Shown here: positions 1 through 64,000 of the stretch, piece after piece
How the letters are laid out: every line of letters begins with the position of its first letter
Position numbering within the stretch: position 1 is the stretch's first letter
Assembly (NCBI RefSeq): GCF_013315695.1
Contig: NZ_CP054353.1
From: Escherichia coli
Lineage (GTDB): Bacteria > Pseudomonadota > Gammaproteobacteria > Enterobacterales > Enterobacteriaceae
Length of the DNA stretch: 64,000 bases
Direction: 5' to 3' (one strand)
The notes under the pieces: model-generated
Databases searched by the model: none
What the model saw: the letters and a program-made list of their open reading frames with translations, nothing else
Told to the model about the DNA's origin: nothing
Made by a program: the position numbers and the translations under genes

Positions 1-215
1 TGTGACGCTGGCAGGCTCTGCCACGGAATATCCGGTGAAGTACCACCGCTGCGCTTTACGGTGAGTTTTTCGAAGCTCTCCAGCGTCGAGAAGGAGAGAC
101 TGCATTCGGGATTGTTGCACTGGTAGAGCTTCTGCCGGACAGTGCGTGAGTCGTTCGCGGCGCGGCTTGTGCGGGTGCGCGTGCTCGCACCACAAAAAGG
201 ACACGGAAAAGACAT
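1..215 (-). CDS. ogr: Ogr/Delta-family zinc-finger late transcription activator (C-terminal end runs off the window start)
   Basis: Manual minus-strand translation from ATG 215: MSFPCPFCGASTRTRTSRAANDSRTVRQKLYQCNNPECSLSFSTLESFEKLTVKRSGG... The CxxC...CxxxxC layout matches P2 Ogr. GGAGG lies 8 nt upstream. Absent from the ORF track because it is truncated by the window edge. Confidence 0.7.
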   Translation of the reverse strand, partial: MSFPCPFCGASTRTRTSRAANDSRTVRQKLYQCNNPECSLSFSTLESFEKLTVKRSGGTSPDIPWQSLPAS

Positions 216-267
216 GACGGAGACCTCCTTTTTTTCATGAAGGTGAATCTCCGTGATTTTATTCCTG

Positions 268-1383
268 TTATTCCTGTTGCGCTATCCATTCAGGAATTTT
301 TAATTCCAGCTCAAGCCGCGTGGTGAAGCCGCTGTCGTCGATGTTGTGCTCCACCTTCGCCAGTACCCAGTCCTCCGCGTCGATGTCACTCTTGAAACCG
401 GATACCGTGCCGCGCATTTCGGGGTACAGGTCGGGGCGACCGCGTGCCAGCGTGATGGAGAACTCAGCCGCGCCGCGCTGTAGCTGCTGCCATTTTGCCG
501 CCGCTGCACGGCGTGCGGCCTCCTCGTTTTTGAAGGTTTTACGCATGACGTACACATTGCCGTCTGCGCCCTCCATGTAATCCCCCTCGCGGCTGCTGCT
601 TTTCTCCTTTTTTGTTTTTTGGGCAGAACCACGTTTTGTCACGCTGACTTTTTTCTTTTTGCCAAAGTCCAGATCCAGCCAGTAAGCGCGCACCCCCGTG
701 TACGCCTGCCGGTCTGCAATGCGGAAGTGATGGCTGTCACCGCTGCTGCGGGTGATGGCGAATGAGGGCAGCGGCTTTCCGCTGGCGCTCACCCCCTGTC
801 CGGGCACGATGAAAAGCAGGGCACCGTTTTTGACGGTGGCGATGGCGCCCAGCATGTCCGCCATGCGCGTGAGAAACGAGATGTCACTTTCCTCCGTCTG
901 GTCGGCGTGGTCGATTTCCACCTCTGCCAGCGAGGCGCTGATTTGTGCCTTCAGTCCGTAGCGGTACGCGATGGCAGAAACAACCTGTCCCACCGTCACG
1001 TCATGCCAGGACACTTCACGCTTCACGTTGAACTCCTGCCGGAAGTCTGCGCTGCTGGCCGTGATGGTGAGCCTATCCGGTGGTCCCTCATGTGTCACCT
1101 CGTCAACGATGAAGGTTCCCTTGTCTGTCAGCGCCTCACCTTTCCAGCCCAGCGCCAGACCCAGCGTCTGTCCGCGCTTCGGGAGTTGCACTCCGCCGTC
1201 GCAGTCGTCAATCGTGAGGGTTAACTGGTCCGCCTCAAATCCCCGGTTGTCGGTCATCGCCAGCGAGATGACCCGTCGGGTCAGCGCCGCGTTTTCCGTG
1301 CCCTTAACCGTGATGGAAAAATCAGGGATCTTCACGCACTCTGACAGACCGTTCAGGTATCCGCTTACGTCCGCAGGGTTCAT
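268..1383 (-). CDS. gpD: P2 gpD-like tail protein (late control gene D family)
   Basis: ORF track 268..1566. Start moved to the internal ATG (MNPADVSGYLNGLSECVK...) with GGAG upstream. At 371 aa, size and sequence resemble P2 gpD. Followed by ogr as in P2. Confidence 0.8.
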   Translation of the reverse strand: MNPADVSGYLNGLSECVKIPDFSITVKGTENAALTRRVISLAMTDNRGFEADQLTLTIDDCDGGVQLPKRGQTLGLALGWKGEALTDKGTFIVDEVTHEGPPDRLTITASSADFRQEFNVKREVSWHDVTVGQVVSAIAYRYGLKAQISASLAEVEIDHADQTEESDISFLTRMADMLGAIATVKNGALLFIVPGQGVSASGKPLPSFAITRSSGDSHHFRIADRQAYTGVRAYWLDLDFGKKKKVSVTKRGSAQKTKKEKSSSREGDYMEGADGNVYVMRKTFKNEEAARRAAAAKWQQLQRGAAEFSITLARGRPDLYPEMRGTVSGFKSDIDAEDWVLAKVEHNIDDSGFTTRLELELKIPEWIAQQE

Positions 1384-1455
1384 CGCAATTTCTCCGTCTG
1401 TGTCTTCGTCCGGCGAAATACTCCCACGCGCACGGAGGCGCTGTAATCCTGCGTA

Positions 1456-1481
1456 TGTTGTCGGAGAACGGTGAGAACAGG
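1456..1481. promoter_or_regulatory. Candidate late-promoter activator site (dyad) shared by divergent gpD and sheath genes
   Basis: TGTTGTCGGAGAACGGTGAGAACAGG, an imperfect dyad TGTTGTC-N10-GAGAACA. A 23/26 identical copy lies at 20014..20039. It is centred about 78 bp from the sheath ATG and about 85 bp from the D ATG. Confidence 0.5.
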
Positions 1482-1545
1482 CAGCGCGTGAATGCGGGGC
1501 TGTTTTTCGGGAGGATGTCGCCACACAAAACACCAGGAGGTGCTC

Positions 1546-2727
1546 ATGAGTGAAACACGCTTTCACGGTGCACGCGTCAAAGAAAACACCGACCTTGTGA
1601 CCGCGATTAATGACATTGATTCCAGTGTCATCGGTATCGTGGCCACGGCGGACGATGCAGACAGCGACGCGTTCCCGTTAAACAAACCCGTATTGATCAC
1701 CCGCGTGGCGAATGTGCTGGGTAAGGCAGGCACAACAGGCACGCTGTACAAAACGCTCAAGGCGATTTCCGACCAGACCAGCCCGAAGGTTATCGTGGTG
1801 CGTGTGGCTGAAGCCGGAGAGGAAGGTGAGACACAGGATCAGCTTGTCATCGGTGGCTCGCAGGCTGACGGCAGCTACACGGGCATGTATGCCCTGCTGG
1901 TTGCTGAACAGGACGAGAGCATTGGTTACCGCCCGCGCATTCTGGCGGCTCCCGGCCTGGATACCGAAGCAGTCACATCCGCCCTGTGCGTCATTGCGGA
2001 CAAGCTCCGCGCCTTTGTGTACGCCGGATGTAACGGGTGCGACACGATGGCGGAGGCAATCACTTACCGTGCGAAGTTCTCCGCGCGTGAGCTGATGCTG
2101 CTGTGGCCTGACTTCATTGCCTACAACCCGGTGAGCGGAAATAACGAAACATTTCCGGCAGCGGCGTATGCGTGCGGGTTGCGTGCGCGGATTGACAGTG
2201 AACAGGGCTGGCACAAGTCACTGTCCAACGTGGCGCTGAAAAATGTTCTCGGTATGTCGCAGCAGGTGTTCTGGTCGTTGCAGGCCGAAGACAGTGATGC
2301 GAACAACCTGAACAACAAGGAAATCACCACGATTATTCGCCGTAACGGCTTCCGCTTCTGGGGGAACCGTACTGCCGAAACCAGCGACTACATCTTTGAG
2401 GTGTACACGCGCACAGCGCAGATTCTGGCAGATACCATCGCTGAGGCGCAGTTCGAAACCATTGACGAACCGCTGACCCCGGCGAACGTGAAGGACGTGA
2501 TTAGCGCCATCCGCGCAAAACTCAACGCCCTGGTCACCGCCGGGAAACTCATCGGTGCGGAGTGCTGGTATGACGTGCTGGACAACGGCACGACGGATTT
2601 GCGTCAGGGGCGCGTGCGCATCCGCTACAAGTACACGCCAGTGCCGCCGATGGAAGATCTGACGCTGTATCAGACCTTCACGGATGAGTATTTCGACTCC
2701 GCTTTTGCAACGCTGGGAGGTGCGTAA
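1546..2727 (+). CDS. gpFI: Contractile tail sheath protein (P2 FI-like)
   Basis: ORF track 1492..2727. Start set to ATG 1546 (MSETRFHGARV), preceded by AGGAGG. Collinear by eye with P2 FI (FPLNKPVLIT, GWHKSLSNV, RRNGFRFWGNRT, YTRTAQ, YKYTPVPP). Confidence 0.92.
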   Translation: MSETRFHGARVKENTDLVTAINDIDSSVIGIVATADDADSDAFPLNKPVLITRVANVLGKAGTTGTLYKTLKAISDQTSPKVIVVRVAEAGEEGETQDQLVIGGSQADGSYTGMYALLVAEQDESIGYRPRILAAPGLDTEAVTSALCVIADKLRAFVYAGCNGCDTMAEAITYRAKFSARELMLLWPDFIAYNPVSGNNETFPAAAYACGLRARIDSEQGWHKSLSNVALKNVLGMSQQVFWSLQAEDSDANNLNNKEITTIIRRNGFRFWGNRTAETSDYIFEVYTRTAQILADTIAEAQFETIDEPLTPANVKDVISAIRAKLNALVTAGKLIGAECWYDVLDNGTTDLRQGRVRIRYKYTPVPPMEDLTLYQTFTDEYFDSAFATLGGA

Positions 2728-3243
2728 ATGGCTGTACCACGTTACGTTCGCCAGTTCACGCTGTTTGTGAACGGCAAAAACAAAATCGGCACGGTGACAG
2801 GCGTCACTCTGCCCAAGCTGACCCGAAAAACCGAAGCCTATCGCGGTGGCGGGATGCTGGGTGCGGTGCATATTGACCTCGGACTGGATGACGGCGCACT
2901 GGATGCCTCGTTCACCACCGGTGGGGTTGAAAAAGAGCTGCTCCAGGAATACGCCACTGACATTAACGAAGTGGCGCTGCGCTTTGTGGGTGAGCTGTTC
3001 ACCGATGGTGAGGAAAGTCAGCTCCTTGAGGTGGAGATGCGCGGACGCATCACGGAAATCGACCGTGGCGAAACCAAACAGGGCGACACCACACAGTACA
3101 CCTTCGCCGTCAAAAACACCTACTACAAGGAGTCGGTGGATGACAGTGATGTGACAGAAATCGACCTGCTGAACTTCATCTACAAAAAAGACGGCCAGAA
3201 CGTCTTTGGTGACCGCGTGAGTTCGGCGCTCGGTCTGAACTGA
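2728..3243 (+). CDS. gpFII: Tail tube protein (P2 FII-like)
   Basis: ORF track. Abuts the sheath stop codon (TAAATG). 171 aa, in the position and size of FII. Confidence 0.85.
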   Translation: MAVPRYVRQFTLFVNGKNKIGTVTGVTLPKLTRKTEAYRGGGMLGAVHIDLGLDDGALDASFTTGGVEKELLQEYATDINEVALRFVGELFTDGEESQLLEVEMRGRITEIDRGETKQGDTTQYTFAVKNTYYKESVDDSDVTEIDLLNFIYKKDGQNVFGDRVSSALGLN

Positions 3244-3289
3244 CAGCATTAACAGGGCGGCACATTGTGCCGCCACAGGAGAAAGAAAA

Positions 3290-3673
3290 ATGGCAGCAAA
3301 GAAAGATGACATCATGAACAGCGAAATCGTCGCAGGTGACACCACCACTGAAAACATCGATGTGGCAGAGGAAAAAACGGGGGTGAAGTTATCCTGCCCG
3401 GTGGTGCGTGGCGAACGCGTTATTGACTACGTGGAGATTGGCGAGGAAATCCGTCAGGCAGGCTCGTTGCGCGGGCTGTCTCTGATTGAGGTGCTGAACC
3501 TCAAAACGGACCCGATGATGACGCTGCTTTCGCGCGTGACCGCACCACGCCTGAAGCTGGCAGAAATCCAGACACTGGACACCGGTGATTTCGTGGCGCT
3601 GGCGACTATGGCTGCGAATTTTTTTGCTCCCACGGAGTCTGCGAAACCGTCCGTGGCGGTGATGGAAGCGTAA
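3290..3673 (+). CDS. gpE: Tail assembly chaperone (P2 gpE-like)
   Basis: ORF track. A 127-aa acidic protein between tube and tape measure, carrying a T7 slippery run near its 3' end. Confidence 0.8.
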   Translation: MAAKKDDIMNSEIVAGDTTTENIDVAEEKTGVKLSCPVVRGERVIDYVEIGEEIRQAGSLRGLSLIEVLNLKTDPMMTLLSRVTAPRLKLAEIQTLDTGDFVALATMAANFFAPTESAKPSVAVMEA

Positions 3674-3837
3674 TCACGCTGGCGAAGTTCGACAACGTTG
3701 AAGAACTGGTCGCTGATATAGCAGTCGTGTTTAACTGGTCGCCCGGCGAGATATTCTCAATGCCTCTCGTCGAGGTGATGAGCTGGCGTGAGCGGGCGGC
3801 GCAACGTAGCGGAGTCCGCAACAGTGAAATCCCTTGA
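3290..3837 (+). CDS. gpE': Tail assembly chaperone frameshift product (gpE+E'-like, programmed -1 frameshift)
   Basis: Codons AAT TTT TTT GCT at 3617..3628. A -1 slip on the T run 3619..3625 opens a frame with no stop until TGA 3835..3837. The extension ends ...NWSPGEIFSMPLVEVMSWRERAAQRSGVRNSEIP and overlaps the tape-measure start. Confidence 0.75.
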
Positions 3838-6800
3838 TATTCGTGTCAGCTTTGGCGCAATTGACCGGCTGACATGCCCGACCGAAAACGCCCGCCGTCA
3901 GGTGGGCGCTCTCACTGAATCCCTTCAGAAGACGCAGAACAACATACAGGCGCTCGACAGACAGTCGAAGGTGTTCGATCGTGCCGCCGGAAATCTCAGT
4001 AAATACCGCGAACAGATTGCCCGCGCGGAGCAGAGGCTCGCCGGGCTGCGAAAGGCAGAGCAGAACGGTAACATCCTCTCCGAAAAGCAGCGCGAAACGC
4101 TGGCGGCACTCTCCGCGCGGCTTGAGCGCCTGAACGAGCTGCGCACGCGCGAGCGCGAAAAACTCCAGGCGGCGGCTGGCGAAATGCGTAAACATGGCAT
4201 TCTGCTTTCCGGCAGCAGCCGCACCATCGAAAGTGCCGTTCGTCGCACGCAGCAGTACAACGAGCAGCTCGAGCGTGAACGGCAGGCTCTGGCTCGCGTG
4301 ACGCAGGCACAGAGCCGCTATGAGGCCGCGAAGGCACAGGCGGAAAAACTGCGCAACACAGGGGCTGTGGCGATGGCGGCGGGTACAGGCGGCCTGTATG
4401 CGGCGCAGCGCATGATGGCTCCGGCGATGGAGTCCGAACAGCACGGTGCGGTCATCGCAGCCGGTTCGGGGGAAGGCGCACAGGATGGCGCACGTTACAC
4501 CCACATCATCCGTAACATACAGGCTGACGGTCTCGCTGATTTTGCCGGTGCTGCGGAGGCCGTGAGTGCGGTACGCAGCACGCTCGGCGCACTGGGCGAC
4601 ACCGGTGACAGGGAGCTTGAGCGCATCAGCCGTCGTGCGCTGGATATGCGGACCGTCTTTGGTGTTGATGTGCCGCAGAGCATTCAGGCCGCTGCCATCA
4701 TGATGAAGAACGGGCTGGCCGCCAGCAGTGACGAGGCTACTAACCTGATGACGGCAGGGATGCAGCGCATGTCCGCTGAAATGCGCGATGAACTGCCGGA
4801 AATTCTGCATGAGTATTCCACCCACTTCCGCAACATGGGCTTCACCGGCAGCGAGACAATGAGTCTGCTGGTTGAGATGGCAAAGCAGGGCAAGTTTGCG
4901 CTGGACAAAACCGGCGATGCCGTGAAGGAGTTCAGTATCCGTGGTTCGGATATGTCGAAATCCAGTGTTTCAGCGTATGAGACACTTGGCCTGAATGCCG
5001 AACGGGTGTCTGCTGCCATTGCTCAGGGGGGCAGTACCGCACGCCAGGCGATGCAGGTGACCGCCCGTGCACTGCTGGCCATCCGTGACCCGGCAGAGCG
5101 GGCGAACACGGCCATTGCGTTATTCGGCACCCCCGTTGAAGACCTTTCCGTTGACCAGATCCCGCAGTTCCTGAGGGCGCTGGCTGATGTTCGTGACAAT
5201 CTGGGCGATGTCACCGGTGTGGCAGACCGCATGGGGCAGACGCTGCGCGGTAATCTCTCCGGCGATATTCAGGCGCTGAGTGGTGCGTTCTCAGGGCTAC
5301 GCACGGACATCTTCGGTACTGTGACCGAGGATTTGCGCGGGCTGGTTCAGACGGTGAGCGCGTGGGTGACCCGGATGCGCGAATGGGTCGGAGAGCATCA
5401 GGCGCTGGTCAGGGTGCTGGTACTGGCGGGCGGGAGTGTTCTGGCGCTGTCTTCTACGTTCGGTGCGCTGTCACTGACGCTCGGGCTGATTGCGGGGCCG
5501 CTGGCAAAACTGCAACTGGGACTGGGGCTGCTGACGGGGGGCGGCGGCATTGGTGGTGCTGTCCGGCTTGTGTCTGCGATGGCGCTGCGCCTGACGGGGC
5601 TGCCTGCGCTGTGGGGGCTGGTCACGGGGGCGGTGTCGGTACTGGGTGGTGCAGTGGGGGCGCTGTTCAGCCCGGTCGGGCTGATTGTTGCCGCCCTGGT
5701 GGGCGGCGCGGTTCTGGTGTGGAAATACTGGGATCAGATCAGTGCGTTTTTTTCCGGCTTTTTTGCCGGAGTGTGGGAGGCGCTGCAACCGCTGCGGGAA
5801 GCCTTTGCGTCGCTGGCTCCGGTGTTCGGGCTGATTGGCGATGGCATCAAAGCCGTGTGGGAATGGTTCACCCGCCTGCTTGAACCTGCAAACGCCTCAA
5901 AAGAGACACTCGACAAATGCACCAGCGCCGGGGAGTCGTTCGGGAAAACGCTGGGGTGGGTCATTCAGAACATTGTGCTGGGGCCGCTGACACTGCTTCT
6001 TGATGGCCTCGGCACAGTGCTGAAGTGGCTGGGTGTTATCCCGGATGGCATCAGGGAAGCGCAGAAGGAGACGCAAAAACTCCAGGAGAGCGCCGCAAAA
6101 CAGGCCACACAAAAAGCGCCGGTTGCGTGGGAGTGGGATCCTGCACAGAAAAAAATGGTGCAGAAAACATGGTCGTGGTCATCAGATGCAGCGGAAAACA
6201 ACGGTGACAATAAACCCGCAATACCTGCCCCTGCGGTTCCCGGAGAGGTGAAGGGAACGTCAGACAATCCGGTCGGCAAACCCGGTAGTAAATCCCCGCT
6301 GGATGAGGCATGGTTCCGGCAGGGGATACAGAAAACCGCCAGCAACACCGGCGGGCTGCTTGAGGAAACCAAAAAACGTACTGGTCCCGGCGATATTGTT
6401 TTCAAAAACCTGCCCGGACCCGAAATCATTCACGGCGAGTGGAAAGCACCGCAGGTTATCCGGACAGTGCAGGCGGTATCGGCGGGCGGAGGACTGGCGG
6501 ATGCGCTGACAACGCTCTGGCAGAAACTCACCGGAAGACAGACTGCTTCACCCGTTCCGGTCGTGAATATTCCTGCGCCAGTGGAGAGAGTGGCACGTCA
6601 GGTATCCACGCTGCCACAGCCGCAGCACAACGAGGCAAATACAGAACTGGTTGCCGGTATTCAGCGCGTGCATGAGGCTGTGAACAGTCCGGGGGGAGAG
6701 ACGGTATCGCCTCCACCTGTGGTGAACGTTCTGATGCCAGCAGTGAATGTTCCTGCGCCAGTGGTGAGTGTGGCGCGTCAGGTATCCACGCTGCCGCAGC

Positions 6801-7288
6801 ACAACGAGGCAAATACAGAACTGGTTGCCGGTATTCAGCGTGTGCATGAGGCGGTGAACAGTCCGGGTGGAGAGACGGTATCGCCTCCACCTGTGGTGAA
6901 CGTTCTGATGCCAGCAGTGAATGTTCCTGCGCCAGTGGTGAGCGTGGCCCGTCAGGTATCCACGCTGCCGCAGCACAACGAGGCAAATACAGAGCTGGCT
7001 GCCGGTATTCAGCGCGTGCGTGAGGCTGTGAACAGTCCGGGTGGAGATGTGGCTTTATCTGTTCCTGTTGCGGAGGTTATCCGTCCACCGCTGCGACCGG
7101 AGTCCGTCAAAAAAGAAACCGCGCCACAAACGCAGGCTGCGGTATTTTCCGGTGAGATACACGTGCATCTGCACAACGTCAACACGCAGAATCCGCGTGA
7201 ACTGGCAAAACTGGTTGGCGAGGCTGTCCGCGAAGAGATGCGCAGACAGGTGCGTACAGGCATGAACAGCTTCCGTGACAGGGACTAA
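3824..7288 (+). CDS. gpT: Tail tape measure protein (P2 gpT-like)
   Basis: ORF track 3788..7288. The start is ambiguous: GTG 3788, or GTG 3824 (VKSLDIRVSFGAIDRL) with GGAG 9 nt upstream. Long helical N-terminal half, a Gly/Ala/Leu-rich hydrophobic core, and a position between E' and U. Confidence 0.9.
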   Translation: MKSLDIRVSFGAIDRLTCPTENARRQVGALTESLQKTQNNIQALDRQSKVFDRAAGNLSKYREQIARAEQRLAGLRKAEQNGNILSEKQRETLAALSARLERLNELRTREREKLQAAAGEMRKHGILLSGSSRTIESAVRRTQQYNEQLERERQALARVTQAQSRYEAAKAQAEKLRNTGAVAMAAGTGGLYAAQRMMAPAMESEQHGAVIAAGSGEGAQDGARYTHIIRNIQADGLADFAGAAEAVSAVRSTLGALGDTGDRELERISRRALDMRTVFGVDVPQSIQAAAIMMKNGLAASSDEATNLMTAGMQRMSAEMRDELPEILHEYSTHFRNMGFTGSETMSLLVEMAKQGKFALDKTGDAVKEFSIRGSDMSKSSVSAYETLGLNAERVSAAIAQGGSTARQAMQVTARALLAIRDPAERANTAIALFGTPVEDLSVDQIPQFLRALADVRDNLGDVTGVADRMGQTLRGNLSGDIQALSGAFSGLRTDIFGTVTEDLRGLVQTVSAWVTRMREWVGEHQALVRVLVLAGGSVLALSSTFGALSLTLGLIAGPLAKLQLGLGLLTGGGGIGGAVRLVSAMALRLTGLPALWGLVTGAVSVLGGAVGALFSPVGLIVAALVGGAVLVWKYWDQISAFFSGFFAGVWEALQPLREAFASLAPVFGLIGDGIKAVWEWFTRLLEPANASKETLDKCTSAGESFGKTLGWVIQNIVLGPLTLLLDGLGTVLKWLGVIPDGIREAQKETQKLQESAAKQATQKAPVAWEWDPAQKKMVQKTWSWSSDAAENNGDNKPAIPAPAVPGEVKGTSDNPVGKPGSKSPLDEAWFRQGIQKTASNTGGLLEETKKRTGPGDIVFKNLPGPEIIHGEWKAPQVIRTVQAVSAGGGLADALTTLWQKLTGRQTASPVPVVNIPAPVERVARQVSTLPQPQHNEANTELVAGIQRVHEAVNSPGGETVSPPPVVNVLMPAVNVPAPVVSVARQVSTLPQHNEANTELVAGIQRVHEAVNSPGGETVSPPPVVNVLMPAVNVPAPVVSVARQVSTLPQHNEANTELAAGIQRVREAVNSPGGDVALSVPVAEVIRPPLRPESVKKETAPQTQAAVFSGEIHVHLHNVNTQNPRELAKLVGEAVREEMRRQVRTGMNSFRDRD
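6551..7045 (+). repeat. In-frame tandem repeat inside the tape measure gene (174-bp unit, about 2.8 copies)
   Basis: Units lie at 6698..6871 and 6872..7045 (58 aa each: ETVSPPPVVNVLMPAVNVPAPVVSVARQVSTLPQHNEANTELVAGIQRVHEAVNSPGG, nearly identical). A partial variant copy sits at 6551..6697 with an extra PQ. Confidence 0.9.
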
Positions 7289-7301
7289 AGGAGACGCAAT
7301 T

Positions 7302-7760
7302 ATGATGATGATTTTTGGCATGTTTGTGTTTGAACTGAAAACGCTGCCGCATCAACAGATTCAACAAAACAAAACGTGGCGGCATGTGAAAAATGAGCGA
7401 ATCAACCGTTCTGCGGCCTGGCAGTATATTGGCGCAGGTGACGACCAGATCACGCTGTCCGGTCTGCTGTACCCGGAAATTACCGGCGGTGAGGTGTCGC
7501 TGACACTGCTGAACACCCAGGCCTACACCGGATGTCCCTGGCCGCTGATTGATGGTACGGGGCAGATTTACGGAATGTACGTGATTACGGGATTACAGAC
7601 CACCCGCTCCGAACTGGATCGCTACGGGAAGGCAAAAAAGATTGAGTTCTCCATCAGCTTTCAGCGGTGTGATGAGGATATGCGGGAGAGGCTTCAGTCT
7701 GCTTCTGCAGGTGATTTACTGAACACGCTTAAAGACAAAATGGCGATAGCGGCATTCTGA
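7302..7760 (+). CDS. gpU: Tail protein (P2 gpU-like)
   Basis: ORF track 7275..7760. Start set to ATG 7302 (MMMIFGMFVFELKTLPHQ) after AAGGAG, 14 nt after the tape-measure stop. Confidence 0.85.
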   Translation: MMMIFGMFVFELKTLPHQQIQQNKTWRHVKNERINRSAAWQYIGAGDDQITLSGLLYPEITGGEVSLTLLNTQAYTGCPWPLIDGTGQIYGMYVITGLQTTRSELDRYGKAKKIEFSISFQRCDEDMRERLQSASAGDLLNTLKDKMAIAAF

Positions 7761-7771
7761 ATAAAAAAAGA

Positions 7772-7792
7772 GGGAGTGTAAAAAGCACTCCC
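7772..7792 (+). terminator. Stem-loop after gpU (weak intrinsic terminator)
   Basis: GGGAGTG-TAAAAAG-CACTCCC followed by TTATT, 12 nt after the gpU stop. Confidence 0.45.
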
Positions 7793-7884
7793 TTATTGCC
7801 TTCATGGAAAAGAAGCAAATGTTGTCAATACATTCTGACTATATATAAATCGCCCGATGAAGGCAATGGTGATGTTCGGGAAAT

Positions 7885-7907
7885 AAAAAAGCCCTCACAA
7901 AGAGGGC
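7885..7907 (-). terminator. Orphan intrinsic terminator (minus strand)
   Basis: Plus strand reads A6-GCCCTC-ACAAA-GAGGGC, so on the minus strand a hairpin is followed by T6. No intact gene lies upstream of it. Confidence 0.5.
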
Positions 7908-8070
7908 GGCATGCATTGTGTGAAGATTTAATTTTTCTGCTTGCAGGGGGATTATATTGAACGGTATTCATTCAATGCAATATTTTTAATTGTCATTATC
8001 ATTAATGAAAATGTTTCTTGTGTTTTTGTTGCTCTGATTACAATCCCGTTTATTACTGTGTCTTTGCGGC

Positions 8071-8096
8071 AAAAAAAAAGCCCGCACGGGGCGGGC
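8071..8096 (-). terminator. Intrinsic terminator downstream of the tfa pseudogene (minus strand)
   Basis: Plus strand reads A9-GCCCGC-ACGG-GGCGGGC. On the minus strand a GC hairpin is followed by T9, about 45 nt after the pseudogene stop. Confidence 0.65.
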
Positions 8097-8140
8097 AAAG
8101 AATGTTTGCATGTGTAGAACAGTGCGGGATTATAAATATA

Positions 8141-8710
8141 TTATGCGTTCTGAAAAGTCCCCTTTGATGGAGATTCAGGCCATACCAGCGCATTATAACA
8201 ATCTTTATTCATCACGGAAGTGAACGTCAACTGCTGAAGTTCCCTAATATATTCAATCCACGTAGCCAACCTTCCCTTGTCTGCATTGCTGATGGTGCCG
8301 GGCAATAACTCAGATTGCCAGATTCTGATCCTCTCTTTTGCCTCCGGCAGCAGGGGATTTCGTTGTCATTCTGCTTTAGCCTGCCACTTTTCAGGTGGCA
8401 GCACATGACGAACAATATTTTCATCATCAAATATCCAGTTACCTGAGTCATCAGCACGTTGGTTAGCGTTAATATCAGAAGTATTAACAACACTAAAACC
8501 GACATGATTAAGTGTTGATGCCTCTCTGGTAATGGTGACAATAATATTATTTCGTTGTAAATCATTTTGATTTTATCTGGTCGAAAGGTCCCTGCTTCGT
8601 TATGTCAGTTTTATCGCCTTCAGAGGAAACCAGATTACTTTGTGCTTCTTTTTCTAACACATACAGTCCCGGAGTTAATATTGCCTGTTTTATGTTCTTG
8701 AGTGCATCAT
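8141..8710 (-). pseudogene. Tail fibre assembly protein (Tfa/TfaE-like) pseudogene with several 1-nt frameshifts
   Basis: Manual three-frame reading on the minus strand gives MMH / LKNIKQAILTPG...DQIKSK / MIYNE / NNIIVTITREASTLNHVGFSVVNTSDINANQRADDSGNWIFDDENIV...WQAKAE / ...LLPEAKERIRIWQSELLPGTISNADKGRLATWIEYIRELQQLTFTS...VWPESP. The pieces are collinear with remembered e14/Mu-type Tfa proteins. The 112-aa ORF 8227..8565 is only one of these frames. Confidence 0.6.
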
Positions 8711-8770
8711 ATTAATCTCTTACATATTGTATCTGGTGAAATTTATAATTTTCTGAAGCTGCCTGAAAGA

Positions 8771-8898
8771 ATTGAGTTTCCTGCAGGCTTTCAATGGTGT
8801 GATGAGGATATGTGGGAGAAACTCCAGTCTGCTCCTGCAGGGGGGGCTTACTGAACACTATCAAAGACAAATCTTCGTCGTTGATCGCATTCCCTTAA
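8771..8898 (+). pseudogene. Degenerate duplicate of the 3' end of gpU
   Basis: attgagtttcctgcaggctttcaatggtgtgatgaggatatgtgggagaaactccagtctgctcctgcagg... aligns at roughly 80% with gpU 7641..7760 on the same strand. The frame is broken. Confidence 0.7.
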
Positions 8899-8903
8899 CC
8901 TGA

Positions 8904-8938
8904 CGCCACCACCCCACACAGATGACGGGGTGGTGGCG
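8904..8938. terminator. 12-bp GC-rich stem-loop between the convergent tail and fibre gene sets
   Basis: CGCCACCACCCC-(11 nt)-GGGGTGGTGGCG lies between the gpU remnant (+) and orf98 (-). Only weak T tracts flank it. Confidence 0.5.
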
Positions 8939-8943
8939 TGATT

Positions 8944-9240
8944 TCACCAGTAACTAACCAGCAGCCAGAACAACAGGCATATTGCCACTGGTGCAGCAAA
9001 ATCCATCAGGCTTCCGGCATCCCACACGCGCGGATCAAAACCACCCCACCAGGGCATGTTAATTCGTTTCCCTTTCCCGAATTTTTCAATCCAGCGATAT
9101 TCTGCCTGGGTGTGTTCACGCGCAATGAAGAACGAGCAACCGGCTATCGCTCCGTAAACCCAGTTTCCCGTAAGAATGCCAGCCAGTACCTGCGCAGCCA
9201 CGGCACAAAGTGCATGAAGGACAGGCGTTATATCCATCAC
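8944..9240 (-). CDS. Small integral membrane protein, unknown function (three predicted TM segments)
   Basis: ORF track, 98 aa. Hydrophobic stretches at about aa 5-24, 26-40 and 78-97. Last gene of the fibre operon, at the position equivalent to P2 Z/fun. Confidence 0.6.
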   Translation of the reverse strand: MMDITPVLHALCAVAAQVLAGILTGNWVYGAIAGCSFFIAREHTQAEYRWIEKFGKGKRINMPWWGGFDPRVWDAGSLMDFAAPVAICLLFWLLVSYW

Positions 9241-9249
9241 TCCCTCCCT

Positions 9250-9528
9250 TCAGCTCCATTCCCGAAGCGGTGCTTCCAGCTCCACCACATAATCAGAGAA
9301 CACAGAAACATCAAACGTATCATCAAGAATACGAATGTTGACAAAATAACCGTCATTCCGGATACAGACAGGTTCTCCCTCTTCATTTTCCCCTGTTTCT
9401 GTATAGGTGAAACCAATTTCATCGACTAACAGTTTGTTCTGGAGGTCTTCATTTTCCTCCCAGCCAAGAGATGACAGGAGGGCTTTAAACTGCTGTTTGT
9501 CATGAAACTTCAAAGTCAAATCTTTCAT
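9250..9528 (-). CDS. Small acidic protein, unknown function (possible fibre chaperone or accessory)
   Basis: ORF track, 92 aa. Its start overlaps the tail fibre stop by 4 nt, implying translational coupling. Confidence 0.6.
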   Translation of the reverse strand: MKDLTLKFHDKQQFKALLSSLGWEENEDLQNKLLVDEIGFTYTETGENEEGEPVCIRNDGYFVNIRILDDTFDVSVFSDYVVELEAPLREWS

Positions 9529-11306
9529 ATTGCCTCTCTTAATTGCCTGTCATTTAATTCTTTATGCCATATGCGGAAATTACGAATGTGACCAAACAGA
9601 TGTCGTTCTCCAGTACTCGTTCGCCCTCCAATACGGATAATTGCGGAGTTCTGAATATATGACCATGTGGTTTTTGTTTCGCCGGATAACCGTCCGTTAC
9701 TGACTGAGCATGTAGACTGATCTGACTTTACTCGCATCCCTATAACCATTTTTTCAAGTGATGCGTTTTCGTTTACCCGCATGTTAGCCCCGCCTATATC
9801 GCAATAAGGAAATCCGTCGTAATCCGTCGAACGACCGAATCCAAGAATAATTTCCTCTCCAGTTTGATGACCACTGGTATTAAGAACACGCGGTGCTGCA
9901 TTTGGCGTTTTATACCAGTTCTTATGTACCTCACAAAGAACAGTAAAAGGAGGATTATAAAGATTATTCTTAACCGGAACTGTCACAATATCACTTGCAC
10001 GTGTTGCTGGTGTTGCACCCGATATAATAAATGATGATGCGCAGGGGCCATTTTCAACCTGAGGGGTGGACAGGAAAACATAATCTCCTGATTCAACGAC
10101 ACCACCTTCTTTCGGAGTGTATTGTATTGCCGATGTTATGTAGGACTCATCAATTGCCTGAATCGTTGCCTCTGCAAAAATCCAGCCGGTAACCTCATCT
10201 TTGTTAACTCGGGCAGTGATCCTGTCGGCAGCTCCTCCTGTGATTTTAACTGATAAAGATCGCGTATTAACAATGGCATATCCAAGGTTAGATGATGTGT
10301 TGCCATCGTAAGATTCAAACCTGATCCTTAACATGAGTTCCAGATCAGTTTTAAATCTGCACGATGTCGTCACGCACTTATTATCGCCTGAAACATCGAC
10401 GGCTCCGGTTACTGCAACTGATGCCATGTTAACAGGCAGGGACTGCCCAATCAGAGAATCGTTACAGACGAACTTTCCATAGGTAAAACCAGAACTGTCC
10501 GTCCCGGTTTCGGGAACATCCATATTTACCGACTTGCCCCAGTTGACCGGGGTTTCCGAATTGAGCATGTAGTTTGTTCTTTGCCCTTCAATAAGCAGTC
10601 CATCGCGTTCAAATCGCGGCTCATTAATTTCAGCTATTTTCAGTTCACCGGATTTATTGATATAGGTTGCCGTTGATGCGCGACTGAAACTAACCTGTTT
10701 ATCACTGGCAACCTGAACCACATCGTCACCAATGGTGATTTTTTTATAGCCCGGTGCGAACCCCGTAAGCATATCCAGTGAATCGTTAAACGGTATCCAC
10801 ACATCAGGCAGCGGCGGTACAGACTCCTTTTCCTGCGCAACATATTCTTCAACATAGGCGCGGGTGGCGAGCACGACAGAGGGATCAACTTTCAGTTCGA
10901 CAGACGAAGCACTGGAAACCACAACAATCATGCGAATCGTCTGCGTGCGCCCGCTTCCCTCGGTGAGTACAGGCTTGTAGGTTTCGGGGCAGTTCGCCAC
11001 GGCAATCATCACGCCGTCGCTGTCAAAAAGCCCAATCTCGCGGATCCAGAACCCCCCTTTATCTTCCGGGATAATCATCTCGGCGATAAGCTGGCTGGCA
11101 TCAGACGCGCTGATGCTCAGTTGATTCAATGGGGCGCTGTATACCGTGTTCACCAGATTTTCCATGGAAGCCTCCGGTTCCGGCAGGCTGCCGCCGCCAT
11201 CCCCCAGTTTCATGGTGGTGATGGATATTTTCGAGCCGCTGGCCACCGCCTTTGCCAGACGGGCGGCACCCTTGTCAGTCAGAACAGAAAAATATTTTAC
11301 AGTCAT
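9525..11306 (-). CDS. gpH: Tail fibre protein (P2 gpH-like N-terminus, unrelated AT-rich C-terminal receptor-binding part)
   Basis: ORF track. N-terminal ~150 aa collinear with P2 H (ITTMKLGDGGG, GFWIREIGLFD, IAVANCPETYKP, EGSGRTQTIRM). The C-terminal end (...GERHLFGHIRNFRIWHKELNDRQL) looks like a LamG/concanavalin-type fold motif; that is inference. Confidence 0.85.
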   Translation of the reverse strand: MTVKYFSVLTDKGAARLAKAVASGSKISITTMKLGDGGGSLPEPEASMENLVNTVYSAPLNQLSISASDASQLIAEMIIPEDKGGFWIREIGLFDSDGVMIAVANCPETYKPVLTEGSGRTQTIRMIVVVSSASSVELKVDPSVVLATRAYVEEYVAQEKESVPPLPDVWIPFNDSLDMLTGFAPGYKKITIGDDVVQVASDKQVSFSRASTATYINKSGELKIAEINEPRFERDGLLIEGQRTNYMLNSETPVNWGKSVNMDVPETGTDSSGFTYGKFVCNDSLIGQSLPVNMASVAVTGAVDVSGDNKCVTTSCRFKTDLELMLRIRFESYDGNTSSNLGYAIVNTRSLSVKITGGAADRITARVNKDEVTGWIFAEATIQAIDESYITSAIQYTPKEGGVVESGDYVFLSTPQVENGPCASSFIISGATPATRASDIVTVPVKNNLYNPPFTVLCEVHKNWYKTPNAAPRVLNTSGHQTGEEIILGFGRSTDYDGFPYCDIGGANMRVNENASLEKMVIGMRVKSDQSTCSVSNGRLSGETKTTWSYIQNSAIIRIGGRTSTGERHLFGHIRNFRIWHKELNDRQLREAI

Positions 11307-12079
11307 GAAAAAATCCTCAAAGAATCCTCCAGAAATACCACTGATGCTGTCAGGGTTCCGGTTGTGGCGGTCAGTTGCATCACCGCCTGTGGCTCCACGG
11401 TCACCGCATCATCGCCCGTAACCTGTAATCCCATGACAATCCCCGCATCGACAGATACCGACGGTGTCGGCGGGTAAATGGTGAGCATGTCGCCGTCAAA
11501 GAAAGCCGGAGATGCCCGGAACACCGAAACAGTCTCAACACCGGCAGAAGCGGCTGGCCAGATTGTTGTTTCACTGCCGTCGTGCATGCCGGAAAACACA
11601 CGTGCGACTCCCTGCGTATCCAGCATAATGTTCAGCGAGGCAAGGTGGCGGCTGACCGGACGGGCATCGTCGATCAGTCGTGTCAGCTCGGAGTACGTTT
11701 CCTCTGTGATACCCGCGTCCTGCACGCCAATATCAATGCGGAACGTGCCGCGCGGGTCGCCGTTCTGCCACCACTCCGTCACGTTAATGACATAGCCAAA
11801 GGGTTCAACCACACGCCTGATGGCGCTGATGGTTCCCTTATGGCGGTGGATTGCCCAGGCATCACGGATCACCTGGCGCTTTGTTTCTTCCGTCCAGTCA
11901 CGATCCCACCTGTCCACGGACAGCGCCCACGCCAGATAAGGCAGCAGGGCTGCCGGGCAGGTGTCAGGATCCCAGAGCTGGTTAAGGCTGACAGGTAATG
12001 CTGACAACCGGGCGGTTCCCCGCTCCACGCAGCGCATGAAATCGCTGGCTGAAGGGGGGAGAAGTGACGGTTCACTCAT
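11303..12079 (-). CDS. gpI: Baseplate/tail protein (P2 gpI-like, with C-terminal extension)
   Basis: ORF track 11303..12142. Start set to ATG 12079 (MSEPSLLPPSASDF), overlapping the gpJ stop. The motif LLPYLAWALSVD is typical of gpI. Confidence 0.8.
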   Translation of the reverse strand: MSEPSLLPPSASDFMRCVERGTARLSALPVSLNQLWDPDTCPAALLPYLAWALSVDRWDRDWTEETKRQVIRDAWAIHRHKGTISAIRRVVEPFGYVINVTEWWQNGDPRGTFRIDIGVQDAGITEETYSELTRLIDDARPVSRHLASLNIMLDTQGVARVFSGMHDGSETTIWPAASAGVETVSVFRASPAFFDGDMLTIYPPTPSVSVDAGIVMGLQVTGDDAVTVEPQAVMQLTATTGTLTASVVFLEDSLRIFS

Positions 12080-12968
12080 TGGTTCCCCCTGTGCTGACCG
12101 TGAACGATGTGCAGTACGCTGACTGCACATCACTGATAACAATATTCTGTGCGGGGCTGGTCAGTTCCACGCGCTGAACGCCCTGAACATGCAGTGCGGC
12201 CATGATGGCGGAGAGCGCGACATCGCGACCGATTTTGCCCTGTTCGGCAAGCCAGGTTTCCAGATTGTTTCTGGCGGCATTCAGGATGGGTTCCGACTCC
12301 GGCCCCGGATAAAAGTAAAGCCGGGCATCAATCTGATACCGTATGATTTCTGCGCTCTGCACCGTCAGACGGTCACCGACCGGGCGAACGTCTTCGGCAT
12401 TCAGCGCATTTCTGACCGTTGTCAGGAGTTCTTCGGTCGCCGTGCCGTCGCCTTCTGTGGACAACACTGTCACCACCACTTCCGCCGGTGCGGGGCTGGT
12501 TGCGCGCGCGTCCGCCACCTGACCGCTGGCACTGCGGGCAAAATATTCATACGCCCCGGTGGGACCGGCCACGCTGAGGCCATCAAATGCAGACTGCGCA
12601 CGCAGCCGCAGGGCGGAGTCGCTTTCCATGACGGCCTCCGTGGTGTCCATGGCCGGTGTGATGACCAGCCGCGCGGTGTTCATGTTGGCAGCGAGGTTGT
12701 CCAGGTCATCACCTGTGGAATGGCTCAGCATACAGGCCGCTGCGCCCTCATTAATGCGCTGGCGAAGCAGCAGTTCACGCAGCGCGAAAGCCTGGGCAAT
12801 GACCGTGAGCGGTTCGGACTCCAACGCCATGGCTGACCGGATGGCAGCCTGCTGTGTCTGTGGAAATGACGTAATGATGTCTTCTTTCACTTCCGCTAGG
12901 ATGACTTCAAAATCCGGCGTTTCAATAATCTGTGGTGTCGGCAGTTCCGACAGGTCAACGGCTGGCAT
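12072..12968 (-). CDS. gpJ: Baseplate wedge protein (P2 gpJ-like)
   Basis: ORF track, 298 aa, placed between gpW and gpI. Confidence 0.85.
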   Translation of the reverse strand: MPAVDLSELPTPQIIETPDFEVILAEVKEDIITSFPQTQQAAIRSAMALESEPLTVIAQAFALRELLLRQRINEGAAACMLSHSTGDDLDNLAANMNTARLVITPAMDTTEAVMESDSALRLRAQSAFDGLSVAGPTGAYEYFARSASGQVADARATSPAPAEVVVTVLSTEGDGTATEELLTTVRNALNAEDVRPVGDRLTVQSAEIIRYQIDARLYFYPGPESEPILNAARNNLETWLAEQGKIGRDVALSAIMAALHVQGVQRVELTSPAQNIVISDVQSAYCTSFTVSTGGTNE

Positions 12969-13320
12969 TGTCGCTCCTGAGTGTCAGTGTGTTCTGTACG
13001 GTTTCCAGGCTTTCTGTCAGTGTGCCGGTGAGGGTGATAACGGCTTTTCCGCCCGCCTCCCACTGAATGTCAACGGCATTCAGGGCGATGCGTGGCTCCC
13101 ACTGTGTCAGGGCAATCACCACGGCGCTCATGCACTGAAGGCGCGTGGTGGCATTCATCGGTGCATCCAGCAAATCCGGCAGCAGGCTGCCGTATTCCCG
13201 GCGCATCACCCGGCTGGCGAGCGGTGTTAACAGAATATCCCTCACGCTGTTCCACAGATGGTCCGTGTCGCTGAGCGTGCCGGTGGCCTCGGGGTTCATC
13301 CCCAGAAAACGGGCACTCAC
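12955..13320 (-). CDS. gpW: Baseplate protein (P2 gpW / T4 gp25-like)
   Basis: ORF track, 121 aa. Its start overlaps the gpV stop by 4 nt. Confidence 0.85.
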   Translation of the reverse strand: MSARFLGMNPEATGTLSDTDHLWNSVRDILLTPLASRVMRREYGSLLPDLLDAPMNATTRLQCMSAVVIALTQWEPRIALNAVDIQWEAGGKAVITLTGTLTESLETVQNTLTLRSDNASR

Positions 13321-13898
13321 TGCGGGCCTCCTGTGCTGTCACCGCCGCTCTTCACGCCACTGTGTTTGTGCGTGTGCAGCGTCACACCGTTTGAGGTGAA
13401 ATCACCGCCGCTGTGCGAGATACTGCCACTCATGGTTCCGCCTTCTGTCACCTCAATCGTTGTCGTCTTCAGATGGTTTGTGCAGGTGACGGTGGGGGTA
13501 TCCAGCGTCACGCCTGTTCCGGCCTGAATGGTGGCAGTTTTGATTCCGCTGGCGCTCAGTGCGCCAGCGTCCGCATCGTAGCGGAACACCGCGCCGTCAG
13601 GCGCTGTAACCACGATTTCCGTCAGGCTGCTGCCGGGCGCCGGATGTTCGCTGCTCCAGAGACTGCCGATGACGGACGCGGTCGCGGGGTCGCCACCGAT
13701 GCAGGCAATCATGACCTGTTCGCCCACGGCAGGCGGCAGCCAGACGCTGAACGCGCCCGCGCGTGGTGTGTTCCAGCGCAGCCAGTCGGTTTCCAGCTCT
13801 CCGCTGCGCACGCGAACGCGCCACGTTGTTTCGTCCACGGCAAAAATCACGCCCGTGCGGATGATATTTGCAAGCAGTCGCATGATTTCCGCTGTCAT
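13317..13898 (-). CDS. gpV: Baseplate assembly/spike protein (P2 gpV-like)
   Basis: ORF track, 193 aa; N-terminus MTAEIMRLLANIIRTGVI... Confidence 0.85.
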   Translation of the reverse strand: MTAEIMRLLANIIRTGVIFAVDETTWRVRVRSGELETDWLRWNTPRAGAFSVWLPPAVGEQVMIACIGGDPATASVIGSLWSSEHPAPGSSLTEIVVTAPDGAVFRYDADAGALSASGIKTATIQAGTGVTLDTPTVTCTNHLKTTTIEVTEGGTMSGSISHSGGDFTSNGVTLHTHKHSGVKSGGDSTGGPQ

Positions 13899-14533
13899 CG
13901 TGCTGCACTCCCCAGGGAACGGATAATCGCGTCACGCATCCGGCGTTCGTCGGCTGCGGTCACACCCAGCAGTTCACGCACCGGGTAGGTGGTCATCACG
14001 CCCGGTGTCACCTCGTCGCGTAACCCCGCCTGATGCACGCGGGCAATCCGCGCAGCCAGGCCATCAAAGCCCACCACAGCGCCTTCCGCATCTGAGCGCA
14101 TTTTTAACCAGCGATATGTGCGAAGACGCGCGAACATCGGCGTGCTTTTCTTGCTGGTCTGGCGGGCAGACATGGACGATACAGCGAGGTATCGTTCAAT
14201 ATCATCGCGGTAAAACGTCCTCAGTGCGCCGCCACGGTCAGGGTCGCGCCCGATGATGGCGCGGCCTTTCCGGTAACGTTTGTGCCCCCACTGGCGCAGC
14301 GTGCGGACCTCGCCGTTCCAGACAAACTTCACCTCCCGGCGGGTGTGCATTACCTGCTGTTTTCGCGCCGGATACGGCGAACCGTCTGCGTTCTTCTGCG
14401 TACGGATACGCGCCTGCTGGCTCTGGCGCAGCGCCTGCCCGACAGCCCTCGCCGTGCGTGCACGTCCGGCGGTGGAAAGTCCGTTCAGGATGTCGCGGAA
14501 AACCGCGTCCGGGTCATGCGTCGTCGTGTTCAT
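13895..14533 (-). CDS. gpS: Tail completion / virion morphogenesis protein (P2 gpS-like, longer than P2 S)
   Basis: ORF track, 212 aa, placed between gpR and gpV. Confidence 0.7.
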   Translation of the reverse strand: MNTTTHDPDAVFRDILNGLSTAGRARTARAVGQALRQSQQARIRTQKNADGSPYPARKQQVMHTRREVKFVWNGEVRTLRQWGHKRYRKGRAIIGRDPDRGGALRTFYRDDIERYLAVSSMSARQTSKKSTPMFARLRTYRWLKMRSDAEGAVVGFDGLAARIARVHQAGLRDEVTPGVMTTYPVRELLGVTAADERRMRDAIIRSLGSAAR

Positions 14534-14996
14534 CCGTCAAATCCTTAAAGGTCACATCCTCAACAATCAGCTCTCCCCAGGCTCCTGTCAGTGCGGCAGG
14601 CGGGCGGGGTTCCGGCAGGTGCACCGGATACAGTTCCCCCTGTTCATTGCGACAGACTTTCACGCGCTCGCGCACGGGAATTTCCAGTAACAGGTCGGTG
14701 CTGTCGTCGTCATTGACGGCAACGGAAAACTTAACGTCCTTGTTTTTCTCCGGGTTGAGCAGCAAATCCGGCTGGTTGTGCATGAGCCAGACAATCAGCG
14801 GCAGCATCAGCTCGTCGATGTGTCCCGGAAAATCCATGACGAAGGCCACGAGCGTGTAACGGTAGACAAACGTCGGGGTTTCACCCGTGGTCTCAATACT
14901 TCCGCTTTCTGCAAACACGGTGAGTTTTTCCGGATTCGCGCGACACCACCGGGATGAGGCGGTGAGGGCTTCGCGCAGACGGTTCATTTTCAGCAT
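14514..14996 (-). CDS. gpR: Tail completion protein (P2 gpR-like)
   Basis: ORF track, 160 aa. N-terminus MLKMNRLREALTASSRWCRANPEKL parallels P2 R. Confidence 0.8.
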   Translation of the reverse strand: MLKMNRLREALTASSRWCRANPEKLTVFAESGSIETTGETPTFVYRYTLVAFVMDFPGHIDELMLPLIVWLMHNQPDLLLNPEKNKDVKFSVAVNDDDSTDLLLEIPVRERVKVCRNEQGELYPVHLPEPRPPAALTGAWGELIVEDVTFKDLTDEHDDA

Positions 14997-15005
14997 GACT
15001 TCTCC

Positions 15006-15299
15006 TTACGGTCGCATCCGGCGTTGTTGTTCGGTTGCTTTAATGGCTGCCTTGTCAGCGTTGCAGCTCTCCAGTGCGTCCAGCAGCCGGTCACTCCAGA
15101 CGGCCAGTCCGCCCCACGTCAGCGGACGGGGCAGGGACGGCACCGGCGTTGGCTGTGTCAGACTTTCCGGCAGCGGTGCGTGCTGCGTCTGAGTGACCAC
15201 GACGGGGCGCGGCGCGCTGTTGCAGGCGGTCAGCAACAGCGGCAGGCACAGCAGCAGCCGCGCACGGATTTTCCCGGAGTGTGTTGCGTATCTCTTCAC
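15006..15299 (-). CDS. Outer-membrane spanin lipoprotein (Rz1/LysC-like), overlapping the i-spanin gene
   Basis: Frame of ORF 15006..15452. Start proposed at GTG 15299. Lipobox LLLTAC in VKRYATHSGKIRARLLLCLPLLLTACNS. It starts inside and ends beyond the i-spanin, as in P2 lysB/lysC. Confidence 0.6.
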   Translation of the reverse strand: MKRYATHSGKIRARLLLCLPLLLTACNSAPRPVVVTQTQHAPLPESLTQPTPVPSLPRPLTWGGLAVWSDRLLDALESCNADKAAIKATEQQRRMRP

Positions 15300-15537
15300 G
15301 GCGTTTTTCTCCCTCCTGATTCCGGTGCTGCTCTGCGGCGCGGACCTGCGCCAGCAGGTCGCTGATGCCCCGGAGTTCCGCATGAAGTGCATCCACGGCG
15401 GCATTTGTTCCCGCCAGCGCCTGTTCGTGATATTCCCGGCGCGCCCGTTCATGCCCTGCCTGCCAGGCCAGACGCAGTGACACCAGATACAGCGCCCCCG
15501 AAAACAGGGCGACGACGGCGGCGGTGGTCAGCCTCAT
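15091..15537 (-). CDS. Inner-membrane spanin (Rz/LysB-like)
   Basis: ORF track 15091..15564. Start set to ATG 15537 (MRLTTAAVVALFSGALYLV), overlapping the endolysin stop (ATGA). N-terminal TM followed by a helical region. Confidence 0.65.
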   Translation of the reverse strand: MRLTTAAVVALFSGALYLVSLRLAWQAGHERARREYHEQALAGTNAAVDALHAELRGISDLLAQVRAAEQHRNQEGEKRREEIRNTLRENPCAAAAVPAAVADRLQQRAAPRRGHSDAARTAAGKSDTANAGAVPAPSADVGRTGRLE

Positions 15538-16076
15538 TTCTGTTTCTCCACATCCCGCAGACACCAGGCGCGAAAATCGCTGCGGCGGTTAACCAGTCCC
15601 TGACTGCGCTTCCCGCCTGCATTCACAAAATCAGTGAGGCGGGCACACATCCGCGCCCAGTTATGCGCCTGTGCCTGTTTCCAGATGGTGGTGCGCTGGC
15701 GCTTACCGTTGCGGTCCCTGAACCACATCAGACCGGAGCACCCCAGATTGAAGGCTGCATCCGTCATCGCCTCGAAGGCCGACTGCGGCATGGCTGCCCC
15801 CTGAAAATTCTGGTTAATACAGCTCTCCGCCCGCTGCATGTCATTCACCCAGCGACGGGCCACCTCCTGCTCGCTGTACAGGTGTTTCTGTACGTTCCCC
15901 GTGGAGCCGCAGCCCACGGTGGCAACACCCGCGATGTCCGTGTAGGGTGTGGCGCGGCAGTCTTCCCACGTGGCAATTTTTATCTGTGCCTCCTGTGAGG
16001 TGCGCAGTGCTTCAGGAGCCAGCGAGACACCCAGCGCCACAATCACGGCGGCGGCATATCGCTTAATGTTTTTCAT
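15534..16076 (-). CDS. Endolysin, lysozyme family (GH24-like) with N-terminal signal-anchor-like segment
   Basis: ORF track 15534..16160. Start set to ATG 16076 (MKNIKRYAAAVIVALGVSLAP). E-x8-C/D-x5-T-type motif WEDCRATPYTDIAGVATVGCG. Confidence 0.8.
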   Translation of the reverse strand: MKNIKRYAAAVIVALGVSLAPEALRTSQEAQIKIATWEDCRATPYTDIAGVATVGCGSTGNVQKHLYSEQEVARRWVNDMQRAESCINQNFQGAAMPQSAFEAMTDAAFNLGCSGLMWFRDRNGKRQRTTIWKQAQAHNWARMCARLTDFVNAGGKRSQGLVNRRSDFRAWCLRDVEKQK

Positions 16077-16356
16077 CGTTATCCCGTTGCAGTGCGGCAA
16101 GCGCCCGTTGTTCACTTTCATGAAGCCCGCGCGTTCCGGCCTGTGCCAGAATCTGTGCAATCAGCGCATTGCGGCGGACCTGCGCACGCTCCATGCGGCG
16201 ACGGTGAAGCCAGCCCTGAAAGAGTGAAAGCGCACCCAGCAGCAGCCCGGCCAGCGCGATTTTTTCGCTGATGGTCATCGCGCCAATCGTGACCGCAGAG
16301 ACGGAGGCGGCGAAGGCGATGTGGTCGTAAATACTGCGAAAAAAACCTAATCCCAT
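16063..16356 (-). CDS. Holin (two TM segments, charged C-terminus)
   Basis: ORF track 16063..16506. Start set to ATG 16356 (MGLGFFRSIYDHIAF), placed between gpX and the endolysin. Confidence 0.6.
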   Translation of the reverse strand: MGLGFFRSIYDHIAFAASVSAVTIGAMTISEKIALAGLLLGALSLFQGWLHRRRMERAQVRRNALIAQILAQAGTRGLHESEQRALAALQRDNDEKH

Positions 16357-16553
16357 AACTGCACCGTCTCCCGTGTTTTTTTCTCTTCCTGCTCCGGTAA
16401 TTCCACTTCCTGTCCGGCCTCCAGAAAAATCTGTCCGCACAGCCCCGGATTGGCGGCCAGCACCTTTTCGGTCACGCCCTGCGTTGTGCCGTAGTGCCGG
16501 AAGCACAGCAGGTCAACGGTGTCGTCCTGTAATGCCTTCACCTTCATCAGCAC
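16347..16553 (-). CDS. gpX: Tail protein X (P2 gpX-like, LysM-type)
   Basis: ORF track, 68 aa. ...TVDLLCFRHYGTTQGVTEKVLAANPGL...VQLWD parallels P2 X. Confidence 0.85.
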   Translation of the reverse strand: MLMKVKALQDDTVDLLCFRHYGTTQGVTEKVLAANPGLCGQIFLEAGQEVELPEQEEKKTRETVQLWD

Positions 16554-17041
16554 AGCCTCGCAAAGATGCGCGGTGCGCCCTGAATATCGGCAATGGCCCA
16601 GCGCACGTCGCGCCAGAGGTCACCGGTCTGGGCTTCCAGTGCGTCCGCTTTCCGGTCGCCCTGTTCGGTGGTGTCCACATCGCGCACGCGCTCCAGTATC
16701 AGGGCGCGGGTGGCGGCATACACCGCAAGACGGAAGCGGTGCACGTTGACGCTTTCGCCGTTCACGCGGGAAGCCGGAACGTCCGCCAGCGTGCGGTATC
16801 CGTCATTCATCTGCTGCGTCTGCCAGTTGCGCAGCTCACCGGTGACGTGTGCCACGGCTTCGGTTGCCGCGTGCATCAGGCGCGACGTGGTGGTGCGACC
16901 GGGCAGGCGCACGGCAAGACGCAGCGCGCGCAGTTCTGTCTCCGGCCAGAAGTCGTCCGTGGTGATGCGTGCATCACCGTCGTCCGTGTCCGCGACATCC
17001 TCCGTCGCGGCAGTGATACCGGGTTTTGCAATCATGCTCAT
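16547..17041 (-). CDS. gpL: Head completion/stabilisation protein (P2 gpL-like)
   Basis: ORF track, 164 aa, placed between the small terminase and X. Confidence 0.8.
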   Translation of the reverse strand: MSMIAKPGITAATEDVADTDDGDARITTDDFWPETELRALRLAVRLPGRTTTSRLMHAATEAVAHVTGELRNWQTQQMNDGYRTLADVPASRVNGESVNVHRFRLAVYAATRALILERVRDVDTTEQGDRKADALEAQTGDLWRDVRWAIADIQGAPRIFARLC

Positions 17042-17064
17042 GACGAGCCTCCGTTAAAAAGTCA

Positions 17065-25906: not shown

Positions 25907-28686
25907 TTTCCACTGGTCAGGCTACCCCGCAGCAGGTCTGCTTTGCGGCGGGCGCGTTCAGTGGTTTCACTGATTCTCTGTGCGTGCTCTGCGTCACGGA
26001 TGGCGTGCAGCATGTCAGAAAGCACGGTAACAGGGGTTTTCATGGTGTTCTGGTCCTGCTGAAGTGTGGATGCCAGGCGTGCGGCGGCTTCGGGGTCTGA
26101 TGCCCCCAGCTGTTCCAGATAGCTGGCGACCGGGTTATGGCGGATCTCCGTGCTGCTTACGCCGTGATTACGGCTCAGGCGCTGCCAGAGCTGCGTGATT
26201 CGGCTGTCCGGGCGGGTATCCGGTTTGCGTACAATTTCAAATCCCTGCGGTGCAATGATGCTGCCGTCAACGTACAGACTGCCGCCCCGTAACAGGTGCT
26301 GCATCTGCTGTTCACCAATATGCAGGCCGAGAGATTCAGCAGACTCCCGCCATTCTTTTGCGAGTAACTCGTGGTTATCAGGCAAAGGCTGTGGCTGTTT
26401 GCGGCTCTGTGTCCAGCTCTGCATTTCATAACTGCTGTTTTTGGCCTGTTTGTCACGCAGCGAACGCATCAGCGCCCGGCGTTCGTGCCGTTTCAGTGAG
26501 CGCATCCATTCATTCACTTCAATTTCAATGCCGTCAGGAAGCTGCGGCCACTGTGCTGGCCGTTCTTCCGGCTGTTCTGTCCCGTTGTTGTCCGTTTCCT
26601 GTACACGGGGACAGTTATTGCCACGAGTCCAAGGGGCGGCAGGGCCGCCCTGAAGGTCAAAACCATTTTCGCGGGCGCTGTCTTCCGCTTCCGGTTTGCG
26701 TCTTACCAGCTTCCAGTTATCCGGATGCGTGCATACGCGGGAAGACTCCCCAATGAGCGGCGACCAGATCCCGTAAATCTGTACGCTCTGTTCACCGTAA
26801 TCGTTCAGCTCATCTGCGAGGTCGTAGGCGGTGCGAATCAGGTAGTCTTTGCGTGGAACAAGTACGCCACCCTGTTTCTCAATGTAGGTGGCAAAACATC
26901 CGGCATCAGCGGCAGCGAGTACCGCGTCCATTGCGTCATCCTTCAGCCGTTGCGGGCCTTCCGGGTTGCGTGCCATCTGGCTGGCAAGGCGGCGCAGTTC
27001 ACGCCACACCTGACGGGAGGGGATACCAAAGAACTGGAACTGGCGGACCCGGTGAAGGCGCGCCCAGCCGATGGCGCGTTCCACGCTCTCGGCCATTGAT
27101 TTTCCGGTTTCGTGGTCAACGCGTGGCTTGCCCGTTTTCGGGTCGATGCCATCCACGGCGCGGCTGTCCAGGTTCTTTCCGATGTAGGTGGCGATGTAGC
27201 TGGTTGGTGTGCCTTTTGAGCCGTCTACGTACTCCGCCTTAAAACGCGGAGTTATGTCATCGCCCAGCTCGTGGCGGTCTTCCTGAATGGCAATATCGCA
27301 GACGTGGGACACGATGGTTTCAATCTCGTCCTGATGTGCAAAGACCATCATATGCCAGTGCACAGTGCCGTCATGGTGAGGCTCCACCGTGCGGATGCCA
27401 TACCAGCGCAGACCGTCGCGGTTCAGTTTTTTGCGGACCGCCGCAAAAAACGTGTTAACCAGGTAATCGCTGGAGTCGCGCATGGTGGCCCCGTTCCATT
27501 TGGGATTCGGATGACCGTTCTCCGTTGTTGCGTGGTATTTTGACGGGCAGGTGACAGTCAGAAACACCGCTCTGTCGCCACGGGCTTCGGCCAGAAGTTC
27601 CAGTCCCTTCATGGTGGCCATCATTTCTGCCTTACGGTGAACCGGGTTACTTACTCCCGCGTAATACACTGTCTCGAGATCAATCGTGAACCCGTCTTCG
27701 TTTTCCAGCATGAAACTTTTCAGGAAATCGCGTGTTTTCTCGCGCTGTGCGCGAAACTCGCTTAACGCGTCCTGGCTCAGATAGGGTGATGTTTTTCTGG
27801 AAACCAGACAGGCGGCGCGGAGTTGTTCTTCTCTCCACTCGCAACGTAACAGCCACAGTTTGCGTTTCCACCATTCCGCACAGGTCAGGCGAAGGATTGC
27901 GCCCGGCAGCAGCTCCGTGTCCGGTTCGTTCCTCCGGTCTTTGTCTGTTGTCAGTGCGTCATAATGTGGAGGCATGGCGTGCAGGTGTAACGCCATGCGG
28001 GCCAGCATCTGATACGCCTTCAGCGTTACATCCATGGTCAGTTCGCCATCAGTCGCACCAAAGCCATCGCAGAGTTTTTCGAAGGTGCTGCTGAACATCG
28101 CCGCCGTCATGGTGGCCAGCGTCTGTATCTGGTGTTTGTTGAGCTGCGGCAGGTAAAGCAAATCGTCCAGGCGTTCGCGTCCGGCAAGGGAGCGATAACC
28201 CGGTGTCAGCCAGCGGTGATCGGTGCGGTCCAGGCGTTCGAATATTTTGCGCAGGGTTCCGCGCGCGTAGCGTTCAGCCTGCCAGCTCTTTTTGCCTTTC
28301 TGGCGATCGGCTTCCTGTTTTTTGCGCAGGAAAGAGAGGTGGCGGCTCAGAGGTTCACGCAGATAAACGGGAAGCACCTTCAGTGTGGCAAAAGCACGGG
28401 CCACCGGGTCTTGTTCTGTTGCCTGACGCTTGCTGATGATGCTTTGTGCCAGCTTTTCACGCTGTCCGGCTTCCTCAAGGGATGCCATGAGTTTTTTACC
28501 CACGGTGGATTGTGCGAAAAAGGCTTCCTCCTTCGCTTCCTGTTCTTCCAGAGCCTTTTTGTCTGCCTCAAGGTAGTAACGGATGGCGCGTTGTAGGTCG
28601 GTTTCAGTTTCCTGCCTGTGCTCCGTAAATCTGGCCGGATCAATGGCTGGCCGTGGTTCATTCCAGCTCCATGCAAACTCACTCAT
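25840..28686 (-). CDS. gpA: Replication initiation endonuclease (P2 gpA family, HUH/Tyr rolling-circle nuclease) with long C-terminal extension
   Basis: ORF track 25840..28713. Start set to ATG 28686 (MSEFAWSW), overlapping the upstream stop (ATGA). HUH-like TVHWHMMVF and Tyr motif PTSYIATYIGKN. 948 aa. Confidence 0.85.
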   Translation of the reverse strand: MSEFAWSWNEPRPAIDPARFTEHRQETETDLQRAIRYYLEADKKALEEQEAKEEAFFAQSTVGKKLMASLEEAGQREKLAQSIISKRQATEQDPVARAFATLKVLPVYLREPLSRHLSFLRKKQEADRQKGKKSWQAERYARGTLRKIFERLDRTDHRWLTPGYRSLAGRERLDDLLYLPQLNKHQIQTLATMTAAMFSSTFEKLCDGFGATDGELTMDVTLKAYQMLARMALHLHAMPPHYDALTTDKDRRNEPDTELLPGAILRLTCAEWWKRKLWLLRCEWREEQLRAACLVSRKTSPYLSQDALSEFRAQREKTRDFLKSFMLENEDGFTIDLETVYYAGVSNPVHRKAEMMATMKGLELLAEARGDRAVFLTVTCPSKYHATTENGHPNPKWNGATMRDSSDYLVNTFFAAVRKKLNRDGLRWYGIRTVEPHHDGTVHWHMMVFAHQDEIETIVSHVCDIAIQEDRHELGDDITPRFKAEYVDGSKGTPTSYIATYIGKNLDSRAVDGIDPKTGKPRVDHETGKSMAESVERAIGWARLHRVRQFQFFGIPSRQVWRELRRLASQMARNPEGPQRLKDDAMDAVLAAADAGCFATYIEKQGGVLVPRKDYLIRTAYDLADELNDYGEQSVQIYGIWSPLIGESSRVCTHPDNWKLVRRKPEAEDSARENGFDLQGGPAAPWTRGNNCPRVQETDNNGTEQPEERPAQWPQLPDGIEIEVNEWMRSLKRHERRALMRSLRDKQAKNSSYEMQSWTQSRKQPQPLPDNHELLAKEWRESAESLGLHIGEQQMQHLLRGGSLYVDGSIIAPQGFEIVRKPDTRPDSRITQLWQRLSRNHGVSSTEIRHNPVASYLEQLGASDPEAAARLASTLQQDQNTMKTPVTVLSDMLHAIRDAEHAQRISETTERARRKADLLRGSLTSGNKKQTETGFTNPVNEQKTCRDI

Positions 28687-29072
28687 GGCTGGTATCCCGT
28701 CACGCGCTGCCACTCCTGCGAGAAGAGGGCAGAAAGGCGGTTAAATTCAGCGGTGTATTCACTCAGCGAGGCACACCCGCCAGCAGTGCGATGCGCCAGC
28801 ATTGCCGCAAATACGGAGGCCGGGGAGTCGTAATACGCCAGCAGTGATTCTCCGTGTGGTGTCAGGCAATGCAACGCCAGCCCGTGTGGTGTGAAGTCCA
28901 CGCGGTAGCAGTCGTCTACTGTGAAATAAAGGGTGTCTGCATTTTCCGGTTTTGTGGTGCGTGCTCTGTTGTCACGACCACGGATGTAGAGATCAAATAA
29001 TCCCTGAAGAACGGGAGCCAGACGGGTGTCCTGTGTGCGCACCCATCTTGTGAAGTCATGAGCGTCAATCAT
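28683..29072 (-). CDS. Hypothetical early protein (129 aa), translationally coupled to gpA
   Basis: ORF track. ATGA overlap with the gpA start. Confidence 0.6.
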   Translation of the reverse strand: MIDAHDFTRWVRTQDTRLAPVLQGLFDLYIRGRDNRARTTKPENADTLYFTVDDCYRVDFTPHGLALHCLTPHGESLLAYYDSPASVFAAMLAHRTAGGCASLSEYTAEFNRLSALFSQEWQRVTGYQP

Positions 29073-29144
29073 GCTGCAATTCTCTTTACTACAGATGTGC
29101 GAAGGCCTCCCGCCGCAAGGTGCAGGAAAGGCCCGGAACAGGAA

Positions 29145-29375
29145 TTAATGGAGTTTGTTTTGCTGCTGGAAGAGTTGTTGCAGCTCGCGCAGATCATCCG
29201 CCAGATAGCTGAAAACAGAGGCGGAATAGATGTTCGATAGCGCGTGGCTGCGCTCATGCAGCATATTGATGTGCATGATTTGCGCGACGCGTGATGCGCG
29301 GAAAAGTCTACGGTTGATTTCAGTCTGGATGTGACGACGCGCAGCGTATGCGCGCTGTTGTTTGCGGTTTGCCAT
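29145..29375 (-). CDS. Hypothetical early protein (76 aa); its SD is the proposed antisense-RNA target
   Basis: ORF track. AAGAGG lies 7 nt upstream of ATG 29375. Confidence 0.6.
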   Translation of the reverse strand: MANRKQQRAYAARRHIQTEINRRLFRASRVAQIMHINMLHERSHALSNIYSASVFSYLADDLRELQQLFQQQNKLH

Positions 29376-29382
29376 GGTGTGG

Positions 29383-29429
29383 CCTCTTTGCTCGGTGATA
29401 GAAATAGCTCACCATCCAGAGTTGAGAAT
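29383..29429 (-). promoter_or_regulatory. Downstream antisense target pair a2/b2 (b2 covers the orf76 Shine-Dalgarno)
   Basis: On the minus-strand RNA, AUUCUCAAC (29429..29421) and GAGCAAAGAGG (29393..29383) are complementary to GUUGAGAA and UCUUUGCUC of the structured RNA. Confidence 0.55.
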
Positions 29430-29437
29430 CTCGGGGT

Positions 29438-29513
29438 GGCGAGACGTACAGGGTTCTCAACACCGGAGAGCAAAGAATCCGGCCCGACCGAAGTCGGCCC
29501 CGTACGTCCCGCC
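29438..29513 (-). ncRNA. Candidate C4/CI-type antisense regulatory RNA (76-nt three-way junction)
   Basis: The minus-strand RNA is GGCGGGACGUACGGGGCCGACUUCGGUCGGGCCGGAUUCUUUGCUCUCCGGUGUUGAGAACCCUGUACGUCUCGCC. It has a 16-bp closing stem with two G-U pairs (C-A on the other strand), a UUCG tetraloop hairpin, and a CCGGA/UCCGG hairpin displaying CUUUGCUC. The boundaries given are the stem ends, not mapped RNA ends. Confidence 0.55.
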
Positions 29514-29554
29514 ATAATTCTGACGCGAAAAAGACGTGGCAATACAGTACGCAC

Positions 29555-29574
29555 AAAAAAACCGCTGGCGCGGT
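29555..29574 (-). terminator. Intrinsic terminator inside the early operon leader
   Basis: The minus strand reads ACCGC-GCCA-GCGGU followed by U7. Confidence 0.6.
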
Positions 29575-29580
29575 TATGCG

Positions 29581-29605
29581 CTTTGCTCTGTATCGGGTTG
29601 AGAAT
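29581..29605 (-). promoter_or_regulatory. Upstream antisense target pair a1/b1
   Basis: On the minus-strand RNA, AUUCUCAAC (29605..29597) and AGAGCAAAG (29589..29581) are separated by 7 nt and sit immediately 5' of the terminator. Confidence 0.5.
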
Positions 29606-29697
29606 CCCGGCACCCGTTTTATGAGGTGCAGCGGAAATGTAACCTGACCGATTGCGGCATGGCAAGCGGTTTTTTTGTGTGTGCATGTTCTGGTTTC

Positions 29698-29997
29698 TTA
29701 CTGGTTCAGAAAAAAATCAAAAACCTTGTCAATGCGTTGCAGCAGCTCTTGCTGTATTGCTTCCGGCGTTTCCGGTTCGCCGGGTGCCTCCAACGTCGCG
29801 CAGAAATCAGCGATTTCATGATGGAGTGTCAGGCGAATGGCAGGAGCCGTGGTTCTGGCGTGCTCCAGCTGATCCAGCAGTGCCAGCACAGCAGACGGCG
29901 AGAGCATTGCGCGAAATGCCAGTAATTTTTGAGGCGTTGCCATTCGTTGCAGGGCAAATGCCAGTTCGCGTAGCTTCTGGTGGTTGATGGTGCTCAT
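29698..29997 (-). CDS. Hypothetical early protein (99 aa)
   Basis: ORF track. ATGA overlap with the upstream gene. Confidence 0.6.
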   Translation of the reverse strand: MSTINHQKLRELAFALQRMATPQKLLAFRAMLSPSAVLALLDQLEHARTTAPAIRLTLHHEIADFCATLEAPGEPETPEAIQQELLQRIDKVFDFFLNQ

Positions 29998-30260
29998 GTT
30001 CTGGCTTCCTTCAGTAGCTGGTTAAACATGTGAGTAAGTGGATTGCTACACCCGAACGGCATCGGGTTTACGTGGTAAGAAGCCTGGCCTCCAGTTTTGC
30101 GAGCGCGACCACCTGTGCTGCGGTTTGTTCTGATGACTAAGCCGCCGCGCCAAAGTTGGCGTAACTCAGCATTAATGGCTGTGGTTGGAGTATTCAGTGC
30201 TGCGGCGATCTCTCCGCCGCTACAACCCGGATGAGTAGCGATGTAGTCCAGAATGGTCAT
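29994..30260 (-). CDS. Hypothetical early protein (88 aa), possible winged-helix DNA-binding protein
   Basis: ORF track. ATGA overlaps on both sides. The wHTH call rests only on the pattern ILDYIATHPGCSGGEIAAALN...INAELRQL. Confidence 0.55.
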   Translation of the reverse strand: MTILDYIATHPGCSGGEIAAALNTPTTAINAELRQLWRGGLVIRTNRSTGGRARKTGGQASYHVNPMPFGCSNPLTHMFNQLLKEART

Positions 30261-30460
30261 CTGCGTGGCTCCTGTACCTGTCGGATAAGATTCACCCGCG
30301 CCACGTTGGTGGCGCAGAAGTAAGTGCCGTCAGTGAGGTAGATGTGGTGTGCATCCTTTTCCGAACGATGTTTGTCGATAGTGGTAATCAGGCGTTCGTC
30401 GACCTCGTATTCGCGCCCTCTGGAGGTAAAGCGAACGACGGGAAAATGCTTAATTGCCAT
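30257..30460 (-). CDS. Hypothetical early protein (67 aa)
   Basis: ORF track, tightly packed in the operon. Confidence 0.5.
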   Translation of the reverse strand: MAIKHFPVVRFTSRGREYEVDERLITTIDKHRSEKDAHHIYLTDGTYFCATNVARVNLIRQVQEPRR

Positions 30461-30483
30461 TGCACCCCCTTTGTCCAGTAACC

Positions 30484-30894
30484 CTATGCGTTAAATACGG
30501 TGTGTCGGGCGTCATCAATGAATGCAACTTGAGAGCGCTCTATCAGGCGGAGATTTGTCAGAAGCGCTGATTCCCTTATGGGGTGAGGAGTGATCAGGTA
30601 TTTGTTCTGTAATCCGGCGATAATGGTGTATCGCTGTGGCTCCGAGCCAATAGTGTAAATAAGGCGTCCGGTGTCAGATAAATCCAGTCCGGTGACTGGT
30701 TTAGTTTTGAGAAGCGCAAGTTCCACACCCTGTTCTTCGATGATTTTGGCAGCTTCTGCCGTGACTTTTGCGACTATCATTGTGTGGGTTGCGACGTCCA
30801 TGTGAGCATTGGCCACGGCTTTTTTCGCTACTTCGCTTTCCATCTTTGAAATTTCTTTCAGTGCTCTGATGATACCTTCTTCTTTTGCGTGCAT
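30484..30894 (-). CDS. Hypothetical early protein (136 aa)
   Basis: ORF track. GGAG lies 8 nt upstream of the ATG. Confidence 0.6.
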   Translation of the reverse strand: MHAKEEGIIRALKEISKMESEVAKKAVANAHMDVATHTMIVAKVTAEAAKIIEEQGVELALLKTKPVTGLDLSDTGRLIYTIGSEPQRYTIIAGLQNKYLITPHPIRESALLTNLRLIERSQVAFIDDARHTVFNA

Positions 30895-30987
30895 TTTTGT
30901 ATCTCCGTTATTTGCGTGTGCGAATACCTCCGTTAATACGGATGGTTTTCACGTTTTCTTATTTAATTTGATGTTTTATTTGTATCG

Positions 30988-31101
30988 TTATTCATCAGAG
31001 AAAAAACGCTCGATCTTTTTCACTGAATTAATAATTCGCATAATCCCAATGGCGCAGGCCACCGAAATAATCAGAACAAGCCATGAGATAAATATACTCA
31101 T
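30988..31101 (-). CDS. Possible 37-aa hydrophobic peptide (MSIFISWLVLIISVACAIGIMRIINSVKKIERFFSDE)
   Basis: Manual reading. Its ATG overlaps the stop of orf80 (ATGA). One TM segment plus a basic tail. Below the ORF-track size cut-off. Confidence 0.35.
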   Translation of the reverse strand: MSIFISWLVLIISVACAIGIMRIINSVKKIERFFSDE

Positions 31102-31340
31102 GCGATATTCCCCAGCTTATACGGTTCAATATGTTCTCCGCATTCTGCGGCACAGATCAGCTCGGAAAGTTCGTTAAGTGCATCCAGATCATCAGCGTAA
31201 AAAGCCACGTCATACAGACTCCGGATTGCCCTGGTCAATGAGTCACGGGCTGCACGTTCAGCATGAACGCCTGATGCACTTAAGCGAAAATAAAAACGCT
31301 CAAGTGCTTTGTTGATGAGTGTTTTATATTCTTTGTCCAT
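31098..31340 (-). CDS. Hypothetical early protein (80 aa)
   Basis: ORF track. Confidence 0.55.
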   Translation of the reverse strand: MDKEYKTLINKALERFYFRLSASGVHAERAARDSLTRAIRSLYDVAFYADDLDALNELSELICAAECGEHIEPYKLGNIA

Positions 31341-31351
31341 TGCAACACCCT

Positions 31352-31639
31352 TTAATCTGCTTTCTGTATTTCAGCTTCTGAATCCATACAAATAATTTCG
31401 ATATAGGGTTCATCGCCATTAACTTGGCGTGCCTTTTCAGCTTCGCTAATGATTTCTCGTACGGTCTGGTACGGAAGTTCCACAAGCAGTCGCGTGCCGT
31501 TCAGATAGACGTAAGTGGCTTCGTCGGCTCCGTTTTTACCCGCCGGAGTCACTCCGTCAATAGCGGATGCACGTAATAACAGTTCACCGCGAAAATCAAT
31601 AAAACGGATAAATACACCTTGTGCATGGTCTTTGGTCAT
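31352..31639 (-). CDS. Hypothetical early protein (95 aa)
   Basis: ORF track 31352..31753. Start set to ATG 31639 (MTKDHAQGVF), downstream of the preceding gene's stop. Confidence 0.5.
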   Translation of the reverse strand: MTKDHAQGVFIRFIDFRGELLLRASAIDGVTPAGKNGADEATYVYLNGTRLLVELPYQTVREIISEAEKARQVNGDEPYIEIICMDSEAEIQKAD

Positions 31640-31649
31640 AAAGCACCCG

Positions 31650-31988
31650 TTATAAATCAGCCTGTTTAATAAAACTTTGCCCGCGAAGCAGACGATCAAC
31701 CGTGCGAAGTGCTTCGTATAATGTGAAATCCTGCCCGAACTGATTGTCGCCACAGCTCAATGCAAAAATGCGGTTTCCGGTAAACGGATTGCGTGGGCAT
31801 TTGTGGATCACGATTCCAGCTTTCTCAATCAGCCAGGCGTGCTCGCCGATTTGTTTTACTGGGTAGCCATCCGGCGTTGCGTGTGTATCACTCAGGCTGT
31901 AGCGGATGTTGCTGCGTGATGCACTGGTAGTGAAACGGTTAGCGTGGCGTTCTGTTCCGGTACGAAAATTACGGCGTTGCTTCAGCAT
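31650..31988 (-). CDS. Hypothetical early protein (112 aa)
   Basis: ORF track. GAGGTG lies 7 nt upstream of the ATG. Confidence 0.6.
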   Translation of the reverse strand: MLKQRRNFRTGTERHANRFTTSASRSNIRYSLSDTHATPDGYPVKQIGEHAWLIEKAGIVIHKCPRNPFTGNRIFALSCGDNQFGQDFTLYEALRTVDRLLRGQSFIKQADL

Positions 31989-32002
31989 AAAATGACACCT
32001 CG

Positions 32003-32281
32003 TTATTTTGTCATCTGCACGTATTTTTCTGCGCTCCTGATTGTTTTCAGGAAAAGAGCGAAGAGATTTACTGTGCGTCTTGAGTTCTTTTCATCCTGGT
32101 TGATGGGAATTGAACCTCTGTCAGCCTGTCTTTTCACTGTGTTAACAGCTTGGTTAGTACGCTTTGCGTAATCTTTCAGGCTTTCTTCAAGTACTGGTAA
32201 CCCATGCTCATCGCGGTAGGGATAGAACGCTGCTAAACGCTCAAAGTCTGCCTGTTCGTGTGTGTTCAGGACTTTTGCCAT
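32003..32281 (-). CDS. First early gene, Cox/Apl-like position (putative lytic-switch regulator/excisionase)
   Basis: ORF track, 92 aa. Divergent from the repressor across the operator region. The assignment is positional only. Confidence 0.45.
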   Translation of the reverse strand: MAKVLNTHEQADFERLAAFYPYRDEHGLPVLEESLKDYAKRTNQAVNTVKRQADRGSIPINQDEKNSRRTVNLFALFLKTIRSAEKYVQMTK

Positions 32282-32319
32282 GTGTGATAACCTGCGCTAT
32301 CTGTGGTTGTTTGTGATCT

Positions 32320-32373
32320 GGTGTACTTATAAGTACACCTTGTGCGCAAGCTTAGTGTACTTATAGGAACACT
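32320..32373. promoter_or_regulatory. Immunity operators: perfect 20-bp palindrome plus an imperfect second copy
   Basis: GGTGTACTTATAAGTACACC at 32320..32339 is perfect. AGTGTACTTATAGGAACACT at 32354..32373 matches 8/10 per half. Centres are 34 bp apart, between the divergent cox-like and repressor genes. Confidence 0.6.
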
Positions 32374-32377
32374 GTCA

Positions 32378-32686
32378 ATGCTTATCGGTGAAAAAATTAG
32401 AGTGATTCGTGAATCAGAGGATTTAACGCGCGAAGAATTTTGCGGCCTGATTGATGTGCCTATCGGCACTTTGCGTCGTTATGAAACGGGGCGGATTGAA
32501 AACATAGGGGGCGAAGTGCTTATCAAGATTGTTAATCACCCTCGCTTTTTTAAGTACATGAATTGGCTTATGACGGGAAAAACAAATGAGGCTGCTGGGC
32601 AGATCAGTCCGTCTCTCTCCCCTGATGGGCCAAAAAGCACATCGCCTTCTCAAAAACCCCGCAAGACTGGCACACAGCCCGGCTAA
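32378..32686 (+). CDS. Immunity repressor, HTH XRE/Cro-C1 type (P2 C-equivalent)
   Basis: ORF track 32342..32686. Start set to ATG 32378 (MLIGEKIRVIRESEDLTREEFCGLIDVPIGTLRRYETG). Confidence 0.75.
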   Translation: MLIGEKIRVIRESEDLTREEFCGLIDVPIGTLRRYETGRIENIGGEVLIKIVNHPRFFKYMNWLMTGKTNEAAGQISPSLSPDGPKSTSPSQKPRKTGTQPG

Positions 32687-32735
32687 TCATGGAGCGCTGG
32701 GGGCATGGTGGTCTTGTAACGCTGGGGTTTCACGA

Positions 32736-33710
32736 ATGAGCATAAAATCAATTCCGGGAGGATATCTTCTTGACATGCGCCCGGAGGGGCGTAAAGGCAA
32801 ACGCATTCGTAAAAAATTTAAAACGAAATCGGATGCAGTTTTATATGAGCGGTGGGTGCTGGCGCAACAGCATAACAATGAGTGGAAAGGAAACTCCATT
32901 GATCGCCGTCCGCTGTCAGTGCTTATTGACTTGTGGTGGAAATACCACGGTCAGCTAATGAAGTCAGGGCATAACACGCGCCTTAAATTGCTGCGCTTGA
33001 GTGAGGCAATGGATGACCCGTGCGTGCATAAACTTAATACAACGATGCTCACCGAGCTACGTGTGTCCAGGATAGAGCAGGGGATACAGCCCAGCACCAT
33101 AAATCGAGAGATTGGGGCGTTAAGCGCGATGTTTACCGCACTCATCTCATCCGGCCATTTTCTTAACGATAACCCCGTTCAAGGCCTTAAAGGAATGAAG
33201 GTTAACGAGCGCGAAATGGGATATCTGAGTAAGTCTGAATGTGTTCAGTTGCTGGATGCACTGGCTGAAAATCCCGATGAACGGCTGGCTGTCGAAATCC
33301 TTCTGTCGACCGGGGCGCGATGGGGCGAGGTAGCGGCACTGGAGCAGCGCCGTGTTCTTCATTGTCGAATCACTTTTTCAAAAACGAAGAACAGCAAAAA
33401 CCGTACCGTTCCTATTTCTGAAAGCCTGTTTGAAAAGATCAAAAAACGGGGCGGGAAACTGGTGTTTCCGACGCTGGATTATCCATTGGTTCGCGATGTC
33501 ATCAAAACGGTCGCACCTGATGTTCCTGACGGCCAGGCTGTTCATGCGCTGCGCCACACCTTCGCCAGTCATTTCATGATGAACGGCGGCAATATTCTGA
33601 CGCTCCAGAAAATTCTGGGGCACGCAAAGATTCAGACAACGATGATTTATGCCCATCTTGCGCCGGATTACTTGCAGGATGCGGTGAGATTTAATCCTAT
33701 TGCTGGGTAA
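32736..33710 (+). CDS. int: Tyrosine integrase (P2 Int-like)
   Basis: ORF track 32586..33710. Start set to ATG 32736 (MSIKSIPGGY). Catalytic signature ...ARWGE...HALRHTFAS...LGHAKIQTTMIYAHL. Confidence 0.9.
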   Translation: MSIKSIPGGYLLDMRPEGRKGKRIRKKFKTKSDAVLYERWVLAQQHNNEWKGNSIDRRPLSVLIDLWWKYHGQLMKSGHNTRLKLLRLSEAMDDPCVHKLNTTMLTELRVSRIEQGIQPSTINREIGALSAMFTALISSGHFLNDNPVQGLKGMKVNEREMGYLSKSECVQLLDALAENPDERLAVEILLSTGARWGEVAALEQRRVLHCRITFSKTKNSKNRTVPISESLFEKIKKRGGKLVFPTLDYPLVRDVIKTVAPDVPDGQAVHALRHTFASHFMMNGGNILTLQKILGHAKIQTTMIYAHLAPDYLQDAVRFNPIAG

Positions 33711-33720
33711 GGAGGATGTT

Positions 33721-34116
33721 GTGGAAAAAACAGTTAATAGCGATTTGCATTTAGGTCAGTACTGGAGAATAGACATTGTCTGCGATCCAGAACTTCGAGA
33801 TGAGGTTGAGCAATATTTTTCTCGACACGATGTTGGTTTTAGCAAAATTGAAGTTTTTTCCGTCGAAAATCCATATAAACTTGCTCTGTTCTTTGATTTC
33901 GCGAAGAAGGGTGTGGAGGTTGCAAAAGCCATTATGGGACTCTTAGACCGAAATGATATTGAAATAACGATGTATCGTGCTACGGACAGTAGCCCGCAGT
34001 CTGTAAAAAGCATCAAATTGCGTAAGTCTGAAGACGTAGAGAAATGTAAAGATTTGCTTAGTACGTGTGTCGCAATTGGCGTTCAACGAAATAAGGAAAA
34101 AGAGGGGAGCGAATGA
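33721..34116 (+). CDS. Orphan AT-rich gene between int and the prophage end (131 aa, unknown function)
   Basis: ORF track 33700..34116. GTG 33721 lies 5 nt after AGGAGG (33710..33715). No TM segments and no motif I recognise. Confidence 0.55.
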   Translation: MEKTVNSDLHLGQYWRIDIVCDPELRDEVEQYFSRHDVGFSKIEVFSVENPYKLALFFDFAKKGVEVAKAIMGLLDRNDIEITMYRATDSSPQSVKSIKLRKSEDVEKCKDLLSTCVAIGVQRNKEKEGSE

Positions 34117-34222
34117 TCCACAAAGTGACCACATCCCTGTTATTTGTTGTGGTTGGCTGTGTTTTTGTGTGTCTGTAAGTCTTTGATAATTATCTAACTT
34201 ATTGATTTTTGTTTGTGTTTAT

Positions 34223-34243
34223 GGCCGCTCTGCGGCCTTTTTT
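34223..34243 (+). terminator. Intrinsic terminator upstream of btuC (probably the displaced ihfA terminator)
   Basis: GGCCGC-TCT-GCGGCC followed by T6. Confidence 0.6.
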
Positions 34244-34305
34244 CTTTTCACTGTCGAAGAGTCACCGTAAAATCAACGCCATGACACTTCAGCAGAACGG
34301 ATACC

Positions 34306-35286
34306 ATGCTGACACTTGCCCGCCAACAACAGCGACAAAATATTCGCTGGTTATTATGCCTGTCAGTTTTGATGCTGCTGGCGCTTCTCTTAAGCCTTTG
34401 CGCCGGTGAACAATGGATCTCGCCAGGTGACTGGTTTACTCCTCGTGGCGAACTGTTCGTCTGGCAAATTCGCCTGCCACGTACGCTGGCTGTATTGCTG
34501 GTTGGTGCGGCGCTGGCTATATCCGGCGCTGTAATGCAGGCGTTGTTCGAAAATCCTCTGGCAGAACCTGGACTACTTGGCGTCTCTAACGGCGCAGGCG
34601 TGGGGCTTATCGCCGCGGTATTGCTTGGGCAAGGGCAACTCCCCAACTGGGCGCTGGGGCTGTGTGCGATTGCTGGCGCGCTTATCATCACTTTAATACT
34701 CTTACGTTTCGCCCGTCGTCATCTTTCGACCAGTCGGTTATTGCTGGCTGGCGTTGCATTAGGGATTATCTGTAGCGCACTAATGACGTGGGCTATCTAC
34801 TTTTCCACCTCTGTTGATTTACGTCAGCTGATGTACTGGATGATGGGCGGTTTTGGCGGCGTAGACTGGCGGCAAAGCTGGCTGATGCTGGCATTGATCC
34901 CCGTGTTGTTGTGGATCTGTTGTCAGTCCAGGCCAATGAATATGTTAGCACTTGGCGAGATCTCGGCGCGGCAACTGGGTTTACCCCTGTGGTTCTGGCG
35001 CAATGTGTTGGTGGCAGCGACCGGCTGGATGGTTGGCGTCAGTGTGGCGCTGGCGGGTGCTATCGGCTTTATTGGTCTGGTGATCCCACATATTCTCCGG
35101 CTGTGTGGTTTAACCGATCATCGCGTATTACTTCCCGGCTGCGCGTTGGCAGGGGCGAGCGCATTGCTGCTGGCCGATATTGTAGCGCGCCTGGCATTAG
35201 CTGCCGCAGAGCTGCCTATTGGCGTGGTCACCGCAACGTTGGGTGCGCCGGTGTTTATCTGGTTATTGTTAAAAGCAGGACGTTAG
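34306..35286 (+). CDS. btuC: Vitamin B12 ABC transporter permease
   Basis: ORF track; recognised E. coli BtuC sequence ([19 protein letters not shown]...). Confidence 0.97.
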
Positions 35287-35348
35287 CCGCAAAAAGACGG
35301 TCTATGATTAAAAGCTAAGATTTTTACTGACCACACCCAGGAGAAACG

Positions 35349-35900
35349 ATGCAAGATTCCATTCTGACGACCGTAGTGAAAGATATCGACGGTGAAGTGA
35401 CCACGCTGGAGAAGTTCGCCGGTAATGTGCTGTTGATTGTCAATGTCGCCTCAAAGTGTGGCTTAACGCCGCAATATGAGCAGTTGGAGAATATTCAGAA
35501 AGCCTGGGCCGATCGTGGTTTTGTGGTGCTGGGATTCCCGTGCAACCAGTTTCTGGAACAAGAACCGGGCAGCGATGAAGAGATTAAAACTTACTGTACC
35601 ACCACATGGGGGGTGACGTTCCCGATGTTCAGTAAGATTGAAGTTAATGGCGAAGGACGCCATCCGCTGTATCAAAAATTGATTGCCGCAGCGCCGACCG
35701 CAGTCGCGCCGGAAGAGAGCGGATTCTATGCCCGTATGGTCAGCAAAGGTCGTGCACCGCTGTACCCTGATGATATTTTATGGAATTTTGAGAAATTTTT
35801 AGTTGGCAGGGACGGATTGGTCATCCAGCGTTTTTCCCCGGATATGACGCCGGAAGATCCCATTGTGATGGAAAGCATTAAACTGGCGTTGGCAAAATAA
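35349..35900 (+). CDS. btuE: Thioredoxin/glutathione peroxidase BtuE
   Basis: ORF track; recognised E. coli BtuE. Confidence 0.97.
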
Positions 35901-36649
35901 TGTCTATTGTGATGCAGTTACAGGATGTTGCGGAATCTACCCGCCTGGGGCCGCTTTCTGGCGAGGTTCGGGCTGGGGAGATCCTGCACCTGGTGGGGCC
36001 GAACGGCGCGGGTAAGAGTACCTTGCTTGCACGAATGGCCGGAATGACCAGCGGTAAGGGAAGCATTCAGTTCGCGGGGCAACCACTGGAAGCATGGTCC
36101 GCAACAAAACTCGCGCTGCATCGCGCCTATCTTTCACAACAGCAGACGCCGCCGTTTGCAATGCCGGTCTGGCACTACCTGACACTGCATCAGCACGATA
36201 AAACGCGTACCGAACTACTGAATGATGTCGCAGGGGCGCTGGCTCTTGATGACAAACTCGGACGTAGCACCAATCAACTTTCCGGCGGCGAATGGCAACG
36301 CGTACGTCTTGCTGCGGTGGTGCTGCAAATCACACCACAAGCCAATCCCGCAGGCCAATTACTACTTCTTGATGAGCCTATGAACAGTCTTGATGTTGCG
36401 CAACAAAGTGCATTAGACAAAATTCTGAGCGCGCTGTGTCAGCAAGGACTGGCGATTGTGATGAGCAGTCACGATCTCAACCATACATTGCGTCATGCGC
36501 ATCGGGCGTGGTTGCTAAAAGGTGGAAAAATGCTGGCCAGTGGACGCAGGGAAGAGGTGCTCACGCCGCCAAATCTGGCGCAGGCCTATGGGATGAATTT
36601 TCGCCGTCTGGATATCGAAGGTCACAGAATGCTGATTTCGACCATCTGA
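35900..36649 (+). CDS. btuD: Vitamin B12 ABC transporter ATPase
   Basis: ORF track. Walker [10 protein letters not shown]; recognised BtuD. Confidence 0.97.
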
Positions 36650-36726
36650 TTTCATTAGTATCTTGAAAATCGGGTAATTACGACGCTAAATTAATGCAAG
36701 AATAAAAAACAGAGGAACCGTACGGA

Positions 36727-37191
36727 ATGCGTTTCTGCCTTATTTTGATCACAGCACTGTTTCTGGCCGGGTGTAGCCACCATAAAGCACCGCCGCCAAA
36801 TGCCAGACTTTCTGATTCGATTACCGTTATTGCCGGTTTGAACGACCAGCTACAGAGCTGGCATGGCACGCCGTATCGTTATGGTGGCATGACGCGGCGC
36901 GGTGTGGACTGTTCGGGGTTTGTGGTTGTGACGATGCGCGATCGTTTCGATTTGCAGCTGCCCCGAGAAACCAAAGAACAAGCCTCTATCGGCACGCAAA
37001 TTGATAAAGACGAGTTGCTGCCTGGTGACCTGGTCTTTTTCAAAACGGGCTCCGGACAAAATGGTTTGCATGTAGGTATTTACGATACCAACAACCAATT
37101 TATCCACGCCTCTACCAGCAAGGGAGTGATGCGTTCCTCACTCGATAATGTTTATTGGCAGAAAAATTTCTGGCAGGCGAGACGAATCTAG
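36727..37191 (+). CDS. nlpC: NlpC/P60 family lipoprotein
   Basis: ORF track. Lipobox LFLAGC; recognised NlpC. Confidence 0.95.
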   Translation: MRFCLILITALFLAGCSHHKAPPPNARLSDSITVIAGLNDQLQSWHGTPYRYGGMTRRGVDCSGFVVVTMRDRFDLQLPRETKEQASIGTQIDKDELLPGDLVFFKTGSGQNGLHVGIYDTNNQFIHASTSKGVMRSSLDNVYWQKNFWQARRI

Positions 37192-37202
37192 TATGTCGAA
37201 AA

Positions 37203-37233
37203 ATTGACGGCGATGATACATCGCCGTCAATTT
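37203..37233 (+). terminator. nlpC intrinsic terminator
   Basis: 13-bp stem ATTGACGGCGATG-ATA-CATCGCCGTCAAT followed by TT. Confidence 0.7.
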
Positions 37234-37437
37234 ACTCCAGAATACAGTAGTATTTTGCAGACAAAAATTCCGTAAATGGATTATTCGTTTATAATCAGGA
37301 TAATCTAAAAAAAGGACCCCTGAAAAAGTGGTTAACATGGAACAAATGAAAGTTACTCCTTCTGTAATTGTTATGTCTTATGGCCTCATCCCTTTTAGCC
37401 GGATACTGAAAAACATCCTTCGAGAGGGACGGTTACC

Positions 37438-38106
37438 ATGAAGATTTTTTTGGAGAATCTTTATCATTCTGATTGCTATTTCCTGCCGATAAGAGATAAC
37501 CAGCAAGACCTTGTCGGCGTTGAGTTAATTACCCATTTCTCCAGTGAAGATGGTACGGTTCGTATACCGACGAGTCGGGTTATAGCGCAACTTACCGAGG
37601 AGCAACATTGGCAATTATTTTCTGAGCAGTTGGAATTGCTAAAATCATGCCAACACTTTTTTATTCAACATAAACTCTTTGCCTGGCTTAATTTAACCCC
37701 ACAAGTGGCTACTTTATTATTAGACAGGGATAATTACGCGGGCGAACTATTAAAATATCCGTTTATTGAACTGTTGATTAATGAGAATTACCCGCATCTC
37801 GATGAAGGAAAAGATAATCGCGATCTTTTGTCCTTATCGCAAATGTATCCCCTTGTGTTAGGTAATTTGGGCGCAGGCAATAGCACAATGAGAGCGGTTT
37901 TTGATGGTCTTTTCACCCGCGTCATGCTGGATAAAAGTTTTATTCAGCAACAAATCACGCATCGCTCCTTCGAACCGTTTATTCGTGCGATCCAGGCGCA
38001 AATTTCCCCATGTTGCAATTGCATCATCGCGGGGGGCATTGATACGCCAGAAATAATGGCACAGATTACCCCCTTTGATTTCCATGCTCTCCAGGGATGC
38101 CTGTAG
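37438..38106 (+). CDS. ydiV: Anti-FlhDC factor YdiV (degenerate EAL), ends at an in-frame TAG 15 codons early relative to the remembered K-12 protein
   Basis: ORF track, 222 aa. After TAG 38104..38106 the frame continues PAVPVNQITTLVQR to TAA 38149..38151. Confidence 0.9.
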   Translation: MKIFLENLYHSDCYFLPIRDNQQDLVGVELITHFSSEDGTVRIPTSRVIAQLTEEQHWQLFSEQLELLKSCQHFFIQHKLFAWLNLTPQVATLLLDRDNYAGELLKYPFIELLINENYPHLDEGKDNRDLLSLSQMYPLVLGNLGAGNSTMRAVFDGLFTRVMLDKSFIQQQITHRSFEPFIRAIQAQISPCCNCIIAGGIDTPEIMAQITPFDFHALQGCL

Positions 38107-38174
38107 CCTGCCGTTCCTGTAAATCAGATAACGACGTTGGTTCAGCGATAACCCTCCTGTTTGCTGGTGTTTAA

Positions 38175-39650
<1,476 letters not shown>

Positions 39651-39653
39651 AGG

Positions 39654-39845
39654 CTACTTGGTCAACAGCAGCTTGCCAGCCTGAGTTTTACGGAGCAGAT
39701 ATTCTTGCCCGTCATGATCGATAATCAGTTTGCCATCCGGACCTAACAGTGTCTGGCTGGTAATTCGCCGAATGGGCTGCGGGGAAGCGGTCTTGTGATT
39801 GGCATCCGTTTCAGGCGTGAGTTTTCTGCTATCCGTATAACGCAT
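39654..39845 (-). CDS. ydiE: HemP-like small protein YdiE
   Basis: ORF track 39654..39872. Start set to [18 protein letters not shown]. Confidence 0.85.
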
Positions 39846-39976
39846 AAAAATTAATAATAATTGATATAACAATAATTCTTATTATCAATATTCTGGCGGG
39901 CCAGAGCAAGCAGTAATGTGTTGAGAAGACAACAAGTTGCGCGGAAATGCCCATCCCATCAGGAATGGGCACGCAT

Positions 39977-41023
39977 TCAGAAGCGGGTATCTACCGCAGA
40001 GGCGAGTTTTTCGACCAGGCGTTCGGTATCTTCCCAGCCCAGACACGGGTCGGTAATGGATTGACCGTAAGTGAGCGGCTGACCGCCGACGATTTTTTGC
40101 GTTCCTTCGCGCAGGAAACTTTCCGCCATAATTCCAGCAATCGCCGTAGAGCCATTGCGGATTTGCTGACAAATATCCTCACAAACTTCTAACTGGCGAC
40201 GGTGCTGCTTCTGGCAGTTACCGTGGCTGAAATCCACCACCAGATGTTCAGGTAAATCAAACTCGTGCAGCGTATCGCAGGCTGCGGCGATATCATCGGC
40301 ATGATAATTCGGTTTTTTGCCGCCACGCATAATAATGTGGCCATACGGGTTGCCGCTGGTCTGATAGATGGTCATCTGACCATTTTTGTCTGGCGAGAGG
40401 AACATATGGCTGGCGCGGGCTGCGCGGATAGCATCCACAGCAATCCGCGTGTTGCCATCGGTACCATTTTTAAAACCTACCGGACAGGAGAGTGCCGAAG
40501 CCATTTCACGGTGGATCTGACTTTCGGTAGTACGTGCGCCAATCGCGCCCCAACTGATTAAATCAGCAATAAACTGACCGGTCACCATATCGAGGAACTC
40601 AGTCGCGGTAGGGACGCCCAGCTCATTTACCTGTAAAAGTAATTTGCGCGCCAGCTCCAGACCGTGATTTACCCGATAGCTACCGTTTAAATCTGGATCG
40701 GAGATTAGTCCTTTCCAGCCGACAACAGTTCGTGGTTTTTCAAAATAGGTGCGCATTACGATTTCCAGCCGTGACTGGTACTGGTTGCGCAGCGACTGCA
40801 GACGGGTGGCGTACTCCATTGCAGCGGTGAGATCGTGGATCGAGCAGGGGCCAATAATGACCAACAGTCGCTTATCTTCACCATTGAGTATTTTTTCAAT
40901 TCTGCGGCGGGAGTCGGTGACATGGGTGGCGACGCCAGTCGTTACGGGATACCGTAGCGCGAGTTCGGCGGGCGTTACCAGGCTCTCAATACGCGCAGTA
41001 CGGAGTTCGTCAGTTCTGTTCAT
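39977..41023 (-). CDS. aroH: DAHP synthase, Trp-sensitive
   Basis: ORF track, 348 aa; recognised AroH. Confidence 0.97.
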   Translation of the reverse strand: MNRTDELRTARIESLVTPAELALRYPVTTGVATHVTDSRRRIEKILNGEDKRLLVIIGPCSIHDLTAAMEYATRLQSLRNQYQSRLEIVMRTYFEKPRTVVGWKGLISDPDLNGSYRVNHGLELARKLLLQVNELGVPTATEFLDMVTGQFIADLISWGAIGARTTESQIHREMASALSCPVGFKNGTDGNTRIAVDAIRAARASHMFLSPDKNGQMTIYQTSGNPYGHIIMRGGKKPNYHADDIAAACDTLHEFDLPEHLVVDFSHGNCQKQHRRQLEVCEDICQQIRNGSTAIAGIMAESFLREGTQKIVGGQPLTYGQSITDPCLGWEDTERLVEKLASAVDTRF

Positions 41024-41168
41024 TACAAGTCTCAGAAATTTGTTGCTTCTACGGCAGGACTACCGGGAAGTGATGCGCATCACGATAAACCAATCGCAGC
41101 TGATTTCAAGTGCGAGGTGTGTCACACCTCGCCGGGTGGTTAGCATGATAACAAAAAAGCAAGCCAAT

Positions 41169-41186
41169 GCACTAGTTTTCTAGTAC
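41169..41186. promoter_or_regulatory. TrpR operator of the aroH promoter
   Basis: GCACTAGTTTTCTAGTAC matches the palindromic Trp-repressor box (GTACTAG...CTAGTAC). It overlaps the ppsR stop codon. Confidence 0.65.
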
Positions 41187-42013
41187 ATTCGACGGCTAAG
41201 GCCCATGATATCGAGGATCTTGGTGGCAATCTCTTCTACCGAATAATTGGTACTGTTAATCCACGGGATCTGATTTTTACGGTACAACGCTTCCACTTCC
41301 GCGACTTCCATCCTGCACTGACGAAGCGAGGCATAGCGACTGTTCTCCCGACGTTCCTCGCGAATCGCCGCCAGACGTTCCGGGTCGATAGTCAGGCCGA
41401 ACAATTTGTGCTGAAGCGGTTTGAGCGACGCGGGTAGCACCAGATTATCCATATCGTCGGCAATAAAGGGGTAGTTTGCCGCGCGGATACCAAATTGCAT
41501 TGCCAGATACAGACTGGTGGGGGTTTTACCACAGCGAGAAACACCGAGCAGGATCACCTGAGCCTGGTCCAGATTGCGCAACGAAATGCCGTCGTCATGG
41601 GCAAGGGTGTAATCAATCGCCGCAATACGCGCATCATATTTATTGAGGTTATTAGGGTTCAGGCCATGGGTACGATGAGCAATCGGCGTGGGATCCAGTT
41701 TCATCTCTTGTTGTAGCGGGGCAACCAGCGCCTGAACGATATCCTGGCAAAAGCCCTCACTTTGCAAGATGATGGCGCGAATCTCCGGCAACACGATGGA
41801 GTAGAAGACCAGCGGGCGCACACCTGTCTGGTGATAAATTGCGTCAATCTGATCCTTCACTGCCCGTGCACGGCTCTCATTTTCGACAAACGGCAGCGTA
41901 ATGCTGCTGATAGTGACGGGAAATTGTGACATTACTGCGTGTCCTAATACCTCCGCAGTTATTGCCGTACCATCAGAAATATAAAAAACGTGGCGATCAA
42001 CAGCATTATCCAT
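41180..42013 (-). CDS. ppsR: PEP synthase regulatory kinase/phosphorylase
   Basis: ORF track, 277 aa; recognised YdiA/PpsR. Confidence 0.95.
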
Positions 42014-42242
42014 TTTGTTCTTCCCGTGATGCAGACATAATTCTATGAAAGCATAAATTAAAAACGCACAGAAGCGTAGAACGTTATGTCTGGTTTATAA
42101 AATGAAACTTAAATTTTATTTTTTATGAAAACAGCATTTCATTTTTATGGTTTCGTTTATACCGATGGTTTATGTGGAAATTGTCGAAGAGAGCAGATTT
42201 GCGCAACGCTGGGATCAGTCTTAAAAAGTAAAAAATATATTT

Positions 42243-42258
42243 GCTTGAACGATTCACC
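42243..42258. promoter_or_regulatory. Probable Cra (FruR) site of the ppsA promoter
   Basis: GCTTGAACGATTCACC resembles the Cra palindrome (TGAA-CG-ATTCA type), about 90 bp upstream of the ppsA ATG. From memory of the consensus. Confidence 0.45.
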
Positions 42259-42344
42259 GTTTTTTTCATCCGGTTAAATATGCAAAGATAAATGCGCAGA
42301 AATGTGTTTCTCAAACCGTTCATTTATCACAAAAGGATTGTTCG

Positions 42345-44723
42345 ATGTCCAACAATGGCTCGTCACCGCTGGTGCTTTGGTATAACCAACTCGGCATGAA
42401 TGATGTAGACAGGGTTGGGGGCAAAAATGCCTCCCTGGGTGAAATGATTACTAACCTTTCCGGAATGGGTGTTTCCGTTCCGAATGGTTTCGCCACAACC
42501 GCCGACGCGTTTAACCAGTTTCTGGACCAAAGCGGCGTAAACCAGCGCATTTATGAACTGCTGGATAAAACGGATATTGACGATGTTACCCAGCTTGCGA
42601 AAGCGGGCGCGCAAATCCGCCAGTGGATTATCGACACTCCCTTCCAGCCTGAGCTGGAAAACGCCATCCGCGAAGCCTATGCACAGCTTTCCGCCGATGA
42701 CGAAAACGCCTCGTTTGCGGTGCGTTCCTCCGCTACTGCAGAAGATATGCCGGACGCTTCTTTTGCCGGTCAGCAGGAAACCTTCCTCAACGTTCAGGGT
42801 TTTGACGCCGTTCTCGTGGCAGTGAAACATGTATTTGCTTCTCTGTTTAACGATCGCGCCATCTCTTATCGTGTGCACCAGGGTTACGATCACCGTGGCG
42901 TGGCGCTCTCCGCCGGTGTTCAGCGGATGGTGCGCTCCGACCTCGCATCTTCTGGCGTGATGTTCTCCATTGATACCGAATCCGGCTTTGACCAGGTGGT
43001 GTTTATCACTTCCGCATGGGGCCTTGGTGAAATGGTCGTGCAGGGTGCGGTTAACCCGGATGAGTTTTACGTGCACAAACCGACACTGGCGGCGAATCGC
43101 CCGGCTATCGTGCGCCGCACCATGGGGTCGAAAAAAATCCGCATGGTTTACGCGCCGACCCAGGAGCACGGCAAGCAGGTTAAAATCGAAGACGTACCGC
43201 AGGAACAGCGTGACATCTTCTCGCTGACCAACGAAGAAGTGCAGGAACTGGCAAAACAGGCCGTACAAATTGAGAAACACTACGGTCGCCCGATGGATAT
43301 TGAGTGGGCGAAAGATGGCCACACCGGCAAACTGTTCATTGTGCAGGCGCGTCCGGAAACCGTGCGCTCACGCGGTCAGGTCATGGAGCGTTATACGCTG
43401 CATTCACAGGGTAAGATTATCGCCGAAGGCCGTGCTATCGGTCATCGCATCGGCGCGGGTCCGGTGAAAGTCATCCATGACATCAGCGAAATGAACCGCA
43501 TCGAACCTGGTGACGTGCTGGTTACTGACATGACCGACCCGGACTGGGAACCGATCATGAAGAAAGCATCTGCCATCGTCACCAACCGTGGCGGTCGTAC
43601 CTGTCACGCGGCGATCATCGCTCGTGAACTCGGCATTCCGGCGGTAGTGGGCTGTGGTGATGCAACAGAACGGATGAAAGACGGTGAGAACGTCACTGTT
43701 TCTTGTGCCGAAGGTGATACCGGTTATGTCTATGCGGAGTTGCTGGAATTTAGCGTGAAAAGCTCCAGCGTAGAAACGATGCCGGACCTGCCGTTGAAGG
43801 TGATGATGAACGTCGGTAACCCGGATCGTGCTTTCGACTTCGCCTGCCTGCCGAACGAAGGCGTGGGCCTTGCGCGTCTGGAATTTATCATCAACCGTAT
43901 GATTGGCGTCCACCCACGCGCACTGCTTGAGTTTGACGATCAGGAACCGCAGTTGCAAAACGAAATCCGCGAGATGATGAAAGGTTTTGATTCTCCGCGT
44001 GAATTTTACGTTGGGCGTTTGACTGAAGGGATCGCGACGCTGGGTGCCGCGTTTTATCCGAAGCGCGTCATTGTCCGTCTCTCTGATTTTAAATCGAACG
44101 AATATGCCAACCTGGTCGGTGGTGAGCGTTACGAGCCAGATGAAGAGAACCCGATGCTCGGCTTCCGTGGCGCGGGCCGCTATGTTTCCGACAGCTTCCG
44201 CGACTGCTTCGCGCTGGAGTGTGAAGCAGTGAAACGTGTGCGCAACGACATGGGGCTGACCAACGTTGAGATCATGATCCCGTTCGTGCGTACCGTAGAT
44301 CAGGCGAAAGCGGTGGTTGAGGAACTGGCGCGTCAGGGGCTGAAACGTGGTGAGAACGGGCTGAAAATCATCATGATGTGTGAAATCCCGTCCAACGCCT
44401 TGCTGGCCGAGCAGTTCCTCGAATATTTCGACGGCTTCTCAATTGGCTCAAACGACATGACGCAGCTGGCGCTCGGTCTGGATCGTGACTCCGGCGTGGT
44501 ATCTGAACTGTTCGATGAGCGCAACGATGCGGTGAAAGCACTGCTGTCGATGGCGATTCGTGCCGCGAAGAAACAGGGCAAATATGTCGGGATTTGCGGT
44601 CAGGGTCCATCCGACCACGAAGACTTTGCTGCATGGTTGATGGAAGAGGGGATCGATAGCCTGTCTCTTAACCCGGACACCGTGGTGCAAACCTGGTTAA
44701 GTCTGGCTGAACTTAACAAGTAA
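42345..44723 (+). CDS. ppsA: Phosphoenolpyruvate synthase
   Basis: ORF track, 792 aa; recognised. Confidence 0.98.
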
Positions 44724-44729
44724 ATAAAA

Positions 44730-44754
44730 ACCCGGCGGCGTTCAGTCGCCGGGT
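44730..44754 (+). terminator. ppsA terminator stem-loop
   Basis: ACCCGGCG-(9 nt)-CGCCGGGT directly after the stop codon. Confidence 0.6.
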
Positions 44755-45110
44755 CCATTTCTATATCCCCACCTTTTAACAACCTGCTTTGGGCAAACGC
44801 GCTCATGCAATATAAAAAGTTTCCGGACATCATCTGAATAATTGGCTGCTGTTCTTTCTGATTTTAATTTGTTTGCGATCCTCTCCACAGAATAATTCTC
44901 GATACCGTTTTTTCTCAAAGCCGAATGTGACCACACGTCAATTTCCTTAAGCATATGCGTAATTTTTTCGTCCAGAGTTCGTTGGATTGCACGAAGTCAC
45001 TGATGAGTCCCGTTTTTATACTATCTTCAACCACAGCATAAAAAGGGATATGGCCATGAAAAATTACCGCACCGTTATTCAGACATAAGCGCAGATTATG
45101 TAATTCAGAG
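44742..45110 (-). pseudogene. Fragmented LuxR/GerE-type HTH regulator, divergent from the islet operon
   Basis: The 70-aa ORF 44742..44954 carries a GerE-like helix pattern (SVERIANKLKSERTAANYSDDVRKL). The upstream part (...AVIFHGHIPFYAVVEDSIKTGLISDFVQSNELW) is in another frame with no start. Boundaries are approximate. Confidence 0.3.
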
Positions 45111-45211
45111 AATTTATTCGAACTAAAACCGATTTTCTGATTTGTCTGGCTGTACAGAAAACAGGATAAATTCCCTCCGCGAGCGGTGGGAAACAGCTAC
45201 AGGGATTGCAT

Positions 45212-46612
45212 ATGAGTTGCTATTTGAAAGTCCTGATTTGTGCGATTGTCGCACTCGCTATATGGTTTTTCCCCGTCCCCGACGGATTAACACCCTTAAC
45301 CTGGCACATTCTGGCCATATTTATCACCACTGTGGTGGCGTTTATTCTGCAACCGTTGCCGGTGGGCGCTATCGCGTTAATAGCCATCAGTTTTATTATG
45401 CTGACCGGTATGATGAAAACCAGCGAAGCCTTAAAAGGTTTCAGCAGCACGACGGTATGGCTTATTGTCGCCGCATTCCTGTACGCGAAAGGATTCATCA
45501 AAACGGGGTTGGGGCGGCGTATCGCCTATTTGCTGATTCGCGGATTTGGCGGCAGCTCGTTGCGTCTGGGTTATACATTGGCGCTAAGCGATATGATTAT
45601 CGCGCCCGCAACGCCATCAAACACAGCGCGAGCAGGAGGGATTTTGTTCCCGATTGTTCGCAGTGTCTCTAACAGCTTTGGATCTGAACCGGATCAAGGG
45701 CCGCGTAAAATAGGCGCTTATCTGATGCAGACGGTGTTCCATTCCAACTGCCTCTCATCCTCGATGTTTATGACGGCCAGCGCGCCAAATGCACTCATTG
45801 TATCTCTGGCGGCCAGCACTTTATTTGTCGATATCTCATGGGGGATGTGGACGCTAAGCGCACTGGTGCCGGGCATTATCGCTTTTATCACTATGCCGTT
45901 GGTCATTTACAAACTCTACCCGCCAGAGATCAAAAAGACGCCAGAAGCCAAAGCGTTGGCACAGGAAGAACTTATCAAAATGGGGCCGGTAACCCGTGAT
46001 GAGCGCGTGACGATTGGCATTTTCCTGCTTTCATTATTGGCCTGGAGTACATCGAAATGGACTGGCCTGGATGCGACGGCTGTTGCGCTTTCTGGCGTCT
46101 GTTTAATGTTGATGACCCGGATTATCACCTGGCAGGATGTGCAGTCAGAGAAGGGGGCCTGGGACATTCTGGTCTGGCTGGGAGTCATGATCTGTATGGC
46201 AGATAAGCTCAATCAGCTTGGCCTGTTCAAATGGTTTGCCGTCACAACCTCGGCGCTGTTCACCGGCATTCCGTGGGAGATAACGTTGACGGTGTTGCTG
46301 ATAGTTTACTGCTATTCCCACTATTTCTTTGCCGGAAGTACGCCGCATGTAGTGGCGATGTATGCCGCTTTTGGCAGCGTCTCGGTTGCTGCTGGCGCAC
46401 CGCCGATGATGGCGGCTCTGTCACTGGCGTTCGTCACTAACCTGATGAGCGGCATTTCGCATTATGGCAACGGACCCGCAGTGATCTATTACGGCGCTGG
46501 CTATGTCTCGCAACGAGAATGGTGGCGGCTGGGCTTTATCGTCATGTTGTTGAACATTGTCATCTGGTTCGGACTGGGGGCGGTGTGGTGGAAAATTCTT
46601 GGCCTGTGGTAA
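45212..46612 (+). CDS. DASS-family anion/dicarboxylate transporter (CitT/TtdT/YbhI-like)
   Basis: ORF track 45206..46612, with ATG at 45212. Multi-TM protein with the SNTARAGG motif typical of this family. Confidence 0.8.
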   Translation: MSCYLKVLICAIVALAIWFFPVPDGLTPLTWHILAIFITTVVAFILQPLPVGAIALIAISFIMLTGMMKTSEALKGFSSTTVWLIVAAFLYAKGFIKTGLGRRIAYLLIRGFGGSSLRLGYTLALSDMIIAPATPSNTARAGGILFPIVRSVSNSFGSEPDQGPRKIGAYLMQTVFHSNCLSSSMFMTASAPNALIVSLAASTLFVDISWGMWTLSALVPGIIAFITMPLVIYKLYPPEIKKTPEAKALAQEELIKMGPVTRDERVTIGIFLLSLLAWSTSKWTGLDATAVALSGVCLMLMTRIITWQDVQSEKGAWDILVWLGVMICMADKLNQLGLFKWFAVTTSALFTGIPWEITLTVLLIVYCYSHYFFAGSTPHVVAMYAAFGSVSVAAGAPPMMAALSLAFVTNLMSGISHYGNGPAVIYYGAGYVSQREWWRLGFIVMLLNIVIWFGLGAVWWKILGLW

Positions 46613-46647
46613 GTGGCCTGCGACAAACATCAATCAAGGAATAGTGT

Positions 46648-47607
46648 ATGAACTTAAAAGATATTCAAGTGGCGATCGTCGGCAAACTAAGTGATCGCTT
46701 AATGGCTAAAGTTGAATCTACCTTCACCGCATATCGCCTGTGGGAACTGGCTGATGAAGGCGCTTTTTACACGCAAATCGCGCCGGATATTCAGGCGCTG
46801 GTGACCAGTGGTAATCCGGTAATGGGGGCTTCTCGGGCGCTAATAGAAAAATTTCCGAATCTGAAGATTATTGCCAGCAACGGTGTGGGTTATGACCCTA
46901 TTGATATCGTGGCAGCCAGGGAGCATGGCGTTATCGTCACCAACACACCTGGCGTGCTTAATGACTGTGTCGCAGACATTGGTATAGCGTTGTTACTCAA
47001 TGTTGCCCGACGTATTAACATTGCCGATCGTTATGTTCGTGACGGCCGTTGGCCAAACGAGGGGCGTTTCCCGATGGCGACGAAAGTGAGTGGCAAACGT
47101 TGCGGAATTGTCGGTCTGGGGAACATTGGTAACGCAGTAGCCCGCCGTGCAGCAGCATTTGAAATGGAAATTCACTATTTCGACCCAAAACCGCATAACA
47201 AACCTGATTGGACGGCGCATGATTCGTTGGTTTCTCTGGCGCAAGCGGTGGACTTCCTCGTTCTGACGCTGCCAGGCGGCGCGAGTACGCGCGGCGTTAT
47301 TGACAAAACGGTGCTGCAGGCTCTGGGGAAAACCGGGCATTTGATCAGTATTTCCCGGGGATCAGTGGTGAACGAAACCGATCTGATTGATGCTCTGCAA
47401 AATAACATTATTGCTGGTGCGGCACTGGACGTTTATGCCAACGAACCACATGTGCCAGAACAATTAATGTCGCTGGATAACGTTGTCCTTACGCCACATA
47501 TCGCCAGTGGTACGAGCGAAACGTTTAATGCGATGGCGGATTTGGTATTTGATAACTTACAGGCTTTCTTTAGCGGACAGCCAGTTATTACCCCTGTTAC
47601 TCAATAA
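46648..47607 (+). CDS. D-isomer-specific 2-hydroxyacid dehydrogenase (glyoxylate/hydroxypyruvate reductase-like)
   Basis: ORF track, 319 aa. NAD fold GIVGLGNIGNAVARR, followed by SRGSVVNE...TPHIAS. Confidence 0.8.
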   Translation: MNLKDIQVAIVGKLSDRLMAKVESTFTAYRLWELADEGAFYTQIAPDIQALVTSGNPVMGASRALIEKFPNLKIIASNGVGYDPIDIVAAREHGVIVTNTPGVLNDCVADIGIALLLNVARRINIADRYVRDGRWPNEGRFPMATKVSGKRCGIVGLGNIGNAVARRAAAFEMEIHYFDPKPHNKPDWTAHDSLVSLAQAVDFLVLTLPGGASTRGVIDKTVLQALGKTGHLISISRGSVVNETDLIDALQNNIIAGAALDVYANEPHVPEQLMSLDNVVLTPHIASGTSETFNAMADLVFDNLQAFFSGQPVITPVTQ

Positions 47608-47617
47608 GGCGGAAAAT

Positions 47618-48097
47618 ATGATTTATGGTGATATCGCGTATCTTAGTGAACAACAAAAGCGGACATTTCATCCTGTCATCACTCGTGTCATTGAGTATCT
47701 TTCACAACATGATCTGAATAGTCTTCCTGTGGGAGAGAAGGTTTTTATTCAGGATGACTCAATATTTTATACCGTGGTTGAACCGATGACTAAACCACTA
47801 CATGAATGTCGACCGGAAGTTCATCGTAAATATCTTGATGTCCATTTTTTAATTGCCGGAGAAGAGCGGATTTGTGTGGATTTTGATGATGGGGAAAACT
47901 CGGTTGTAGAAAGCCACCTGGGCGACCGTGATGTTATTTTTTATGCTGATGAACGTATTAATGATCGAATCATCACGCTGACACCAGGACAGTTTGTGGT
48001 GGTCTTTCCGGAAGAAGTGCATCGGGCATGCTATAAAATCGATAACGTGGAAAAAATCAAAAAAACAGTCGTGAAAATCGACATGAGTTTATTATAG
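47618..48097 (+). CDS. YhcH/YjgK/YiaL-family (DUF386) protein
   Basis: Frame of ORF 47483..48097. Start set to ATG 47618 (MIYGDIAYLSEQQ). EVHRKYLDVHFLIAGEE and VFPEEVHRA patterns. Confidence 0.7.
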   Translation: MIYGDIAYLSEQQKRTFHPVITRVIEYLSQHDLNSLPVGEKVFIQDDSIFYTVVEPMTKPLHECRPEVHRKYLDVHFLIAGEERICVDFDDGENSVVESHLGDRDVIFYADERINDRIITLTPGQFVVVFPEEVHRACYKIDNVEKIKKTVVKIDMSLL

Positions 48098-48109
48098 GCG
48101 GAGCTGGCT

Positions 48110-48853
48110 ATGACAAAAATTGCCCTGGTGACGGGGGGAAGTAAAGGCATCGGCTACGCAGCAGCAAAGGCACTCTATGACATTGGATATACAGTTATTG
48201 TTGCCGCGCGTAACGAAGAAACCTTACAGCAATGTGCACAAGGATTAGCCAAGGAACGCTTTATTCCTCTGGTTGCCGATGTCACGGATGAGTCCGCTGT
48301 CGTTGCGCTATTTGCCGAGATTAAGGCTCTTTTTGGTCGACTGGATCTCTTGTTCAATAATGCGGGCAATAATAGTCCGGCAAAAAGTATTGAAGAGGTT
48401 GAGTTTACTGAGTGGACGCGCGTGTTTAACGCCAATATTCATTCGACATTTTTGTGTTCGAAAGAGGCGATTAAAATCATGAAAGCGCAGCAGCCAATGG
48501 GAGGACGTATTATTAACAATGCGTCGATTTCTGCACTGACGCCGCGCCTCTATACTGCGCCATACACGGCGTCGAAACATGCTGTTACCGGGTTGACCAA
48601 GGCCATTTCCCTGGATTGTCGCAAATTTAATATCGCTTGCGGGCAAATTAATATCGGCAATGCGGAAACGACATTATCGAATCGGATGCGTAAGGGCGTT
48701 TATCAGGCAGATGGTGCTATTAAAGCGGAAGATATGATGAATGTTGCTGATGTTGCAGCGACCATTCAGATGATGGCTCAGTTGCCAGTAACCACGAATG
48801 TGCTGGAAATAACGATTATGGCAAATAATATGCCGTATGTCGGACGTGGTTAA
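48110..48853 (+). CDS. Short-chain dehydrogenase/reductase
   Basis: ORF track, 247 aa. TGGSKGIG and YTASKHAV (YxxxK) motifs. Confidence 0.85.
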   Translation: MTKIALVTGGSKGIGYAAAKALYDIGYTVIVAARNEETLQQCAQGLAKERFIPLVADVTDESAVVALFAEIKALFGRLDLLFNNAGNNSPAKSIEEVEFTEWTRVFNANIHSTFLCSKEAIKIMKAQQPMGGRIINNASISALTPRLYTAPYTASKHAVTGLTKAISLDCRKFNIACGQINIGNAETTLSNRMRKGVYQADGAIKAEDMMNVADVAATIQMMAQLPVTTNVLEITIMANNMPYVGRG

Positions 48854-48865
48854 TCGAGATTGAAT

Positions 48866-48899
48866 AAAGCACCTTGCGTGTAAGGTGCTTTATTATTTA
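48866..48899. terminator. Bidirectional terminator between the islet operon and fadK
   Basis: AAAGCACCTT-GCGTGT-AAGGTGCTTT flanked by A/T runs. Confidence 0.7.
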
Positions 48900-49175
48900 T
48901 GACTTATGCCTCAACGCATGTTTGTTCCAGCCGTTGAAGAATATCTTTACGTAACAAAAATTTTTGTATTTTACCGGAGGCAGTGCGCGGTAGTTTTTCG
49001 ATTACCACGATATGTTCAGGATATTTATATTTCGCGACCCGTTTACGGCTAAAAAATGCCACTACATCTTCCAGCGATAATGAATGATGCGGTGCTTTCA
49101 GCACGACATAAGCGCATGAAGGTGATGCTGCCAACTTACTGATTTAGCGTATGATGGTGTTTTTGAGGTGCTCCA

Positions 49176-49451
49176 GTGGCTTCTGTTTCTATCAGCTGTC
49201 CCTCCTGTTCAGCTACTGACGGAGTGGTGCGTAACGGCAAAAGCACCGCCGGACATCAGCGCTATCTCTGCTCTCACTGCCGTAAAACATGGCAACTGCA
49301 GTTCACTTACACCGCTTCTCAACCCGGTACGCACCAGAAAATCATTGATATGGCCATGAATGGCGTTGGATGCCGGGCAACAGCCCGCATTATGGGCGTT
49401 GGCCTCAACACGATTTTACGTCACTTAAAAAACTCAGGCCGCAGTCGGTAA
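49176..49451 (+). CDS. insA: IS1 InsA
   Basis: ORF track; recognised InsA ([23 protein letters not shown]...). Confidence 0.95.
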
Positions 49452-49873
49452 CCTCGCGCATACAGCCGGGCAGTGACGTCATCGTCTGCGCGGAAATGGA
49501 CGAACAGTGGGGCTATGTCGGGGCTAAATCGCGCCAGCGCTGGCTGTTTTACGCGTATGACAGGCTCCGGAAGACGGTTGTTGCGCACGTATTCGGTGAA
49601 CGCACTATGGCGACGCTGGGGCGTCTTATGAGCCTGCTGTCACCCTTTGACGTGGTGATATGGATGACGGATGGCTGGCCGCTGTATGAATCCCGCCTGA
49701 AGGGAAAGCTGCACGTAATCAGCAAGCGATATACGCAGCGAATTGAGCGGCATAACCTGAATCTGAGGCAGCACCTGGCACGGCTGGGACGGAAGTCGCT
49801 GTCGTTCTCAAAATCGGTGGAGCTGCATGACAAAGTCATCGGGCATTATCTGAACATAAAACACTATCAATAA
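49176..49873 (+). CDS. insAB: IS1 InsAB' transposase (-1 frameshift at A6C, 49427..49433)
   Basis: The InsB frame is ORF 49370..49873. The slippery TTAAAAAACTC lies in the insA/insB overlap, as known for IS1. Confidence 0.85.
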
Positions 49874-51377
49874 GTTGGAGTCATTACCGCGCATGAACGT
49901 TCACCTAAACGTTCATCGGGCATCGCAACCACACAGGCATCGTGAATTTTAGGATGCTGCAATAAAATATCTTCTACTTCACGGCTGCTAATATTTTCGC
50001 CGCCGCGGACAATAATATCTTTCTTGCGCCCGGTTATTTTTATATAGCCAGCCTCATCCATGCGGCAGAGATCGCCGCTGTAATACCAGCCTTCTTCATC
50101 CAGCGCACGGGCGGTTAATTCAGGTTCATCAAAATACCCCATAAACACATTGGGGCCACGCGAGGCTTCTTCACCTTCGCAACCTGGCGGTAAGGTCTTG
50201 CGTGCGTCATCGACCACTTTAATCTCTACACCTGCGGCAGCGTAACCATCGGTGTGCATAAAGCGCGACAAAGGATCATCGAGATTCACCACCGCATGCG
50301 GCGAACTTTCTGTGGAACCATAAACACTTAATAATTTAATGCCGCGCTGCTGGCATTCACGCGCCACTTTTTTGGGGATTGTGGTACCGCCGCAAAGAAA
50401 GAAACGCAGCGCTGAAAGGTCTGCGGGCTGTTTCTCTAGTAAATTCAAAAGATCATAGACAAACGGCGTTGCGCCGAGCATACAGGTGCAACGCTGCTGC
50501 TCAAGCAGCGCGAGACACGCAGCAGGAGTGAAAATATCTAACAACACGCTGCGAGCACCAATTAAAAATGGTGCTGTTACGCCATGCAGAAAGCCCGTTG
50601 CGTGACCAAGTGGCGCAGGCATCATAAAGACATCCTGCCAGGTCAGATTCAGCCGCGCGCAATAAGCCCGCTCACTGGCGAGAATATTGTTATGCGTTAG
50701 CATCACGCCCTTTGGCAGACCCTCGGTTCCGGAGGTAAACAGCACCGCGGCTAATTCATCGCCGTGGACCGTTATCGCCGTGGTCAGAGGAGTATTGTCG
50801 GCGATAATCTGACTTAATGAGAGGGAAGAGGTGGCGGGAGCCAGTTTGTCCACGCCGACAATTTGTTGTAGTTGTGGAAGCTGATTTTGCAGTGGCAGGA
50901 TTAAATCTACCGGACGCGTTTGTTTAAACAACGTCGGTGCAAAGAACATTTTTGCCTGACACTTATTGAGCACCCACACCAGTTCTGCTTCCCGCCAGGA
51001 AGGTAACAGCGGCACGGAAACCGCACCGGTTTTCAGGCAGGCAAGATAGATAACGGTAAATTCACACCAGCCTGGCAGTTGAAATGCGATGCGATCGCCT
51101 GATTCAATACCCTTCGCTAACATCCAGTTTGCCAGACAGCTCGCGGCGTGATCGAGCGCGCTATAGGTGTACGTTGCACCATGATTGTCGACCACGGCAA
51201 TTTTGTCTGGCATCGCACGAGCGGTCTGCTGCCAGTAATCGGCCAGTGAAGCATCGCCCCATAACCCTTGCTGACGATACGCCGCACGACGTTGTTCGTT
51301 AAACGTTAATGTCACTTTCATTTTGGACTCTCGAAACAGAACATCAGGCCCGAGATGCGGGCCTGTGGGATGCATGA

Positions 51378-51671
51378 TTAGCCGTAGCGAAAATCAATAC
51401 CGAAGGTGCCTGCGGGATATTGCCACTGTTCGAGAATAGTGTTACCGCACAGCACCCGACAGGTGCCGCACTCCAGACAACCGGCGGAATCGAAATGAAT
51501 GTTTCCTGCGTCATCCTGCTTATAAAGTCCGGCAGGGCAGGCTTTCATTAATTTACGGAATTCATTGATATCGGGATTTGCCGCCAAAATGATATGCGGG
51601 TGGCCCTCATCAACATGGAATTTATTGACGCCTAATTTGATGTCGACGTTAACCGTAGCGTTCTGGCTCAT
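51378..51671 (-). CDS. ydiT: Ferredoxin-like protein YdiT
   Basis: ORF track, 97 aa; recognised. Confidence 0.93.
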   Translation of the reverse strand: MSQNATVNVDIKLGVNKFHVDEGHPHIILAANPDINEFRKLMKACPAGLYKQDDAGNIHFDSAGCLECGTCRVLCGNTILEQWQYPAGTFGIDFRYG

Positions 51672-52957
51672 AGCGCGGTTGCTCCCTTAATGCCATCTTT
51701 CAGCAAGTTGATCAGCCCAATTTTCTTCGCGTGTCCCATGATCATTTTGCGTACCGGCTGGTTTGGTTTGCCGTCAATGGTGAACATCTCGTTCATGATG
51801 TCGGCTACCATTCGTGGGTATTGGCTAAACAGGCGCGGGTTTTCCATCAGCGCCGGGATCTTGCGGAAATGCTGCATATCGCGCATAACACAACTTTGTT
51901 CCAGCTCACGTTTGTATTGCGCAAGACTGCTGGCGGAGAAATCCGCGCGTTCTTTGGCGGCAATCACTGTTGTGGCGGCAGCCTGAGCTGATGCAATGGC
52001 TAAATCCATGCCGCGAACTGTAAAACCCAAATTCAGGCAGAAGCCTGCGGCGTCACCAACGATAATCACGCCATCGTTAACCAGCTGCGGCACCATCGCC
52101 AGACCGCCTTCCGGTACCATATGCGCGGAGTATTCAAGCAGTTTGCCGCCGCTAATCAGCGGGCGAATGGCGGGGTGTTGTTTAAAATCTTCCAGCATTT
52201 GCGGCACACTTTTTTGCGCATGGGCGATATCACCCAATCCACAAACCAGCCCCAACGATACGGAATCCTTGTTGGTATAGAGAAATCCGCCACCCATCAG
52301 GCCGTCCGAAGGGGAACCGGCAAACAGCCAGGCGGCACCTTCCTCGCCCGTAATATTAAAGCGATCGTTGATCTGTTCTGGTGTGAGGCCAATAACCTCT
52401 TTAACACCAACAGCGTAATGATGCGGATCGGAAGCGGGAACCATTCCCAGCGAGCGGCCAAGCATCGAGTTAACGCCATCAGCCAGAATCACCACATTCG
52501 CTTCAAGAACATCATCCCCGGCCTGAACGCCAGTGACCTTGTTTCCTTCACGAACCAGCGCATCGACACGAACGCCCGGGATAAACTGCGCGCCAGCCTG
52601 TTCGGCTTGTTCCATCAACCACGGGTCCAGACGATTACGCAATACGGTATAAGACGCGTGTTGCGGAACATCTGATTGCTCGCGGTGAAAATCGAGGGTA
52701 ACGGCACTCTCTTTGGTTAAGAAGGAGATTTTCTCGCGTGTGACCTTGCGTTCTACTGGCGCTGATGCTGCAAAGCCTGGAATGATTGCTTCAAGTGTGT
52801 GGGCATAAAGACGCCCGCCGGTCATGTTTTTACATCCGGCACTGTCGCCGCGTTCTATCACCAGGACATCCAGCCCGGCTCGCGCCATGACCAGTGCGGC
52901 AACGCTACCGGCAACGCCCGCACCGACCACAATGGCATCAAATTTGTCATCCGACAT
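51668..52957 (-). CDS. ydiS: ETF-quinone oxidoreductase-like flavoprotein YdiS
   Basis: ORF track, 429 aa. FAD fold DAIVVGAGVAG. Confidence 0.95.
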   Translation of the reverse strand: MSDDKFDAIVVGAGVAGSVAALVMARAGLDVLVIERGDSAGCKNMTGGRLYAHTLEAIIPGFAASAPVERKVTREKISFLTKESAVTLDFHREQSDVPQHASYTVLRNRLDPWLMEQAEQAGAQFIPGVRVDALVREGNKVTGVQAGDDVLEANVVILADGVNSMLGRSLGMVPASDPHHYAVGVKEVIGLTPEQINDRFNITGEEGAAWLFAGSPSDGLMGGGFLYTNKDSVSLGLVCGLGDIAHAQKSVPQMLEDFKQHPAIRPLISGGKLLEYSAHMVPEGGLAMVPQLVNDGVIIVGDAAGFCLNLGFTVRGMDLAIASAQAAATTVIAAKERADFSASSLAQYKRELEQSCVMRDMQHFRKIPALMENPRLFSQYPRMVADIMNEMFTIDGKPNQPVRKMIMGHAKKIGLINLLKDGIKGATAL

Positions 52958-53012
52958 GCGTTATGCTCCCTTCCCGCTGCGTTTACAGCGGGAGATGTGG
53001 TTGAAAGGGGAA

Positions 53013-53951
53013 TTAGCGGCTCAACTGGCTAATCAGGGCAGGGACGACTTTGTAGATATCGCCCACCAGACCGTAGTCGGCATAGTTGAAGATTGGCGCA
53101 TTTTTATCTTTATTGATGGCGACAATCACTTTTGCGCCGTTGCCGCCAACCATATGTTGGATCTGCCCGGAGATCCCCAGCGTCAGGTAGAGATCGGATT
53201 TCAGCAACACGCCGGAGACACCGATATAACGTTCACGCTCCATCCAGTTCTCGCCTTCGGCAATTGGACGTGAACAGCCGACTTCAGCATTCAGCACTGC
53301 CGCCAGTTCGTGGACCATTTTCAGGTCATCCTGCGCCGCCAGACCACGACCGACGCCAACCACACGTTTTGCTTTGCTCAGGTCCACGCTGCTTGCCGCT
53401 TTCGCACGGCGTTCGCGACAGAGAATTTCATGACGCGGGGCAACATAAGGTACCGTTTCTGTCGGGCACTGATGAGAGATATCACTGGTGCACGGTTCCT
53501 GAACACCGGGTGCAAGGGTAATGATTGCCAGCGGGCTGTTGATCTTTTCCTGAGCGAACGCTAACCCGCCATACATCCGGTGTTCGGCGCAAATGTGACC
53601 ATCGACAATATCCACCGCAGTGGCATCGTTCACCAGCGCCGCATTCAGTTGCACACTTAACCGTGCTGCCAGAGCTTTACCACGTTTCGTCGCGGCCAGC
53701 AGCAACATAGAAGGGTGTTTATCTTTCAGCAGGGCAGCAATGCTTTCGGCGTAATTTTCAGTACGTTGCAGCGCGTCGTTTTGCTCAAGAACATAAATGC
53801 ATTTTGGCCCATAAGGCATAACTGTCTGCGCCTGGTCGGTATTTTGTACAATGGCATACACCTGTTGGCCCCATTGCTGAGCGCCGCCAAACAGTTCAGC
53901 ATAACGTTCAGGATTATCGCTAAAGACCCAGACGCTGTTTAATTGACTCAT
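53013..53951 (-). CDS. ydiR: Electron transfer flavoprotein alpha subunit YdiR
   Basis: ORF track, 312 aa. Confidence 0.95.
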   Translation of the reverse strand: MSQLNSVWVFSDNPERYAELFGGAQQWGQQVYAIVQNTDQAQTVMPYGPKCIYVLEQNDALQRTENYAESIAALLKDKHPSMLLLAATKRGKALAARLSVQLNAALVNDATAVDIVDGHICAEHRMYGGLAFAQEKINSPLAIITLAPGVQEPCTSDISHQCPTETVPYVAPRHEILCRERRAKAASSVDLSKAKRVVGVGRGLAAQDDLKMVHELAAVLNAEVGCSRPIAEGENWMERERYIGVSGVLLKSDLYLTLGISGQIQHMVGGNGAKVIVAINKDKNAPIFNYADYGLVGDIYKVVPALISQLSR

Positions 53952-53970
53952 CGTTTCTTCTCCGTAGGCT

Positions 53971-54735
53971 TCAGTTCAGGGCTTTCTTCAGATGTTCCAC
54001 CAGCTCGGCAATGGCCTCCGGCGAATCGTTATCGAGAATGATGTGCTTACGTTCTGTTTGCGGCGGTACGCGAATGCCGGTCAGTTCAGCAAGTGGCGCG
54101 CTCTGGCTCCAGCCAATGTCACTTGCCTGCCACTGATTTACCGGTTTTTTACCCGCGCCGAGAATGGCTTTCATCGAAGGAATGCGTGGCATGTTAATAT
54201 CGGAGGTGACGCAGAGCACGGCTGGAACAGAGAGCTCAATAACTTCAACATCATCTTCAAGCGTGCGTTCAATCACCAGTGTATTGCCCTGACGCTGAAT
54301 AGCACTCACTGCATTAATCACCGGAAGTTGCAGAATTTCTCCGACCAGCAAGCCAACCTGCTGGGCATAAAGGTCGCCGGAACCTTCACCAAAGATCAGT
54401 AAATCGAAGCCGATCTTTTCAACTGCTGCCGCCAGCGCCTTTGCGGTATCGAGAGGCAGTGCATGTTCAAGTTGCGCATCCTGCACCAAATACAGGCTAT
54501 GCGGCCCGCGGGATAGCACGTCTTTACGCACTTTCGAGTTCTGCAACAATGAGCCGCCAATGGTCAGCGCGGCTATCTCATCGTCATCTGTTGCAATCTG
54601 GCTTGCAGCTTCAATGGCATTGAGATCGAACTGGCTGATTTTGGCGTCGGCATTGTCGAAATTCAGGGTATATTCTGGAGTGACAACAATGTCCTGTTCT
54701 TCAGGCACCAGCTTAAAGCAGGTTATTATTTTCAT
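53971..54735 (-). CDS. ydiQ: Electron transfer flavoprotein beta subunit YdiQ
   Basis: ORF track 53971..54834. Start set to MKIITCFKLVPEEQD. Confidence 0.93.
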   Translation of the reverse strand: MKIITCFKLVPEEQDIVVTPEYTLNFDNADAKISQFDLNAIEAASQIATDDDEIAALTIGGSLLQNSKVRKDVLSRGPHSLYLVQDAQLEHALPLDTAKALAAAVEKIGFDLLIFGEGSGDLYAQQVGLLVGEILQLPVINAVSAIQRQGNTLVIERTLEDDVEVIELSVPAVLCVTSDINMPRIPSMKAILGAGKKPVNQWQASDIGWSQSAPLAELTGIRVPPQTERKHIILDNDSPEAIAELVEHLKKALN

Positions 54736-55803
54736 GATTTCTCCTGTGAGTCGCATACGGAACCATCTCCGATGGAAGGTAAAAATGGCCTGAAAATAGT
54801 GTGCGATAGCGGTGCGGGGTTTTCGACGGAGCAAGCTGTTTTCCTTGCCAACAATCTTGCAAAAAAAATGCGATCGCTAAAACAAAAGTGCAATTTGCGG
54901 CAATATAGTTATTCCATGACCGTACAATCTTGCATTCAGTGTAAATAATCTTGTTTAGCTCTCGCTAAACGCGGTTGTATAACCGCAATACACGCCGTAT
55001 TTTATCCGGCATATATTGTTTTTGCTTGCTCATGGAATAGGGAGGTTGTCATGTATCAACGCTGTTTTGATAACGCCAGTGAAACGCTGTTTGTCGCCGG
55101 TAAAACGCCACGGCTTTCACGTTTCGCATTTAGCGATGATCCAAAATGGGAGTCCGGACATCACGTTCATGACAATGAAACCGAGCTGATTTACGTCAAG
55201 AAAGGGGTAGCAAGGTTTACCATCGATTCTTCGTTATATGTCGCGCATGCCGATGACATTGTGGTGATAGAACGTGGCAGGCTGCATGCGGTGGCCTCTG
55301 ACGTTAACGATCCGGCAACGACGTGTACCTGTGCGCTGTACGGCTTTCAGTTTCAGGGGGCTGAGGAAAATCAGCTACTGCAACCGCATTCTTGCCCGGT
55401 AATTGCCGCAGGGCAGGGAAAAGAAGTCATTAAAACCTTATTTAATGAGCTAAGTGTGATTTTGCCGCAAAGTAAAAATAGCCAAACATCTTCGTTATGG
55501 GACGCATTTGCCTATACGTTAGCAATTCTTTACTATGAAAACTTTAAAAATGCTTATCGTTCGGAGCAGGGATATATTAAAAAAGATGTTCTGATAAAAG
55601 ATATTCTTTTCTATCTGAATAATAACTATCGCGAAAAAATCACTTTAGAGCAGTTATCGAAAAAGTTTCGTGCCAGCGTCAGTTATATTTGCCATGAATT
55701 TACCAAAGAGTATCGCATTTCCCCTATTAACTATGTTATTCAACGGCGGGTGATGCTGCCAACTTACTGATTTAGTGTATGATGGTGTTTTTGAGGTGCT
55801 CCA

Positions 55804-56079
55804 GTGGCTTCTGTTTCTATCAGCTGTCCCTCCTGTTCAGCTACTGACGGGGTGGTGCGTAACGGCAAAAGCACCGCCGGACATCAGCGCTATCTCTGCT
55901 CTCACTGCCGTAAAACATGGCAACTGCAGTTCACTTACACCGCTTCTCAACCCGGTACGCACCAGAAAATCATTGATATGGCCATGAATGGCGTTGGATG
56001 CCGGGCAACAGCCCGCATTATGGGCGTTGGCCTCAACACGATTTTACGTCACTTAAAAAACTCAGGCCGCAGTCGGTAA
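55804..56079 (+). CDS. insA: IS1 InsA
   Basis: ORF track. Protein identical to copy 1. Confidence 0.95.
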
Positions 56080-56501
56080 CCTCGCGCATACAGCCGGGCA
56101 GTGACGTCATCGTCTGCGCGGAAATGGACGAACAGTGGGGCTATGTCGGGGCTAAATCGCGCCAGCGCTGGCTGTTTTACGCGTATGACAGGCTCCGGAA
56201 GACGGTTGTTGCGCACGTATTCGGTGAACGCACTATGGCGACGCTGGGGCGTCTTATGAGCCTGCTGTCACCCTTTGACGTGGTGATATGGATGACGGAT
56301 GGCTGGCCGCTGTATGAATCCCGCCTGAAGGGAAAGCTGCACGTAATCAGCAAGCGATATACGCAGCGAATTGAGCGGCATAACCTGAATCTGAGGCAGC
56401 ACCTGGCACGGCTGGGACGGAAGTCGCTGTCGTTCTCAAAATCGGTGGAGCTGCATGACAAAGTCATCGGGCATTATCTGAACATAAAACACTATCAATA
56501 A
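55804..56501 (+). CDS. insAB: IS1 InsAB' transposase (-1 frameshift at A6C, 56055..56061)
   Basis: The InsB frame is ORF 55998..56501. Confidence 0.85.

Positions 56502-64000: not shown

Follow-up and report, generated by a model that had tools for sequence, protein, structure and literature searches.

How can the sheath-to-gpU operon of a P2-type prophage read against the strand of gpD, ogr and the fibre genes, and what would then drive gpD? In P2 (Peduovirus), FI to U, D and ogr run as one co-directional unit that shares its strand with V to G, and U overlaps D. The prophage in the window (the whole 64-kb stretch of Escherichia coli DNA analysed here) is P88-like and a relative of P2, but its order is ogr (215..1, minus), D (1383..268, minus), a 162-bp gap, FI-FII-E/E'-T-U (1546..7760, plus), about 1.2 kb of relics and then the fibre operon (minus). 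The genes concerned are:

215..1, minus strand, 3' end cut by the window edge: ogr-type late activator gene (C-X2-C-X24-C-X4-C)
268..1383, minus strand: gpD, tail/baseplate hub protein (Pfam Phage_GPD, E 2e-17; phrog_52, E 3e-151)
1546..2727, plus strand: FI, tail sheath (Pfam Phage_sheath_1, Gp18_domIII_N, Phage_sheath_1C)
2728..3243, plus strand: FII, tail tube (Pfam Phage_tube, E 3e-46)
3290..3673, plus strand: E, tail protein (phrog_103)
3290..3835, plus strand: E', -1 frameshift product (slippery T_TTT_TTT at 3619..3625)
3788..7288, plus strand, longest ORF: T, tape measure (Pfam PhageMin_Tail, E 8.5e-17)
7275..7760, plus strand: gpU (Pfam Phage_P2_GpU, E 9e-40)
ATG at 19948, minus strand: O (Pfam)
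20100..21842, plus strand: terminase P (Pfam)
21842..22891, plus strand: portal Q (P and Q counterparts in P2 are likewise opposed to O)

The earlier note had described FI to U as opposed to gpD, ogr and the fibre genes and diverging from D across 162 bp, and the gene identities, the strands and the gap (1384..1545) are as it gave them. It was also right that gpD is uncoupled from U and thus needs its own promoter. Its title, which set the operon against every other late gene, goes too far, as P and Q also lie on the plus strand.

The gene set itself (O to S, V to H, FI to U, D, ogr, P and Q) is shared with P2, together with the E/E' frameshift and an Ogr zinc-finger activator, at a DNA similarity of about 10%. 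FI shares 85% identity with the P88 sheath and 46% with P2 FI. E' is genuine, its -1 frame to 3835 matching Pfam Phage_P2_GpE (E 1.4e-14), and the complete E. coli chromosome TUM9803 has a RefSeq-annotated GpE family ORF at the matching place. The likely starts of T and gpU are GVG 3824 and ATG 7302; the gpU homologue in TUM9803 is annotated with 152 aa. T, 1166 aa as the longest ORF in the window versus 935 aa in P88, contains a 174-bp tandem repeat of 2.8 copies at 6563..7047 (TRF score 832; repeat family D1). The ogr translation shares 40% identity with P2 Ogr (E 9e-14) and 87% with a TUM9803 protein that RefSeq names 'ogr/Delta-like zinc finger', and also matches the phrog_603 transcriptional regulator (E 1.5e-12).

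The layout is widespread. We compared 165 sheath loci, namely 80 from GTDB, 80 from IMG/VR and references; each collection contributed its best 80 loci by similarity, so frequencies are biased and the survey speaks for these nearer relatives. In 95 loci D and FI diverge and the fibre genes converge on the operon, 59 loci follow the P2 order and the other 11 are truncated. Sheath identity splits the layouts exactly: all loci at or above 55.8% are inverted, and all at or below 52.6% have the P2 order. A probe for the junction finds matches in about 1,484 of 5,426 complete E. coli genomes, and seven of eight evenly spaced matches carry annotated D and sheath genes, or a sheath gene with an unnamed neighbour. 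TUM9803 has the same polarity and is collinear; the layout is present in a complete E. coli chromosome that aligns over 91% of the first 12 kb (92.5% identity). An assembly mis-join at 1384..1545 or 7761..8940, which the earlier note had raised against itself, can be dismissed. No support for it was found; the AT-rich, relic-filled interval 7761..8940 (GC 0.42) might look suspicious at first, but both junctions recur in independent complete genomes, in isolated phages and in 95 loci from two collections, so the polarity is not an artefact.

Named phages show the same order. Escherichia phage P88 (also P88_4B11) and Citrobacter phage Shae_phiSM, both Xuanwuvirus, have ogr and D on the minus strand, FI, FII, E, E', T and U on the plus strand, fibre genes to O on the minus strand and P and Q on the plus strand, and are collinear with the window throughout. 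Their early region (24488..31967 in the window) is 88-97% identical, whereas the late region is merely about 70-75% identical; overall similarity is about 48% by a rough query-side measure. P88 is inducible and lyses many strains (PMC5285337, PMC6456863), so the layout works. Klebsiella phage 3LV2017 (Reginaelenavirus) differs in genus, host and fibre genes, but likewise has D (minus), then sheath, tube, E, T and U (plus), then a tail-collar fibre gene (minus); its D/FI junction matches the window in two pieces at about 71% identity. The earlier note took the polarity as unusual unless it proved to be the layout of a known P2-related genus, and it is essentially that: the standard order in Xuanwuvirus and Reginaelenavirus, hence in at least two recognised genera of Peduoviridae, and in prophages of many Enterobacterales. 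In the literature collection searched we found no paper that discusses the polarity explicitly; there, the layout is 'described' solely in deposited annotations. A different rearrangement is published for Smp131 and its relatives, P2-like phages of Stenotrophomonas, in which members of the V and F operons are reshuffled while TGT-N12-ACA-type promoters are kept, including PP' and PO' paired at a single palindromic site (PMC3931495). Judged by that description, it is an exchange of operon members in an unrelated host group, not an inversion of FI to U.

How did the polarity arise? In simple midpoint-rooted neighbour-joining trees of FI, D and U, the 95 inverted loci are monophyletic; the polarity thus does define a lineage, the point of the synteny comparison that the earlier note proposed. 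Its view that the arrangement is old also holds, with sheath identity within this lineage reaching down to 56%. Because the split tracks sheath identity exactly and the 95 loci form one clade, one old in-place inversion of the block from the FI promoter (PF) to U, since fixed in the lineage, is the probable origin, and the D/FI gap is probably a second bidirectional late promoter. The reverse history, a divergent ancestor from which P2 derived its co-directional FI to U and D, is quite unlikely. The midpoint-rooted sheath tree, with the two layouts as sister clades, leaves room for it, since such a tree does not polarise the change; however, in the D and U trees the inverted loci make up a single clade that lies within P2-type sequences (from Burkholderia, Pantoea, Erwinia, Serratia and other genera), and Mu-like phages and R-type pyocins also have sheath, tape measure and U/D-like genes in one direction. 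In the J tree the two layouts are not separated, so the history of the baseplate and fibre module is a different one.

A programmed switch, with FI to U flipped by a Cin/Gin-type invertase, would be another route to this polarity. An invertase gene does lie 75-166 nt after U in 9 of 70 relatives, and P88 and Shae_phiSM carry an invertible fibre segment there. However, the P88 invertase adjoins alternative fibre and assembly genes, not the sheath block; the window has no invertase after U; no inverted repeats were found flanking the FI-U block; and all 95 loci show one orientation, which follows phylogeny exactly. We give the switch virtually no credence.

With a single old inversion preferred, the question turns to the gap between D and FI, where the following elements bear on gpD and ogr expression:

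1384..1545, 162 bp, between the strands: divergent D/FI control region (sequence; conserved blocks)
1418..1423, minus strand: -10-like hexamer GAGTAT, candidate PD, 47 nt from the box centre (conservation)
1459..1476, centre 1467.5: predicted Ogr-type late-activator box TGT-N12-AGA (motif and PWM)
1514..1519, plus strand: -10-like hexamer GATGTC, candidate PF, 49 nt from the box centre (conservation)
20017..20034: second late box copy, in the 151-bp O/P gap (O ATG 19948, minus; P ATG 20100, plus)
256..261, minus strand, between the D stop and ogr: -10-like hexamer TAAAAT, candidate basal ogr promoter (conservation)

The gap is 133-192 bp long in all 95 inverted loci, and a Shine-Dalgarno GGAG precedes the D start (ATG 1383). 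The box is part of an extended imperfect dyad, TGTTGTC-N10-GAGAACA (1456..1479); an exact TGT-N12-ACA search misses it because its right half is AGA, not ACA. Its 26-nt extended motif occurs exactly twice in the 64 kb, in the D/FI and O/P gaps, with none expected; both copies have the same orientation and lie 62-65 nt upstream of the FI and P start codons. A PWM trained solely on D/FI boxes of distant relatives singles out these two sites in the window, and the same two in P88 and Shae_phiSM, far above all others (23.9-25.1 bits in contrast to 12.7 for the best unrelated site); P88 and Shae_phiSM share the two-box late architecture. TGT-N12-A.A is kept 85-98 nt before the FI ATG in 94 of 95 relatives. 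Also conserved are an ATGnT..CAnGnGCG block at -49 to -31 from the box centre, across 73 unique gaps, and GGGnGATnAT at +41 to +49, although common ancestry may account for part of such conservation of box and hexamers among related sequences. On its O side, the O/P gap carries a matching ATGATGACGCGC block (ATGAT..ACGCGC). The FI-side hexamer has the lineage consensus GATnAT; the D-side hexamer is weak, GAGTAT in the window and GACCAT in P88.

P2 offers a precedent. Its late promoters and Ogr have been described (PMC3931495): late transcription begins about 55 nt beyond a TGT-N12-ACA-type box, and the divergent O and P promoters share one box. Its RefSeq record places a single 'activator binding site; pO, pP promoters' at 3057..3087, and the transcription starts lie 56 nt away on the left and 55 nt away on the right. 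P2 differs in that PV has a box of its own and a gap separates S from V; S and V overlap in the window, which thus has no PV gap. P2 boxes are not recognised by the lineage PWM (maximum 9.9 bits).

It is conceivable, though we consider it doubtful, that gpD and ogr are instead transcribed from an ordinary sigma-70 or ogr-type basal promoter independent of the late activator, and that the box serves FI-U alone. The box stands in one orientation before plus-strand genes in both gaps, its reverse complement scores far less (12.8-13.5 versus 23.9-25.1 bits), and P2 ogr has its own promoter. Against this, a consensus scan predicted no sigma-70 promoter in 1384..1545, on the minus strand or otherwise; gpD, as a structural late protein, has to be made in step with the rest of the tail; the gap mirrors the geometry of O/P, where O must be late-activated; P2 documents one site acting both ways; and the conserved D-side block lies at the right distance. 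For ogr itself, the hexamer at 256..261 is a possible basal promoter: a TAnAAT-like hexamer is kept there in most of 16 representative relatives, and the annotated P2 ogr promoter occupies the same place, whereas no -35 element turned up, nor did the consensus scan predict a promoter at this position.

The other junction, where the FI-U operon meets the fibre genes, holds a series of relics and hairpins:

7771..7793, both strands: hairpin terminator after U, bidirectional in form (A-run before, T-rich stretch after; terminator scan)
7907..7891 and 8096..8080, minus strand: two similar intrinsic terminators (terminator scan; folds z ~ -3; repeat family D5)
about 8141..8570, minus strand: tail-fibre-assembly (P2 G-like) pseudogene (Pfam Caudo_TAP, E 4.2e-14; one in-frame TGA)
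8766..8871, plus strand: decayed gpU 3'-end copy (87/107, 81%, against 7637..7739; E 9e-23)
8904..8938, both strands: G+C-rich stem-loop (exact 12-nt arms, 11-nt loop)
8944..11306, minus strand: distal fibre operon of ORF98 (8944..9240), ORF92 (9250..9528) and fibre H (9525..11306)

The earlier note had the FI-U operon converging on the stem-loop at 8904..8938. The stem-loop is real: it occurs once in the window, 6 nt past the stop of ORF98, with folding energies of -29 to -31 kcal/mol (z -6 and -5) and no T-run; but the operon ends at its own hairpin, 10 nt past the U stop, which folds at -16.9 kcal/mol on the plus strand and -14.1 kcal/mol on the minus strand. The second copy of the gpU 3' end exists in plus orientation as claimed, and is present in TUM9803 too. 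It had been taken as a sign of the age of the inversion, and is more plausibly a scar left when two phages with this layout exchanged fibre modules. At the DNA level the pseudogene shares 70-76% identity with tfa of P88 and G of P2, and 8955..10820 shares about 82% with lambdoid side-tail-fibre regions; in place of the invertase and invertible fibre segment that follow U in P88, the window has the pseudogene, the U remnant and this lambdoid-shared fibre tip. Fibre H carries a Pfam Phage_tail_fib N-terminal domain (E 1e-56), and ORF98 and ORF92 match phrog_1443 and phrog_1361.

We propose the following. In an ancestor, the block of the PF promoter and FI-FII-E/E'-T-U would have flipped in place between a fibre-assembly gene and gpD, bringing the dyad-symmetric Ogr-type box of PF beside gpD. 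This single box in mid-gap, with -10-like hexamers about 47 nt on each side, may activate FI-to-U rightwards and D-to-ogr leftwards, as the one annotated P2 activator site serves the divergent PO and PP. Co-transcription of D and ogr would keep the late positive feedback on ogr, which probably retains its own weak promoter downstream of the D stop codon. The convergent end would be a recombination hot spot, where the tfa pseudogene and the gpU 3' fragment, arriving with a new module, are putative relics of a fibre-module swap.

The polarity is thus the fixed order of P88/Xuanwuvirus, Reginaelenavirus and many enterobacterial prophages, and since this is the normal order of a large known P2-related group, it is ordinary rather than a new oddity. 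The D/FI gap, from its sequence and its analogy with O/P, suggests a second bidirectional late promoter; the late regulon would then consist of two bidirectional control regions, O/P and D/FI, serving four transcription units: O through the fibre genes, P-Q, FI-U and D-ogr.

The genes at the left end and in the late region, placed by an ORF map and family searches, are listed below.

Genes of the left end and late region
215..1, minus strand: ogr, truncated at its 3' end by the edge of the window (ORF map and family searches)
1383..268, minus strand: gpD (ORF map and family searches)
1384..1545: D-FI gap, 162 bp
1546..2727, plus strand: FI (ORF map and family searches)
2728..3243, plus strand: FII (ORF map and family searches)
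3290..3673, plus strand: E (ORF map and family searches)
E', ending at 3835, plus strand: -1 shift at T_TTT_TTT, 3619..3625; the frame matches Pfam GpE (E 1.4e-14)
3788..7288 (longest ORF), plus strand: T (ORF map and family searches)
U, stop at 7760, plus strand (ORF map and family searches)
20100..21842, plus strand: terminase P (family search)
21842..22891, plus strand: portal Q (family search)

The gene calls made earlier from the sequence alone agree with this map. FI, FII, E/E', T and U form an unbroken run in one direction, as in the canonical P2 F operon, while ORF98, ORF92, the fibre gene H, I, J, W, V, and S through O are all on the minus strand, the same as in the annotated prophage of the complete E. 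coli chromosome TUM9803. The earlier note placed every other late gene on the minus strand, which was overstated: P and Q are also on the plus strand, so FI-U is not the sole plus-strand late unit. P and Q oppose O here just as they do in P2. The Ogr product carries the pattern C-X2-C-X24-C-X4-C and shares 40% identity with P2 Ogr; truncated as it is, it gave no Pfam match, but PHROGs and pairwise BLAST did match. An Rfam search of 1..9600 returned no relevant match.

The tape-measure gene T contains a 174-bp tandem repeat at 6563..7047 (2.8 copies, 93% matches), that is, three 58-aa repeats. Its longest ORF encodes 1166 aa; the P88 protein has 935 aa and the P2 protein 815 aa. Tail length is usually set by tape-measure length; thus, the long T predicts either that the tail is longer or that T has recently expanded in frame. 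Between the portal gene Q and the early region there is a low-GC island (23000..24300, GC 0.447) containing a plus-strand 268-aa ORF at 23450..24256, probably a moron adjoining cos. In the host part of the window, an identical 18-mer, TGTTTTACGCGTATGACA, occurs at 49545..49562 and 56173..56190, 6.6 kb apart; the duplicate TGTTTTACGCGTATGACA hints at a repeated element there.

The layout of the window is P88-like: ogr and D on the minus strand diverge from FI to U on the plus strand, which converge on the minus-strand fibre operon. This opposition of FI-U to D-ogr and the fibre genes, as first noticed, is real. A mis-join in the assembly is ruled out, because the prophage in the TUM9803 chromosome, covering 91% of the window's first 12 kb at 92.5% identity, carries the identical layout. 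The closest phage matches over the D-FI junction are Xuanwuvirus P88_4B11, Citrobacter phage Shae_phiSM and PhiR44_2; the annotated records of P88_4B11 and Shae_phiSM show the same order and polarity, and Klebsiella phage 3LV2017 (genus Reginaelenavirus) is laid out as in the window. A 762-bp junction probe gave a two-piece, same-orientation match in about 28 deposited phage records, including P88, 500465-2, 520873, 503458, Chuche, Serratia KSP20 and many Klebsiella phages, and it matches 1,484 of 5,426 complete E. coli genomes. When eight evenly spaced rows of the probe matches were inspected, seven were two-piece over the junction and annotated as D plus sheath, or sheath plus an unnamed neighbour. 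The unusualness implied by the earlier note therefore does not hold, as the synteny comparison finds the polarity in two ICTV genera and many public annotations. It is an ordinary lineage trait, plain in many public annotations; a literature search for an explicit description of the FI-U polarity found none. The result serves mainly as a correction: to a reader schooled on P2, 186 or HP1 the polarity ought not to look odd, since it marks a very common enterobacterial prophage lineage. P88 is inducible and plaque-forming (PMC5285337, PMC6456863), thus the layout is fully functional.

How far the polarity defines a lineage was seen in a survey of sheath loci, 80 from one-genome-per-species GTDB contigs (the best 80 of at least 188 matches) and 80 from IMG/VR, found by sheath profile, together with references. 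D, U, J, the H N-terminus and ogr were positioned by tblastn at each locus. The new order occurs in 95 loci, the window and three references of the same layout included: D is found on the other strand, about 720 nt ahead of FI, with ogr beyond it, U lies 5.3 kb downstream of FI, and J and H follow beyond U on the opposite strand. The P2 order was verified in another 59 loci, P2 itself and 58 further P2-type loci; 11 loci were too short to classify. Sheath identity to the window splits the layouts perfectly, all loci at 55.8% or more having the new order and all at 52.6% or less the P2 order; the sheaths of the window and P88 share 85% identity. Among the hosts of the new order are Salmonella, Citrobacter, Enterobacter, Kosakonia, Klebsiella, Edwardsiella, Erwinia, Pantoea, Pectobacterium, Symbiopectobacterium, Mixta, Izhakiella and Trabulsiella. 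Two survey loci from contigs titled Vagococcus sp. WN89Y (L005 and L063) are P88-like and P2-like, with sheath identities of 84% and 49%; enterobacterial prophage loci in the assembly of a Gram-positive Vagococcus are most likely contamination.

In neighbour-joining trees of FI, D and U, the 95 loci form a single clade with no intruders and with the window inside it, and in the D and U trees this clade is nested among P2-type sequences. The J tree lacks the split by layout, thus the baseplate and fibre module is mosaic. A programmed invertible segment of the Gin/Cin/Hin type would have flanking inverted repeats, an adjacent invertase and both orientations. The repeat search of the window found no inverted repeats at the block boundaries, no invertase follows U in the window, and FI-U has one orientation only in 95 of 95 loci. 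One perfect 14-nt inverted pair, 453..466 with 7643..7656, falls within D and U and looks accidental. The FI-U polarity is a fixed, old inversion that defines a lineage and not a switch. The arrangement had been read as old from the start, and the single clade in three trees and the perfect sheath-identity split bear this out.

Compared with P2, two defining features of the canonical F operon fail. In P2, D lies directly downstream of U, the U stop overlapping the D start, and the operon shares its strand with V-G and follows it; in the window, D is on the opposite strand to U and upstream of FI, and the fibre and baseplate genes, read on the minus strand, converge on U. The element works like the P2 late system and belongs to the P88-like layout group. 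Collinearity with P88_4B11 extends throughout, at about 69-75% identity in the late region (274..22806) and 88-97% in the early region (24488..31967). The genome is thus strongly mosaic, a pattern pointing to a recent exchange of the early module between phages that have otherwise diverged. Membership of an ICTV genus usually calls for about 70% or more nucleotide similarity to a member across the complete genome. Similarity to P88_4B11 is about 48% at an aligned fraction of 0.61, a rough query-side figure that is approximate, the left prophage end lying outside the window. At this similarity, the prophage probably stands outside Xuanwuvirus in the strict sense, yet shares its architecture.

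The 1.2-kb interval between U and the fibre operon is AT-rich and filled with relics.

Features of the convergent end
7771..7793: hairpin after U, 10 nt past U, with an A-run 5' and a T-rich stretch 3'
7907..7891 and 8096..8080, minus strand: two similar terminators (terminator scan)
about 8141..8570, minus strand: P2 G-like tail-fibre-assembly (tfa) pseudogene (Caudo_TAP, E 4e-14; one in-frame TGA)
8766..8871, plus strand: gpU 3' remnant, 81% to 7637..7739 on the same strand (E 9e-23)
8904..8938: 12-bp stem-loop, -29 to -31 kcal/mol, without a T-run, 6 nt past the ORF98 stop

The gpU remnant and the 12-bp stem-loop, both reported earlier, are thus present. The tfa pseudogene shares 70-76% identity with P88 tfa and with P2 G. 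Relatives usually have a tfa gene on the minus strand whose end lies 130-300 nt past U, and an invertase takes its place in 9 of 70. The fibre tip and two small ORFs (phrog_1443 and phrog_1361) at 8955..10820 are about 82% identical to lambdoid side-tail-fibre regions, a likeness to many lambdoid coliphages that marks a host-range module common to the myovirus and siphoviruses. The simplest reading is that the fibre module was acquired from a donor phage with the same layout, which brought along its own U 3' end and stem-loop, and that the resident tfa gene was left decaying after the swap. The gpU remnant would then be the scar of that swap, and the donor would also have had a convergent U/fibre junction. 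The remnant had been taken as a sign of age; read as a scar, it gives no date for the inversion. The non-coding, AT-rich stretch 7800..8160 has a good minus-strand sigma-70-like promoter at 8156..8129 (TTTTCA-16-TATAAT) followed by the two near-duplicate terminators; it gave no Rfam match and could hold a small RNA or a tiny moron.

An exact search of the window for the P2 Ogr box, TGT-N12-ACA (PMC3931495), gave 10 matches against 15.8 expected and none in the D-FI gap. This search is misleading, because the right half of the box is AGA here. Comparison of the D-FI gap with the gap between O and P found a 26-nt motif, TGTTGTCGGAGAAC-N4-AGAACAGG, with exactly two copies in 64 kb (1456..1481 and 20014..20039; 0 expected), in the same orientation and 62-65 nt ahead of the FI and P start codons. 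Its core, TGT-N12-AGA at 1459..1476, is a putative box one mismatch from that of P2; more distant relatives have a perfect TGT-N12-ACA at the equivalent position, and TGT-N12-A.A is kept 85-98 nt ahead of FI in 94 of 95 loci. A position weight matrix (PWM) built only from the D-FI boxes of the distant relatives gave the following scores.

Box scores by PWM
Window: D-FI 23.9 bits; O-P 20.4 bits; best unrelated 12.7 bits
P88: D-FI 30.0 bits; O-P 23.8 bits; best unrelated 12.2 bits
Shae_phiSM: D-FI 31.3 bits; O-P 26.5 bits; best unrelated 11.6 bits
P2: D-FI none; O-P none; maximum anywhere 9.9 bits

In each genome of the lineage, two sites thus stand out, one per divergent gap. The D-FI gap holds a single dyad box midway. 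Its centre is 85 nt away from the start codon of D and 78 nt ahead of that of FI, compared with 83 nt ahead of FI for the box of PF, the FI promoter, in P2; the O-P gap holds a single box 78 and 75 nt from the O and P ATGs. S and V overlap by 4 nt, which leaves no room for a gap of the kind that houses PV, the V promoter, in P2. A third box upstream of V, at 13943..13972 on the minus strand inside the S 3' end with its centre 59 nt ahead of the V ATG, is too weak to call at 8.0 bits, although its place suits a PV-like promoter. In both P88 and Shae_phiSM, a third site that scores somewhat higher (11.6-11.9 bits) is present within a gene of the lysis region; such third sites are possible internal late promoters.

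We propose that the box in the D-FI gap serves both flanking genes. An ungapped profile built from 73 unique gaps has conserved -10-like hexamers on both sides of the box centre, about 47 nt away: on the FI side GATnAT, and on the D side a block ATGnT (reverse complement AnCAT), then CAnGnGCG. The O side of the O-P gap carries the same ATGATGACGCGC block as the D side of the D-FI gap. The D-side hexamer is weak, and a sigma-70 scan of the D-FI gap found no promoter. The P2 RefSeq record offers a direct precedent for two divergent late promoters served by a single dyad box: there, one "activator binding site; pO, pP promoters" (3057..3087) has transcription starts 56 nt to its left and 55 nt to its right; the P2 PO/PP region and the D-FI gap have the same geometry, one box between divergent late genes. 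From the shared geometry, the conserved hexamers and this precedent, we propose that inversion of the segment from PF to U brought the symmetric PF box next to gpD, and that the box would now activate PF and a new D promoter, PD, divergently, with D-ogr co-transcription in place of the long read-through from PF that supplies ogr late in P2. The inverted PF site would then be a second PO/PP-like bidirectional control region, and the whole late regulon, including late feedback to ogr through a short D-ogr transcript, would run from two shared Ogr boxes; we put the chances of this at about even. The second bidirectional late promoter, predicted from sequence, would be the sole mildly new element, and we found no prior description of such a rewiring of P2 late transcription.

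The P2 annotation assigns a shared terminator, past ogr, to the F operon and the ogr transcript alike. A conserved TAnAAT-like hexamer directly past the D stop (261..256) may be a basal ogr promoter, as in P2. At 216..262 and the equivalent position in relatives, a hairpin covers the ogr Shine-Dalgarno (ACGGAGA...TCTCCGT in the window; GTTCAACTCCC-N4-GGGGAG in many relatives) and may exert translational control of the late activator.

The FI-U polarity can be used as a quick synteny character separating P88-like from P2-like phages. If the D-FI gap is bidirectional and Ogr-dependent, a symmetric activator site permits the inversion of a 6-kb operon without loss of regulation. This would amount to a compact two-site late regulon, easy to test and usable in engineered P2/P4-type systems.

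Follow-up and report, generated by a model that had tools for sequence, protein, structure and literature searches.

Predicted Ogr-type activator sites in two divergent late spacers of a P88-type Escherichia coli prophage

A P88-type prophage with two divergent late spacers

The window, by which we mean the whole 64-kb stretch of DNA analysed here, contains a prophage of the P2 family, P88/Xuanwuvirus type, that sits in an E. coli chromosome. The flanking host genes aroH-ppsR-ppsA match E. coli at 100% identity. Among deposited phages, those of the P88/Xuanwuvirus group come closest, with DNA identities of about 71-77%. The best match among complete E. coli genomes was 93%, and the prophage group was matched in 1348 of 5426 such genomes, or about one quarter. 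The host flank also carries two IS1-like copies at about 49197 and 55825 (+), with identical InsA-type zinc-finger ORFs; the pair gives identical 18-mers at 49545-49562 and 56173-56190, 6.6 kb apart.

Late genes diverge at two places in the prophage, across a spacer of 162 bp between gpD and the sheath gene FI and one of 151 bp between gpO and gpP (Table 1). An earlier note on this DNA had named these four flanking genes, and Pfam returned the same assignments. Compared with P2, the FI-FII-E-T-U block of the window is inverted relative to the operon that runs from O to the tail-fibre genes. P88, Citrobacter phage phiSM and PhiR44_2 share the window layout, with gpD divergent from FI and ogr after gpD. 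The divergent gpD/FI arrangement was present in each of the 30 genome loci with a sheath protein at 64% identity or more to that of the window, and absent from more distant loci, at 50% identity or below.

In P2-like phages, the late (head, tail and lysis) genes are switched on by an Ogr-type protein. A candidate for this activator begins 52 bp downstream of gpD, the place that ogr also takes in P2. Its product scored 51.1 bits against Pfam Ogr_Delta (cutoff 26.3) and is 40% identical to P2 Ogr and 63% identical to the P88 homologue. In the window lineage all four cysteines are present in the pattern C-x2-C-x24-C-x4-C, whereas P2 Ogr has C-x2-C-x22-C-x4-C, so that the window protein carries two extra residues between the cysteine pairs. 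An ORF at 56..289 (-) was considered as ogr and rejected, because it lies in the wrong frame; the true Ogr frame begins at 215.

Table 1. Late genes, predicted activator sites and predicted promoter elements in the window.
Feature	Position	Strand	Sequence or support	Remarks
ogr-like gene	1..215	-	ATG at 215	cut by left window edge
gpD (tail/baseplate hub)	268..1383	-	Pfam Phage_GPD	first gene of predicted gpD-ogr unit
Sheath gene FI	1546..2727	+	Pfam	first gene of FI-FII-E-T-U block (to 7760)
gpO (scaffold/protease)	19079..19948	-	Pfam	first gene of long head-lysis-tail operon
gpP (large terminase)	20100..21842	+	Pfam	followed by portal gene gpQ
Activator site 1 (predicted)	1456..1481	+	TGTTGTCGGAGAACGGTGAGAACAGG	gpD/sheath spacer
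Site 1, core	1457..1478	+	GTTGT-N12-AGAAC	inner TGT 1459-1461; AGA 1474-1476; dyad centre 1467.5
Activator site 2 (predicted)	20014..20039	+	TGTTGTCGGAGAACCGCCAGAACAGG	gpO/gpP spacer
Site 2, core	20015..20036	+		inner TGT 20017-19; AGA 20032-34; dyad centre 20025.5
gpD extended -10 (predicted)	1418..1426	-	TG (1426, 1425), one base, GAGTAT (1423..1418)	
gpD start (predicted)	near 1411	-		leader about 28 nt, carries Shine-Dalgarno
FI -35-region box	1488..1493	+	GTGA(A/G)T (GCGTGA 1486-1491)	weak -35-like, 17 bp upstream of -10
FI -10 (predicted)	1511..1516	+	GAGGAT	start near A1523, 55.5 bp from centre
gpO -10 (predicted)	19981..19976	-	CATCAT	start near 19969
gpO -35-like box	20001-20007 (CGTTGAG)	-	TTGAGC	18 bp upstream of -10
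gpP-gpQ -10 (predicted)	20070..20075	+	TAGCCT	start near 20081-20083

Each of the two spacers has a 26-bp element at its centre. Read directly from the sequence, the two elements sit where the earlier note had placed them and are identical at 23 of 26 positions, the mismatches falling at positions 15, 17 and 18. The distances from the 26-mer centre to the start codons (85.5 bp for gpD, 77.5 bp for FI, 78.5 bp for gpO and 73.5 bp for gpP) agree with the 74-86 bp reported in that note, and so does the number of copies: with as many as 3 mismatches permitted, a degenerate search found these two alone in the 64 kb, and matches in 0 of 100 dinucleotide-preserving shuffles, giving 0 expected by chance.

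The classical activator site of the P2 family is a partial inverted repeat, TGT-N12-ACA. In a pattern search of the window and of P88, exact matches to the core TGTTGT-N12-A(G/C)AA were confined to the two divergent late spacers, with one site per spacer. The loose pattern TGT-N12-ACA, in contrast, gave 10 matches in the window against 15.8 expected and 0 in the late spacers; searched without the GTTGT context, it is useless. No further exact core match, and thus no third, PV-like site, was found anywhere in the window, and genes S and V overlap, so the O operon probably continues into the tail genes.

One near match was seen elsewhere. TGTTGTCAATACATTCTGACTA at 7820-7841 (+) is the core motif with one mismatch, just past the terminator hairpin of gpU (about 7766-7795), in an AT-rich stretch (7800-9500) that corresponds to the P2 cargo hotspot between tail-fibre and tail genes. 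The ORFs nearby, 8227-8565 (-), 8938-9429 (+) and 9250-9528 (-), had no Pfam match. We rejected this match as an activator site on account of the AT-rich DNA and of there being no gene at a suitable distance. A hairpin or terminator role for the 26-mers was likewise rejected: with divergent start codons on either side, they are not where any transcript ends. In the O/P spacer, terminator-like matches were limited to ones that overlap the edges of the 26-mer and have poor T-runs.

Core motif and half-site spacing

We compared the elements with about 45 distinct related spacers, drawing on 44 distinct sheath-upstream and 34 distinct gpP-upstream spacers from IMG/VR, 65 loci from one-genome-per-species sampling, and three deposited phages of other genera. 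The gpD/FI comparison comprised 26 distinct sites, from about 30 Enterobacterales species and IMG/VR contigs; these sequences are linked by phylogeny, and the counts are therefore not counts of independent events. TGTTGT was invariant in all 26. Exactly 12 bp after the inner TGT stood A-(G/C)-A, in which neither A ever varied, and then (A/C)C, and the N12 spacer varied except for one G, at position 16 of the 26-mer, which was kept in 25 of the 26. The same conservation of TGT-N12-A(G/C)A was found in 9 O/P sites of the window lineage. In P88-type prophages TGTTGT-N12-AGAAC occurs at both spacers and nowhere else, with N12 spacers unrelated to those of the window.

These data bear on how far apart the half-sites lie. 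The earlier note had them further apart than in P2, because it counted the outer triplets of TGTTGT and AGAACA; the triplet A(G/C)A conserved at N12 in both sets of sites contradicts this. A wider dyad, TGT-N18-ACA, can indeed be read in both window copies as TGTTGTC-N10-(G/C)AGAACA, and the two extra residues between the cysteine pairs of the Ogr homologue (x24 against x22 in P2) would fit an activator that recognises such an arrangement. The outer ACA (1477-1479), however, is not conserved, being A in 13 and C in 11 sites at its first position, mostly C at the second and variable at the last, and relatives read AGAAGG, AGAACG, AGACCC or AGAATC at the right half. Moreover, the nearest relatives, whose gpP is 99% identical to that of the window, carry TGTTGTCGGAGCGTTGCGACAAAG at their O/P site, a textbook TGT-N12-ACA that reads TGT-N12-ACAAAG. 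The outer and inner readings are concentric, so a wider protein footprint is not required, and a search of the window for TGTTGTC-N11-AGAACA with 2 mismatches gave 4 matches against 1.5 expected, which adds no support. We therefore regard recognition of the wider dyad as highly improbable.

The window elements thus match the classical site of the P2 family, spacing included, and share the P2 centre. The right half in the window is AGA rather than ACA, which leaves the dyad imperfect, with 4 of 5 symmetric positions. Contigs with TGT-N12-ACA at O/P use AGA at their own gpD/FI site, and the presence of both in the same contigs suggests that one activator accepts both forms. For the P88-type lineage the motif can be corrected to TGT-N12-A(G/C)A at P2 spacing, a form that is usable for prophage annotation.

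Five related loci (in Erwinia psidii, Trabulsiella odontotermitis and Symbiopectobacterium) deviate, either in the right half or on the gpD side. Four Erwinia psidii and Symbiopectobacterium prophages have AGG in place of AGA as the right half and keep TGTTGT and both -10 boxes. Either the variation is tolerated, or the AGG may mark the onset of decay in genomes of symbionts.

The identity of the two window copies extends beyond the half-sites into the spacer, CGGAGAAC, and within each copy the conserved (G)AGAAC is preceded, 9 bp upstream, by a second one (1464-1469 against 1473-1478, and 20022-20027 against 20031-20036), which creates a short alternative dyad, GTTGT-N3-AGAAC. This alternative dyad is not conserved: in a relative with a 98% identical sheath protein the internal GAGAAC is broken to GAGAGC. 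We asked whether the 23/26 identity might reflect sequence exchange or shared ancestry rather than function, the half-sites alone being what matters. In P88 the two sites agree at about 13 of 26 positions, essentially the half-sites. Klebsiella phage ST16-OXA48phi5.4, of another genus, also has the spacer CGGAGAAC-GCC at its O/P site, and this suggests that the spacer is of the O/P type, maybe copied into the gpD/FI site in the window clade. On the other hand, several members of that clade carry CGGAG at both sites, and the G at position 16, kept in all but one of the gpD/FI sites, hints that some spacer positions may aid recognition. We give this account roughly even odds as a whole, although for the extra identity itself shared ancestry or exchange is more likely than a functional requirement. 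It concerns the spacer only and is compatible with the elements being Ogr sites.

Predicted promoters on both arms of each site

Late promoters of P2 are usually described without -35 elements. Promoter scans likewise found no consensus sigma-70 promoter in either spacer of the window, only conserved, partial -35-like boxes, GTGAAT and TTGAGC. When hexamers were placed by their distance from the dyad centre, all four arms of the window had a hexamer with A as its second and T as its sixth base (A2/T6) at an offset of 44-50. The predicted -10 boxes are mirrored about the centre, at offsets 44 and 45 in the gpD/FI spacer and 45 and 45 in the O/P spacer, and would put the starts 55.5-57.5 bp from the centre, with the -10s placed as at the mapped promoters of P2 and 186, whose -10 hexamers begin at offset 44 or 45. 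For comparison, centre-to-start distances are 56.5 bp at P2 PV and 56.5-58.5 bp at P2 PF.

Related sequences held the same geometry. On the FI side an A2/T6 hexamer lay at offset 44 in 32 of 32 distinct arms; on the gpD side it lay at offset 44 in 26 arms and at 45 in 5, accounting for all 31 distinct arms, and almost no A2/T6 hexamers were found at other offsets on either side. The gpO arms of the window lineage had CATCAT or GATGAT at offset 45 in 9 of 9 cases. A footprint anchored on the dyad centre, built from 15 non-redundant spacers less than 85% identical to one another, resolved into islands: the TG and A..T of the gpD side, the two dyad halves, GCGTGA (+19..+24) and the FI -10. The gpD side is without a -35-like box and has TG-N before its -10, the conserved positions being the TG, A(-11) and T(-7). 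For P88-type relatives a short gpD leader is predicted, of about 12-14 nt.

Extended -10 promoters can work without a -35 element or an activator. This raises the question of whether the site at 1456-1481 activates the sheath operon alone, as P2 PF does, while an extended -10 that needs no activator, and shares the spacer only by chance, drives gpD and ogr. The conserved TG-N-(G/A)A...T on the gpD side is of this kind, and with ogr downstream of gpD and no terminator between them, activator-independent transcription would be useful to start the switch. An independent gpD promoter would not need fixed spacing, however, and the gpD -10 holds its distance from the dyad (44 or 45) throughout the 31 arms while the intervening DNA diverges freely, in mirror image of the FI side and of the mapped divergent pairs of P2 and 186. 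The hexamers on the gpD side are also weak (GAGTAT, GACCAT, GATCCT). We consider activation of the sheath operon alone unlikely.

We favour, with a probability of about 0.8, the reading in which both 26-mers are binding sites of the prophage's own Ogr-family activator, each midway between divergent late promoters. The earlier note had proposed Ogr-type late promoter sites, and the Ogr_Delta gene together with the position of the elements midway between divergent late genes supports its proposal. What the analysis establishes is the sequence of the elements, their conservation, their geometry and the presence of an activator gene; from these we infer binding, start sites, activator dependence and the history of the inversion. 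Counting against the favoured reading are the imperfect dyad, the extended -10 that might let the gpD promoter work alone, the short gpD leader of P88-type relatives, the five deviating loci and the phylogenetic linkage of the sequences compared. The zinc-finger activator would bind GTTGT-N12-A(G/C)AAC, a partial inverted repeat, flanked at each locus by two back-to-back weak sigma-70 promoters such that the site lies near -55 of both. Bound symmetrically, it could draw RNA polymerase to the promoter on either side by way of the alpha C-terminal domain, and two sites would then govern four late units: gpD(-ogr), FI-U, O to tail fibre, and P-Q. For P2, Ogr is known to bind inverted repeats near -55 of the late promoters and to need contact with the alpha subunit (PMC3152322), and suppressors of rpoA109 have been described in ogr (PMC11434276). 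The outcome is a precise, testable promoter map of two activator sites, four predicted starts and four -10 boxes.

Comparison with P2 and 186, and transcription of ogr

The O/P site of the window is a homologue of the P2 pO/pP and 186 pV/p12 sites. In P2 (NC_001895 3057-3087) it lies between the same gene pair, and one site is annotated for both promoters; its centre, at 3071.5, is 55.5 bp from both mapped starts, 3016 (-) and 3127 (+). In 186 (NC_001317 3798-3817) one annotated B-protein site activates the divergent late promoters pV and p12, with promoter features whose ends lie 55.5 and 56.5 bp from the centre of that site. The P-side -10 of P2 and the p12 -10 of 186 are both TAGCCT, identical to the predicted gpP -10 of the window and at the same offset, whereas the O side of P2 and 186 has GAAACT at offset 44 and the window CATCAT at offset 45. 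P2 and the window have the core GTTGT-N12-NNA in common, and the difference lies in the right half: P2 and 186 read GTTGT-N12-CCA where the window has AGA. Orientation differs as well, since the strong GTTGT half of this asymmetric site faces the gpP homologue in P2 (3061-3080) and 186 (3798-3817) but gpO in the window lineage. In the Stenotrophomonas phage Smp131, the divergent promoters PP' and PO' were placed in opposite directions on one 18-bp TGT-N12-ACA-like site; that assignment was made in silico only, in a phage of a distant host for which no divergent gpD/sheath pair was reported (PMC3931495).

Service of two divergent promoters by one site is thus already known for O and P. The earlier note's proposal of one site for two divergent promoters gains support from geometry and conservation, but the novelty it implied does not hold, as a single site for pO/pP and for pV/p12 already stands in the RefSeq annotation of P2 and 186. 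The gpD/FI site would, to judge from sequence, be a second bidirectional instance, and one specific to the P88-type lineage; in the literature searched we found no description of a bidirectional gpD/FI site, of the tail-block inversion or of P88/Xuanwuvirus late promoters and late-gene regulation.

The natural counterpart of the gpD/FI site is P2 PF (activator site 17555-17583), which also lies upstream of the sheath gene. In both P2 and the window, GTTGT is the half distal to FI and (N)NAAC the proximal half. The PF -10, GAAAAT, stands at offset 45 with a leader of about 25 nt. PF is unidirectional, as it has the cargo gene fun(Z) next to it on the upstream side and gpD as the last gene of its own operon. 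In the window, by contrast, gpD lies divergent across the site with a conserved -10 of its own. The GTTGT half is distal to FI in both phages, which suggests that FI and the site moved as one. The most likely origin of the gpD/FI pair is an inversion, with respect to the P2 order, that took in both the FI-U block and its PF activator site; it would have brought gpD beside the site, after which an extended -10 could have become fixed on the gpD side as a gpD promoter. The earlier note had argued that the shared site would explain how gpD can be expressed; the predicted gpD-side promoter, which conservation supports well, lends weight to this idea.

No terminator was found between gpD and ogr, so late transcription probably reads into ogr; in P2 the F operon and ogr are annotated with a common terminator. 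Because ogr lies downstream of gpD, a gpD-side promoter would close a positive feedback loop on the activator. We lean slightly towards the full scenario for the P88-type lineage, in which inversion put a one-way PF site beside gpD, a new extended -10 arose at the mirror position, two symmetric sites came to drive four promoters, and ogr entered a feedback loop. If true, the P88-type lineage would provide a clear natural case in which a symmetric class I activator site was co-opted, after rearrangement, for use in both directions. The gpD/sheath pair would illustrate that a symmetric site can gain a second promoter when a gene block is inverted, which would add a second case to a known design without establishing a new principle.

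A separate promoter for ogr was also considered. A good -10 hexamer, TAAAAT, lies at 256-261 (-), in the gap that separates the gpD stop (268) from the ogr start (215); its counterpart in P88 is TAGAAT at about 34441-34446, and the annotated ogr promoter of P2 occupies the corresponding position. The promoter scan found neither a consensus -35 nor a consensus promoter in the gpD-ogr gap. Hence ogr may have its own promoter in addition to read-through from gpD. The promoter map concerns a prophage group that is common in E. coli and present in many other Enterobacterales, in which ogr is often unannotated. In the P88 records the ogr homologue (34476-34736) is unannotated, and in the phiSM record the label 'ogr' sits on gpD.

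Follow-up and report, generated by a model that had tools for sequence, protein, structure and literature searches.

The AT-rich stretch that follows the tail gene gpU in this Escherichia coli prophage is very probably a non-functional recombination scar, left by an old exchange of the host-range (tail fibre) module. The window, that is, the whole stretch of DNA analyzed, comprises 64,000 nt of E. coli contig NZ_CP054353.1 (GCF_013315695.1), and the region under study (7761-8938) lies in the host-range region of a P2/P88-like prophage (Peduoviridae). In this phage group, the plus-strand sheath-tube-E-T-U operon converges on a minus-strand baseplate and fibre operon, a layout backed in the window by Pfam matches to gpD, sheath, tube, gpI and gpJ; gpU, the last gene of its operon, therefore faces the fibre and tail-fibre assembly (tfa) genes. 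As originally predicted, gpU is intact up to its stop codon at 7760 (PF06995, E 7.7e-40) and is followed by AT-rich DNA, with 36-47% GC over 7700-8900 against 55-60% in the flanks; in RefSeq relatives the gene, labelled "phage tail protein," stands immediately 3′ of the tape measure gene. Between gpU and the genes of the present fibre module are found, in this order, a 380-bp spacer (7761-8140), a dead tfa gene (psi-tfa), a stub of the fibre gene that once accompanied it and a second, broken gpU 3′ end (psi-U′; Table 1).

Table 1. Features of the scar and its surroundings (window coordinates).
Feature	Position	Strand	Basis
gpU tail gene	7302..7760	+	PF06995; RefSeq annotation of relatives
Candidate small-RNA unit B	7765..7866	-	Promoter scan, invariant runs, fold
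Predicted bidirectional terminator hairpin	7771..7793		Terminator scan
11-bp perfect inverted repeat	7795..7867 (arms 7795-7805 / 7857-7867)		Repeat search
Intrinsic terminator, "orphan" in the original prediction	7883..7907 (stem 7907-7891 plus U-tract)	-	Terminator scan
Candidate small-RNA unit A	7883..7980	-	Alignment, invariant blocks, fold
Most variable part of the spacer, no supported gene	7976..8070		75-82% identity to relatives
tfa terminator	8071..8096 (stem 8096-8080 plus run of 9 U)	-	Terminator scan
psi-tfa, displaced tail-fibre assembly pseudogene	8141..8712	-	tblastn, PF02413
Last ~18 codons and stop of the displaced fibre gene	8714..8768	-	Similarity to P1 S and P2 H
psi-U′, second gpU 3′-end relic	8766..8898	+	Alignment and BLAST to gpU
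Perfect hairpin (13 bp) separating psi-U′ from the 98-aa gene	8903..8939		Repeat search, folding
98-aa predicted membrane protein	8944..9240	-	phrog_1443
92-aa protein	9250..9528	-	phrog_1361
Current tail fibre	9525..11306	-	PF12571 and phrog_1419

First, the displaced tfa gene is, judging from its reading frames, not a functional tail-fibre assembly gene. The part from 8551 to 8144 still follows a single frame with 63% amino acid identity to an intact Tfa (tblastn E 2e-60) and matches PF02413 (Caudo_TAP, E 4e-14), with an in-frame TGA at 8368-8366 that arose by substitution; compared with gene U of P1 and gene G of P2, the N-terminal third (8712-8552) has accumulated at least six frameshifting indels. 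The original prediction of a broken minus-strand tfa with a stop is borne out, with the ATG at 8712/8709 instead of 8710 and at least six frameshifts where it had counted at least three. Several of the indels fall in short homopolymer runs. Such runs would favor the reading that errors of sequencing or assembly have disrupted the frames of a tfa that is really intact, which we consider virtually inconceivable: at least six indels plus a substitution-derived stop would have to be explained away, sister lineages carry larger deletions of tfa, and three independent assemblies are identical across 8072-8925 and share the broken frames (L019, 99.8% identical to the window overall with zero differences in that interval; L146, 99.97%, and L147, 99.5%, both without gaps). 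The identical broken sequence in three independent assemblies is therefore not a sequencing error. The fibre gene cognate to psi-tfa survives as 18 codons only, a feature missed by the original prediction, and this stub (8768-8714) abuts the gpU copy. DNA similarity to the P1 S/U and P2 H/G junctions spans the tfa start and reaches 8747-8767, and the displaced tfa and fibre stub share 72-75% DNA identity with P2 H/G and P1 S/U. The terminator of the dead gene is intact, as had been noticed, its stem being invariant in all relatives, and the 8096-8071 element probably still ends transcription of the minus-strand fibre operon; the upstream 8939-8903 hairpin has no U-tract when read from the sequence, which supports the tfa terminator as the effective one. 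Minus-strand late transcription would now read through the scar to the old tfa terminator.

Second, the gpU 3′ end occurs twice. Nucleotides 8766-8871 align with gpU 7636-7739 at ~80% identity (BLAST E ~1e-19 to 5e-21), a similarity on whose significance the original prediction had staked its reading, and the relic begins at 8766, slightly earlier than the 8771 then given. What remains is a fragment and not a complete gene, with only the last ~44 codons of gpU; two extra nucleotides within a G run disrupt its frame (one extra in L001), and the relic reaches its own stop at 8896-8898. Conserved residues are replaced, with 11 of ~35 differing between the two copies, some at positions invariant in functional gpU proteins, so that psi-U′ can hardly be read as a functional gpU gene. 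Fibre stub and psi-U′ have been joined illegitimately, the microhomology at their boundary amounting to no more than 2-5 nt; on one side is a point within the last ~18 codons of the fibre gene (~54 nt before its stop), on the other a point that precedes the second gpU stop by 125 nt. The duplicated gpU end does mark a recombination junction, as had been proposed, but not a homologous crossover within gpU; nor was a cassette swapped in between gpU and its copy, the exchanged module lying to the right of the copy (8944-~10830).

Third, the module to the right of the copy, which consists of the 98-aa gene, the 92-aa gene and the distal fibre, is foreign, judging from its similarities. The 98-aa gene, the 92-aa gene and the fibre 3′ end (9525-9600, the last ~25 codons) are ~88% identical at the nucleotide level to lambdoid phages, the match of the fibre end being to side-tail-fibre regions. 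The current fibre joins a conserved, P2-type PF12571 collar domain (amino acids 1-149) to a phrog_1419 distal part (148-593) that is separate from the collar-domain families. The 98-aa gene always adjoins psi-U′, and the 92-aa gene occurs only in the window and in L001-type versions; the latter gene may have been gained at the crossover or later.

How could such an arrangement have come about? In our preferred reading, for which we infer both the direction and the number of crossovers, the ancestral layout would have been gpU, the 380-bp spacer, tfa and fibre, and one illegitimate crossover with the collinear genome of a second phage would have produced a recombinant that retained the resident T-U-spacer-tfa and a fibre-gene stub, and acquired the gpU tail, hairpin, 98-aa gene and different distal fibre of its partner. 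The old tfa, having lost its cognate fibre, would have become redundant; it decayed by point indels and a stop codon in the lineage of the window and by internal deletions in sister lineages, and the gpU stub drifted too. Aligning the junction across related prophages recovered a clean counterpart in E. coli strain 135 (L003), where gpU is followed by a spacer of 379 bp, an intact gene for a 187-aa Tfa and a fibre gene, and likewise in L016. The strain 135 layout could, however, be a secondary repair by recombination and not the ancestral state.

Alternatively, sister copies of one genome could have recombined unequally and illegitimately, so that the stretch from the 3′ end of gpU to that of the fibre gene was duplicated in tandem and yielded the gpU copy; the second tfa/fibre copy would later have been replaced homologously, with the gpU stub and the fibre N-terminus as arms. 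This possibility, close to the "recombination within gpU" of the original prediction, is in our view unlikely but deserves serious consideration. The end of the segment (fibre 3′) joined to its start (gpU 3′) is the classic signature of such an event; psi-U′ is closest to the lineage's own gpU (80-81%) and not to any other sampled gpU; its differences from gpU at invariant positions fit decay and not orthologous divergence; and hairpin and fibre type vary to its right, as if exchanges had ended inside the stub. On the other hand, tandem duplication is less economical in events than one heterologous crossover, the SSSLIAFP* tail and hairpin of psi-U′ differ in kind from the tail and terminator of the resident gpU, and a second spacer or tfa copy has left no trace. 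The 8903-8939 hairpin is itself stable as predicted by folding (-30.8 kcal/mol, z-score -5.05), with one compensatory pair change in L001 (C-G to U-A). A donor would speak for the heterologous crossover, but none was found for the gpU copy: in E. coli complete genomes, 80 IMG/VR and 43 GTDB gpU loci, every match was either to this scar again or to the gpU of the lineage itself, the latter at 81% or less, and scanning IMG/VR and metagenomes for a degenerate FQWCDEDMWEK motif yielded no donor either. The expected partner layout, an intact U′-type gpU followed by the 98-aa gene, was absent from every collection searched (E. coli complete genomes, the 80 IMG/VR and 43 GTDB loci, and the IMG/VR and metagenome motif scans). 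Rather than from a different phage, psi-U′ could therefore derive from an unequal event within one genome.

Whichever its source, the scar is old and nearly fixed in its lineage. The junction of fibre 3′ end and psi-U′ recurs in L001/L002 and in the ST131-type prophages L004/L005/L006, and a derived R-to-W change in the otherwise invariant QRCDED is common to the gpU copies of the window, L001/L002 and the L004-type; the junction is thus shared by descent. Among 71 complete E. coli genomes carrying this prophage lineage, 70 have the same junction in a more decayed state (67 with the L004-type scar and three with the L001-type) and one is clean, and there is therefore no sign of ongoing turnover at this exact spot here. 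Internal deletions of psi-tfa differ between the L001/L002 and L004/L005/L006 lineages, and to the right of psi-U′ the hairpin type and fibre type vary between lineages. In the scar, the window shares 88-89% identity with L001, but in 7908-8070 only 75%; the segments thus have different histories, and any order of events is in part tentative. An attempt to use the pseudogenes as a neutral yardstick for the spacer was abandoned, as the window-L001 and window-L004 comparisons ranked oppositely, a mark of mosaic histories. The scar offers a tidy, datable example of host-range change in P2/P88-like phages through what was probably one illegitimate crossover, in which a foreign fibre module enters, and the displaced chaperone gene and the stub of a neighboring gene then decay; three sister lineages eroding the same scar differently provide a small natural series for prophage pseudogene decay. 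For annotators, short "tail fiber assembly protein" or "hypothetical" calls at this place in ST131-type prophages are to be taken as relics.

The spacer between gpU and psi-tfa has a separate history. It holds minus-strand terminators at 8096-8080, 7907-7891 and 7793-7771, and both spacer and terminators are also found between gpU and the intact tfa of strain 135. The "orphan" terminators are therefore not debris of this event: the 7907-7885 element noted earlier is present, and at 7907-7883 shows 95.7% identity throughout the relatives, the one with intact tfa among them, but is no leftover of lost cargo, and the same spacer in the clean strain likewise removes the reading of 7908-8070 as the scar of a lost cassette. 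The spacer with its three terminators is instead a conserved feature of the lineage, present in each of the 71 genomes, clean or scarred, and no counterpart was found among sequenced phage isolates. The hairpin at 7771-7793, directly 3′ of gpU and with an A-run and a T-run on either side, is predicted from this sequence to be a bidirectional terminator serving both gpU and minus-strand transcripts; in L003 its stem carries a compensatory change (GTG/CAC to GTC/GAC). The 11-bp inverted repeat is present as described, but it is neither a scar of this event nor conserved, relatives retaining 9/11 pairs or worse without covariation. The idea that the three terminator units are stacked tfa 3′ ends or tandem paralogues was also rejected, their local alignments being no better than shuffles except at overlapping bases.

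Could the spacer encode RNA? One possible reading, although we would lean somewhat against it, is that the spacer is an "RNA moron" of one or two tandem minus-strand small-RNA genes, each with its own sigma-70 promoter and intrinsic terminator, that would be expressed from the prophage and be predicted to act on host or phage mRNAs through an invariant single-stranded block. It is compatible with the scar explanation. Unit A combines a -35 box (TTGCAT, 7980-7975), an 18-nt spacer and a -10 box (TATAAT, 7956-7951) with a predicted RNA of about 60 nt (~7944-7883) that the 7907-7891 terminator would end. This terminator is immediately preceded by an invariant 22-mer, UUAAAUCUUCACACAAUGCAUG (7931-7910), which together with an invariant AATATAATCCC stands out in a stretch where 29/62 columns vary (47%), an island-like conservation in favor of an RNA gene; the predicted fold leaves this seed-like block unpaired ahead of the terminator hairpin and U-tract, and three -35/-10 spacer haplotypes all retain TTG-17/18-TATAAT. 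Unit B has a promoter-like TTGCCT-17-TATAGT (7866-7838), followed by ~67 nt (~7831-7765) that end in the 7793-7771 terminator; two of its stretches, 19 nt (7856-7838) and 17 nt (7836-7820) long, do not vary among seven haplotypes, and its fold has a z-score of -3.3. In both units a promoter and a Rho-independent terminator, as consensus matches only, bracket a segment devoid of ORFs. The enrichment of terminator-like sites (10 in the region vs. 2.6 ± 2.1 in shuffles) and the retention of the spacer irrespective of the scar point in the same direction.

Several observations temper this reading. Spacer conservation rests on seven haplotypes of one closely related lineage with mosaic histories; the homologues are all ~85-92% identical, which leaves low statistical power, and islands of this kind could also be produced by mosaic recombination. 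Promoter-like sequences on the plus strand overlap with unit B, and the invariant 22-mer coincides with a six-codon plus-strand mini-ORF. No Rfam family was found in the region (7600-9100, permissive E-values up to 10; whole window, gathering threshold), the invariant sequences had no match in a literature search, and simple complement searches of the window for sRNA targets returned the units' own loci only. That the units are previously undescribed prophage sRNAs acting on host or competing-phage mRNAs is a candidate interpretation that calls for still more reserve, in which unit A would carry the 22-mer as its seed; unit B is C/U-rich. If expressed, they would be new prophage sRNAs in clinically important E. 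coli lineages, the prophage lineage with this spacer being common in ST131 and other E. coli.

Coding and defence readings fare worse. The original prediction found only a 16-codon ORF in 7908-8070, which holds for the minus strand; a 58-codon frame starting with TTG lies on the plus strand. Decaying or cryptic cargo is a most improbable explanation of this DNA, whether as a type I toxin-antitoxin system or small membrane toxin located within 7908-8117, or as what is left of a defence hotspot at a site equivalent to P2 Z/fun. The DNA is AT-rich and foreign-looking, the site presumably corresponds in topology to the hotspot for tfa-proximal cargo in P2-like phages, and a plus-strand frame with a hydrophobic stretch of ~30 residues is open in six of seven haplotypes. 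Yet variable sites are spread 14:13:15 over the codon positions (pN/pS 0.4-0.7), the frame is interrupted by a stop in L006 and lacks a conserved start codon, and the complementary frame is no less open, which an antisense artefact would lead one to expect; the frame at 7941-8117 was rejected as a small toxin on account of the even codon positions, the L006 stop and the unconserved start. PADLOC gave no defence match, either among the ORFs located in 7796-8565 or for the two small proteins of the fibre module (92 and 98 aa). The early suggestion of an sRNA in 7908-8070 has thus gained some support from the invariant 22-mer and the -10 box, that of a small toxin has not, and the view of the region as a host-range variable site with a decaying tfa leftover holds without the defence cargo.

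Finally, the stretch can be set against known systems. IsrK and C4 antisense RNA are encoded elsewhere in the window (29432-29629; Rfam, gathering threshold). Units A and B match no Rfam family in sequence or structure, unlike these two, and resemble such enterobacterial prophage sRNAs in their length (~60-70 nt), predicted sigma-70 promoter, intrinsic terminator, prophage location and conserved unpaired block. Juhala and colleagues reportedly described in 2000 the "morons," AT-rich inserts between late genes with their own promoter and terminator; the spacer is moron-like in being AT-rich (36-40% GC vs. ~55-60%), located between two late operons and equipped with promoter-like and terminator elements, but it has no protein-coding gene, so that its product, if functional, would be RNA. 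In Escherichia phage P88 (genus Xuanwuvirus, Peduoviridae), the tail fibre determines host range (PMC5285337). P88 shares with the window the gene order, with gpU converging on fibre and tfa and the gpU proteins 79% identical, and in both, the region of variable host range is the interval from gpU to the fibre gene. In P88 this interval contains a DNA invertase and an invertible alternative fibre/tfa segment, whereas the lineage of the window lacks an invertase and has the 380-bp AT-rich spacer and the scar instead. In the classical tail-fibre mosaicism that Haggard-Ljungquist and colleagues are said to have described in 1992, H/S and G/U/tfa genes are exchanged among P2, P1, Mu, lambda and their relatives. 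The window, with its conserved N-terminal fibre domain, heterologous distal part and accessory genes and with a new module common to lambdoid phages, is an ordinary case of a known fibre-module replacement scar; it departs from the classical picture in that the displaced module is kept as a pseudogene, that one boundary is an illegitimate join duplicating the end of the neighboring gpU, and that the scar has outlasted the diversification of a whole prophage lineage.

The AT-rich stretch that follows gpU, in which GC content falls to 36–47% across 7700–8900, contains the second gpU 3′ end that had been read from the sequence (8766–8898), and the other features listed in the original prediction are likewise confirmed. 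The portion 8766–8871 of the copy is ~80% identical to 7636–7739; its frame is broken where a G run has gained 2 nt, and its own stop follows at 8896–8898. To its left on the minus strand lies a dead tail fibre assembly gene, ψ-tfa. Of this, 8551–8144 reads in one frame as the C-terminal 136 residues of Tfa, matching PF02413 with 63% identity to an intact relative and a single TGA interruption at 8368–8366, and the N-terminal third (8712–8552) can be aligned with P1 gene U and P2 gene G only by allowing six or more frameshifting indels. Similarity to the P1 S/U and P2 H/G junction DNA extends beyond the tfa start codon, to 8747–8767, so 8768–8714 represents the last ~18 codons and the stop codon of a fibre gene formerly located ahead of ψ-tfa, a stub overlooked in the original prediction. 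This fibre stub directly abuts the gpU copy, linking a point ~54 nt before the fibre-gene end to one 125 nt before the gpU-gene end. Since only 2–5 nt are shared at the join, the junction is illegitimate; the proposed recombination within gpU thus holds as a recombination junction, not as a homologous crossover within that gene.

The alternative that sequencing error broke the frames is refuted by an IMG/VR contig, 99.8% identical to the window, which has zero differences in 8072–8925, and by two metagenome contigs (99.97% and 99.5%) that run without gaps across the scar. The exact prophage variant (7000–12500) is found at 99.5–99.97% in one IMG/VR and two metagenome contigs, and none of 5,426 complete E. 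coli genomes contains it, the best match there reaching 91.4% identity; the ppsA flank, 100% identical to several genomes, places the window in the E. coli chromosome.

Among these 5,426 genomes, 71 carry after gpU the 380-bp spacer that in the window (7761–8140) separates gpU from ψ-tfa. The layout is clean in just one, strain 135, where gpU is followed by 379 bp of spacer carrying all three terminators, then by an intact Tfa gene (187 aa) and the fibre gene. Three (the L001/L002 type) share the window's layout, with a gpU copy that matches the one in the window at 88.9% identity, and have lost the equivalent of 8367–8725 through an internal ψ-tfa deletion. In the other 67 (the L004 type, including ST131) the scar is more eroded. 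What remains of tfa there is ~130 bp of its 3′ end and ~70 bp of its 5′ end, separated by an internal deletion unlike that of the L001/L002 type; the fibre stub and the junction are unchanged, and the gpU stub has diverged beyond BLAST but is clear in alignment. In all gpU stubs W replaces the R of QRCDED, an R invariant in every functional gpU examined, and this common substitution argues for one old event inherited by the lineages. Right of the gpU stub there is always a gene homologous to that for the predicted 98-aa membrane protein; the fibre modules beyond differ.

Sister prophages are decayed near the fibre locus (L001 7134–7736, L002 5177–6943, L006 7235–8447, L007 3324–3824), with gpI and fibre annotated as pseudogenes, an IS3 insertion in L006 and, in L007, a deleted fibre module and a terminase (“oxidoreductase”) fragment adjoining the scar; the lineage probably includes many defective prophages. 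The 70-aa “tail fiber assembly protein” of RefSeq (L002 4141–4353) is probably a spurious annotation, because this ORF, within the L001/L002-type scar, corresponds to the C-terminal remnant of ψ-tfa.

The present fibre fuses a P2-type collar domain (PF12571, aa 1–149) to a distal part (phrog_1419) and is followed by a 92-aa gene (phrog_1361) and a 98-aa gene (phrog_1443). Both small genes and the fibre-gene 3′ end (8955–9600) are ~88% identical in nucleotides to lambdoid phages such as phage 21, ev017, 4A7 and Perceval, in which the block sits after the side tail fibre gene. The minus-strand block 8944–9640 is a module common to P2-like and lambda-like phages, and the 98-aa product is a predicted membrane protein. 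The old Tfa-type chaperone was left without its cognate fibre, hence the decay of ψ-tfa.

The most likely history is a single illegitimate crossover between the resident genome and a second, collinear one. The resident would have had the order T-U-spacer-tfa-fibre and the second ...U′-hairpin-98aa-...-fibre′, where U′ is the gpU whose 3′ end survives as the second copy; with the two offset by ~1.1 kb at the crossover, the product would show exactly the order seen, accounting for both stubs at once. A variant, in which tandem duplication within one genome preceded homologous replacement of the second copy, draws on U′ being nearest to the lineage's own gpU and on the failure to find a phage with an intact U′-type gpU beside the 98-aa gene in E. 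coli genomes, IMG/VR, GTDB representatives or metagenomes; we consider it less likely than the single crossover. In the hairpin at 8903–8939 one base pair has changed in a compensatory manner between the window and L001. No U-tract accompanies this hairpin on the minus strand, so late fibre-operon transcription probably traverses the scar and ends at the strong terminator of the old tfa gene (8096–8071).

The original prediction counted the terminators and the segment between them as parts of a layered cargo scar. Since the clean genome carries the spacer too, it is not debris of the scar event. The spacer's homologue set is narrow and mosaic, with no counterpart in sequenced phage isolates or more distant gpU-bearing loci. 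The spacer has three minus-strand intrinsic terminators (8096–8080, 7907–7891 and 7793–7771), and terminator-like sites are enriched (10 observed vs 2.6 ± 2.1 in shuffles). Conservation is patchy: the terminators and 7795–7884 are 92–100% identical to relatives, and 7908–8070 only 75–82%. Within this variable part, the 11-mer AATATAATCCC (7958–7948) and the minus-strand 22-mer TTAAATCTTCACACAATGCATG (7931–7910) are invariant across seven haplotypes, while 29 of the 62 neighbouring columns vary. The sequence 5′ of the 11-mer keeps TTG-(17/18 nt)-TATAAT in three quite different haplotypes. The resulting unit A, comprising on the minus strand a promoter-like site, a 5′ end of ~17 nt that varies, an invariant block left unpaired in the predicted fold and a terminator with U-tract, has the anatomy of a candidate ~60-nt small RNA. 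Candidate unit B (TTGCCT-17-TATAGT, invariant runs of 19 and 17 nt) ends at the gpU-proximal terminator and is overlapped by plus-strand promoter-like sequences. Rfam gave no match for the region even at E up to 10, a literature search for the invariant sequences gave none, and no complementary target was found within the window. That the spacer encodes at least one real sRNA is a tentative possibility, well short of an even chance.

On the plus strand (7910–7931) the 22-mer reads C followed by ATG CAT TGT GTG AAG ATT TAA, a 6-codon mini-ORF exact from start to stop with GAGGG 4–5 nt upstream, within the terminator stem; the overlap may be coincidental. A third promoter-like site (TTTTCA-16-TATAAT, 8125–8156, minus strand) overlaps the tfa stop codon; from it, transcription up to the tfa terminator would give an RNA of ~50 nt. 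The 14 nt after that stop, TATTTATAATCCCG, are invariant in all relatives and have ATAATCCC in common with the unit A −10 box.

The 16-codon ORF is present. Other readings of the region were rejected. For a small toxin gene the hydrophobic plus-strand frame 7941–8117 was considered, which is open in six of seven haplotypes; its variable sites are spread 14:13:15 across the codon positions, a stop interrupts it in L006, its start is not kept among the haplotypes, and the antisense frame is open to the same degree. The suggestion of defence cargo found no PADLOC matches. The 11-bp perfect inverted repeat exists in the window and is not conserved in relatives, and alignments of the terminator units as stacked paralogues were no better than shuffles.

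The prophage is P2-like. Because its sheath-to-U genes lie on the plus strand and gpI, gpJ and the fibre on the minus strand, the two operons converge.

Prophage genes identified in the window
Feature	Coordinates	Strand	Basis
gpD	268–1566	−	Pfam
Sheath	1492–2727	+	Pfam
Tube	2728–3243	+	Pfam
Tape measure	3788–7288	+	Pfam
gpU	7302–7760	+	Pfam
gpI, gpJ		−	Pfam
Tail-collar fibre	9525–11306	−	Pfam

Towards its 3′ end (6563–7047), the tape measure gene has tandem repeats of ~174–180 bp, visible in the protein as recurring blocks PVV(N/S)V...ARQVSTLPQ...HNEANTEL whose copy number varies among relatives. In the early region, adjoining gathering-level Rfam matches identify a C4 antisense RNA (79 bits, 29432–29519, minus) and the IsrK Hfq-binding RNA (63 bits, 29555–29629, minus).

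That P2, P1, Mu and lambdoid phages swap fibre and tfa genes is a classical observation, and in P2-like phages the stretch following tfa is known to be variable. Here the fossil of one such exchange is well preserved and runs through the whole lineage; its illegitimate boundary, having duplicated the gpU end, is unusual, and the possible spacer sRNAs add a modest upside. Comparison of gpU places P88 and other members of Xuanwuvirus closest among isolated phages (79% aa). As in the window, gpU of P88 faces the fibre genes, and P88 has between them a DNA invertase and an invertible fibre/tfa segment. This layout, together with the convergent operons, marks the post-gpU interval as the host-range variable region of the phage group; the host range of P88 has been shown to be determined by its fibre, and P88-type phages vary it at this very site (PMC5285337).

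Follow-up and report, generated by a model that had tools for sequence, protein, structure and literature searches.

The region at positions 8944 to 11306 of the window (the whole stretch of Escherichia coli DNA analyzed here, 64,000 nucleotides) is almost certainly a horizontally acquired three-gene cassette of the lambdoid side-tail-fibre type, carried by a P2-like E. coli prophage. The cassette consists of a fibre tip followed by two small genes, orf92 and orf98. On sequence comparison, orf92 would be a partner of the tip and orf98 a factor acting on the host envelope, and we regard the whole picture, i.e., the cassette origin together with both of these readings, as moderately probable. 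The features of the locus are as follows.

9525..11306 (-): fibre gene, 593 aa
10860..11306 (-): fibre residues 1-149, P2 gpH-type N-terminal (baseplate-attachment) domain; PF12571, GC-rich resident backbone
9525..10824 (-): fibre residues ~162-593, tip of the lambdoid side-tail-fibre type, almost certainly acquired; phrog_1419, megablast, GC 0.41-0.47
9996..10595 (-): fibre residues 238-437, predicted beta-sandwich domain related to the RcGTA head-spike fibre; NF048003
9528..9971 (-): fibre residues 446-593, putative C-terminal ConA/LamG-like lectin domain; Laminin_G_3, mostly via homologues
9250..9528 (-): orf92, 92 aa, acidic cytoplasmic alpha/beta protein, candidate fibre-specific assembly or accessory factor
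8944..9240 (-): orf98, small inner-membrane protein with three helices, probably starting at ATG 9237
8904..8938 (-): perfect 12-bp GC-rich hairpin without a U-tract, just past the orf98 stop; read from the sequence
8702..8880 (+): remnant of another gpU gene (3' end), probable scar of a donor P2-like phage; BLASTP against the resident gpU
8141..8610 (-): Tfa/gpG-type chaperone pseudogene with an in-frame TGA and its N-terminus gone; P2 gpG alignment
8080..8096 (-): intrinsic terminator, 6-bp all-GC stem plus T9 run, closing the V-W-J-I-H-orf92-orf98 operon

Origin of the cassette

The three open reading frames were found where the original prediction had placed them, and its proposal that the fibre is a chimera was borne out. 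Residues 1 to 149 match PF12571, the P2-type tail-collar fibre N-terminus, over the full length of the profile (E 1e-56), and they are 97 to 100% identical to those of the sister P2-like prophages L002, L010, and L011. The rest of the protein, residues 148 to 593, matches phrog_1419 (E 6e-214), and the GC content falls from ~0.55 at positions 10850 to 11300 to 0.41 to 0.47 at positions 9350 to 10850. The C-terminal 248 aa of P2 gpH gave no tblastn match in the window. Judged by these comparisons, residues ~162 to 593 are of other origin than the N-terminal domain.

Several lines of evidence point to a lambdoid source. First, positions ~8955 to 10824, which reach from fibre codon ~162 through orf98, are 76 to 85% identical in nucleotides to the lambdoid phages phage 21, mEp460, and the ev-series, and the megablast homology to phage 21, mEp460, ev017, and others stops at ~10820 to 10824. 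Second, the tip, orf92, and orf98 fall in PHROG families 1419, 1361 (E 4e-42), and 1443 (E 1.5e-52), respectively; the two small genes had been described as unknown, and both proved to be conserved families rather than orphans. Third, the order tip-orf92-orf98, co-oriented and tightly spaced, was found in 147 of 162 fetched loci. Phage 21 has the same genes, order, and spacing (CPT_21_22, side tail fiber; CPT_21_23, hypothetical; CPT_21_24, putative membrane protein), and mEp460, ev017, ev207, and the PhiR series likewise carry the three-gene cassette. Relative to phage 21 and other lambdoid counterparts, orf92 is 85 to 91% and orf98 ~79% identical; the tip allele is 64% identical in amino acids to that of phage 21. 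Finally, when the slot was compared among sister P2-like prophages, as had been proposed earlier, the same frame was found to carry other tip alleles. The setting of the cassette differs in one respect: lambdoid fibres have a lambdoid Stf N-terminus and a long Ala/Ser/Glu-rich shaft, whereas here the cassette is mounted on a P2 gpH-type N-terminus with almost no shaft.

Remnants of two other genes persist downstream. An intact Tfa gene is missing, as predicted, and a decayed gpG-like relic at 8141..8610 (-) aligns with residues 56 to 156 of P2 gpG (43.6%, E 5e-22) and gives a weak match to the C-terminal part of Caudo_TAP. The gpU relic matches the resident gpU at 47% over 47 aa (BLASTP, E 4e-11) and aligns as DNA to positions 7640 to 7760. 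Recombination almost certainly exchanged the outer portion of the P2-type fibre, beyond ~residue 162, and removed most of the Tfa/gpG chaperone gene with it. The cassette was probably delivered via another P2-like phage, leaving the gpU 3' end and the decayed tfa as scars. Such a swap of fibre tip and chaperone is ordinary mosaicism. The H-G pair of P2 (fibre plus Tfa-type chaperone, Caudo_TAP, PF02413) likewise combines an N-terminal fibre domain with a small downstream gene that is presumably required by the fibre, and it is a gpG-type gene of this kind whose relic persists in this prophage.

The fibre tip and orf92

The tip was detected by tblastn in 218 phage records, and its family occurs in about a third of complete E. 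coli genomes. It is built of beta-sandwich domains of a predicted polysaccharide-binding type. Residues 238 to 437 match NF048003 (GTA_spike_fiber) with 47.1 bits, above the NCBIfam cut-off of 36. This model is built on the RcGTA head-spike fibre Rcc01080 (PDB 6tb9), whose solved chain itself is only marginally similar in sequence to the fibre (phmmer, E 0.009); the domain belongs to a head spike in RcGTA and to a tail fibre here. The RcGTA head-spike fibre binds capsular polysaccharide (PMC10218006). A LamG-like end had been predicted for the fibre. The fibre itself scored 19 to 20.4 bits with Laminin_G_3 (PF13385), under the gathering threshold of 27.6, but 8 of 10 homologous tips match the model with E values of 0.01 or lower, the strongest being 1.3e-8. 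Among PDB entries, a profile of this C-terminal domain matched the pentraxin/LamG-like domain of ADGRG6 best (E 0.044). None of the PADLOC models matched the fibre at E up to 1.

Further analysis of orf92 agreed with the original prediction, which had called its product acidic and translationally coupled to the fibre: the pI is 4.16, and the stop codon of the fibre gene shares the sequence ATGA with the start codon of orf92. The protein is soluble and was modeled by AlphaFold2 with a pLDDT of 89.6. No family was found for it at E up to 1 in Pfam, including Caudo_TAP, or in PADLOC, and NCBIfam gave nothing significant. In 163 phage records, orf92 is always found directly after the tip. These records span lambdoid and P2-like phages as well as the virulent Drexlerviridae, T5-like phages, Queuovirinae, and Dhillonvirus, and homologues are found in VogelGryff, ESCO3, tinuso, and JeffSchatz; in Vequintavirinae, the gene behind the tip is a more distant version of orf92 (hhalign probability, 98.5%). 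This consistent adjacency across temperate and virulent lineages supports a fibre-specific assembly or accessory role, in keeping with the earlier suggestion of a new chaperone. We therefore read orf92 as a likely dedicated partner of the tip. It would be either a cytoplasmic assembly chaperone, which would functionally replace Tfa, or a small protein retained on the finished fibre; in either case translational coupling would have it made in step with the fibre.

A different possibility, to which we give appreciably less weight, is that orf92 forms part of the distal fibre structure itself, for example, as an adaptor that offers a docking site to a second, branching fibre protein. In many lambdoid prophages, as well as in VogelGryff and ESCO3, orf92 is indeed followed by a second fibre protein of 234 to 388 aa with a conserved N-terminus; for two such proteins the annotation reads endosialidase or lateral-tail-fibre chaperone. 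Moreover, the identity of orf92 tracks that of the proximal tip segment, residues 165 to 300 (rho 0.68), and not that of the neighboring C-terminal domain. However, the loci in this correlation are not independent and recombination breakpoints flanking the segment explain the covariation equally well, so we did not retain it as a sign of contact. Furthermore, orf92 occurs without a second fibre gene in the window and in phage 21, and a fold search gave no match to a structural protein.

Tip swapping is the main path, natural as well as engineered, to new phage host ranges, and chimeras often fail without the right helper. If orf92 is obligatory, it must travel with the tip into engineered phages and tailocins.

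The orf98 protein and its genomic contexts

The three hydrophobic segments predicted for orf98 appear as three helices in the AlphaFold2 model (pLDDT 92), and the chain ends within the third. The coordinates of the gene matched those predicted, with one probable correction: judged by the homologues, translation most likely starts at ATG 9237, which gives 97 aa instead of 98. The exact 97-aa protein is found on 75 public contigs. The family comprises 448 representatives at 50% identity, all of ~100 aa, and its clusters contain hundreds to over a thousand sequences, placing it among the commonest function-unassigned genes of E. coli prophages. An identity of 45 to 60% is maintained from Escherichia to Sphingomonadales. 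Twenty-seven positions are invariant, including H9, Q17, R41-E42, a QAEYRW motif, MPxWGGFD, D80, and P84, and the most conserved part of the protein is a polar loop. Searches of Pfam and NCBIfam gave nothing significant, the PADLOC defence and exclusion models gave no match at E up to 1, and ten distant relatives searched against Pfam gave sub-threshold noise. Neither the orf92 nor the orf98 family was found in the literature on HK97 and Stf chaperones, BASEL lateral fibres, lambdoid exclusion, RcGTA head-spike fibres, ECOR13 prophages, phage 21 with sitABCD, and small membrane proteins linked to KpsC/KpsS.

The orf98 gene (GC, 43%) lies on the same strand as the fibre, 9 nt past orf92, and is preceded by its own strong Shine-Dalgarno sequence; a promoter scan of the window found no promoter-like site 5' of it. 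The hairpin at 8904..8938 was absent from the output of the terminator scan. It had been suggested that orf98 occupies the slot of P2 Z/fun, the lysogenic-conversion gene that blocks T5. This equivalence failed. Fun(Z) resembles orf98 only in lying beyond the fibre genes of a P2-like genome; it is a protein of 528 aa encoded on the other strand, beyond the V-operon terminator, whereas orf98 (98 aa as annotated) is a lambdoid import co-transcribed with the fibre, and BLASTP between the two gave E 0.29.

Across genomes, orf98 is found behind several kinds of receptor-binding gene, in prophages of all three tail types. For example, in a P22-like E. coli prophage the order is ant-tailspike-orf98-dacD; orf98 is the last prophage gene, and a weak terminator-like and a weak promoter-like site lie between it and the tailspike. 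Other homologues follow a pectate-lyase tailspike, a P2/HP1-type fibre without orf92, gpJ, or a protein that precedes bAvd and a reverse transcriptase. We considered whether orf98 is specific to the tip and rejected this, as among 89 diverse loci the tip lies upstream in only 12 and orf92 in only 4. Its identity stays at 77 to 84% while that of the tip spans 38 to 99%.

Where virulent phages share the tip and orf92, orf98 is missing, and the 6947-like siphoviruses keep only a remnant of it that is truncated and frameshifted; intact distant homologues occur in presumably virulent Aeromonas jumbo phages. Chromosomal homologues are found in Leclercia, in Silvania, and in Aeromonas, where two lipid A acyltransferases are encoded nearby. 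Among 48 sampled alphaproteobacterial loci, Kps-type capsule genes accompany the homologue in 16, and in 13 of these 16 a tracked polysaccharide-locus gene lies on the same strand within 150 nt of it; the other two thirds of the 48 have no capsule genes within 7 kb. Seven conserved polysaccharide-locus genes were tracked, including KpsC/S-like and KpsD-like genes and an epimerase, and the counts are those of a re-count. An apparent cluster of 19 loci with an epimerase neighbor was smaller on that re-count.

Possible roles of orf98

It had been suggested that orf98 is a candidate superinfection-exclusion or receptor-masking factor, which it may be. The comparative evidence points to a host-envelope role for orf98 that is tied to lysogeny and not to fibre assembly. 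Four observations favor this: temperate phages keep orf98, in the virulent siphoviruses the gene is decayed, it fills the terminal slot after a P22-type tailspike, and some chromosomal homologues sit in capsule operons. Our tentative proposal, held at somewhat below even confidence, is that orf98 acts on an envelope glycan as a conversion or exclusion factor. It would work not on the fibre but on the host envelope, from the inner membrane, and would most likely alter or hinder the assembly of lipid-linked surface polysaccharide. The glycan bound by lateral fibres or tailspikes would thereby change, resulting in lysogenic conversion or in exclusion at the adsorption step. Against the proposal stand the intact homologues in the Aeromonas jumbo phages and the alphaproteobacterial loci with no capsule genes nearby. 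Moreover, since orf98 is conserved whatever the tip allele, it cannot hide one particular glycan epitope, and its target would have to be a shared step.

Known receptor-linked conversion and exclusion genes include P22 gtrABC and Sf6 oac after the tailspike, T5 llp by the pb5 gene, and cor of phi80 and N15. Homologues of orf98 directly follow a receptor-binding gene, and in the P22-like prophage the slot is that of P22 gtrABC. No homology of orf98 to GtrA, GtrB, Oac, Llp, or Cor was detected in the Pfam and PADLOC scans, and orf98 is far smaller than a glycosyl- or acetyltransferase, so it cannot alone be such an enzyme.

Some of the same evidence would also suit a superinfection-exclusion protein that acts at the inner membrane to keep phage DNA out, in the way of P22 SieA, T4 Imm, and HK97 gp15. 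In favor of this, orf98 is a small, polytopic inner-membrane protein, it is kept in temperate phages and decayed in virulent ones, and its tip-independent conservation suits a target downstream of adsorption. We nevertheless think a DNA-entry block improbable. No PADLOC or Pfam exclusion family matches orf98; the specificity of exclusion proteins is usually limited to one group of phages, whereas this family holds its 45 to 60% identity from Escherichia to Sphingomonadales; and the homologues encoded on chromosomes, within capsule operons and in core regions of Aeromonas, are hard to square with such a block.

Equally improbable, in our estimate, is a late lytic membrane protein that acts in holin- or antiholin-like lysis timing or in membrane-bound assembly or release of fibres or tails. 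The position of orf98 among co-oriented late tail genes, with its own ribosome-binding site and no upstream promoter, fits this idea, as do its ~100 aa and three transmembrane helices, which recall class I holins. In addition, a homologue lies directly before small proteins and a GH108 endolysin in a metagenomic siphovirus and probably also in a Comamonas prophage. On the other hand, the match to the holin family phrog_198 was not significant (E 0.11), orf98 lacks a charged C-terminal tail, and its conserved polar loop is unlike holins. In the sister prophage TUM9803, the lysis cassette is elsewhere, with a lysozyme and LysC annotated several kilobases away from orf98 and its neighbors; the 43%-GC orf98 is unlikely to be the resident holin. 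Virulent phages that share the fibre do without orf98, and its chromosomal homologues stand in nonphage contexts.

Returning to an action on the envelope glycan, a broader and more speculative reading, rather unlikely in our judgment, is that PHROG 1443 is an unrecognized small inner-membrane component of lipid-linked surface-polysaccharide assembly that was captured by temperate phages of all three tail types. This would explain the operonic position of the alphaproteobacterial homologues after KpsC/S-like and KpsD-like genes. Encoded behind a receptor-binding gene, the protein would reshape or switch off the same glycan to which the product of that gene binds. If this reading is true, the family would be a new generic conversion or exclusion factor at the level of adsorption. 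If orf98 alters surface glycans at all, it would represent a new class of lysogenic-conversion factor and would reveal a missing small component of Kps-type capsule loci.

A further observation, on the timing of expression, speaks against the envelope-glycan proposal. Packed among the late tail genes and with no promoter-like site on its 5' side, orf98 looks more like a gene expressed late in the lytic cycle than like a classical moron active in the lysogen.

Chimeric fibre and its imported cassette

The fibre is chimeric: its N-terminal domain is of P2 type (residues 1-149; PF12571, E 1e-56), residues 148-593 match phrog_1419 (E 6e-214), and a search of the window with the C-terminal part of P2 gpH gave no match. 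The GC content changes from ~0.55 to 0.41-0.47 over the junction. The original prediction of a P2-type N-terminus joined to an AT-richer, unrelated C-terminal part is thus borne out, as are the three open reading frames that it described.

Features of the fibre cassette and of the region downstream
9525..11306 (-): fibre, 593 aa
9250..9528 (-): orf92, 92 aa; its start overlaps the fibre stop as ATGA
8944..9240 (-): orf98, 9 nt past orf92; strong Shine-Dalgarno AGGGAGGGA
8904..8938: perfect 12-bp hairpin downstream of orf98
~8702..8880 (+): remnant of a second gpU (3' end), flanked by orf98 and the tfa relic; matches 7640..7760 at ~80% nucleotide identity
8141..8610 (-): P2 gpG/Tfa-type chaperone pseudogene, 5'-truncated (first ~35 codons gone), in-frame TGA
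8080..8096: strong operon terminator beyond the pseudogene

At the nucleotide level, homology to lambdoid phages extends over window positions ~8955-10824, from fibre codon ~162 to at most 11 nt from the orf98 stop codon. For residues 238-437 of the acquired tip, the NCBIfam model of the RcGTA head-spike-fibre domain gave a match above its cut-off; the RcGTA protein is known to bind capsular polysaccharide (PMC10218006). The fibre's final ~150 residues are ConA/LamG-like. Reading this end as LamG-like is reasonable, since 8 of 10 homologous tips matched, although the match is weak in the window's own fibre.

The two downstream genes had been described as unknown, but they belong to a known and common cassette. 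In phage 21 all three genes recur in this order, as side tail fiber, hypothetical protein, and putative membrane protein, and the order fibre-orf92-orf98 also occurs in mEp460 and in the ev-series and PhiR-series. Megablast matched 1821 of the 5426 complete E. coli genomes, the matches listed covering the cassette part of the query, and the exact chimeric fibre protein is present on 61 public contigs. A prophage with a near-identical cassette (IMGVR_UViG_2563366956_000015, from IMG/VR) is 100% identical in orf92, orf98, and the fibre N-terminus and 99.5% in the tip. In two sister P2-like prophages (E. coli TUM9803 and locus L011) the N-terminus is retained, and the tip is just 64-66% identical compared to 93-96% for orf92 and 87% for orf98. 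This means that the tip was swapped again inside an unchanged frame. The mosaic fibre is an ordinary, previously sequenced case of unrelated phages exchanging tail fibres; what interest remains attaches to the accessory families of orf92 and orf98, both widespread and uncharacterised.

As predicted, no intact Tfa follows the fibre, the gpG/Tfa-type gene being reduced to the pseudogene. Because the gpU and tfa relics sit downstream of orf98, the arrangement suggests that the cassette donor was another P2-like phage with gpU and orf98 already convergent.

The acidic protein behind the tip

The 92-aa protein is acidic (pI 4.16) and, through the ATGA overlap, translationally coupled to the fibre, as had been proposed. 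Its fold was predicted confidently as a small alpha/beta domain (pLDDT 89.6); comparison with PDB folds returned nothing informative, and the protein is not a member of Caudo_TAP (Pfam), the family of the usual fibre chaperone. The most telling feature of orf92 is its synteny. By tblastn, it was found in 163 phage records, always abutting the gene for this tip; virulent phages of the Drexlerviridae, T5-like, Queuovirinae, and Dhillonvirus groups are among them. A diverged 110-aa homologue lies behind the tip-bearing fibre of the Vequintavirinae phage JeffSchatz (hhalign probability 98.5%). Because it is kept with the tip over seven phage lineages and both lifestyles, orf92 would most simply be a factor required for its tip, whether as a chaperone in assembly or as a small subunit bound to it. 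The identity of orf92 covaried with that of fibre residues 165-300 (Spearman 0.68) but not with that of the neighbouring C-terminal domain (0.06). The pattern is compatible with contact to the proximal tip and, to the same degree, with conserved cassette flanks around a hypervariable receptor-binding core. A role as adaptor for a second fibre protein is a live alternative, because in many phages orf92 is followed by a second, short fibre protein, annotated as endosialidase or lateral-tail-fibre chaperone in two virulent phages.

Many lambdoid prophages have an extra short fibre gene between orf92 and orf98 (5289..5993 in locus L092, 4918..5958 in L094). It encodes 234 or 346 aa with a conserved MATSTVIP N-terminus and suggests branched lateral fibres.

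Contexts and candidate roles of the membrane protein

Because orf98 homologues begin MDITP and the exact 97-aa form is present on 75 public contigs, the true start is probably the ATG at 9237. The ~100-aa protein is predicted to form three long helices (pLDDT 92), in agreement with the three hydrophobic segments first noted, and its polar core is strikingly conserved, at H9, Q17, R41-E42, a QAEYRW motif, MPxWGGFD, D80, and P84. The family falls into 614 clusters when grouped at 90% identity and is covered by 448 representatives at 50%, all stand-alone and about 100 aa. A Pfam scan of the family matched no model, and orf98 matched no defence model. Its proposed equivalence to P2 Z/fun was ruled out: the two are unrelated in sequence, Fun(Z) has 528 aa and is encoded past the V-operon terminator on the other strand, and orf98 was imported as part of the cassette.

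Several trends were apparent in the genomic contexts. First, orf98 is independent of the tip allele: in 162 loci, tip identity ranged from 38 to 99% while orf98 stayed at 77-84%, and upstream of it in 89 more diverse loci, the tip family was found in just 12 and orf92 in just 4. Second, it trails unrelated kinds of receptor-binding genes in prophages of all three tail types. Homologues lie behind a pectate-lyase tailspike in Citrobacter, behind a P2/HP1-type fibre without orf92 in Aeromonas, and behind gpJ in Comamonas and Acidovorax. In E. coli SFAD3 (6190..6489 in locus L250) the homologue follows a P22-type tailspike and ends a P22-like prophage in the order ant-tailspike-orf98-dacD, in the slot that holds the O-antigen conversion genes gtrABC in P22. 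In Comamonas nitrativorans and Pigmentiphaga humi (loci L198 and L200, ~6785..8690), it stands between a ~380-aa protein and bAvd plus reverse transcriptase, inside a diversity-generating retroelement cassette. Third, virulent phages that share the tip and orf92 have no orf98. In 6947-like siphoviruses it persists only as a frameshifted, internally deleted relic behind the tailspike; in Escherichia phage 6947 this relic is unannotated and truncated (3962..4180 in locus L009), behind an unannotated 859-aa tail fibre/tailspike-like protein, and it was also matched in ST1UNAM, ZCEC08, HC8A, and PBM-2. Homologues in Aeromonas jumbo phages are intact but distant. Fourth, the homologue is chromosomal and outside prophages in several Aeromonas species, near two lipid A acyltransferases, and likewise chromosomal in Leclercia and Silvania. 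Finally, Kps-type capsule genes surround it in 16 of 48 alphaproteobacterial loci: Capsule_synth (KpsC/S-like), Poly_export/SLBB (KpsD-like), SIS+CBS (KpsF-like), and CTP_transf_3 (KpsU-like). In 13 alphaproteobacterial loci, at least one of seven tracked families (these four plus epimerase, UDP-glucose dehydrogenase, and a sulfatase-family protein) lay within 150 nt on the same strand.

Together, these comparisons speak for an autonomous cell-envelope function of orf98 and against its taking part in the folding of this one fibre. Its capsule-operon context and its position after genes for glycan-binding receptor proteins point above all to surface-polysaccharide assembly as the setting, and conversion or exclusion at the level of adsorption is therefore tentatively favoured. 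The original general idea of exclusion is thus reached, as a possibility short of even odds, by another route. Against such a role, orf98 is tightly packed in the late operon with no promoter detected, and its independence of the tip allele implies that the target would be a shared step and not an epitope. It seems unlikely that orf98 stops DNA from entering at the inner membrane. A late lytic or lysis-linked role, in line with the size, the three helices, and a placement ahead of lysis genes in two phages, is similarly improbable. Drawn from genomic context, the link of the orf98 family to capsule loci is unexpected and the more interesting lead.

Prophage setting

The cassette is located in a P2-like prophage whose modules stand in a rearranged order. 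The host is E. coli: further along the window, the ppsA-aroH region matches several E. coli chromosomes at 100% identity.

Modules at the start of the window
268..1566 (-): gpD gene, near the window start
3788..7760 (+): tape-measure gene and gpU, converging on V-W-J-I-H (-)

This order (268..7760 versus 8944..14533) is unlike that of P2 and is shared with TUM9803, where FI, FII, E, and E' lie upstream of the tape-measure gene and gpU on the same strand. The tape-measure gene contains a 174-bp tandem repeat (6563..7047 (+), 2.8 copies, 93% match) encoding three ~58-aa repeats close to the C-terminus. A ParM/StbA-type actin-like plasmid-segregation gene (24804..25763 (-)) adjoins the gpA-type replication gene (25840..28713 (-)) of an integrated P2-like prophage. 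A DUF3800 gene of low GC content (23450..24256 (+), 0.41), flanked by the portal/terminase genes on one side and the ParM-like gene on the other, is probably cargo.

Follow-up and report, generated by a model that had tools for sequence, protein, structure and literature searches.

A C4/CI-family antisense RNA with a putative decoy leader and paired target sites ahead of the epsilon-type gene orf76 in a P2-type phage element of Escherichia coli

Results

The window, a stretch of 64,000 nucleotides of Escherichia coli DNA, contains a P2-type phage element with the genes orf76, orf129 and gpA on the minus strand (Table 1). The gap at 29376..29697 holds a previously unannotated antisense RNA of the C4/CI family together with a leader of the decoy type and target sites. 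The C4/CI-type system is already well known, its family is curated and widespread, and the RNA described here is a further member. A first-pass annotation of this gap had proposed a C4/CI-type RNA with the layout a1-b1 / b'-a' / a2-b2 (ribosome-binding site). Rfam matches, the tandems found in P4, N15 and Gifsy-1, and compensatory changes among relatives all agree with that proposal. It had overlooked that the a1-b1-terminator segment belongs to the curated isrK family, that a promoter-like site lies upstream of this segment, and that orf76 is of the epsilon type.

Table 1. Features of the cassette and of the downstream genes (window positions)
Feature	Position	Strand	Basis or remarks
Promoter-like site	29636..29665	-	-35 TTGCCA (29665..29660), 18-nt spacer, -10 TACATT (29641..29636); consensus scan
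IsrK-family leader/short RNA	29555..29629	-	Hairpin 1, hairpin 2 (a1 in loop), single-stranded b1, intrinsic terminator
a1, upstream target of a' (AUUCUCAAC)	29597..29605	-	Sequence; covaries with a', both sides changed in 4/8 pairs
b1, upstream target of b' (AGAGCAAAG)	29581..29589	-	Sequence; b1-b' 100% paired, both sides changed in 6/9 pairs
Intrinsic terminator AACCGC-GCCA-GCGGUU + U7	29553..29575 (stem 29575..29560)	-	Terminator scan; 6/6 pairs invariant in relatives
C4-family antisense RNA gene	29432..29519	-	RF01695 match, fold z = -5.3, covariation
b' recognition loop (UUCUUUGCUCU)	29467..29477	-	Fold; covariation with b1 and b2
a' recognition segment (GUUGAGAA), unpaired in three-way junction	29454..29461	-	Fold; covariation with a1 and a2
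a2, downstream target of a'	29421..29429	-	Sequence; covaries with a'
b2, downstream target of b', includes orf76 Shine-Dalgarno GAGG	29383..29393	-	Helix 95% paired, both sides changed in 5/11 pairs
orf76, P4 epsilon (derepression/antirepressor) homologue	29145..29375	-	PF25738 31.5 bits, cut-off 27
orf129 and gpA replication endonuclease gene	25840..29072	-	Downstream, same operon; ORF list, Pfam Phage_GPA 430 bits
orf129	29072..28683	-	ORF list
gpA	28713 or 28686..25840	-	ORF list; Pfam Phage_GPA

A scan with the Rfam C4 model (RF01695), which had been suggested along with the proposal, gave a minus-strand match of 79.1 bits against a gathering score of 45. The match is full length (model positions 1-87 of 87; E = 7.7e-14 for the whole 64-kb window). 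Fold prediction for 29513..29438 reproduced exactly the 76-nt three-way junction drawn in the first-pass annotation. It has a 16-bp closing stem with two G-U pairs, to which the Rfam P1 stem adds one extra U-A pair, and a second arm formed by the hairpin CCGAC-UUCG-GUCGG with its UUCG tetraloop. The loop of the third-arm hairpin displays UUCUUUGCUC(U), and the unpaired GUUGAGAA comes next. The elements of the RF01695 architecture are thus all present, with a long P1 closing stem, a tetraloop-capped P2, a P3 that displays b', and an unpaired a' that lies between P3 and P1. The fold energy is -46 kcal/mol, none of 200 shuffled sequences was as stable, and the minimum-free-energy structure is identical with the centroid structure. 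The fold is specific for the minus strand, as had been deduced from the two G-U pairs: the plus strand folds worse by 10 kcal/mol and is mismatched at those positions. Pairing in the C4 stems is 100% among relatives, where 4 pairs are compensatory and the G-U pairs are conserved. The hairpin originally given as CCGGA/UCCGG does exist in the window, but only 5 bp of it (GCCGG/CCGGU) are conserved in relatives, the sixth A-U pair being peculiar to the window variant.

The c4, CI and CA RNAs are freed in their mature form from a longer transcript by RNase P, in P4 also by PNPase. The C4 RNA of the window has RNase P-compatible features, namely a stem of the acceptor type, a UUAU leader conserved at the 5' end and an invariant CCACCC tail at the 3' end, and the scaffold bearing these flanks does not vary among relatives. 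The mature RNA is predicted to span about 29513..29438 and to end with a 3' ACC(C) tail. A second promoter-like site at 29542..29514 was not taken as a promoter; transcription from it would begin within the 5' stem of C4, and the UUAU leader conserved in the C4 family makes up its -10.

The segment upstream of the C4 RNA matched the Rfam isrK model (RF01394) over its whole length (positions 1-77 of 77) with 62.8 bits against a cut-off of 50 (E = 4.6e-11, whole 64-kb window). The helices of this leader are 98.7-100% paired in 38 distinct relatives. The Rfam c4-a1b1 model (RF03163) gave 15.9 bits on the window, under its cut-off of 46.7, and the same segment reaches isrK instead; in Gifsy-1 both models match one element. 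The cassette identifies IsrK as the leader that carries a1/b1 in a C4 module. The predicted transcription start, at about 29629, coincides with the first base of the isrK match, and the -10 and its spacing occupy conserved positions when compared with the sequence ahead of P4 seqA and the isrK promoter region of Gifsy-1. Homology among variants starts about 10 nt upstream of the -35, regardless of the left-hand context. The intrinsic terminator that had been noticed between the upstream targets and the RNA was found independently by the terminator scan. In the full-length fold an extended helix forms around the terminator in this variant only. A LexA box (CTGT-N8-ACAG with at most one mismatch) was not found near the cassette, and the count of such sites in the window was that expected by chance. 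An SOS input was rejected because LexA-type sites are absent nearby, and the search for an input signal to the cassette found none.

A 205-aa ORF (29686..29069) extends through the whole cassette and over orf76. RefSeq and the Sakai annotation list it as a CDS, and elsewhere it is called 'ash family protein' or 'antirepressor protein'. It is extremely unlikely that this protein is the functional product. Most variants keep this frame open, as do 45/45 over orf76, and it ends with an ATGA overlap with the start of orf129; however, its codons show 63 synonymous and 526 non-synonymous differences, whereas those of the orf76 frame show 342 and 250, respectively, which places orf76 under purifying selection. 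Its weak similarity to Pfam Phage_ASH (PF10554; 19.3 bits) is under the cut-off of 26, and the ORF passes through the invariant intrinsic terminator. Indels in the RNA loops break the ORF in 5 of 46 distinct variants (L018, L037, L052, L055 and L056), and RNA complementarity is complete in all of these except L052, which has a 2-nt deletion in a1. The covariation in this region is also of the RNA type. The first-pass annotation had dismissed the ORF, and the codon differences in its frame justify the dismissal. Correct annotation would remove one false protein and add two RNA genes.

The sites a1, b1, a2 and b2 lie on the minus strand where the first-pass annotation had put them. It had also suggested a comparison of relatives, and this comparison revealed compensatory changes in the stems and in both target pairs. 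In 45 related cassettes the RNA scaffold is near invariant while a1/a'/a2 and b1/b'/b2 vary in concert. For a'-a2/b'-b2, 93.8% of the pairs are formed in 38 distinct sequences, compared with 40-52% in slid controls. The covariation score is 0.583, compared with 0.125 in shuffles (reached by 0/500), and both sides have changed in 9/19 pairs. The a1-a'/b1-b' pairs are formed in 96.1% of cases, with a covariation score of 0.673 vs. 0.121 and both sides changed in 10/17 pairs. For both target sets the pairing of 94-96% stands against 28-58% in slid controls, and the intramolecular helices are 99.8% paired in relatives. The relatives comprise 14 combinations of 6 a-types with 11 b-types; cognate a/b pairing reaches 17.6/19 and non-cognate pairing 12.9/19. 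Paired a and b sites that could serve as further C4 targets are absent elsewhere in the window, including the vicinity of the orf129 and gpA starts. A conserved hairpin between a2 and b2 was considered and dropped, as the predicted stems are weak, at -0.8 to -4.2 kcal/mol, and differ from one variant to the next.

Covariation and homology suggest that C4 may act in trans as an immunity factor, on translation or on transcription of the downstream operon. The same complementarity could be read as alternative folds of one long mRNA that hide or expose the orf76 Shine-Dalgarno sequence with no trans-acting RNA at all. In the full-length and precursor folds b'/a' do pair with a2/b2 in cis, nearly isoenergetic with the native C4 fold, and structures A and B of Gifsy-1 have been reported as alternative folds of a single transcript. 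The tRNA-like scaffold, flanked by the conserved UUAU (5') and CCACCC (3'), is however invariant, and a separate terminated leader RNA would be superfluous for a cis-only switch. The founding members P1 c4, P4 CI and N15 CA are processed trans-acting RNAs, and STnc1160 is a stable species in Salmonella. We therefore regard an exclusively cis-acting leader as very unlikely. Fold prediction makes the unprocessed precursor bistable, with -65.6 kcal/mol when it pairs in cis and hides the Shine-Dalgarno sequence and -64.5 kcal/mol in the native C4 fold, so that part of the control of orf76 could still be exerted purely in cis.

The orf76 product is homologous to P4 epsilon (BLASTP E = 4e-9; 33% identity), which is itself a full-length member of Pfam PF25738. 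The GAGG inside b2 is 7 nt ahead of the orf76 AUG (29375). Since b2 overlaps the Shine-Dalgarno sequence of orf76, the data support orf76, one of the genes named in the first-pass annotation, as the gene directly controlled, and this support is limited to orf76. The first-pass annotation had further suggested an RNA-based immunity or replication-control layer. Because orf76 is an epsilon-type antirepressor homologue, this layer is better described as derepression/induction control, of the kind seen in P1 c4-ant and P4 CI-epsilon, than as replication control alone.

It is possible, if somewhat unlikely, that the main output is premature transcription termination of the P4 type rather than a translation block. 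C4 would then act on a1/b1 and a2/b2 of nascent transcripts, transcription would stop before orf129 and gpA, and the RNA would chiefly be a replication-immunity factor, which was the emphasis of the first-pass annotation. In P4 the homologous region, seqA-CI-seqC, comes before epsilon and the replication gene alpha, and P4 CI acts by termination (summarized in PMC4825925). In the window b1 is 5 nt upstream of the invariant intrinsic terminator, the orf76 mRNA is C-rich and G-poor (rut-like C/G of 1.5-1.8), and orf129 and gpA overlap, so that both depend on upstream transcription. On the other hand, the overlap of b2 with the Shine-Dalgarno sequence is a signature of translational control, the stretch from b2 to gpA is free of terminators save a possible Rho site, and a/b-type sites are absent near the orf129 and gpA starts. 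In addition, gpA is still needed from the early promoter in lytic growth. Such termination would be compatible with a block of orf76 translation, which we prefer. The gpA gene is 430 nt beyond orf76, and its control and that of orf129 would require either Rho-type polarity or P4-type termination, for which precedent exists. An effect of C4 on these two genes is plausible only through polarity. No Pfam or NCBIfam family was found for orf129, and its proposal as the counterpart of P4 orf151 was rejected because similarity is absent.

Discussion

The gap upstream of orf76 very probably contains a self-contained C4/CI-family cassette for RNA-based immunity and derepression, in which C4 would silence orf76 and the leader would compete for C4. 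We propose that a constitutive promoter at about 29665..29636 would fire with transcription beginning near 29629, and that the majority of transcripts would end at the intrinsic terminator to give an IsrK-type RNA of about 75 nt with a1 in a hairpin loop and b1 exposed. Read-through transcripts would carry the tRNA-like three-way-junction RNA, which RNase P may excise by analogy with P1 c4 and P4 CI. In the mRNA leader, b2 would be bound by the b' loop of C4 and a2 by its unpaired a' segment. With the orf76 Shine-Dalgarno sequence inside b2, this pairing would block orf76 translation in the quiescent prophage. The short leader RNA, with the same two addresses, would compete for C4 as a decoy or activator, and orf76 production would be decided by the balance of leader RNA and C4. 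The supplement of PMC2864571 cites a model of a1/b1 competition. Untranslated, C-rich orf76 mRNA might in turn undergo Rho-dependent termination and lower the expression of orf129 and gpA.

When released, the orf76 product may inactivate the phage's own repressor. The P4 E (epsilon) protein binds the P2 C repressor (PMC2995052). The epsilon-like proteins of the window, Sp13 and P88 are 89-95% identical while their immunity repressors are only 29-37% identical, so specificity for the phage's own repressor appears doubtful.

Of 5426 complete E. coli genomes, 1174 (~21%) have the cassette, O157:H7 among them; it is also present in Sakai prophage Sp13, at NC_002695.2 2598553..2598863, and in each of the 80 viral contigs encoding a relative of orf76. 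It is unannotated or mis-annotated as an 'ash' or 'antirepressor' protein. A scan of genome contigs for orf76 by exact peptides yielded only 3 species representatives because this method reaches close relatives only. Literature searches did not find a prior description of this RNA in P2-like, Xuanwuvirus or CP-933T phages. To account for the unexpected induction of the P2-like prophage Sp13 by mitomycin, Asadulghani et al. proposed an epsilon-like gene. The cassette offers a concrete candidate regulator for that gene. The 14 natural a/b combinations on a near-invariant scaffold also provide a ready-made series of compensatory mutants for studying the orthogonality of antisense immunity.

More tentatively, and with the odds clearly against it, one ancestral cassette (P_LE, IsrK/seqA decoy, C4/CI RNA and epsilon) might be common to P2 phages of the P88/Sp13 type and to the P4-type satellites that are parasites of P2-type phages. 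Recombination would have shuffled its two short RNA addresses, with no fewer than 6 a-types and 11 b-types, into orthogonal 'barcodes' that choose, in a polylysogen, whose epsilon is released, and the leader-to-C4 ratio would be an induction trigger with no need of a LexA site. If true, the 'barcode' reading of a shared cassette would explain both the mitomycin inducibility of Sp13 and the origin of helper derepression by P4.

The cassette joins four literatures that are usually separate, those on P1 c4, P4 CI, N15 CA and Gifsy-1 IsrK/STnc1160. The tandem of isrK followed by C4 occurs also in P4, N15, Gifsy-1 and P88, with the position of the promoter conserved among them, and the order promoter-isrK-C4 is absent from the P2 early region. 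A close parallel is P4 (P_LE - seqA - CI RNA with seqB - seqC - epsilon - orf151 - cnr - alpha), which has the same families in the same order, isrK corresponding to seqA and C4 to CI RNA. As in P4, the promoter is positionally conserved, two complementary target sets flank the RNA, and an epsilon-family gene is followed by the element's replication gene; the epsilon-type orf76 lies between the RNA and gpA, the arrangement of P4 immunity-derepression. Unlike P4, the element in the window is a helper-class phage with its own C repressor, the replication gene is gpA instead of alpha, orf129 is unrelated to orf151, and the two epsilon proteins share only a third of their residues. The window b2 is directly on the Shine-Dalgarno sequence of the epsilon homologue, whereas in P4 the C4/CI match ends (8420) about 240 nt before epsilon starts (8175), and the small kil/eta ORFs lie in between.

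The immI region of P1/P7 (c4 - icd - ant) encodes the same RNA family, RF01695 having been built around P1 c4. It has the same a1-b1 / b'-a' / a2-b2 layout, its b2 covers a ribosome-binding site and an antirepressor is under control, and in both systems specificity comes from a few covarying bases, the basis of P1/P7 heteroimmunity. The window differs in that it lacks an icd leader gene, its epsilon-type antirepressor is unrelated to Ant, and its upstream target comes as a terminated IsrK-type RNA; with the c4-a1b1 model it scores only the 15.9 bits noted above.

In N15 immA (CA RNA - antA/icd/antB) the isrK and C4 tandem is present and a' is identical to that of the window, but b' is different, the downstream genes are icd and a Bro-N-type antirepressor, and the prophage is a linear plasmid. 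The N15 antirepressor operon is under the control of a small processed RNA (Ravin et al. 1999, as cited in PMC4488713).

Gifsy-1 (IsrK - STnc1160/'orf45' - AnrP) has isrK and C4 in tandem, both above the cut-offs, upstream of an antirepressor gene, with their own promoter and a leaky terminator, and its leader RNA turns on downstream translation in trans. When supplied in trans, Gifsy-1 IsrK increased translation of the antirepressor by a factor of more than 100, and IsrK was required for prophage induction (PMC4825925). Unlike the element in the window, Gifsy-1 is lambdoid, and AnrP is from another antirepressor family. Its authors describe a translated ORF of 45 codons that starts from a conserved AUGG at the C4 5' end and is coupled to anrP, whereas the counterpart of this frame in the window runs for 148 codons across orf76 without protein-level constraint. 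That the C4 region of Gifsy-1 is, in that phage, the translated orf45 is its authors' reading, and it is compatible with the present data.

Rfam assignment and folding of the RNA elements

When the whole 64-kb window was scanned against Rfam at gathering thresholds, exactly two matches were returned, both within the gap upstream of orf76. The first-pass annotation had proposed a C4-type antisense RNA here, and the match to RF01695 bears this out. The isrK match corresponds to the segment with the upstream targets a1 and b1 and the terminator; a1 lies in the loop of the second isrK hairpin, and b1 is single-stranded directly before the terminator. The older Rfam model c4-a1b1 matched weakly (15.9 bits, short of 46.7). 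Reading the minus strand from 29800 to 29000 located every named element at the coordinates given for it, and the terminator said to separate the upstream targets from the RNA was recovered by a terminator scan.

Features of the cassette region in the window
Feature	Position	Strand	Details
205-aa ORF	29686..29069	-	runs across the RNA cassette and orf76
Sigma-70-like site	29665..29636	-	TTGCCA-18-TACATT; scan; predicted start ~29629
isrK (RF01394)	29629..29555	-	62.8 bits, cut-off 50, full model
a1	29605..29597	-
b1	29589..29581	-
Intrinsic terminator	29575..29560 (stem)	-	stem plus U7; terminator scan
Second promoter-like site	29514..29542	-	TTGCCA-17-AATTAT; between terminator and C4
C4 antisense RNA (RF01695)	29519..29432	-	79.1 bits, cut-off 45, full model
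a2	29429..29421	-
b2	29393..29383	-
orf76	29375..29145	-	Pfam PF25738 'Derepression protein'

The segment 29513..29438 folds into the claimed three-way junction with an energy of -46 kcal/mol, and its centroid and minimum-free-energy structures are the same. Its stability has a z of -5.3, and none of 200 shuffled sequences was equally stable. The fold is strand specific as proposed: the complementary strand is 10 kcal/mol worse, with mismatches where the two G-U pairs sit. The second promoter-like site has as its -10 the UUAU leader conserved in the family, and transcription from it would begin within the C4 5' stem; it is probably not a promoter. No LexA site was found for the cassette.

Covariation of recognition segments and targets

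Relatives of orf76 were taken from 80 viral contigs. The upstream region was kept in all 80 (81-99.7% identity), giving 46 distinct cassette variants. Six short recognition blocks vary as sets on a near-invariant scaffold of promoter, leader hairpins, terminator, C4 stems, UUCG hairpin and 3' CCACCC tail. Covariation was scored on 45 aligned sequences (38 distinct rows) against 500 shuffles and slid controls.

Pairing and covariation in the cassette variants
Helices	Cells paired	Score	Shuffled mean	Shuffles reaching score	Slid controls
b'-b2 and a'-a2	93.8%	0.583	0.125	0/500	40-52%
a1-a' and b1-b'	96.1%	0.673	0.121	0/500	28-58%
Intramolecular	99.8%	0.099	0.076	0/500	34-49%

Pairing in the b1-b' helix is complete (100%), and 6 of its 9 pairs have changed on both sides. 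Within the intramolecular helices, four pairs are compensatory and several G-U pairs are conserved, fixing the strand. Fourteen combinations of 6 a-types and 11 b-types are seen, and the two kinds of block reassort independently of each other. The RNA forms 17.6 of 19 pairs with cognate target sets vs. 12.9 with non-cognate sets. The comparison of loops with both target pairs, and of the stem for compensation, gave the outcome named beforehand as supportive. Unless RNA-RNA pairing is functional at both target sets, this result is hard to account for.

Several variants deserve mention. A 17-nt insertion in L018 (132..406 of IMGVR_UViG_2582580934_000004) leaves its C4 RNA with a pair of b' hairpin segments in tandem: first UUCUUUGCUCU, as in the window, then one of the UUCUUGUGUAG type. 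The b1 and b2 of this variant fit the latter alone, and the variant resembles a recombinant of two specificity types. The C4-family RNA of N15 (L086, 2584..2671) has the same a' as the window RNA (GUUGAGAA) and a different b', an instance of partial address sharing between unrelated prophage types. In the C4 copy of the O157 Sakai prophage Sp13 (L091, ~6800), CCAGCCC replaces the 3' CCACCC tail invariant in 45/45 aligned variants; this is where the RNA would be expected to imitate the 3' end of a tRNA for RNase P. Both edges of the cassette are mosaic. At the left joint (~29675), three unrelated contexts meet it ~10 nt upstream of the -35; at the right joint (29072..29067), homology to P88 and Sp13 ends at the orf129 ATG, where both carry an unrelated 121-aa gene.

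The 205-aa ORF and the Ash family

The first-pass annotation had seen no credible coding potential in the gap. Among 45 variants, codon differences were 342 synonymous vs. 250 non-synonymous in the orf76 frame, and 63 vs. 526 in the frame overlapping orf76. RNA-loop indels break the long frame in 5 of the 46 distinct variants (L018, L037, L052, L055 and L056); full RNA complementarity is kept in four of these, and L052 has a 2-nt deletion in a1. The ORF scored 19.3 bits against Pfam Phage_ASH (PF10554; cut-off 26) over residues 16-111 (nt 29641..29354). On the codon differences, broken frame and sub-cut-off score, the ORF is not a conserved protein. The alternative frame 29375..29069 (-) is open across all of orf76 in 45/45 variants without amino-acid constraint, and its end overlaps the orf129 start codon in an ATGA. 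The open frame may be fortuitous, or it may serve for ribosome transit or coupling, as with Gifsy-1 orf45 or P4 kil/eta.

PF10554 also matches the old P4 'cI protein' ORF overlying the CI RNA (59.7 bits; L085, 8584..8168, -) and N15 gp32 (28 bits; L086, 2600..2890). The 'Ash protein family' appears to be a conceptual translation of the isrK-C4 RNA module. A survey of P4-like satellites took PF10554 as 'epsilon' marker (PMC8628076); P4 epsilon's own family is PF25738. RefSeq lists no RNA gene at the cassette, and in some genomes the read-through ORF is an 'ash family protein' or 'antirepressor protein' (Sakai ECs_2630).

The controlled gene and a proposed mechanism

P4 epsilon is a full-length PF25738 member (170 bits), and orf76 is 33% identical to it over 51 residues (E = 4e-9). 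The antirepressor P4 E (epsilon) binds C, the repressor of P2 (PMC2995052). As had been suggested, orf76 would be the direct target of the RNA, since b2 includes its Shine-Dalgarno (SD) sequence. The gpA gene (Phage_GPA, 430 bits) follows orf129 and overlaps it. The orf76 mRNA is C-rich and G-poor (C/G 1.5-1.8), which makes Rho-dependent polarity onto orf129 and gpA plausible.

The following course of events is the most likely. The cassette promoter would give a mostly terminated leader RNA, and read-through past the terminator would give a C4 precursor. Processed C4 would pair with a2 and b2 and block orf76 translation, and leader RNA carrying a1 and b1 would compete for C4. Loop-target pairing is computed at -14.3 and -12.5 kcal/mol for b' and at -9.9 and -9.5 kcal/mol for a'. 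Before processing, the precursor is predicted to be bistable (SD-hiding cis-paired form, -65.6 kcal/mol, vs. native C4 fold, -64.5 kcal/mol); the cis-paired form dominates the unconstrained ensemble, in which b2 bases are ~80-90% paired. It is reminiscent of 'structure A', the silent form described for Gifsy-1.

Between the window, Sp13 and P88, the epsilon-like proteins are 89-95% identical, whereas the immunity repressors share only 29-37% identity (window 32342..32686 (+) vs. L001 682..963 and L091 3316..3720). As the antirepressor homologue and the repressor do not change in step, the phage's own repressor is only a possible target of orf76.

Distribution and significance

The host element is a P88-like (Xuanwuvirus) P2-type prophage with integrase, C-type repressor, cox-like gene and a minus-strand early operon. 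The cassette occurs in 1174 of 5426 complete E. coli genomes. A 93% identical orf76 relative with the C4 5' motif upstream was found in L093 (NZ_JBQPOM010000071.1, 'Vagococcus sp. WN89Y'), a contig labelled as Firmicute; the likely cause is contamination by, or mis-binning of, enterobacterial DNA.

The literature searched gave no account of the window's RNA in P2-type phages. Asadulghani et al. reported a P4 epsilon-like gene in P2-like Sp13, which was unexpectedly mitomycin-inducible though no peptidase motif is present in its repressor; they did not settle the mechanism (PMC2669165). The Sp13 cassette is ~98.5% identical to the window's and of the same a/b type. Our results allow a very common E. 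coli prophage element to be annotated correctly, connect it in a testable way with the unexplained induction of Sp13-type prophages, and provide cassette variants as a natural compensatory series.

Comparison with known systems

By Rfam, the same isrK-then-C4 tandem is present in P4 (where isrK falls on the seqA region, C4 on the CI RNA, and epsilon comes directly after), in N15 (at its small processed RNA, upstream of the Bro-type antirepressor operon), in Gifsy-1 (IsrK, then C4 at STnc1160/'orf45', upstream of AnrP), in P88 and in a P4-like island. The -10 element and spacing are positionally conserved among these and the window. In the P2 early region, Rfam finds neither RNA. In many lambdoid phages, Stx phages among them, more distant copies (68-74% identity) precede antirepressor or Rha genes, and one deposited record already annotates 'isrK' beside 'C4 antisense RNA'. 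The E. coli EH53 P4-like island (L004, 2509..3175) has one isrK and two C4 copies interleaved with 'Icd-like' ORFs, several of them marked as pseudogenes and overlapping the RNA genes.

Weinberg et al. described 593 C4 sequences in proteobacterial prophages and restated the Citron-Schuster idea that a1/b1 and a2/b2 compete for c4 (PMC2864571 and supplement). In Gifsy-1, IsrK in trans raises downstream antirepressor translation >100-fold, and induction requires the IsrK promoter (PMC4825925). The first-pass observation is confirmed and its interpretation supported, including the likeness to P1/P7 c4 and P4 CI, which the C4 match and the P4 tandem uphold. Given the shared tandem and the published C4 and IsrK work, the window RNA is a genuine representative of a kind already well described; the cassette is no new kind of system and adds one more example to those of P4, N15 and Gifsy-1.

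Follow-up and report, generated by a model that had tools for sequence, protein, structure and literature searches.

Among phage repressors the P2 C family is the textbook exception, in that a symmetric helix-turn-helix (HTH) dimer is said to read direct repeats. The C proteins of P2, P2 Hy dis and WPhi are dimers that have been reported to act on two direct repeats, which measure 8 bp at a 22-bp spacing in P2, 8 bp at a 26-bp spacing in P2 Hy dis and 10 bp at a 34-bp spacing in WPhi, and the repeats of P2 and WPhi flank the -10 element of promoter Pe (PMC1904268). Both the P2 and the WPhi protein are dimeric in solution and bend their operators (PMC1904263, PMC2995052). Direct repeats seem to be the rule in all seven immunity classes known in 2010 (PMC2995052). 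Crystallography of P2 C revealed a symmetric dimer resembling those of palindrome-binding proteins, which surprised the authors, and the protein superimposes on the DNA-binding domain of P22 c2 with an RMSD of 1.9 A; the reading of direct repeats by P2 C was presented as a model without a DNA complex (PMC2995052).

The locus described here lies in a 64-kb stretch of Escherichia coli DNA (contig NZ_CP054353.1; 64,000 nt, hereafter the window) and encodes a member of the C family for which each repeat is a full palindrome, placed exactly at the positions of the P2 and WPhi half-sites. Very probably, a P2-like prophage uses these two sites as the operators of its lysis-lysogeny switch, which is of the P2 C/Cox type, and they act by the mechanism proposed below. 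To judge from the sequence, what is new here is the palindromic nature of the repeat units and the wide occurrence of this pattern in the C family; the locus itself is an immunity class of a known switch. A literature search for palindromic operators of C-type repressors found no description of them, and the paper that reportedly defines immunity classes I-VII (Karlsson et al. 2006) lay outside its coverage.

Gene content of the switch region

The prophage is P2-like (Peduoviridae, related to P88/Xuanwuvirus) and is inserted next to btuC in E. coli. Positions 31900-32800 are 99.7% identical to a prophage of O55:H7 CB9615, which is annotated with P2-type capsid, terminase, tail and replication gene A genes. 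A megablast search of the switch region against phage genomes returned only a 55-bp flank match to Xuanwuvirus P884B11, and a search of the literature on Xuanwuvirus and CP-933T found nothing relevant. The same switch is present in about 118 of 5426 complete E. coli genomes (~2%).

The repressor gene of this region (Table 1) encodes a 102-aa protein that matches the PDB entries 2L49/2XCJ, "C protein", over residues 3-98 (E=2.5e-15) and is 46% identical to gpC of P2 and of L-413C. It also matches Pfam HTH_3 (25.7 bits, cut-off 23), a generic (Cro/C1, "XRE") label that should fit P2 C as well. A preliminary description of this DNA had contrasted the protein, as an "XRE-type" repressor, with P2 C. 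That contrast is mistaken: the 102-aa protein is homologous to P2 C over its full length, and P2 C, too, belongs to the HTH proteins and dimerizes symmetrically (PMC2995052). Across the spacer, the 92-aa product of the first gene of the early operon matches phrog_575, "Cox-like excisionase and repressor" (E=1.1e-7). Its central region, DYAKRTNQAVNTVKRQADRGSIPI, aligns with FAKLIGKSTGAVRRMIDKGKLPVI of P2 Cox; similarity to P2 Cox is weak, at only about 15% identity, and the protein has neither a Pfam match nor a PDB sequence match. The integrase gene follows the repressor gene on the same strand, and we infer that the two are co-transcribed. A P2 C homologue with a divergent Cox-like gene and an integrase gene next to it indicates a P2-type C/Cox switch and not a different kind of repressor.

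The locus was compared with a sample of 160 loci carrying relatives of C, together with six further loci (the window, L003, L005, L007, P2 and WPhi). Of these, 163 passed filtering and were clustered into 66 repressor classes.

Table 1. Features of the switch region, with positions in the 64-kb window
Feature	Position	Strand	Description
Cox-like protein, 92 aa	32003..32281	-	First gene of the early (lytic) operon; phrog_575
Pc, weak candidate	32275..32303	+	TTGCCA, 17 bp, TATCTG; -35 overlaps the Cox-like start codon; read from sequence
Exchangeable immunity cassette	32300..32570		Both operator sites, Pe and repressor residues 1-64; ~270 bp
Distal operator site (predicted)	32320..32339		GGTGTACTTATAAGTACACC; ~+3 to +23 of the early transcript (predicted)
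Pe -10-like element	32349..32354	-	TAAGCT; 18-bp spacer; start predicted near 32342
Proximal operator site (predicted)	32354..32373		AGTGTACTTATAGGAACACT; inside the Pe spacer, sharing one base with each hexamer
Shine-Dalgarno of the repressor gene (likely)	32365..32368	+	AGGA in the right arm of the proximal site; read from sequence
Pe -35 (predicted)	32373..32378	-	TTGACA; includes the A of the repressor ATG; conserved across classes
Immunity repressor, 102 aa, P2 C family	32378..32686	+	PDB, Pfam HTH_3 and phrog_147 matches
Tyrosine integrase	32736..33710	+	Pfam Int_N and Phage_integrase; downstream of the repressor gene as in P2

Two palindromic sites in the intergenic spacer

The spacer between the divergent genes (32282-32377, 96 bp) contains two related sites. 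The distal site, GGTGTACTTATAAGTACACC, is a perfect 20-bp palindrome, equal to its own reverse complement. The proximal site, AGTGTACTTATAGGAACACT, is identical to the distal one at 16 of 20 positions, retains 8 of 10 dyad pairs and is separated by 4 nt (GTCA) from the repressor ATG. The two are in the same (direct) orientation with their centres 34 bp apart. The preliminary description had all of these sequence details (the 20-bp palindrome, its imperfect copy, the 34-bp distance, the 4 nt to the ATG and the 96-bp region) correct to the base.

No perfect palindrome in the window other than the distal site has 10-bp arms, and the runner-up has arms of 8 bp. As 19 of 200 Markov-1 shuffles contained such a palindrome somewhere in 64 kb, this palindrome by itself is not overwhelming, and a palindrome arisen by chance and without function is one alternative to be considered. 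The expectation for a given 96-bp spacer is far lower (~77 centres x 4^-10, or roughly 7e-5 by hand arithmetic). The 18-bp core, searched with up to 3 mismatches, has exactly two matches in the whole window against 0.01 expected, and a combined score for dyad symmetry and repetition upstream of the repressor gene gave z=10.1, a value reached by none of 400 shuffles. Further evidence against a chance origin is the conserved promoter that lies beneath the sites and the retention of the pair amid diverged flanks. The core-match and dyad-plus-repeat tests, together with the class-wide test described below, effectively exclude it.

A search of the 64-kb window for further copies of the operator, such as distal sites like those of 186, found none with up to 3 mismatches. 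Matches to the half-site were at the chance level (9 against 6.2 expected), so that a one-mismatch half-site, ATGTACTTA, at 32551-32559 on the minus strand, within the repressor gene and ~190 bp from the proximal operator, is probably meaningless.

Promoters

Read along the minus strand, the region consists of TTGACA, an 18-bp spacer coinciding exactly with the proximal-site core, TAAGCT, 9 bp and the distal palindrome. In the GenBank record of P2 the -35 element of Pe, TTGACA, overlaps the C start codon, with O1 in the promoter spacer and O2 past the -10 element, and the start site of P2 Pe has been mapped by primer extension (PMC1904263). TTGACA (up to one mismatch) is found at the repressor start codon, on the opposite strand, in 55 of the 66 repressor classes, P2 included. 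In 42 of these 55 it is followed 16-18 bp further on by TAnnnT, most commonly at 18 bp. A generic scan of 32150-32500 for sigma-70 promoters and terminators detected neither; it missed Pe because TAAGCT agrees with the consensus in just 3 of its 6 bases, and Pe was identified by anchoring on the annotated promoter of P2 and on conservation in the family.

For the opposing promoter, Pc, the candidate in Table 1 is a weak one. The region around it is conserved in heteroimmune relatives, its -10 hexamer is poor and the aligned hexamers are inconsistent. The TATAAG at the centre of the distal site was considered as a Pc -10 element and rejected, as it would demand a 15-bp spacer. With Pe at the repressor end and firing across the spacer, as homology with P2 indicates, the two promoters probably lie face to face. 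The preliminary description had called the region divergent, which holds for the genes and probably not for the promoters, these being face to face and not back to back by homology with P2. Both the face-to-face arrangement and autoregulation are assumed here by analogy.

The left part of the spacer (32282-32316), together with the 5' end of the Cox-like gene (32240-32281), is conserved across heteroimmune classes in the pattern TGTGTTCA..TTTTG(C/T)CATG..GTGATAACCT..TCTG..T(A/G)TTTGT. It contains TGTGAT twice, ~29 bp apart, and may be the home of Pc and of the Cox-like protein's own sites.

Comparative analysis of repressor classes

Paired dyad-symmetric sites upstream of the repressor gene were detected in 29 of the 66 classes (shuffle p<=0.01), against ~0.7 expected. 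The spacing between the sites is 31-34 bp in 20 of these 29, and in most of them the proximal site lies no more than ~7 nt from the start codon. Examples are TGGAACCTATATAGGTTCCA (L030), GGTACGTATACGTACC (L148), GGAGCTAATTAGCTCC (L159) and, from a Pseudomonas class, TGTTCCTTGCGAGGAACA (L061). Every class has its own arm sequence, which implies that both arms have changed together many times. Identity in the recognition helix correlates with identity in the arms (Mantel r=0.62, p=2e-4), as does, almost equally, the rest of the N-terminal domain (r=0.59); the classes are related to one another, and these covariation statistics therefore overstate their independence. Where two classes have a helix in common, identity is 79% in the arms, 59% in the spacer between the sites and 31% in the left flank. 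Members of the window's own class vary at 8 of 40 site positions, mostly as singletons, and at 21 of 56 positions outside the sites.

The cleanest evidence on which protein the sites belong to is a double dissociation between two loci, L115 and L003, which suggests that the site arms follow the repressor and not the Cox-like protein. In L115 the repressor is 69% identical to that of the window and shares its recognition helix, and the Cox-like protein has only 38% identity; the distal site of L115 matches that of the window at 20 of 20 positions and its proximal site at 19 of 20. L003 has a Cox-like protein 87% identical to that of the window, a repressor N-terminal domain that is ~34% identical (our own count) and unrelated sites (AGTCGTCT...), which are dyad-symmetric too, about 32 bp apart and abutting the ATG. 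The recognition-helix residues read IGTLRRYETGR in the window and LGTIKNYESGK in L003. These two loci bear directly on the alternative that the palindromes are bound by the Cox-like protein, or by the integrase/excision machinery, instead of the repressor. Cox-type proteins do bind P2-type switch regions, where they repress Pc (PMC3448106, PMC3936717), and the Cox-like gene here starts 38 bp from the distal site. A Cox-like target would hardly be kept alongside a 38%-identical Cox-like protein and be wholly different alongside an 87%-identical one, and the 186 Apl protein is described as binding direct repeats one helical turn apart and not 20-bp palindromes (PMC7498355). We regard binding of the sites by Cox or integrase in place of the repressor as very improbable.

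The covariation of the arms could equally be expected of an RNA stem, and a perfect 20-nt palindrome can form a hairpin on either transcript, so that the sites might act at the RNA level in the overlapping Pe and Pc transcripts, as an attenuator, a terminator or an antisense element. Neither site is followed by a T-run on either strand, nothing like a terminator was found in the scan of 32150-32500, and Rfam gave no match even at E<=1. A stem would moreover need neither two copies at a fixed distance of 31-34 bp, placed on the promoter hexamers, nor arms that track the recognition helix. Such a role for the palindromes is accordingly hard to credit, and the sites are better read as DNA targets of the repressor.

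The same dyad test gave p=0.05 for P2 and p=0.10 for WPhi; neither is significant, in agreement with the literature. Of the 37 classes that gave no dyad signal, 10 have significant plain direct repeats, including WPhi (10/10 at a 34-bp spacing), and the direct repeat of P2 (9/10 at a 22-bp spacing) just misses significance (p=0.06). By these tests the C family has both operator styles, and the predicted operators of the window are of the dyad style. A residual dyad of 6 of 8 pairs can be seen by eye in the proximal sites of P2 and WPhi; it is not significant and is not claimed here. In the WPhi spacer (AY135739, ~24056-24207), the distal half-site TATTGGTGAC is flanked by an 8-bp inverted repeat, CAAAAGGT..ACCTTTTG, and around the proximal half-site 6 of 8 pairs of an imperfect dyad are present, GTAACCTA|TTGGTGAC. 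This inverted repeat and this dyad, neither of them significant in the dyad test, may have a bearing on how WPhi C sits on its sites.

The distal site is the more symmetric of the two in 23 of 29 classes with a spacing of 29-34 bp. In the window, the two internal differences of the proximal copy (32366 A>G and 32368 T>A, converting TAAGTA to TAGGAA) are what creates the AGGA 9 nt upstream of the ATG. GGAG, AGGA or GAGG occurs in 11 of 24 proximal sites and in 2 of 24 distal sites among the classes compared. We propose that the proximal site is the less symmetric because its right arm doubles as the ribosome-binding site of the repressor gene; the proximal site then appears to have three simultaneous roles, as operator, promoter spacer and ribosome-binding site.

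This bears on the most serious alternative, in which the sites would be read in the manner described for P2: only the direct 11-mer GTGTACTTATA, comprising one arm and the centre, would be recognized, by one monomer of each dimer, and the symmetry would be incidental or used otherwise. All three studied members of the family (P2, P2 Hy dis and WPhi) have been described as direct-repeat binders (PMC1904268, PMC2995052), the sites here are in direct orientation at the WPhi spacing, and the left arm and centre are identical in both sites, with the mismatches falling in the right arm of the proximal one. Those mismatches are independently explained by the embedded AGGA. The distal site is perfectly symmetric, and recognition of a single arm would not select the symmetric arms, of differing sequence, that are seen in 29 of 66 classes. 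The crystallized P2 C dimer is itself symmetric and resembles palindrome binders (PMC2995052). On balance we consider single-arm reading unlikely, though less so than the other alternatives, and favor recognition of both arms by a repressor dimer.

Proposed mechanism and relation to known switches

The preliminary description had taken the two sites to be operators of the lysis-lysogeny switch, and on comparative grounds they are the best candidates for this role, the Pe layout being conserved and the sites covarying with the repressor. We infer that the 102-aa repressor, which its homology with P2 C suggests to be dimeric, binds as one dimer per palindrome, and each monomer would read one GTGTAC arm. 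The proximal dimer would occupy the 18-bp spacer of the leftward Pe, between the -35 TTGACA and the -10 TAAGCT, and the distal dimer would cover roughly the first 20 nt transcribed (~+3 to +23). Set 34 bp from centre to centre, a distance of about three helical turns that WPhi shares, the two dimers would keep RNA polymerase off Pe. Transcription of the Cox-like gene, and of the early and replication genes downstream of it, would then be silenced, which would maintain lysogeny and provide immunity to phages of the same class.

The closest counterpart of this arrangement is WPhi, which also has two directly oriented sites with 34 bp between centres, spanning the -10 element of Pe (PMC1904268), and a TTGACA that adjoins the C start codon. 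WPhi C binds a single site, which is consistent with one dimer per site (PMC1904263). Its sites differ from those described here in being 10-bp non-palindromic repeats, TATTGGTGAC, of another recognition sequence, and WPhi C is 38% identical to the 102-aa repressor in an alignment. P2 shares a homologous C protein (PDB 2XCJ/2L49), a Pe with its -35 element on the C start, one site in the promoter spacer and the other past the -10 element, and the gene order with a Cox-type partner and an integrase. It differs in its 8-bp direct repeats, GTTTAGAT, which lie 22 bp apart and have no significant dyad, and in a C protein that is unable to bind a single site (PMC1904263). The phage backbone also differs, being P88/Xuanwuvirus-like here and not Peduovirus. 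The repeats of a P2-type switch have been described as direct and non-palindromic, whereas the sites of the window are palindromic (10/10 and 8/10 pairs), though directly oriented.

The earlier statement that this switch uses inverted instead of direct repeats is half right: each unit is a palindrome, and the two sites also form a direct repeat of each other in the layout of P2 and WPhi. Since this direct repeat flanks the Pe -10 element with the spacing of WPhi, the gap to P2 is narrower than had been drawn and comes down to repeat units that are internally palindromic. A contrast with P2 C is misplaced for a repressor that belongs to the P2 C family and has a P2/WPhi-type layout. The suggestion of a distinct immunity specificity holds up, as the sites differ from those of P2 (GTTTAGAT), WPhi (TATTGGTGAC) and 186.

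In its action on DNA the repressor is probably like P22 c2, the 434 repressor and the N-terminal domain of lambda CI, in which a symmetric HTH dimer binds a dyad of ~18-20 bp with an AT-rich center. It stands outside those families, lacking a C-terminal oligomerization or RecA-cleavage domain. Lambda-like systems also differ in having a tripartite OR where two sites are found here, and a Cro that shares the same sites where the partner here is of the Cox type, probably with operators of its own. The 186 CI/Apl switch is that of a P2-like phage in which the repressor acts on inverted repeats between face-to-face promoters, but 186 CI is a repressor of another type, with 196 aa in two domains, and that switch also has distal operators and a promoter that depends on CII (PMC1904263, PMC1904268). 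The two-domain CI of ~190 aa and the distal operators that characterize a 186-type switch are not found here, the repressor being a 102-aa protein of the C type and the window holding no extra copies of the site. The class IX prophage PhiECO5 of UTI89 (PMC3448106) was considered as a relative and set aside; it is of the same phage lineage and has another switch, encoding a 113-aa HTH protein and a 173-aa Cox-family protein.

It is quite possible, and we put it forward tentatively, that one dimer per palindrome is the common and perhaps the ancestral mode of the whole P2 C family, and that the repeats of P2, P2 Hy dis and WPhi are derived or degenerate sites in which only one arm is still recognizable. 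If this mode is common, it would explain why the P2 C crystal presented a puzzle, its dimer being symmetric and its repeats asymmetric, and the class with the perfect 20-bp palindrome would be a natural system for a co-structure of repressor and DNA. The simple reading of one dimer per site, and two per operator, also makes this family member a better substrate for structural work. For a single locus the practical consequence is modest.

The immunity cassette and neighboring genes

The switch lies in an exchangeable segment (Table 1). Compared with the heteroimmune E. coli loci L003 and L005, which occupy the same chromosomal site, identity is 33-67% in the cassette and 57-100%, mostly 77-100%, in the flanks. 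At least four heteroimmune cassettes (those of the window, L003, L005 and L007) are found at the same position in otherwise near-identical E. coli prophages, and this swapping bears on how heteroimmunity evolves. On the right, recombination has its boundary within the repressor gene, and the C-terminal tail of the repressor, TNEAAGQISP(S/T)LSPDGP..., is common to all four loci; the equivalent tail of P2 C is disordered and dispensable (PMC2995052). The window's repressor also recurs at two other loci: L010/L011 have the same repressor, at 100% in a Salmonella enterica chromosome (CP191473.1) and at 98% in an assembly named "Vagococcus sp. WN89Y". Vagococcus is a Gram-positive genus, and the latter match looks like contamination or a mislabelled assembly.

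Several other genes of the prophage were noted. A 138-aa ORF (33700-34116, plus strand) separates the integrase gene from btuC at the end of the prophage; RefSeq lists it as hypothetical, it had no match in Pfam or PADLOC, and it may be cargo at the attachment-site end. A 268-aa protein containing a DUF3800 domain (Pfam E=3.5e-10) is encoded at 23450-24256 (plus strand), between the portal gene and parM, and matches the PADLOC candidate defence family PDC-M04A (E=2.6e-35). This location, next to cos, is where P2-like phages have their old/tin cargo. The CB9615 copy of the prophage has no annotated gene of this size there. At 24804-25763 (minus strand) the prophage encodes a full actin-like segregation protein, ParM (Pfam StbA_N and ParM_N), beside a gene annotated in RefSeq as a plasmid partitioning/stability protein, and plasmid-style partition genes thus co-occur with an integrase in one phage.
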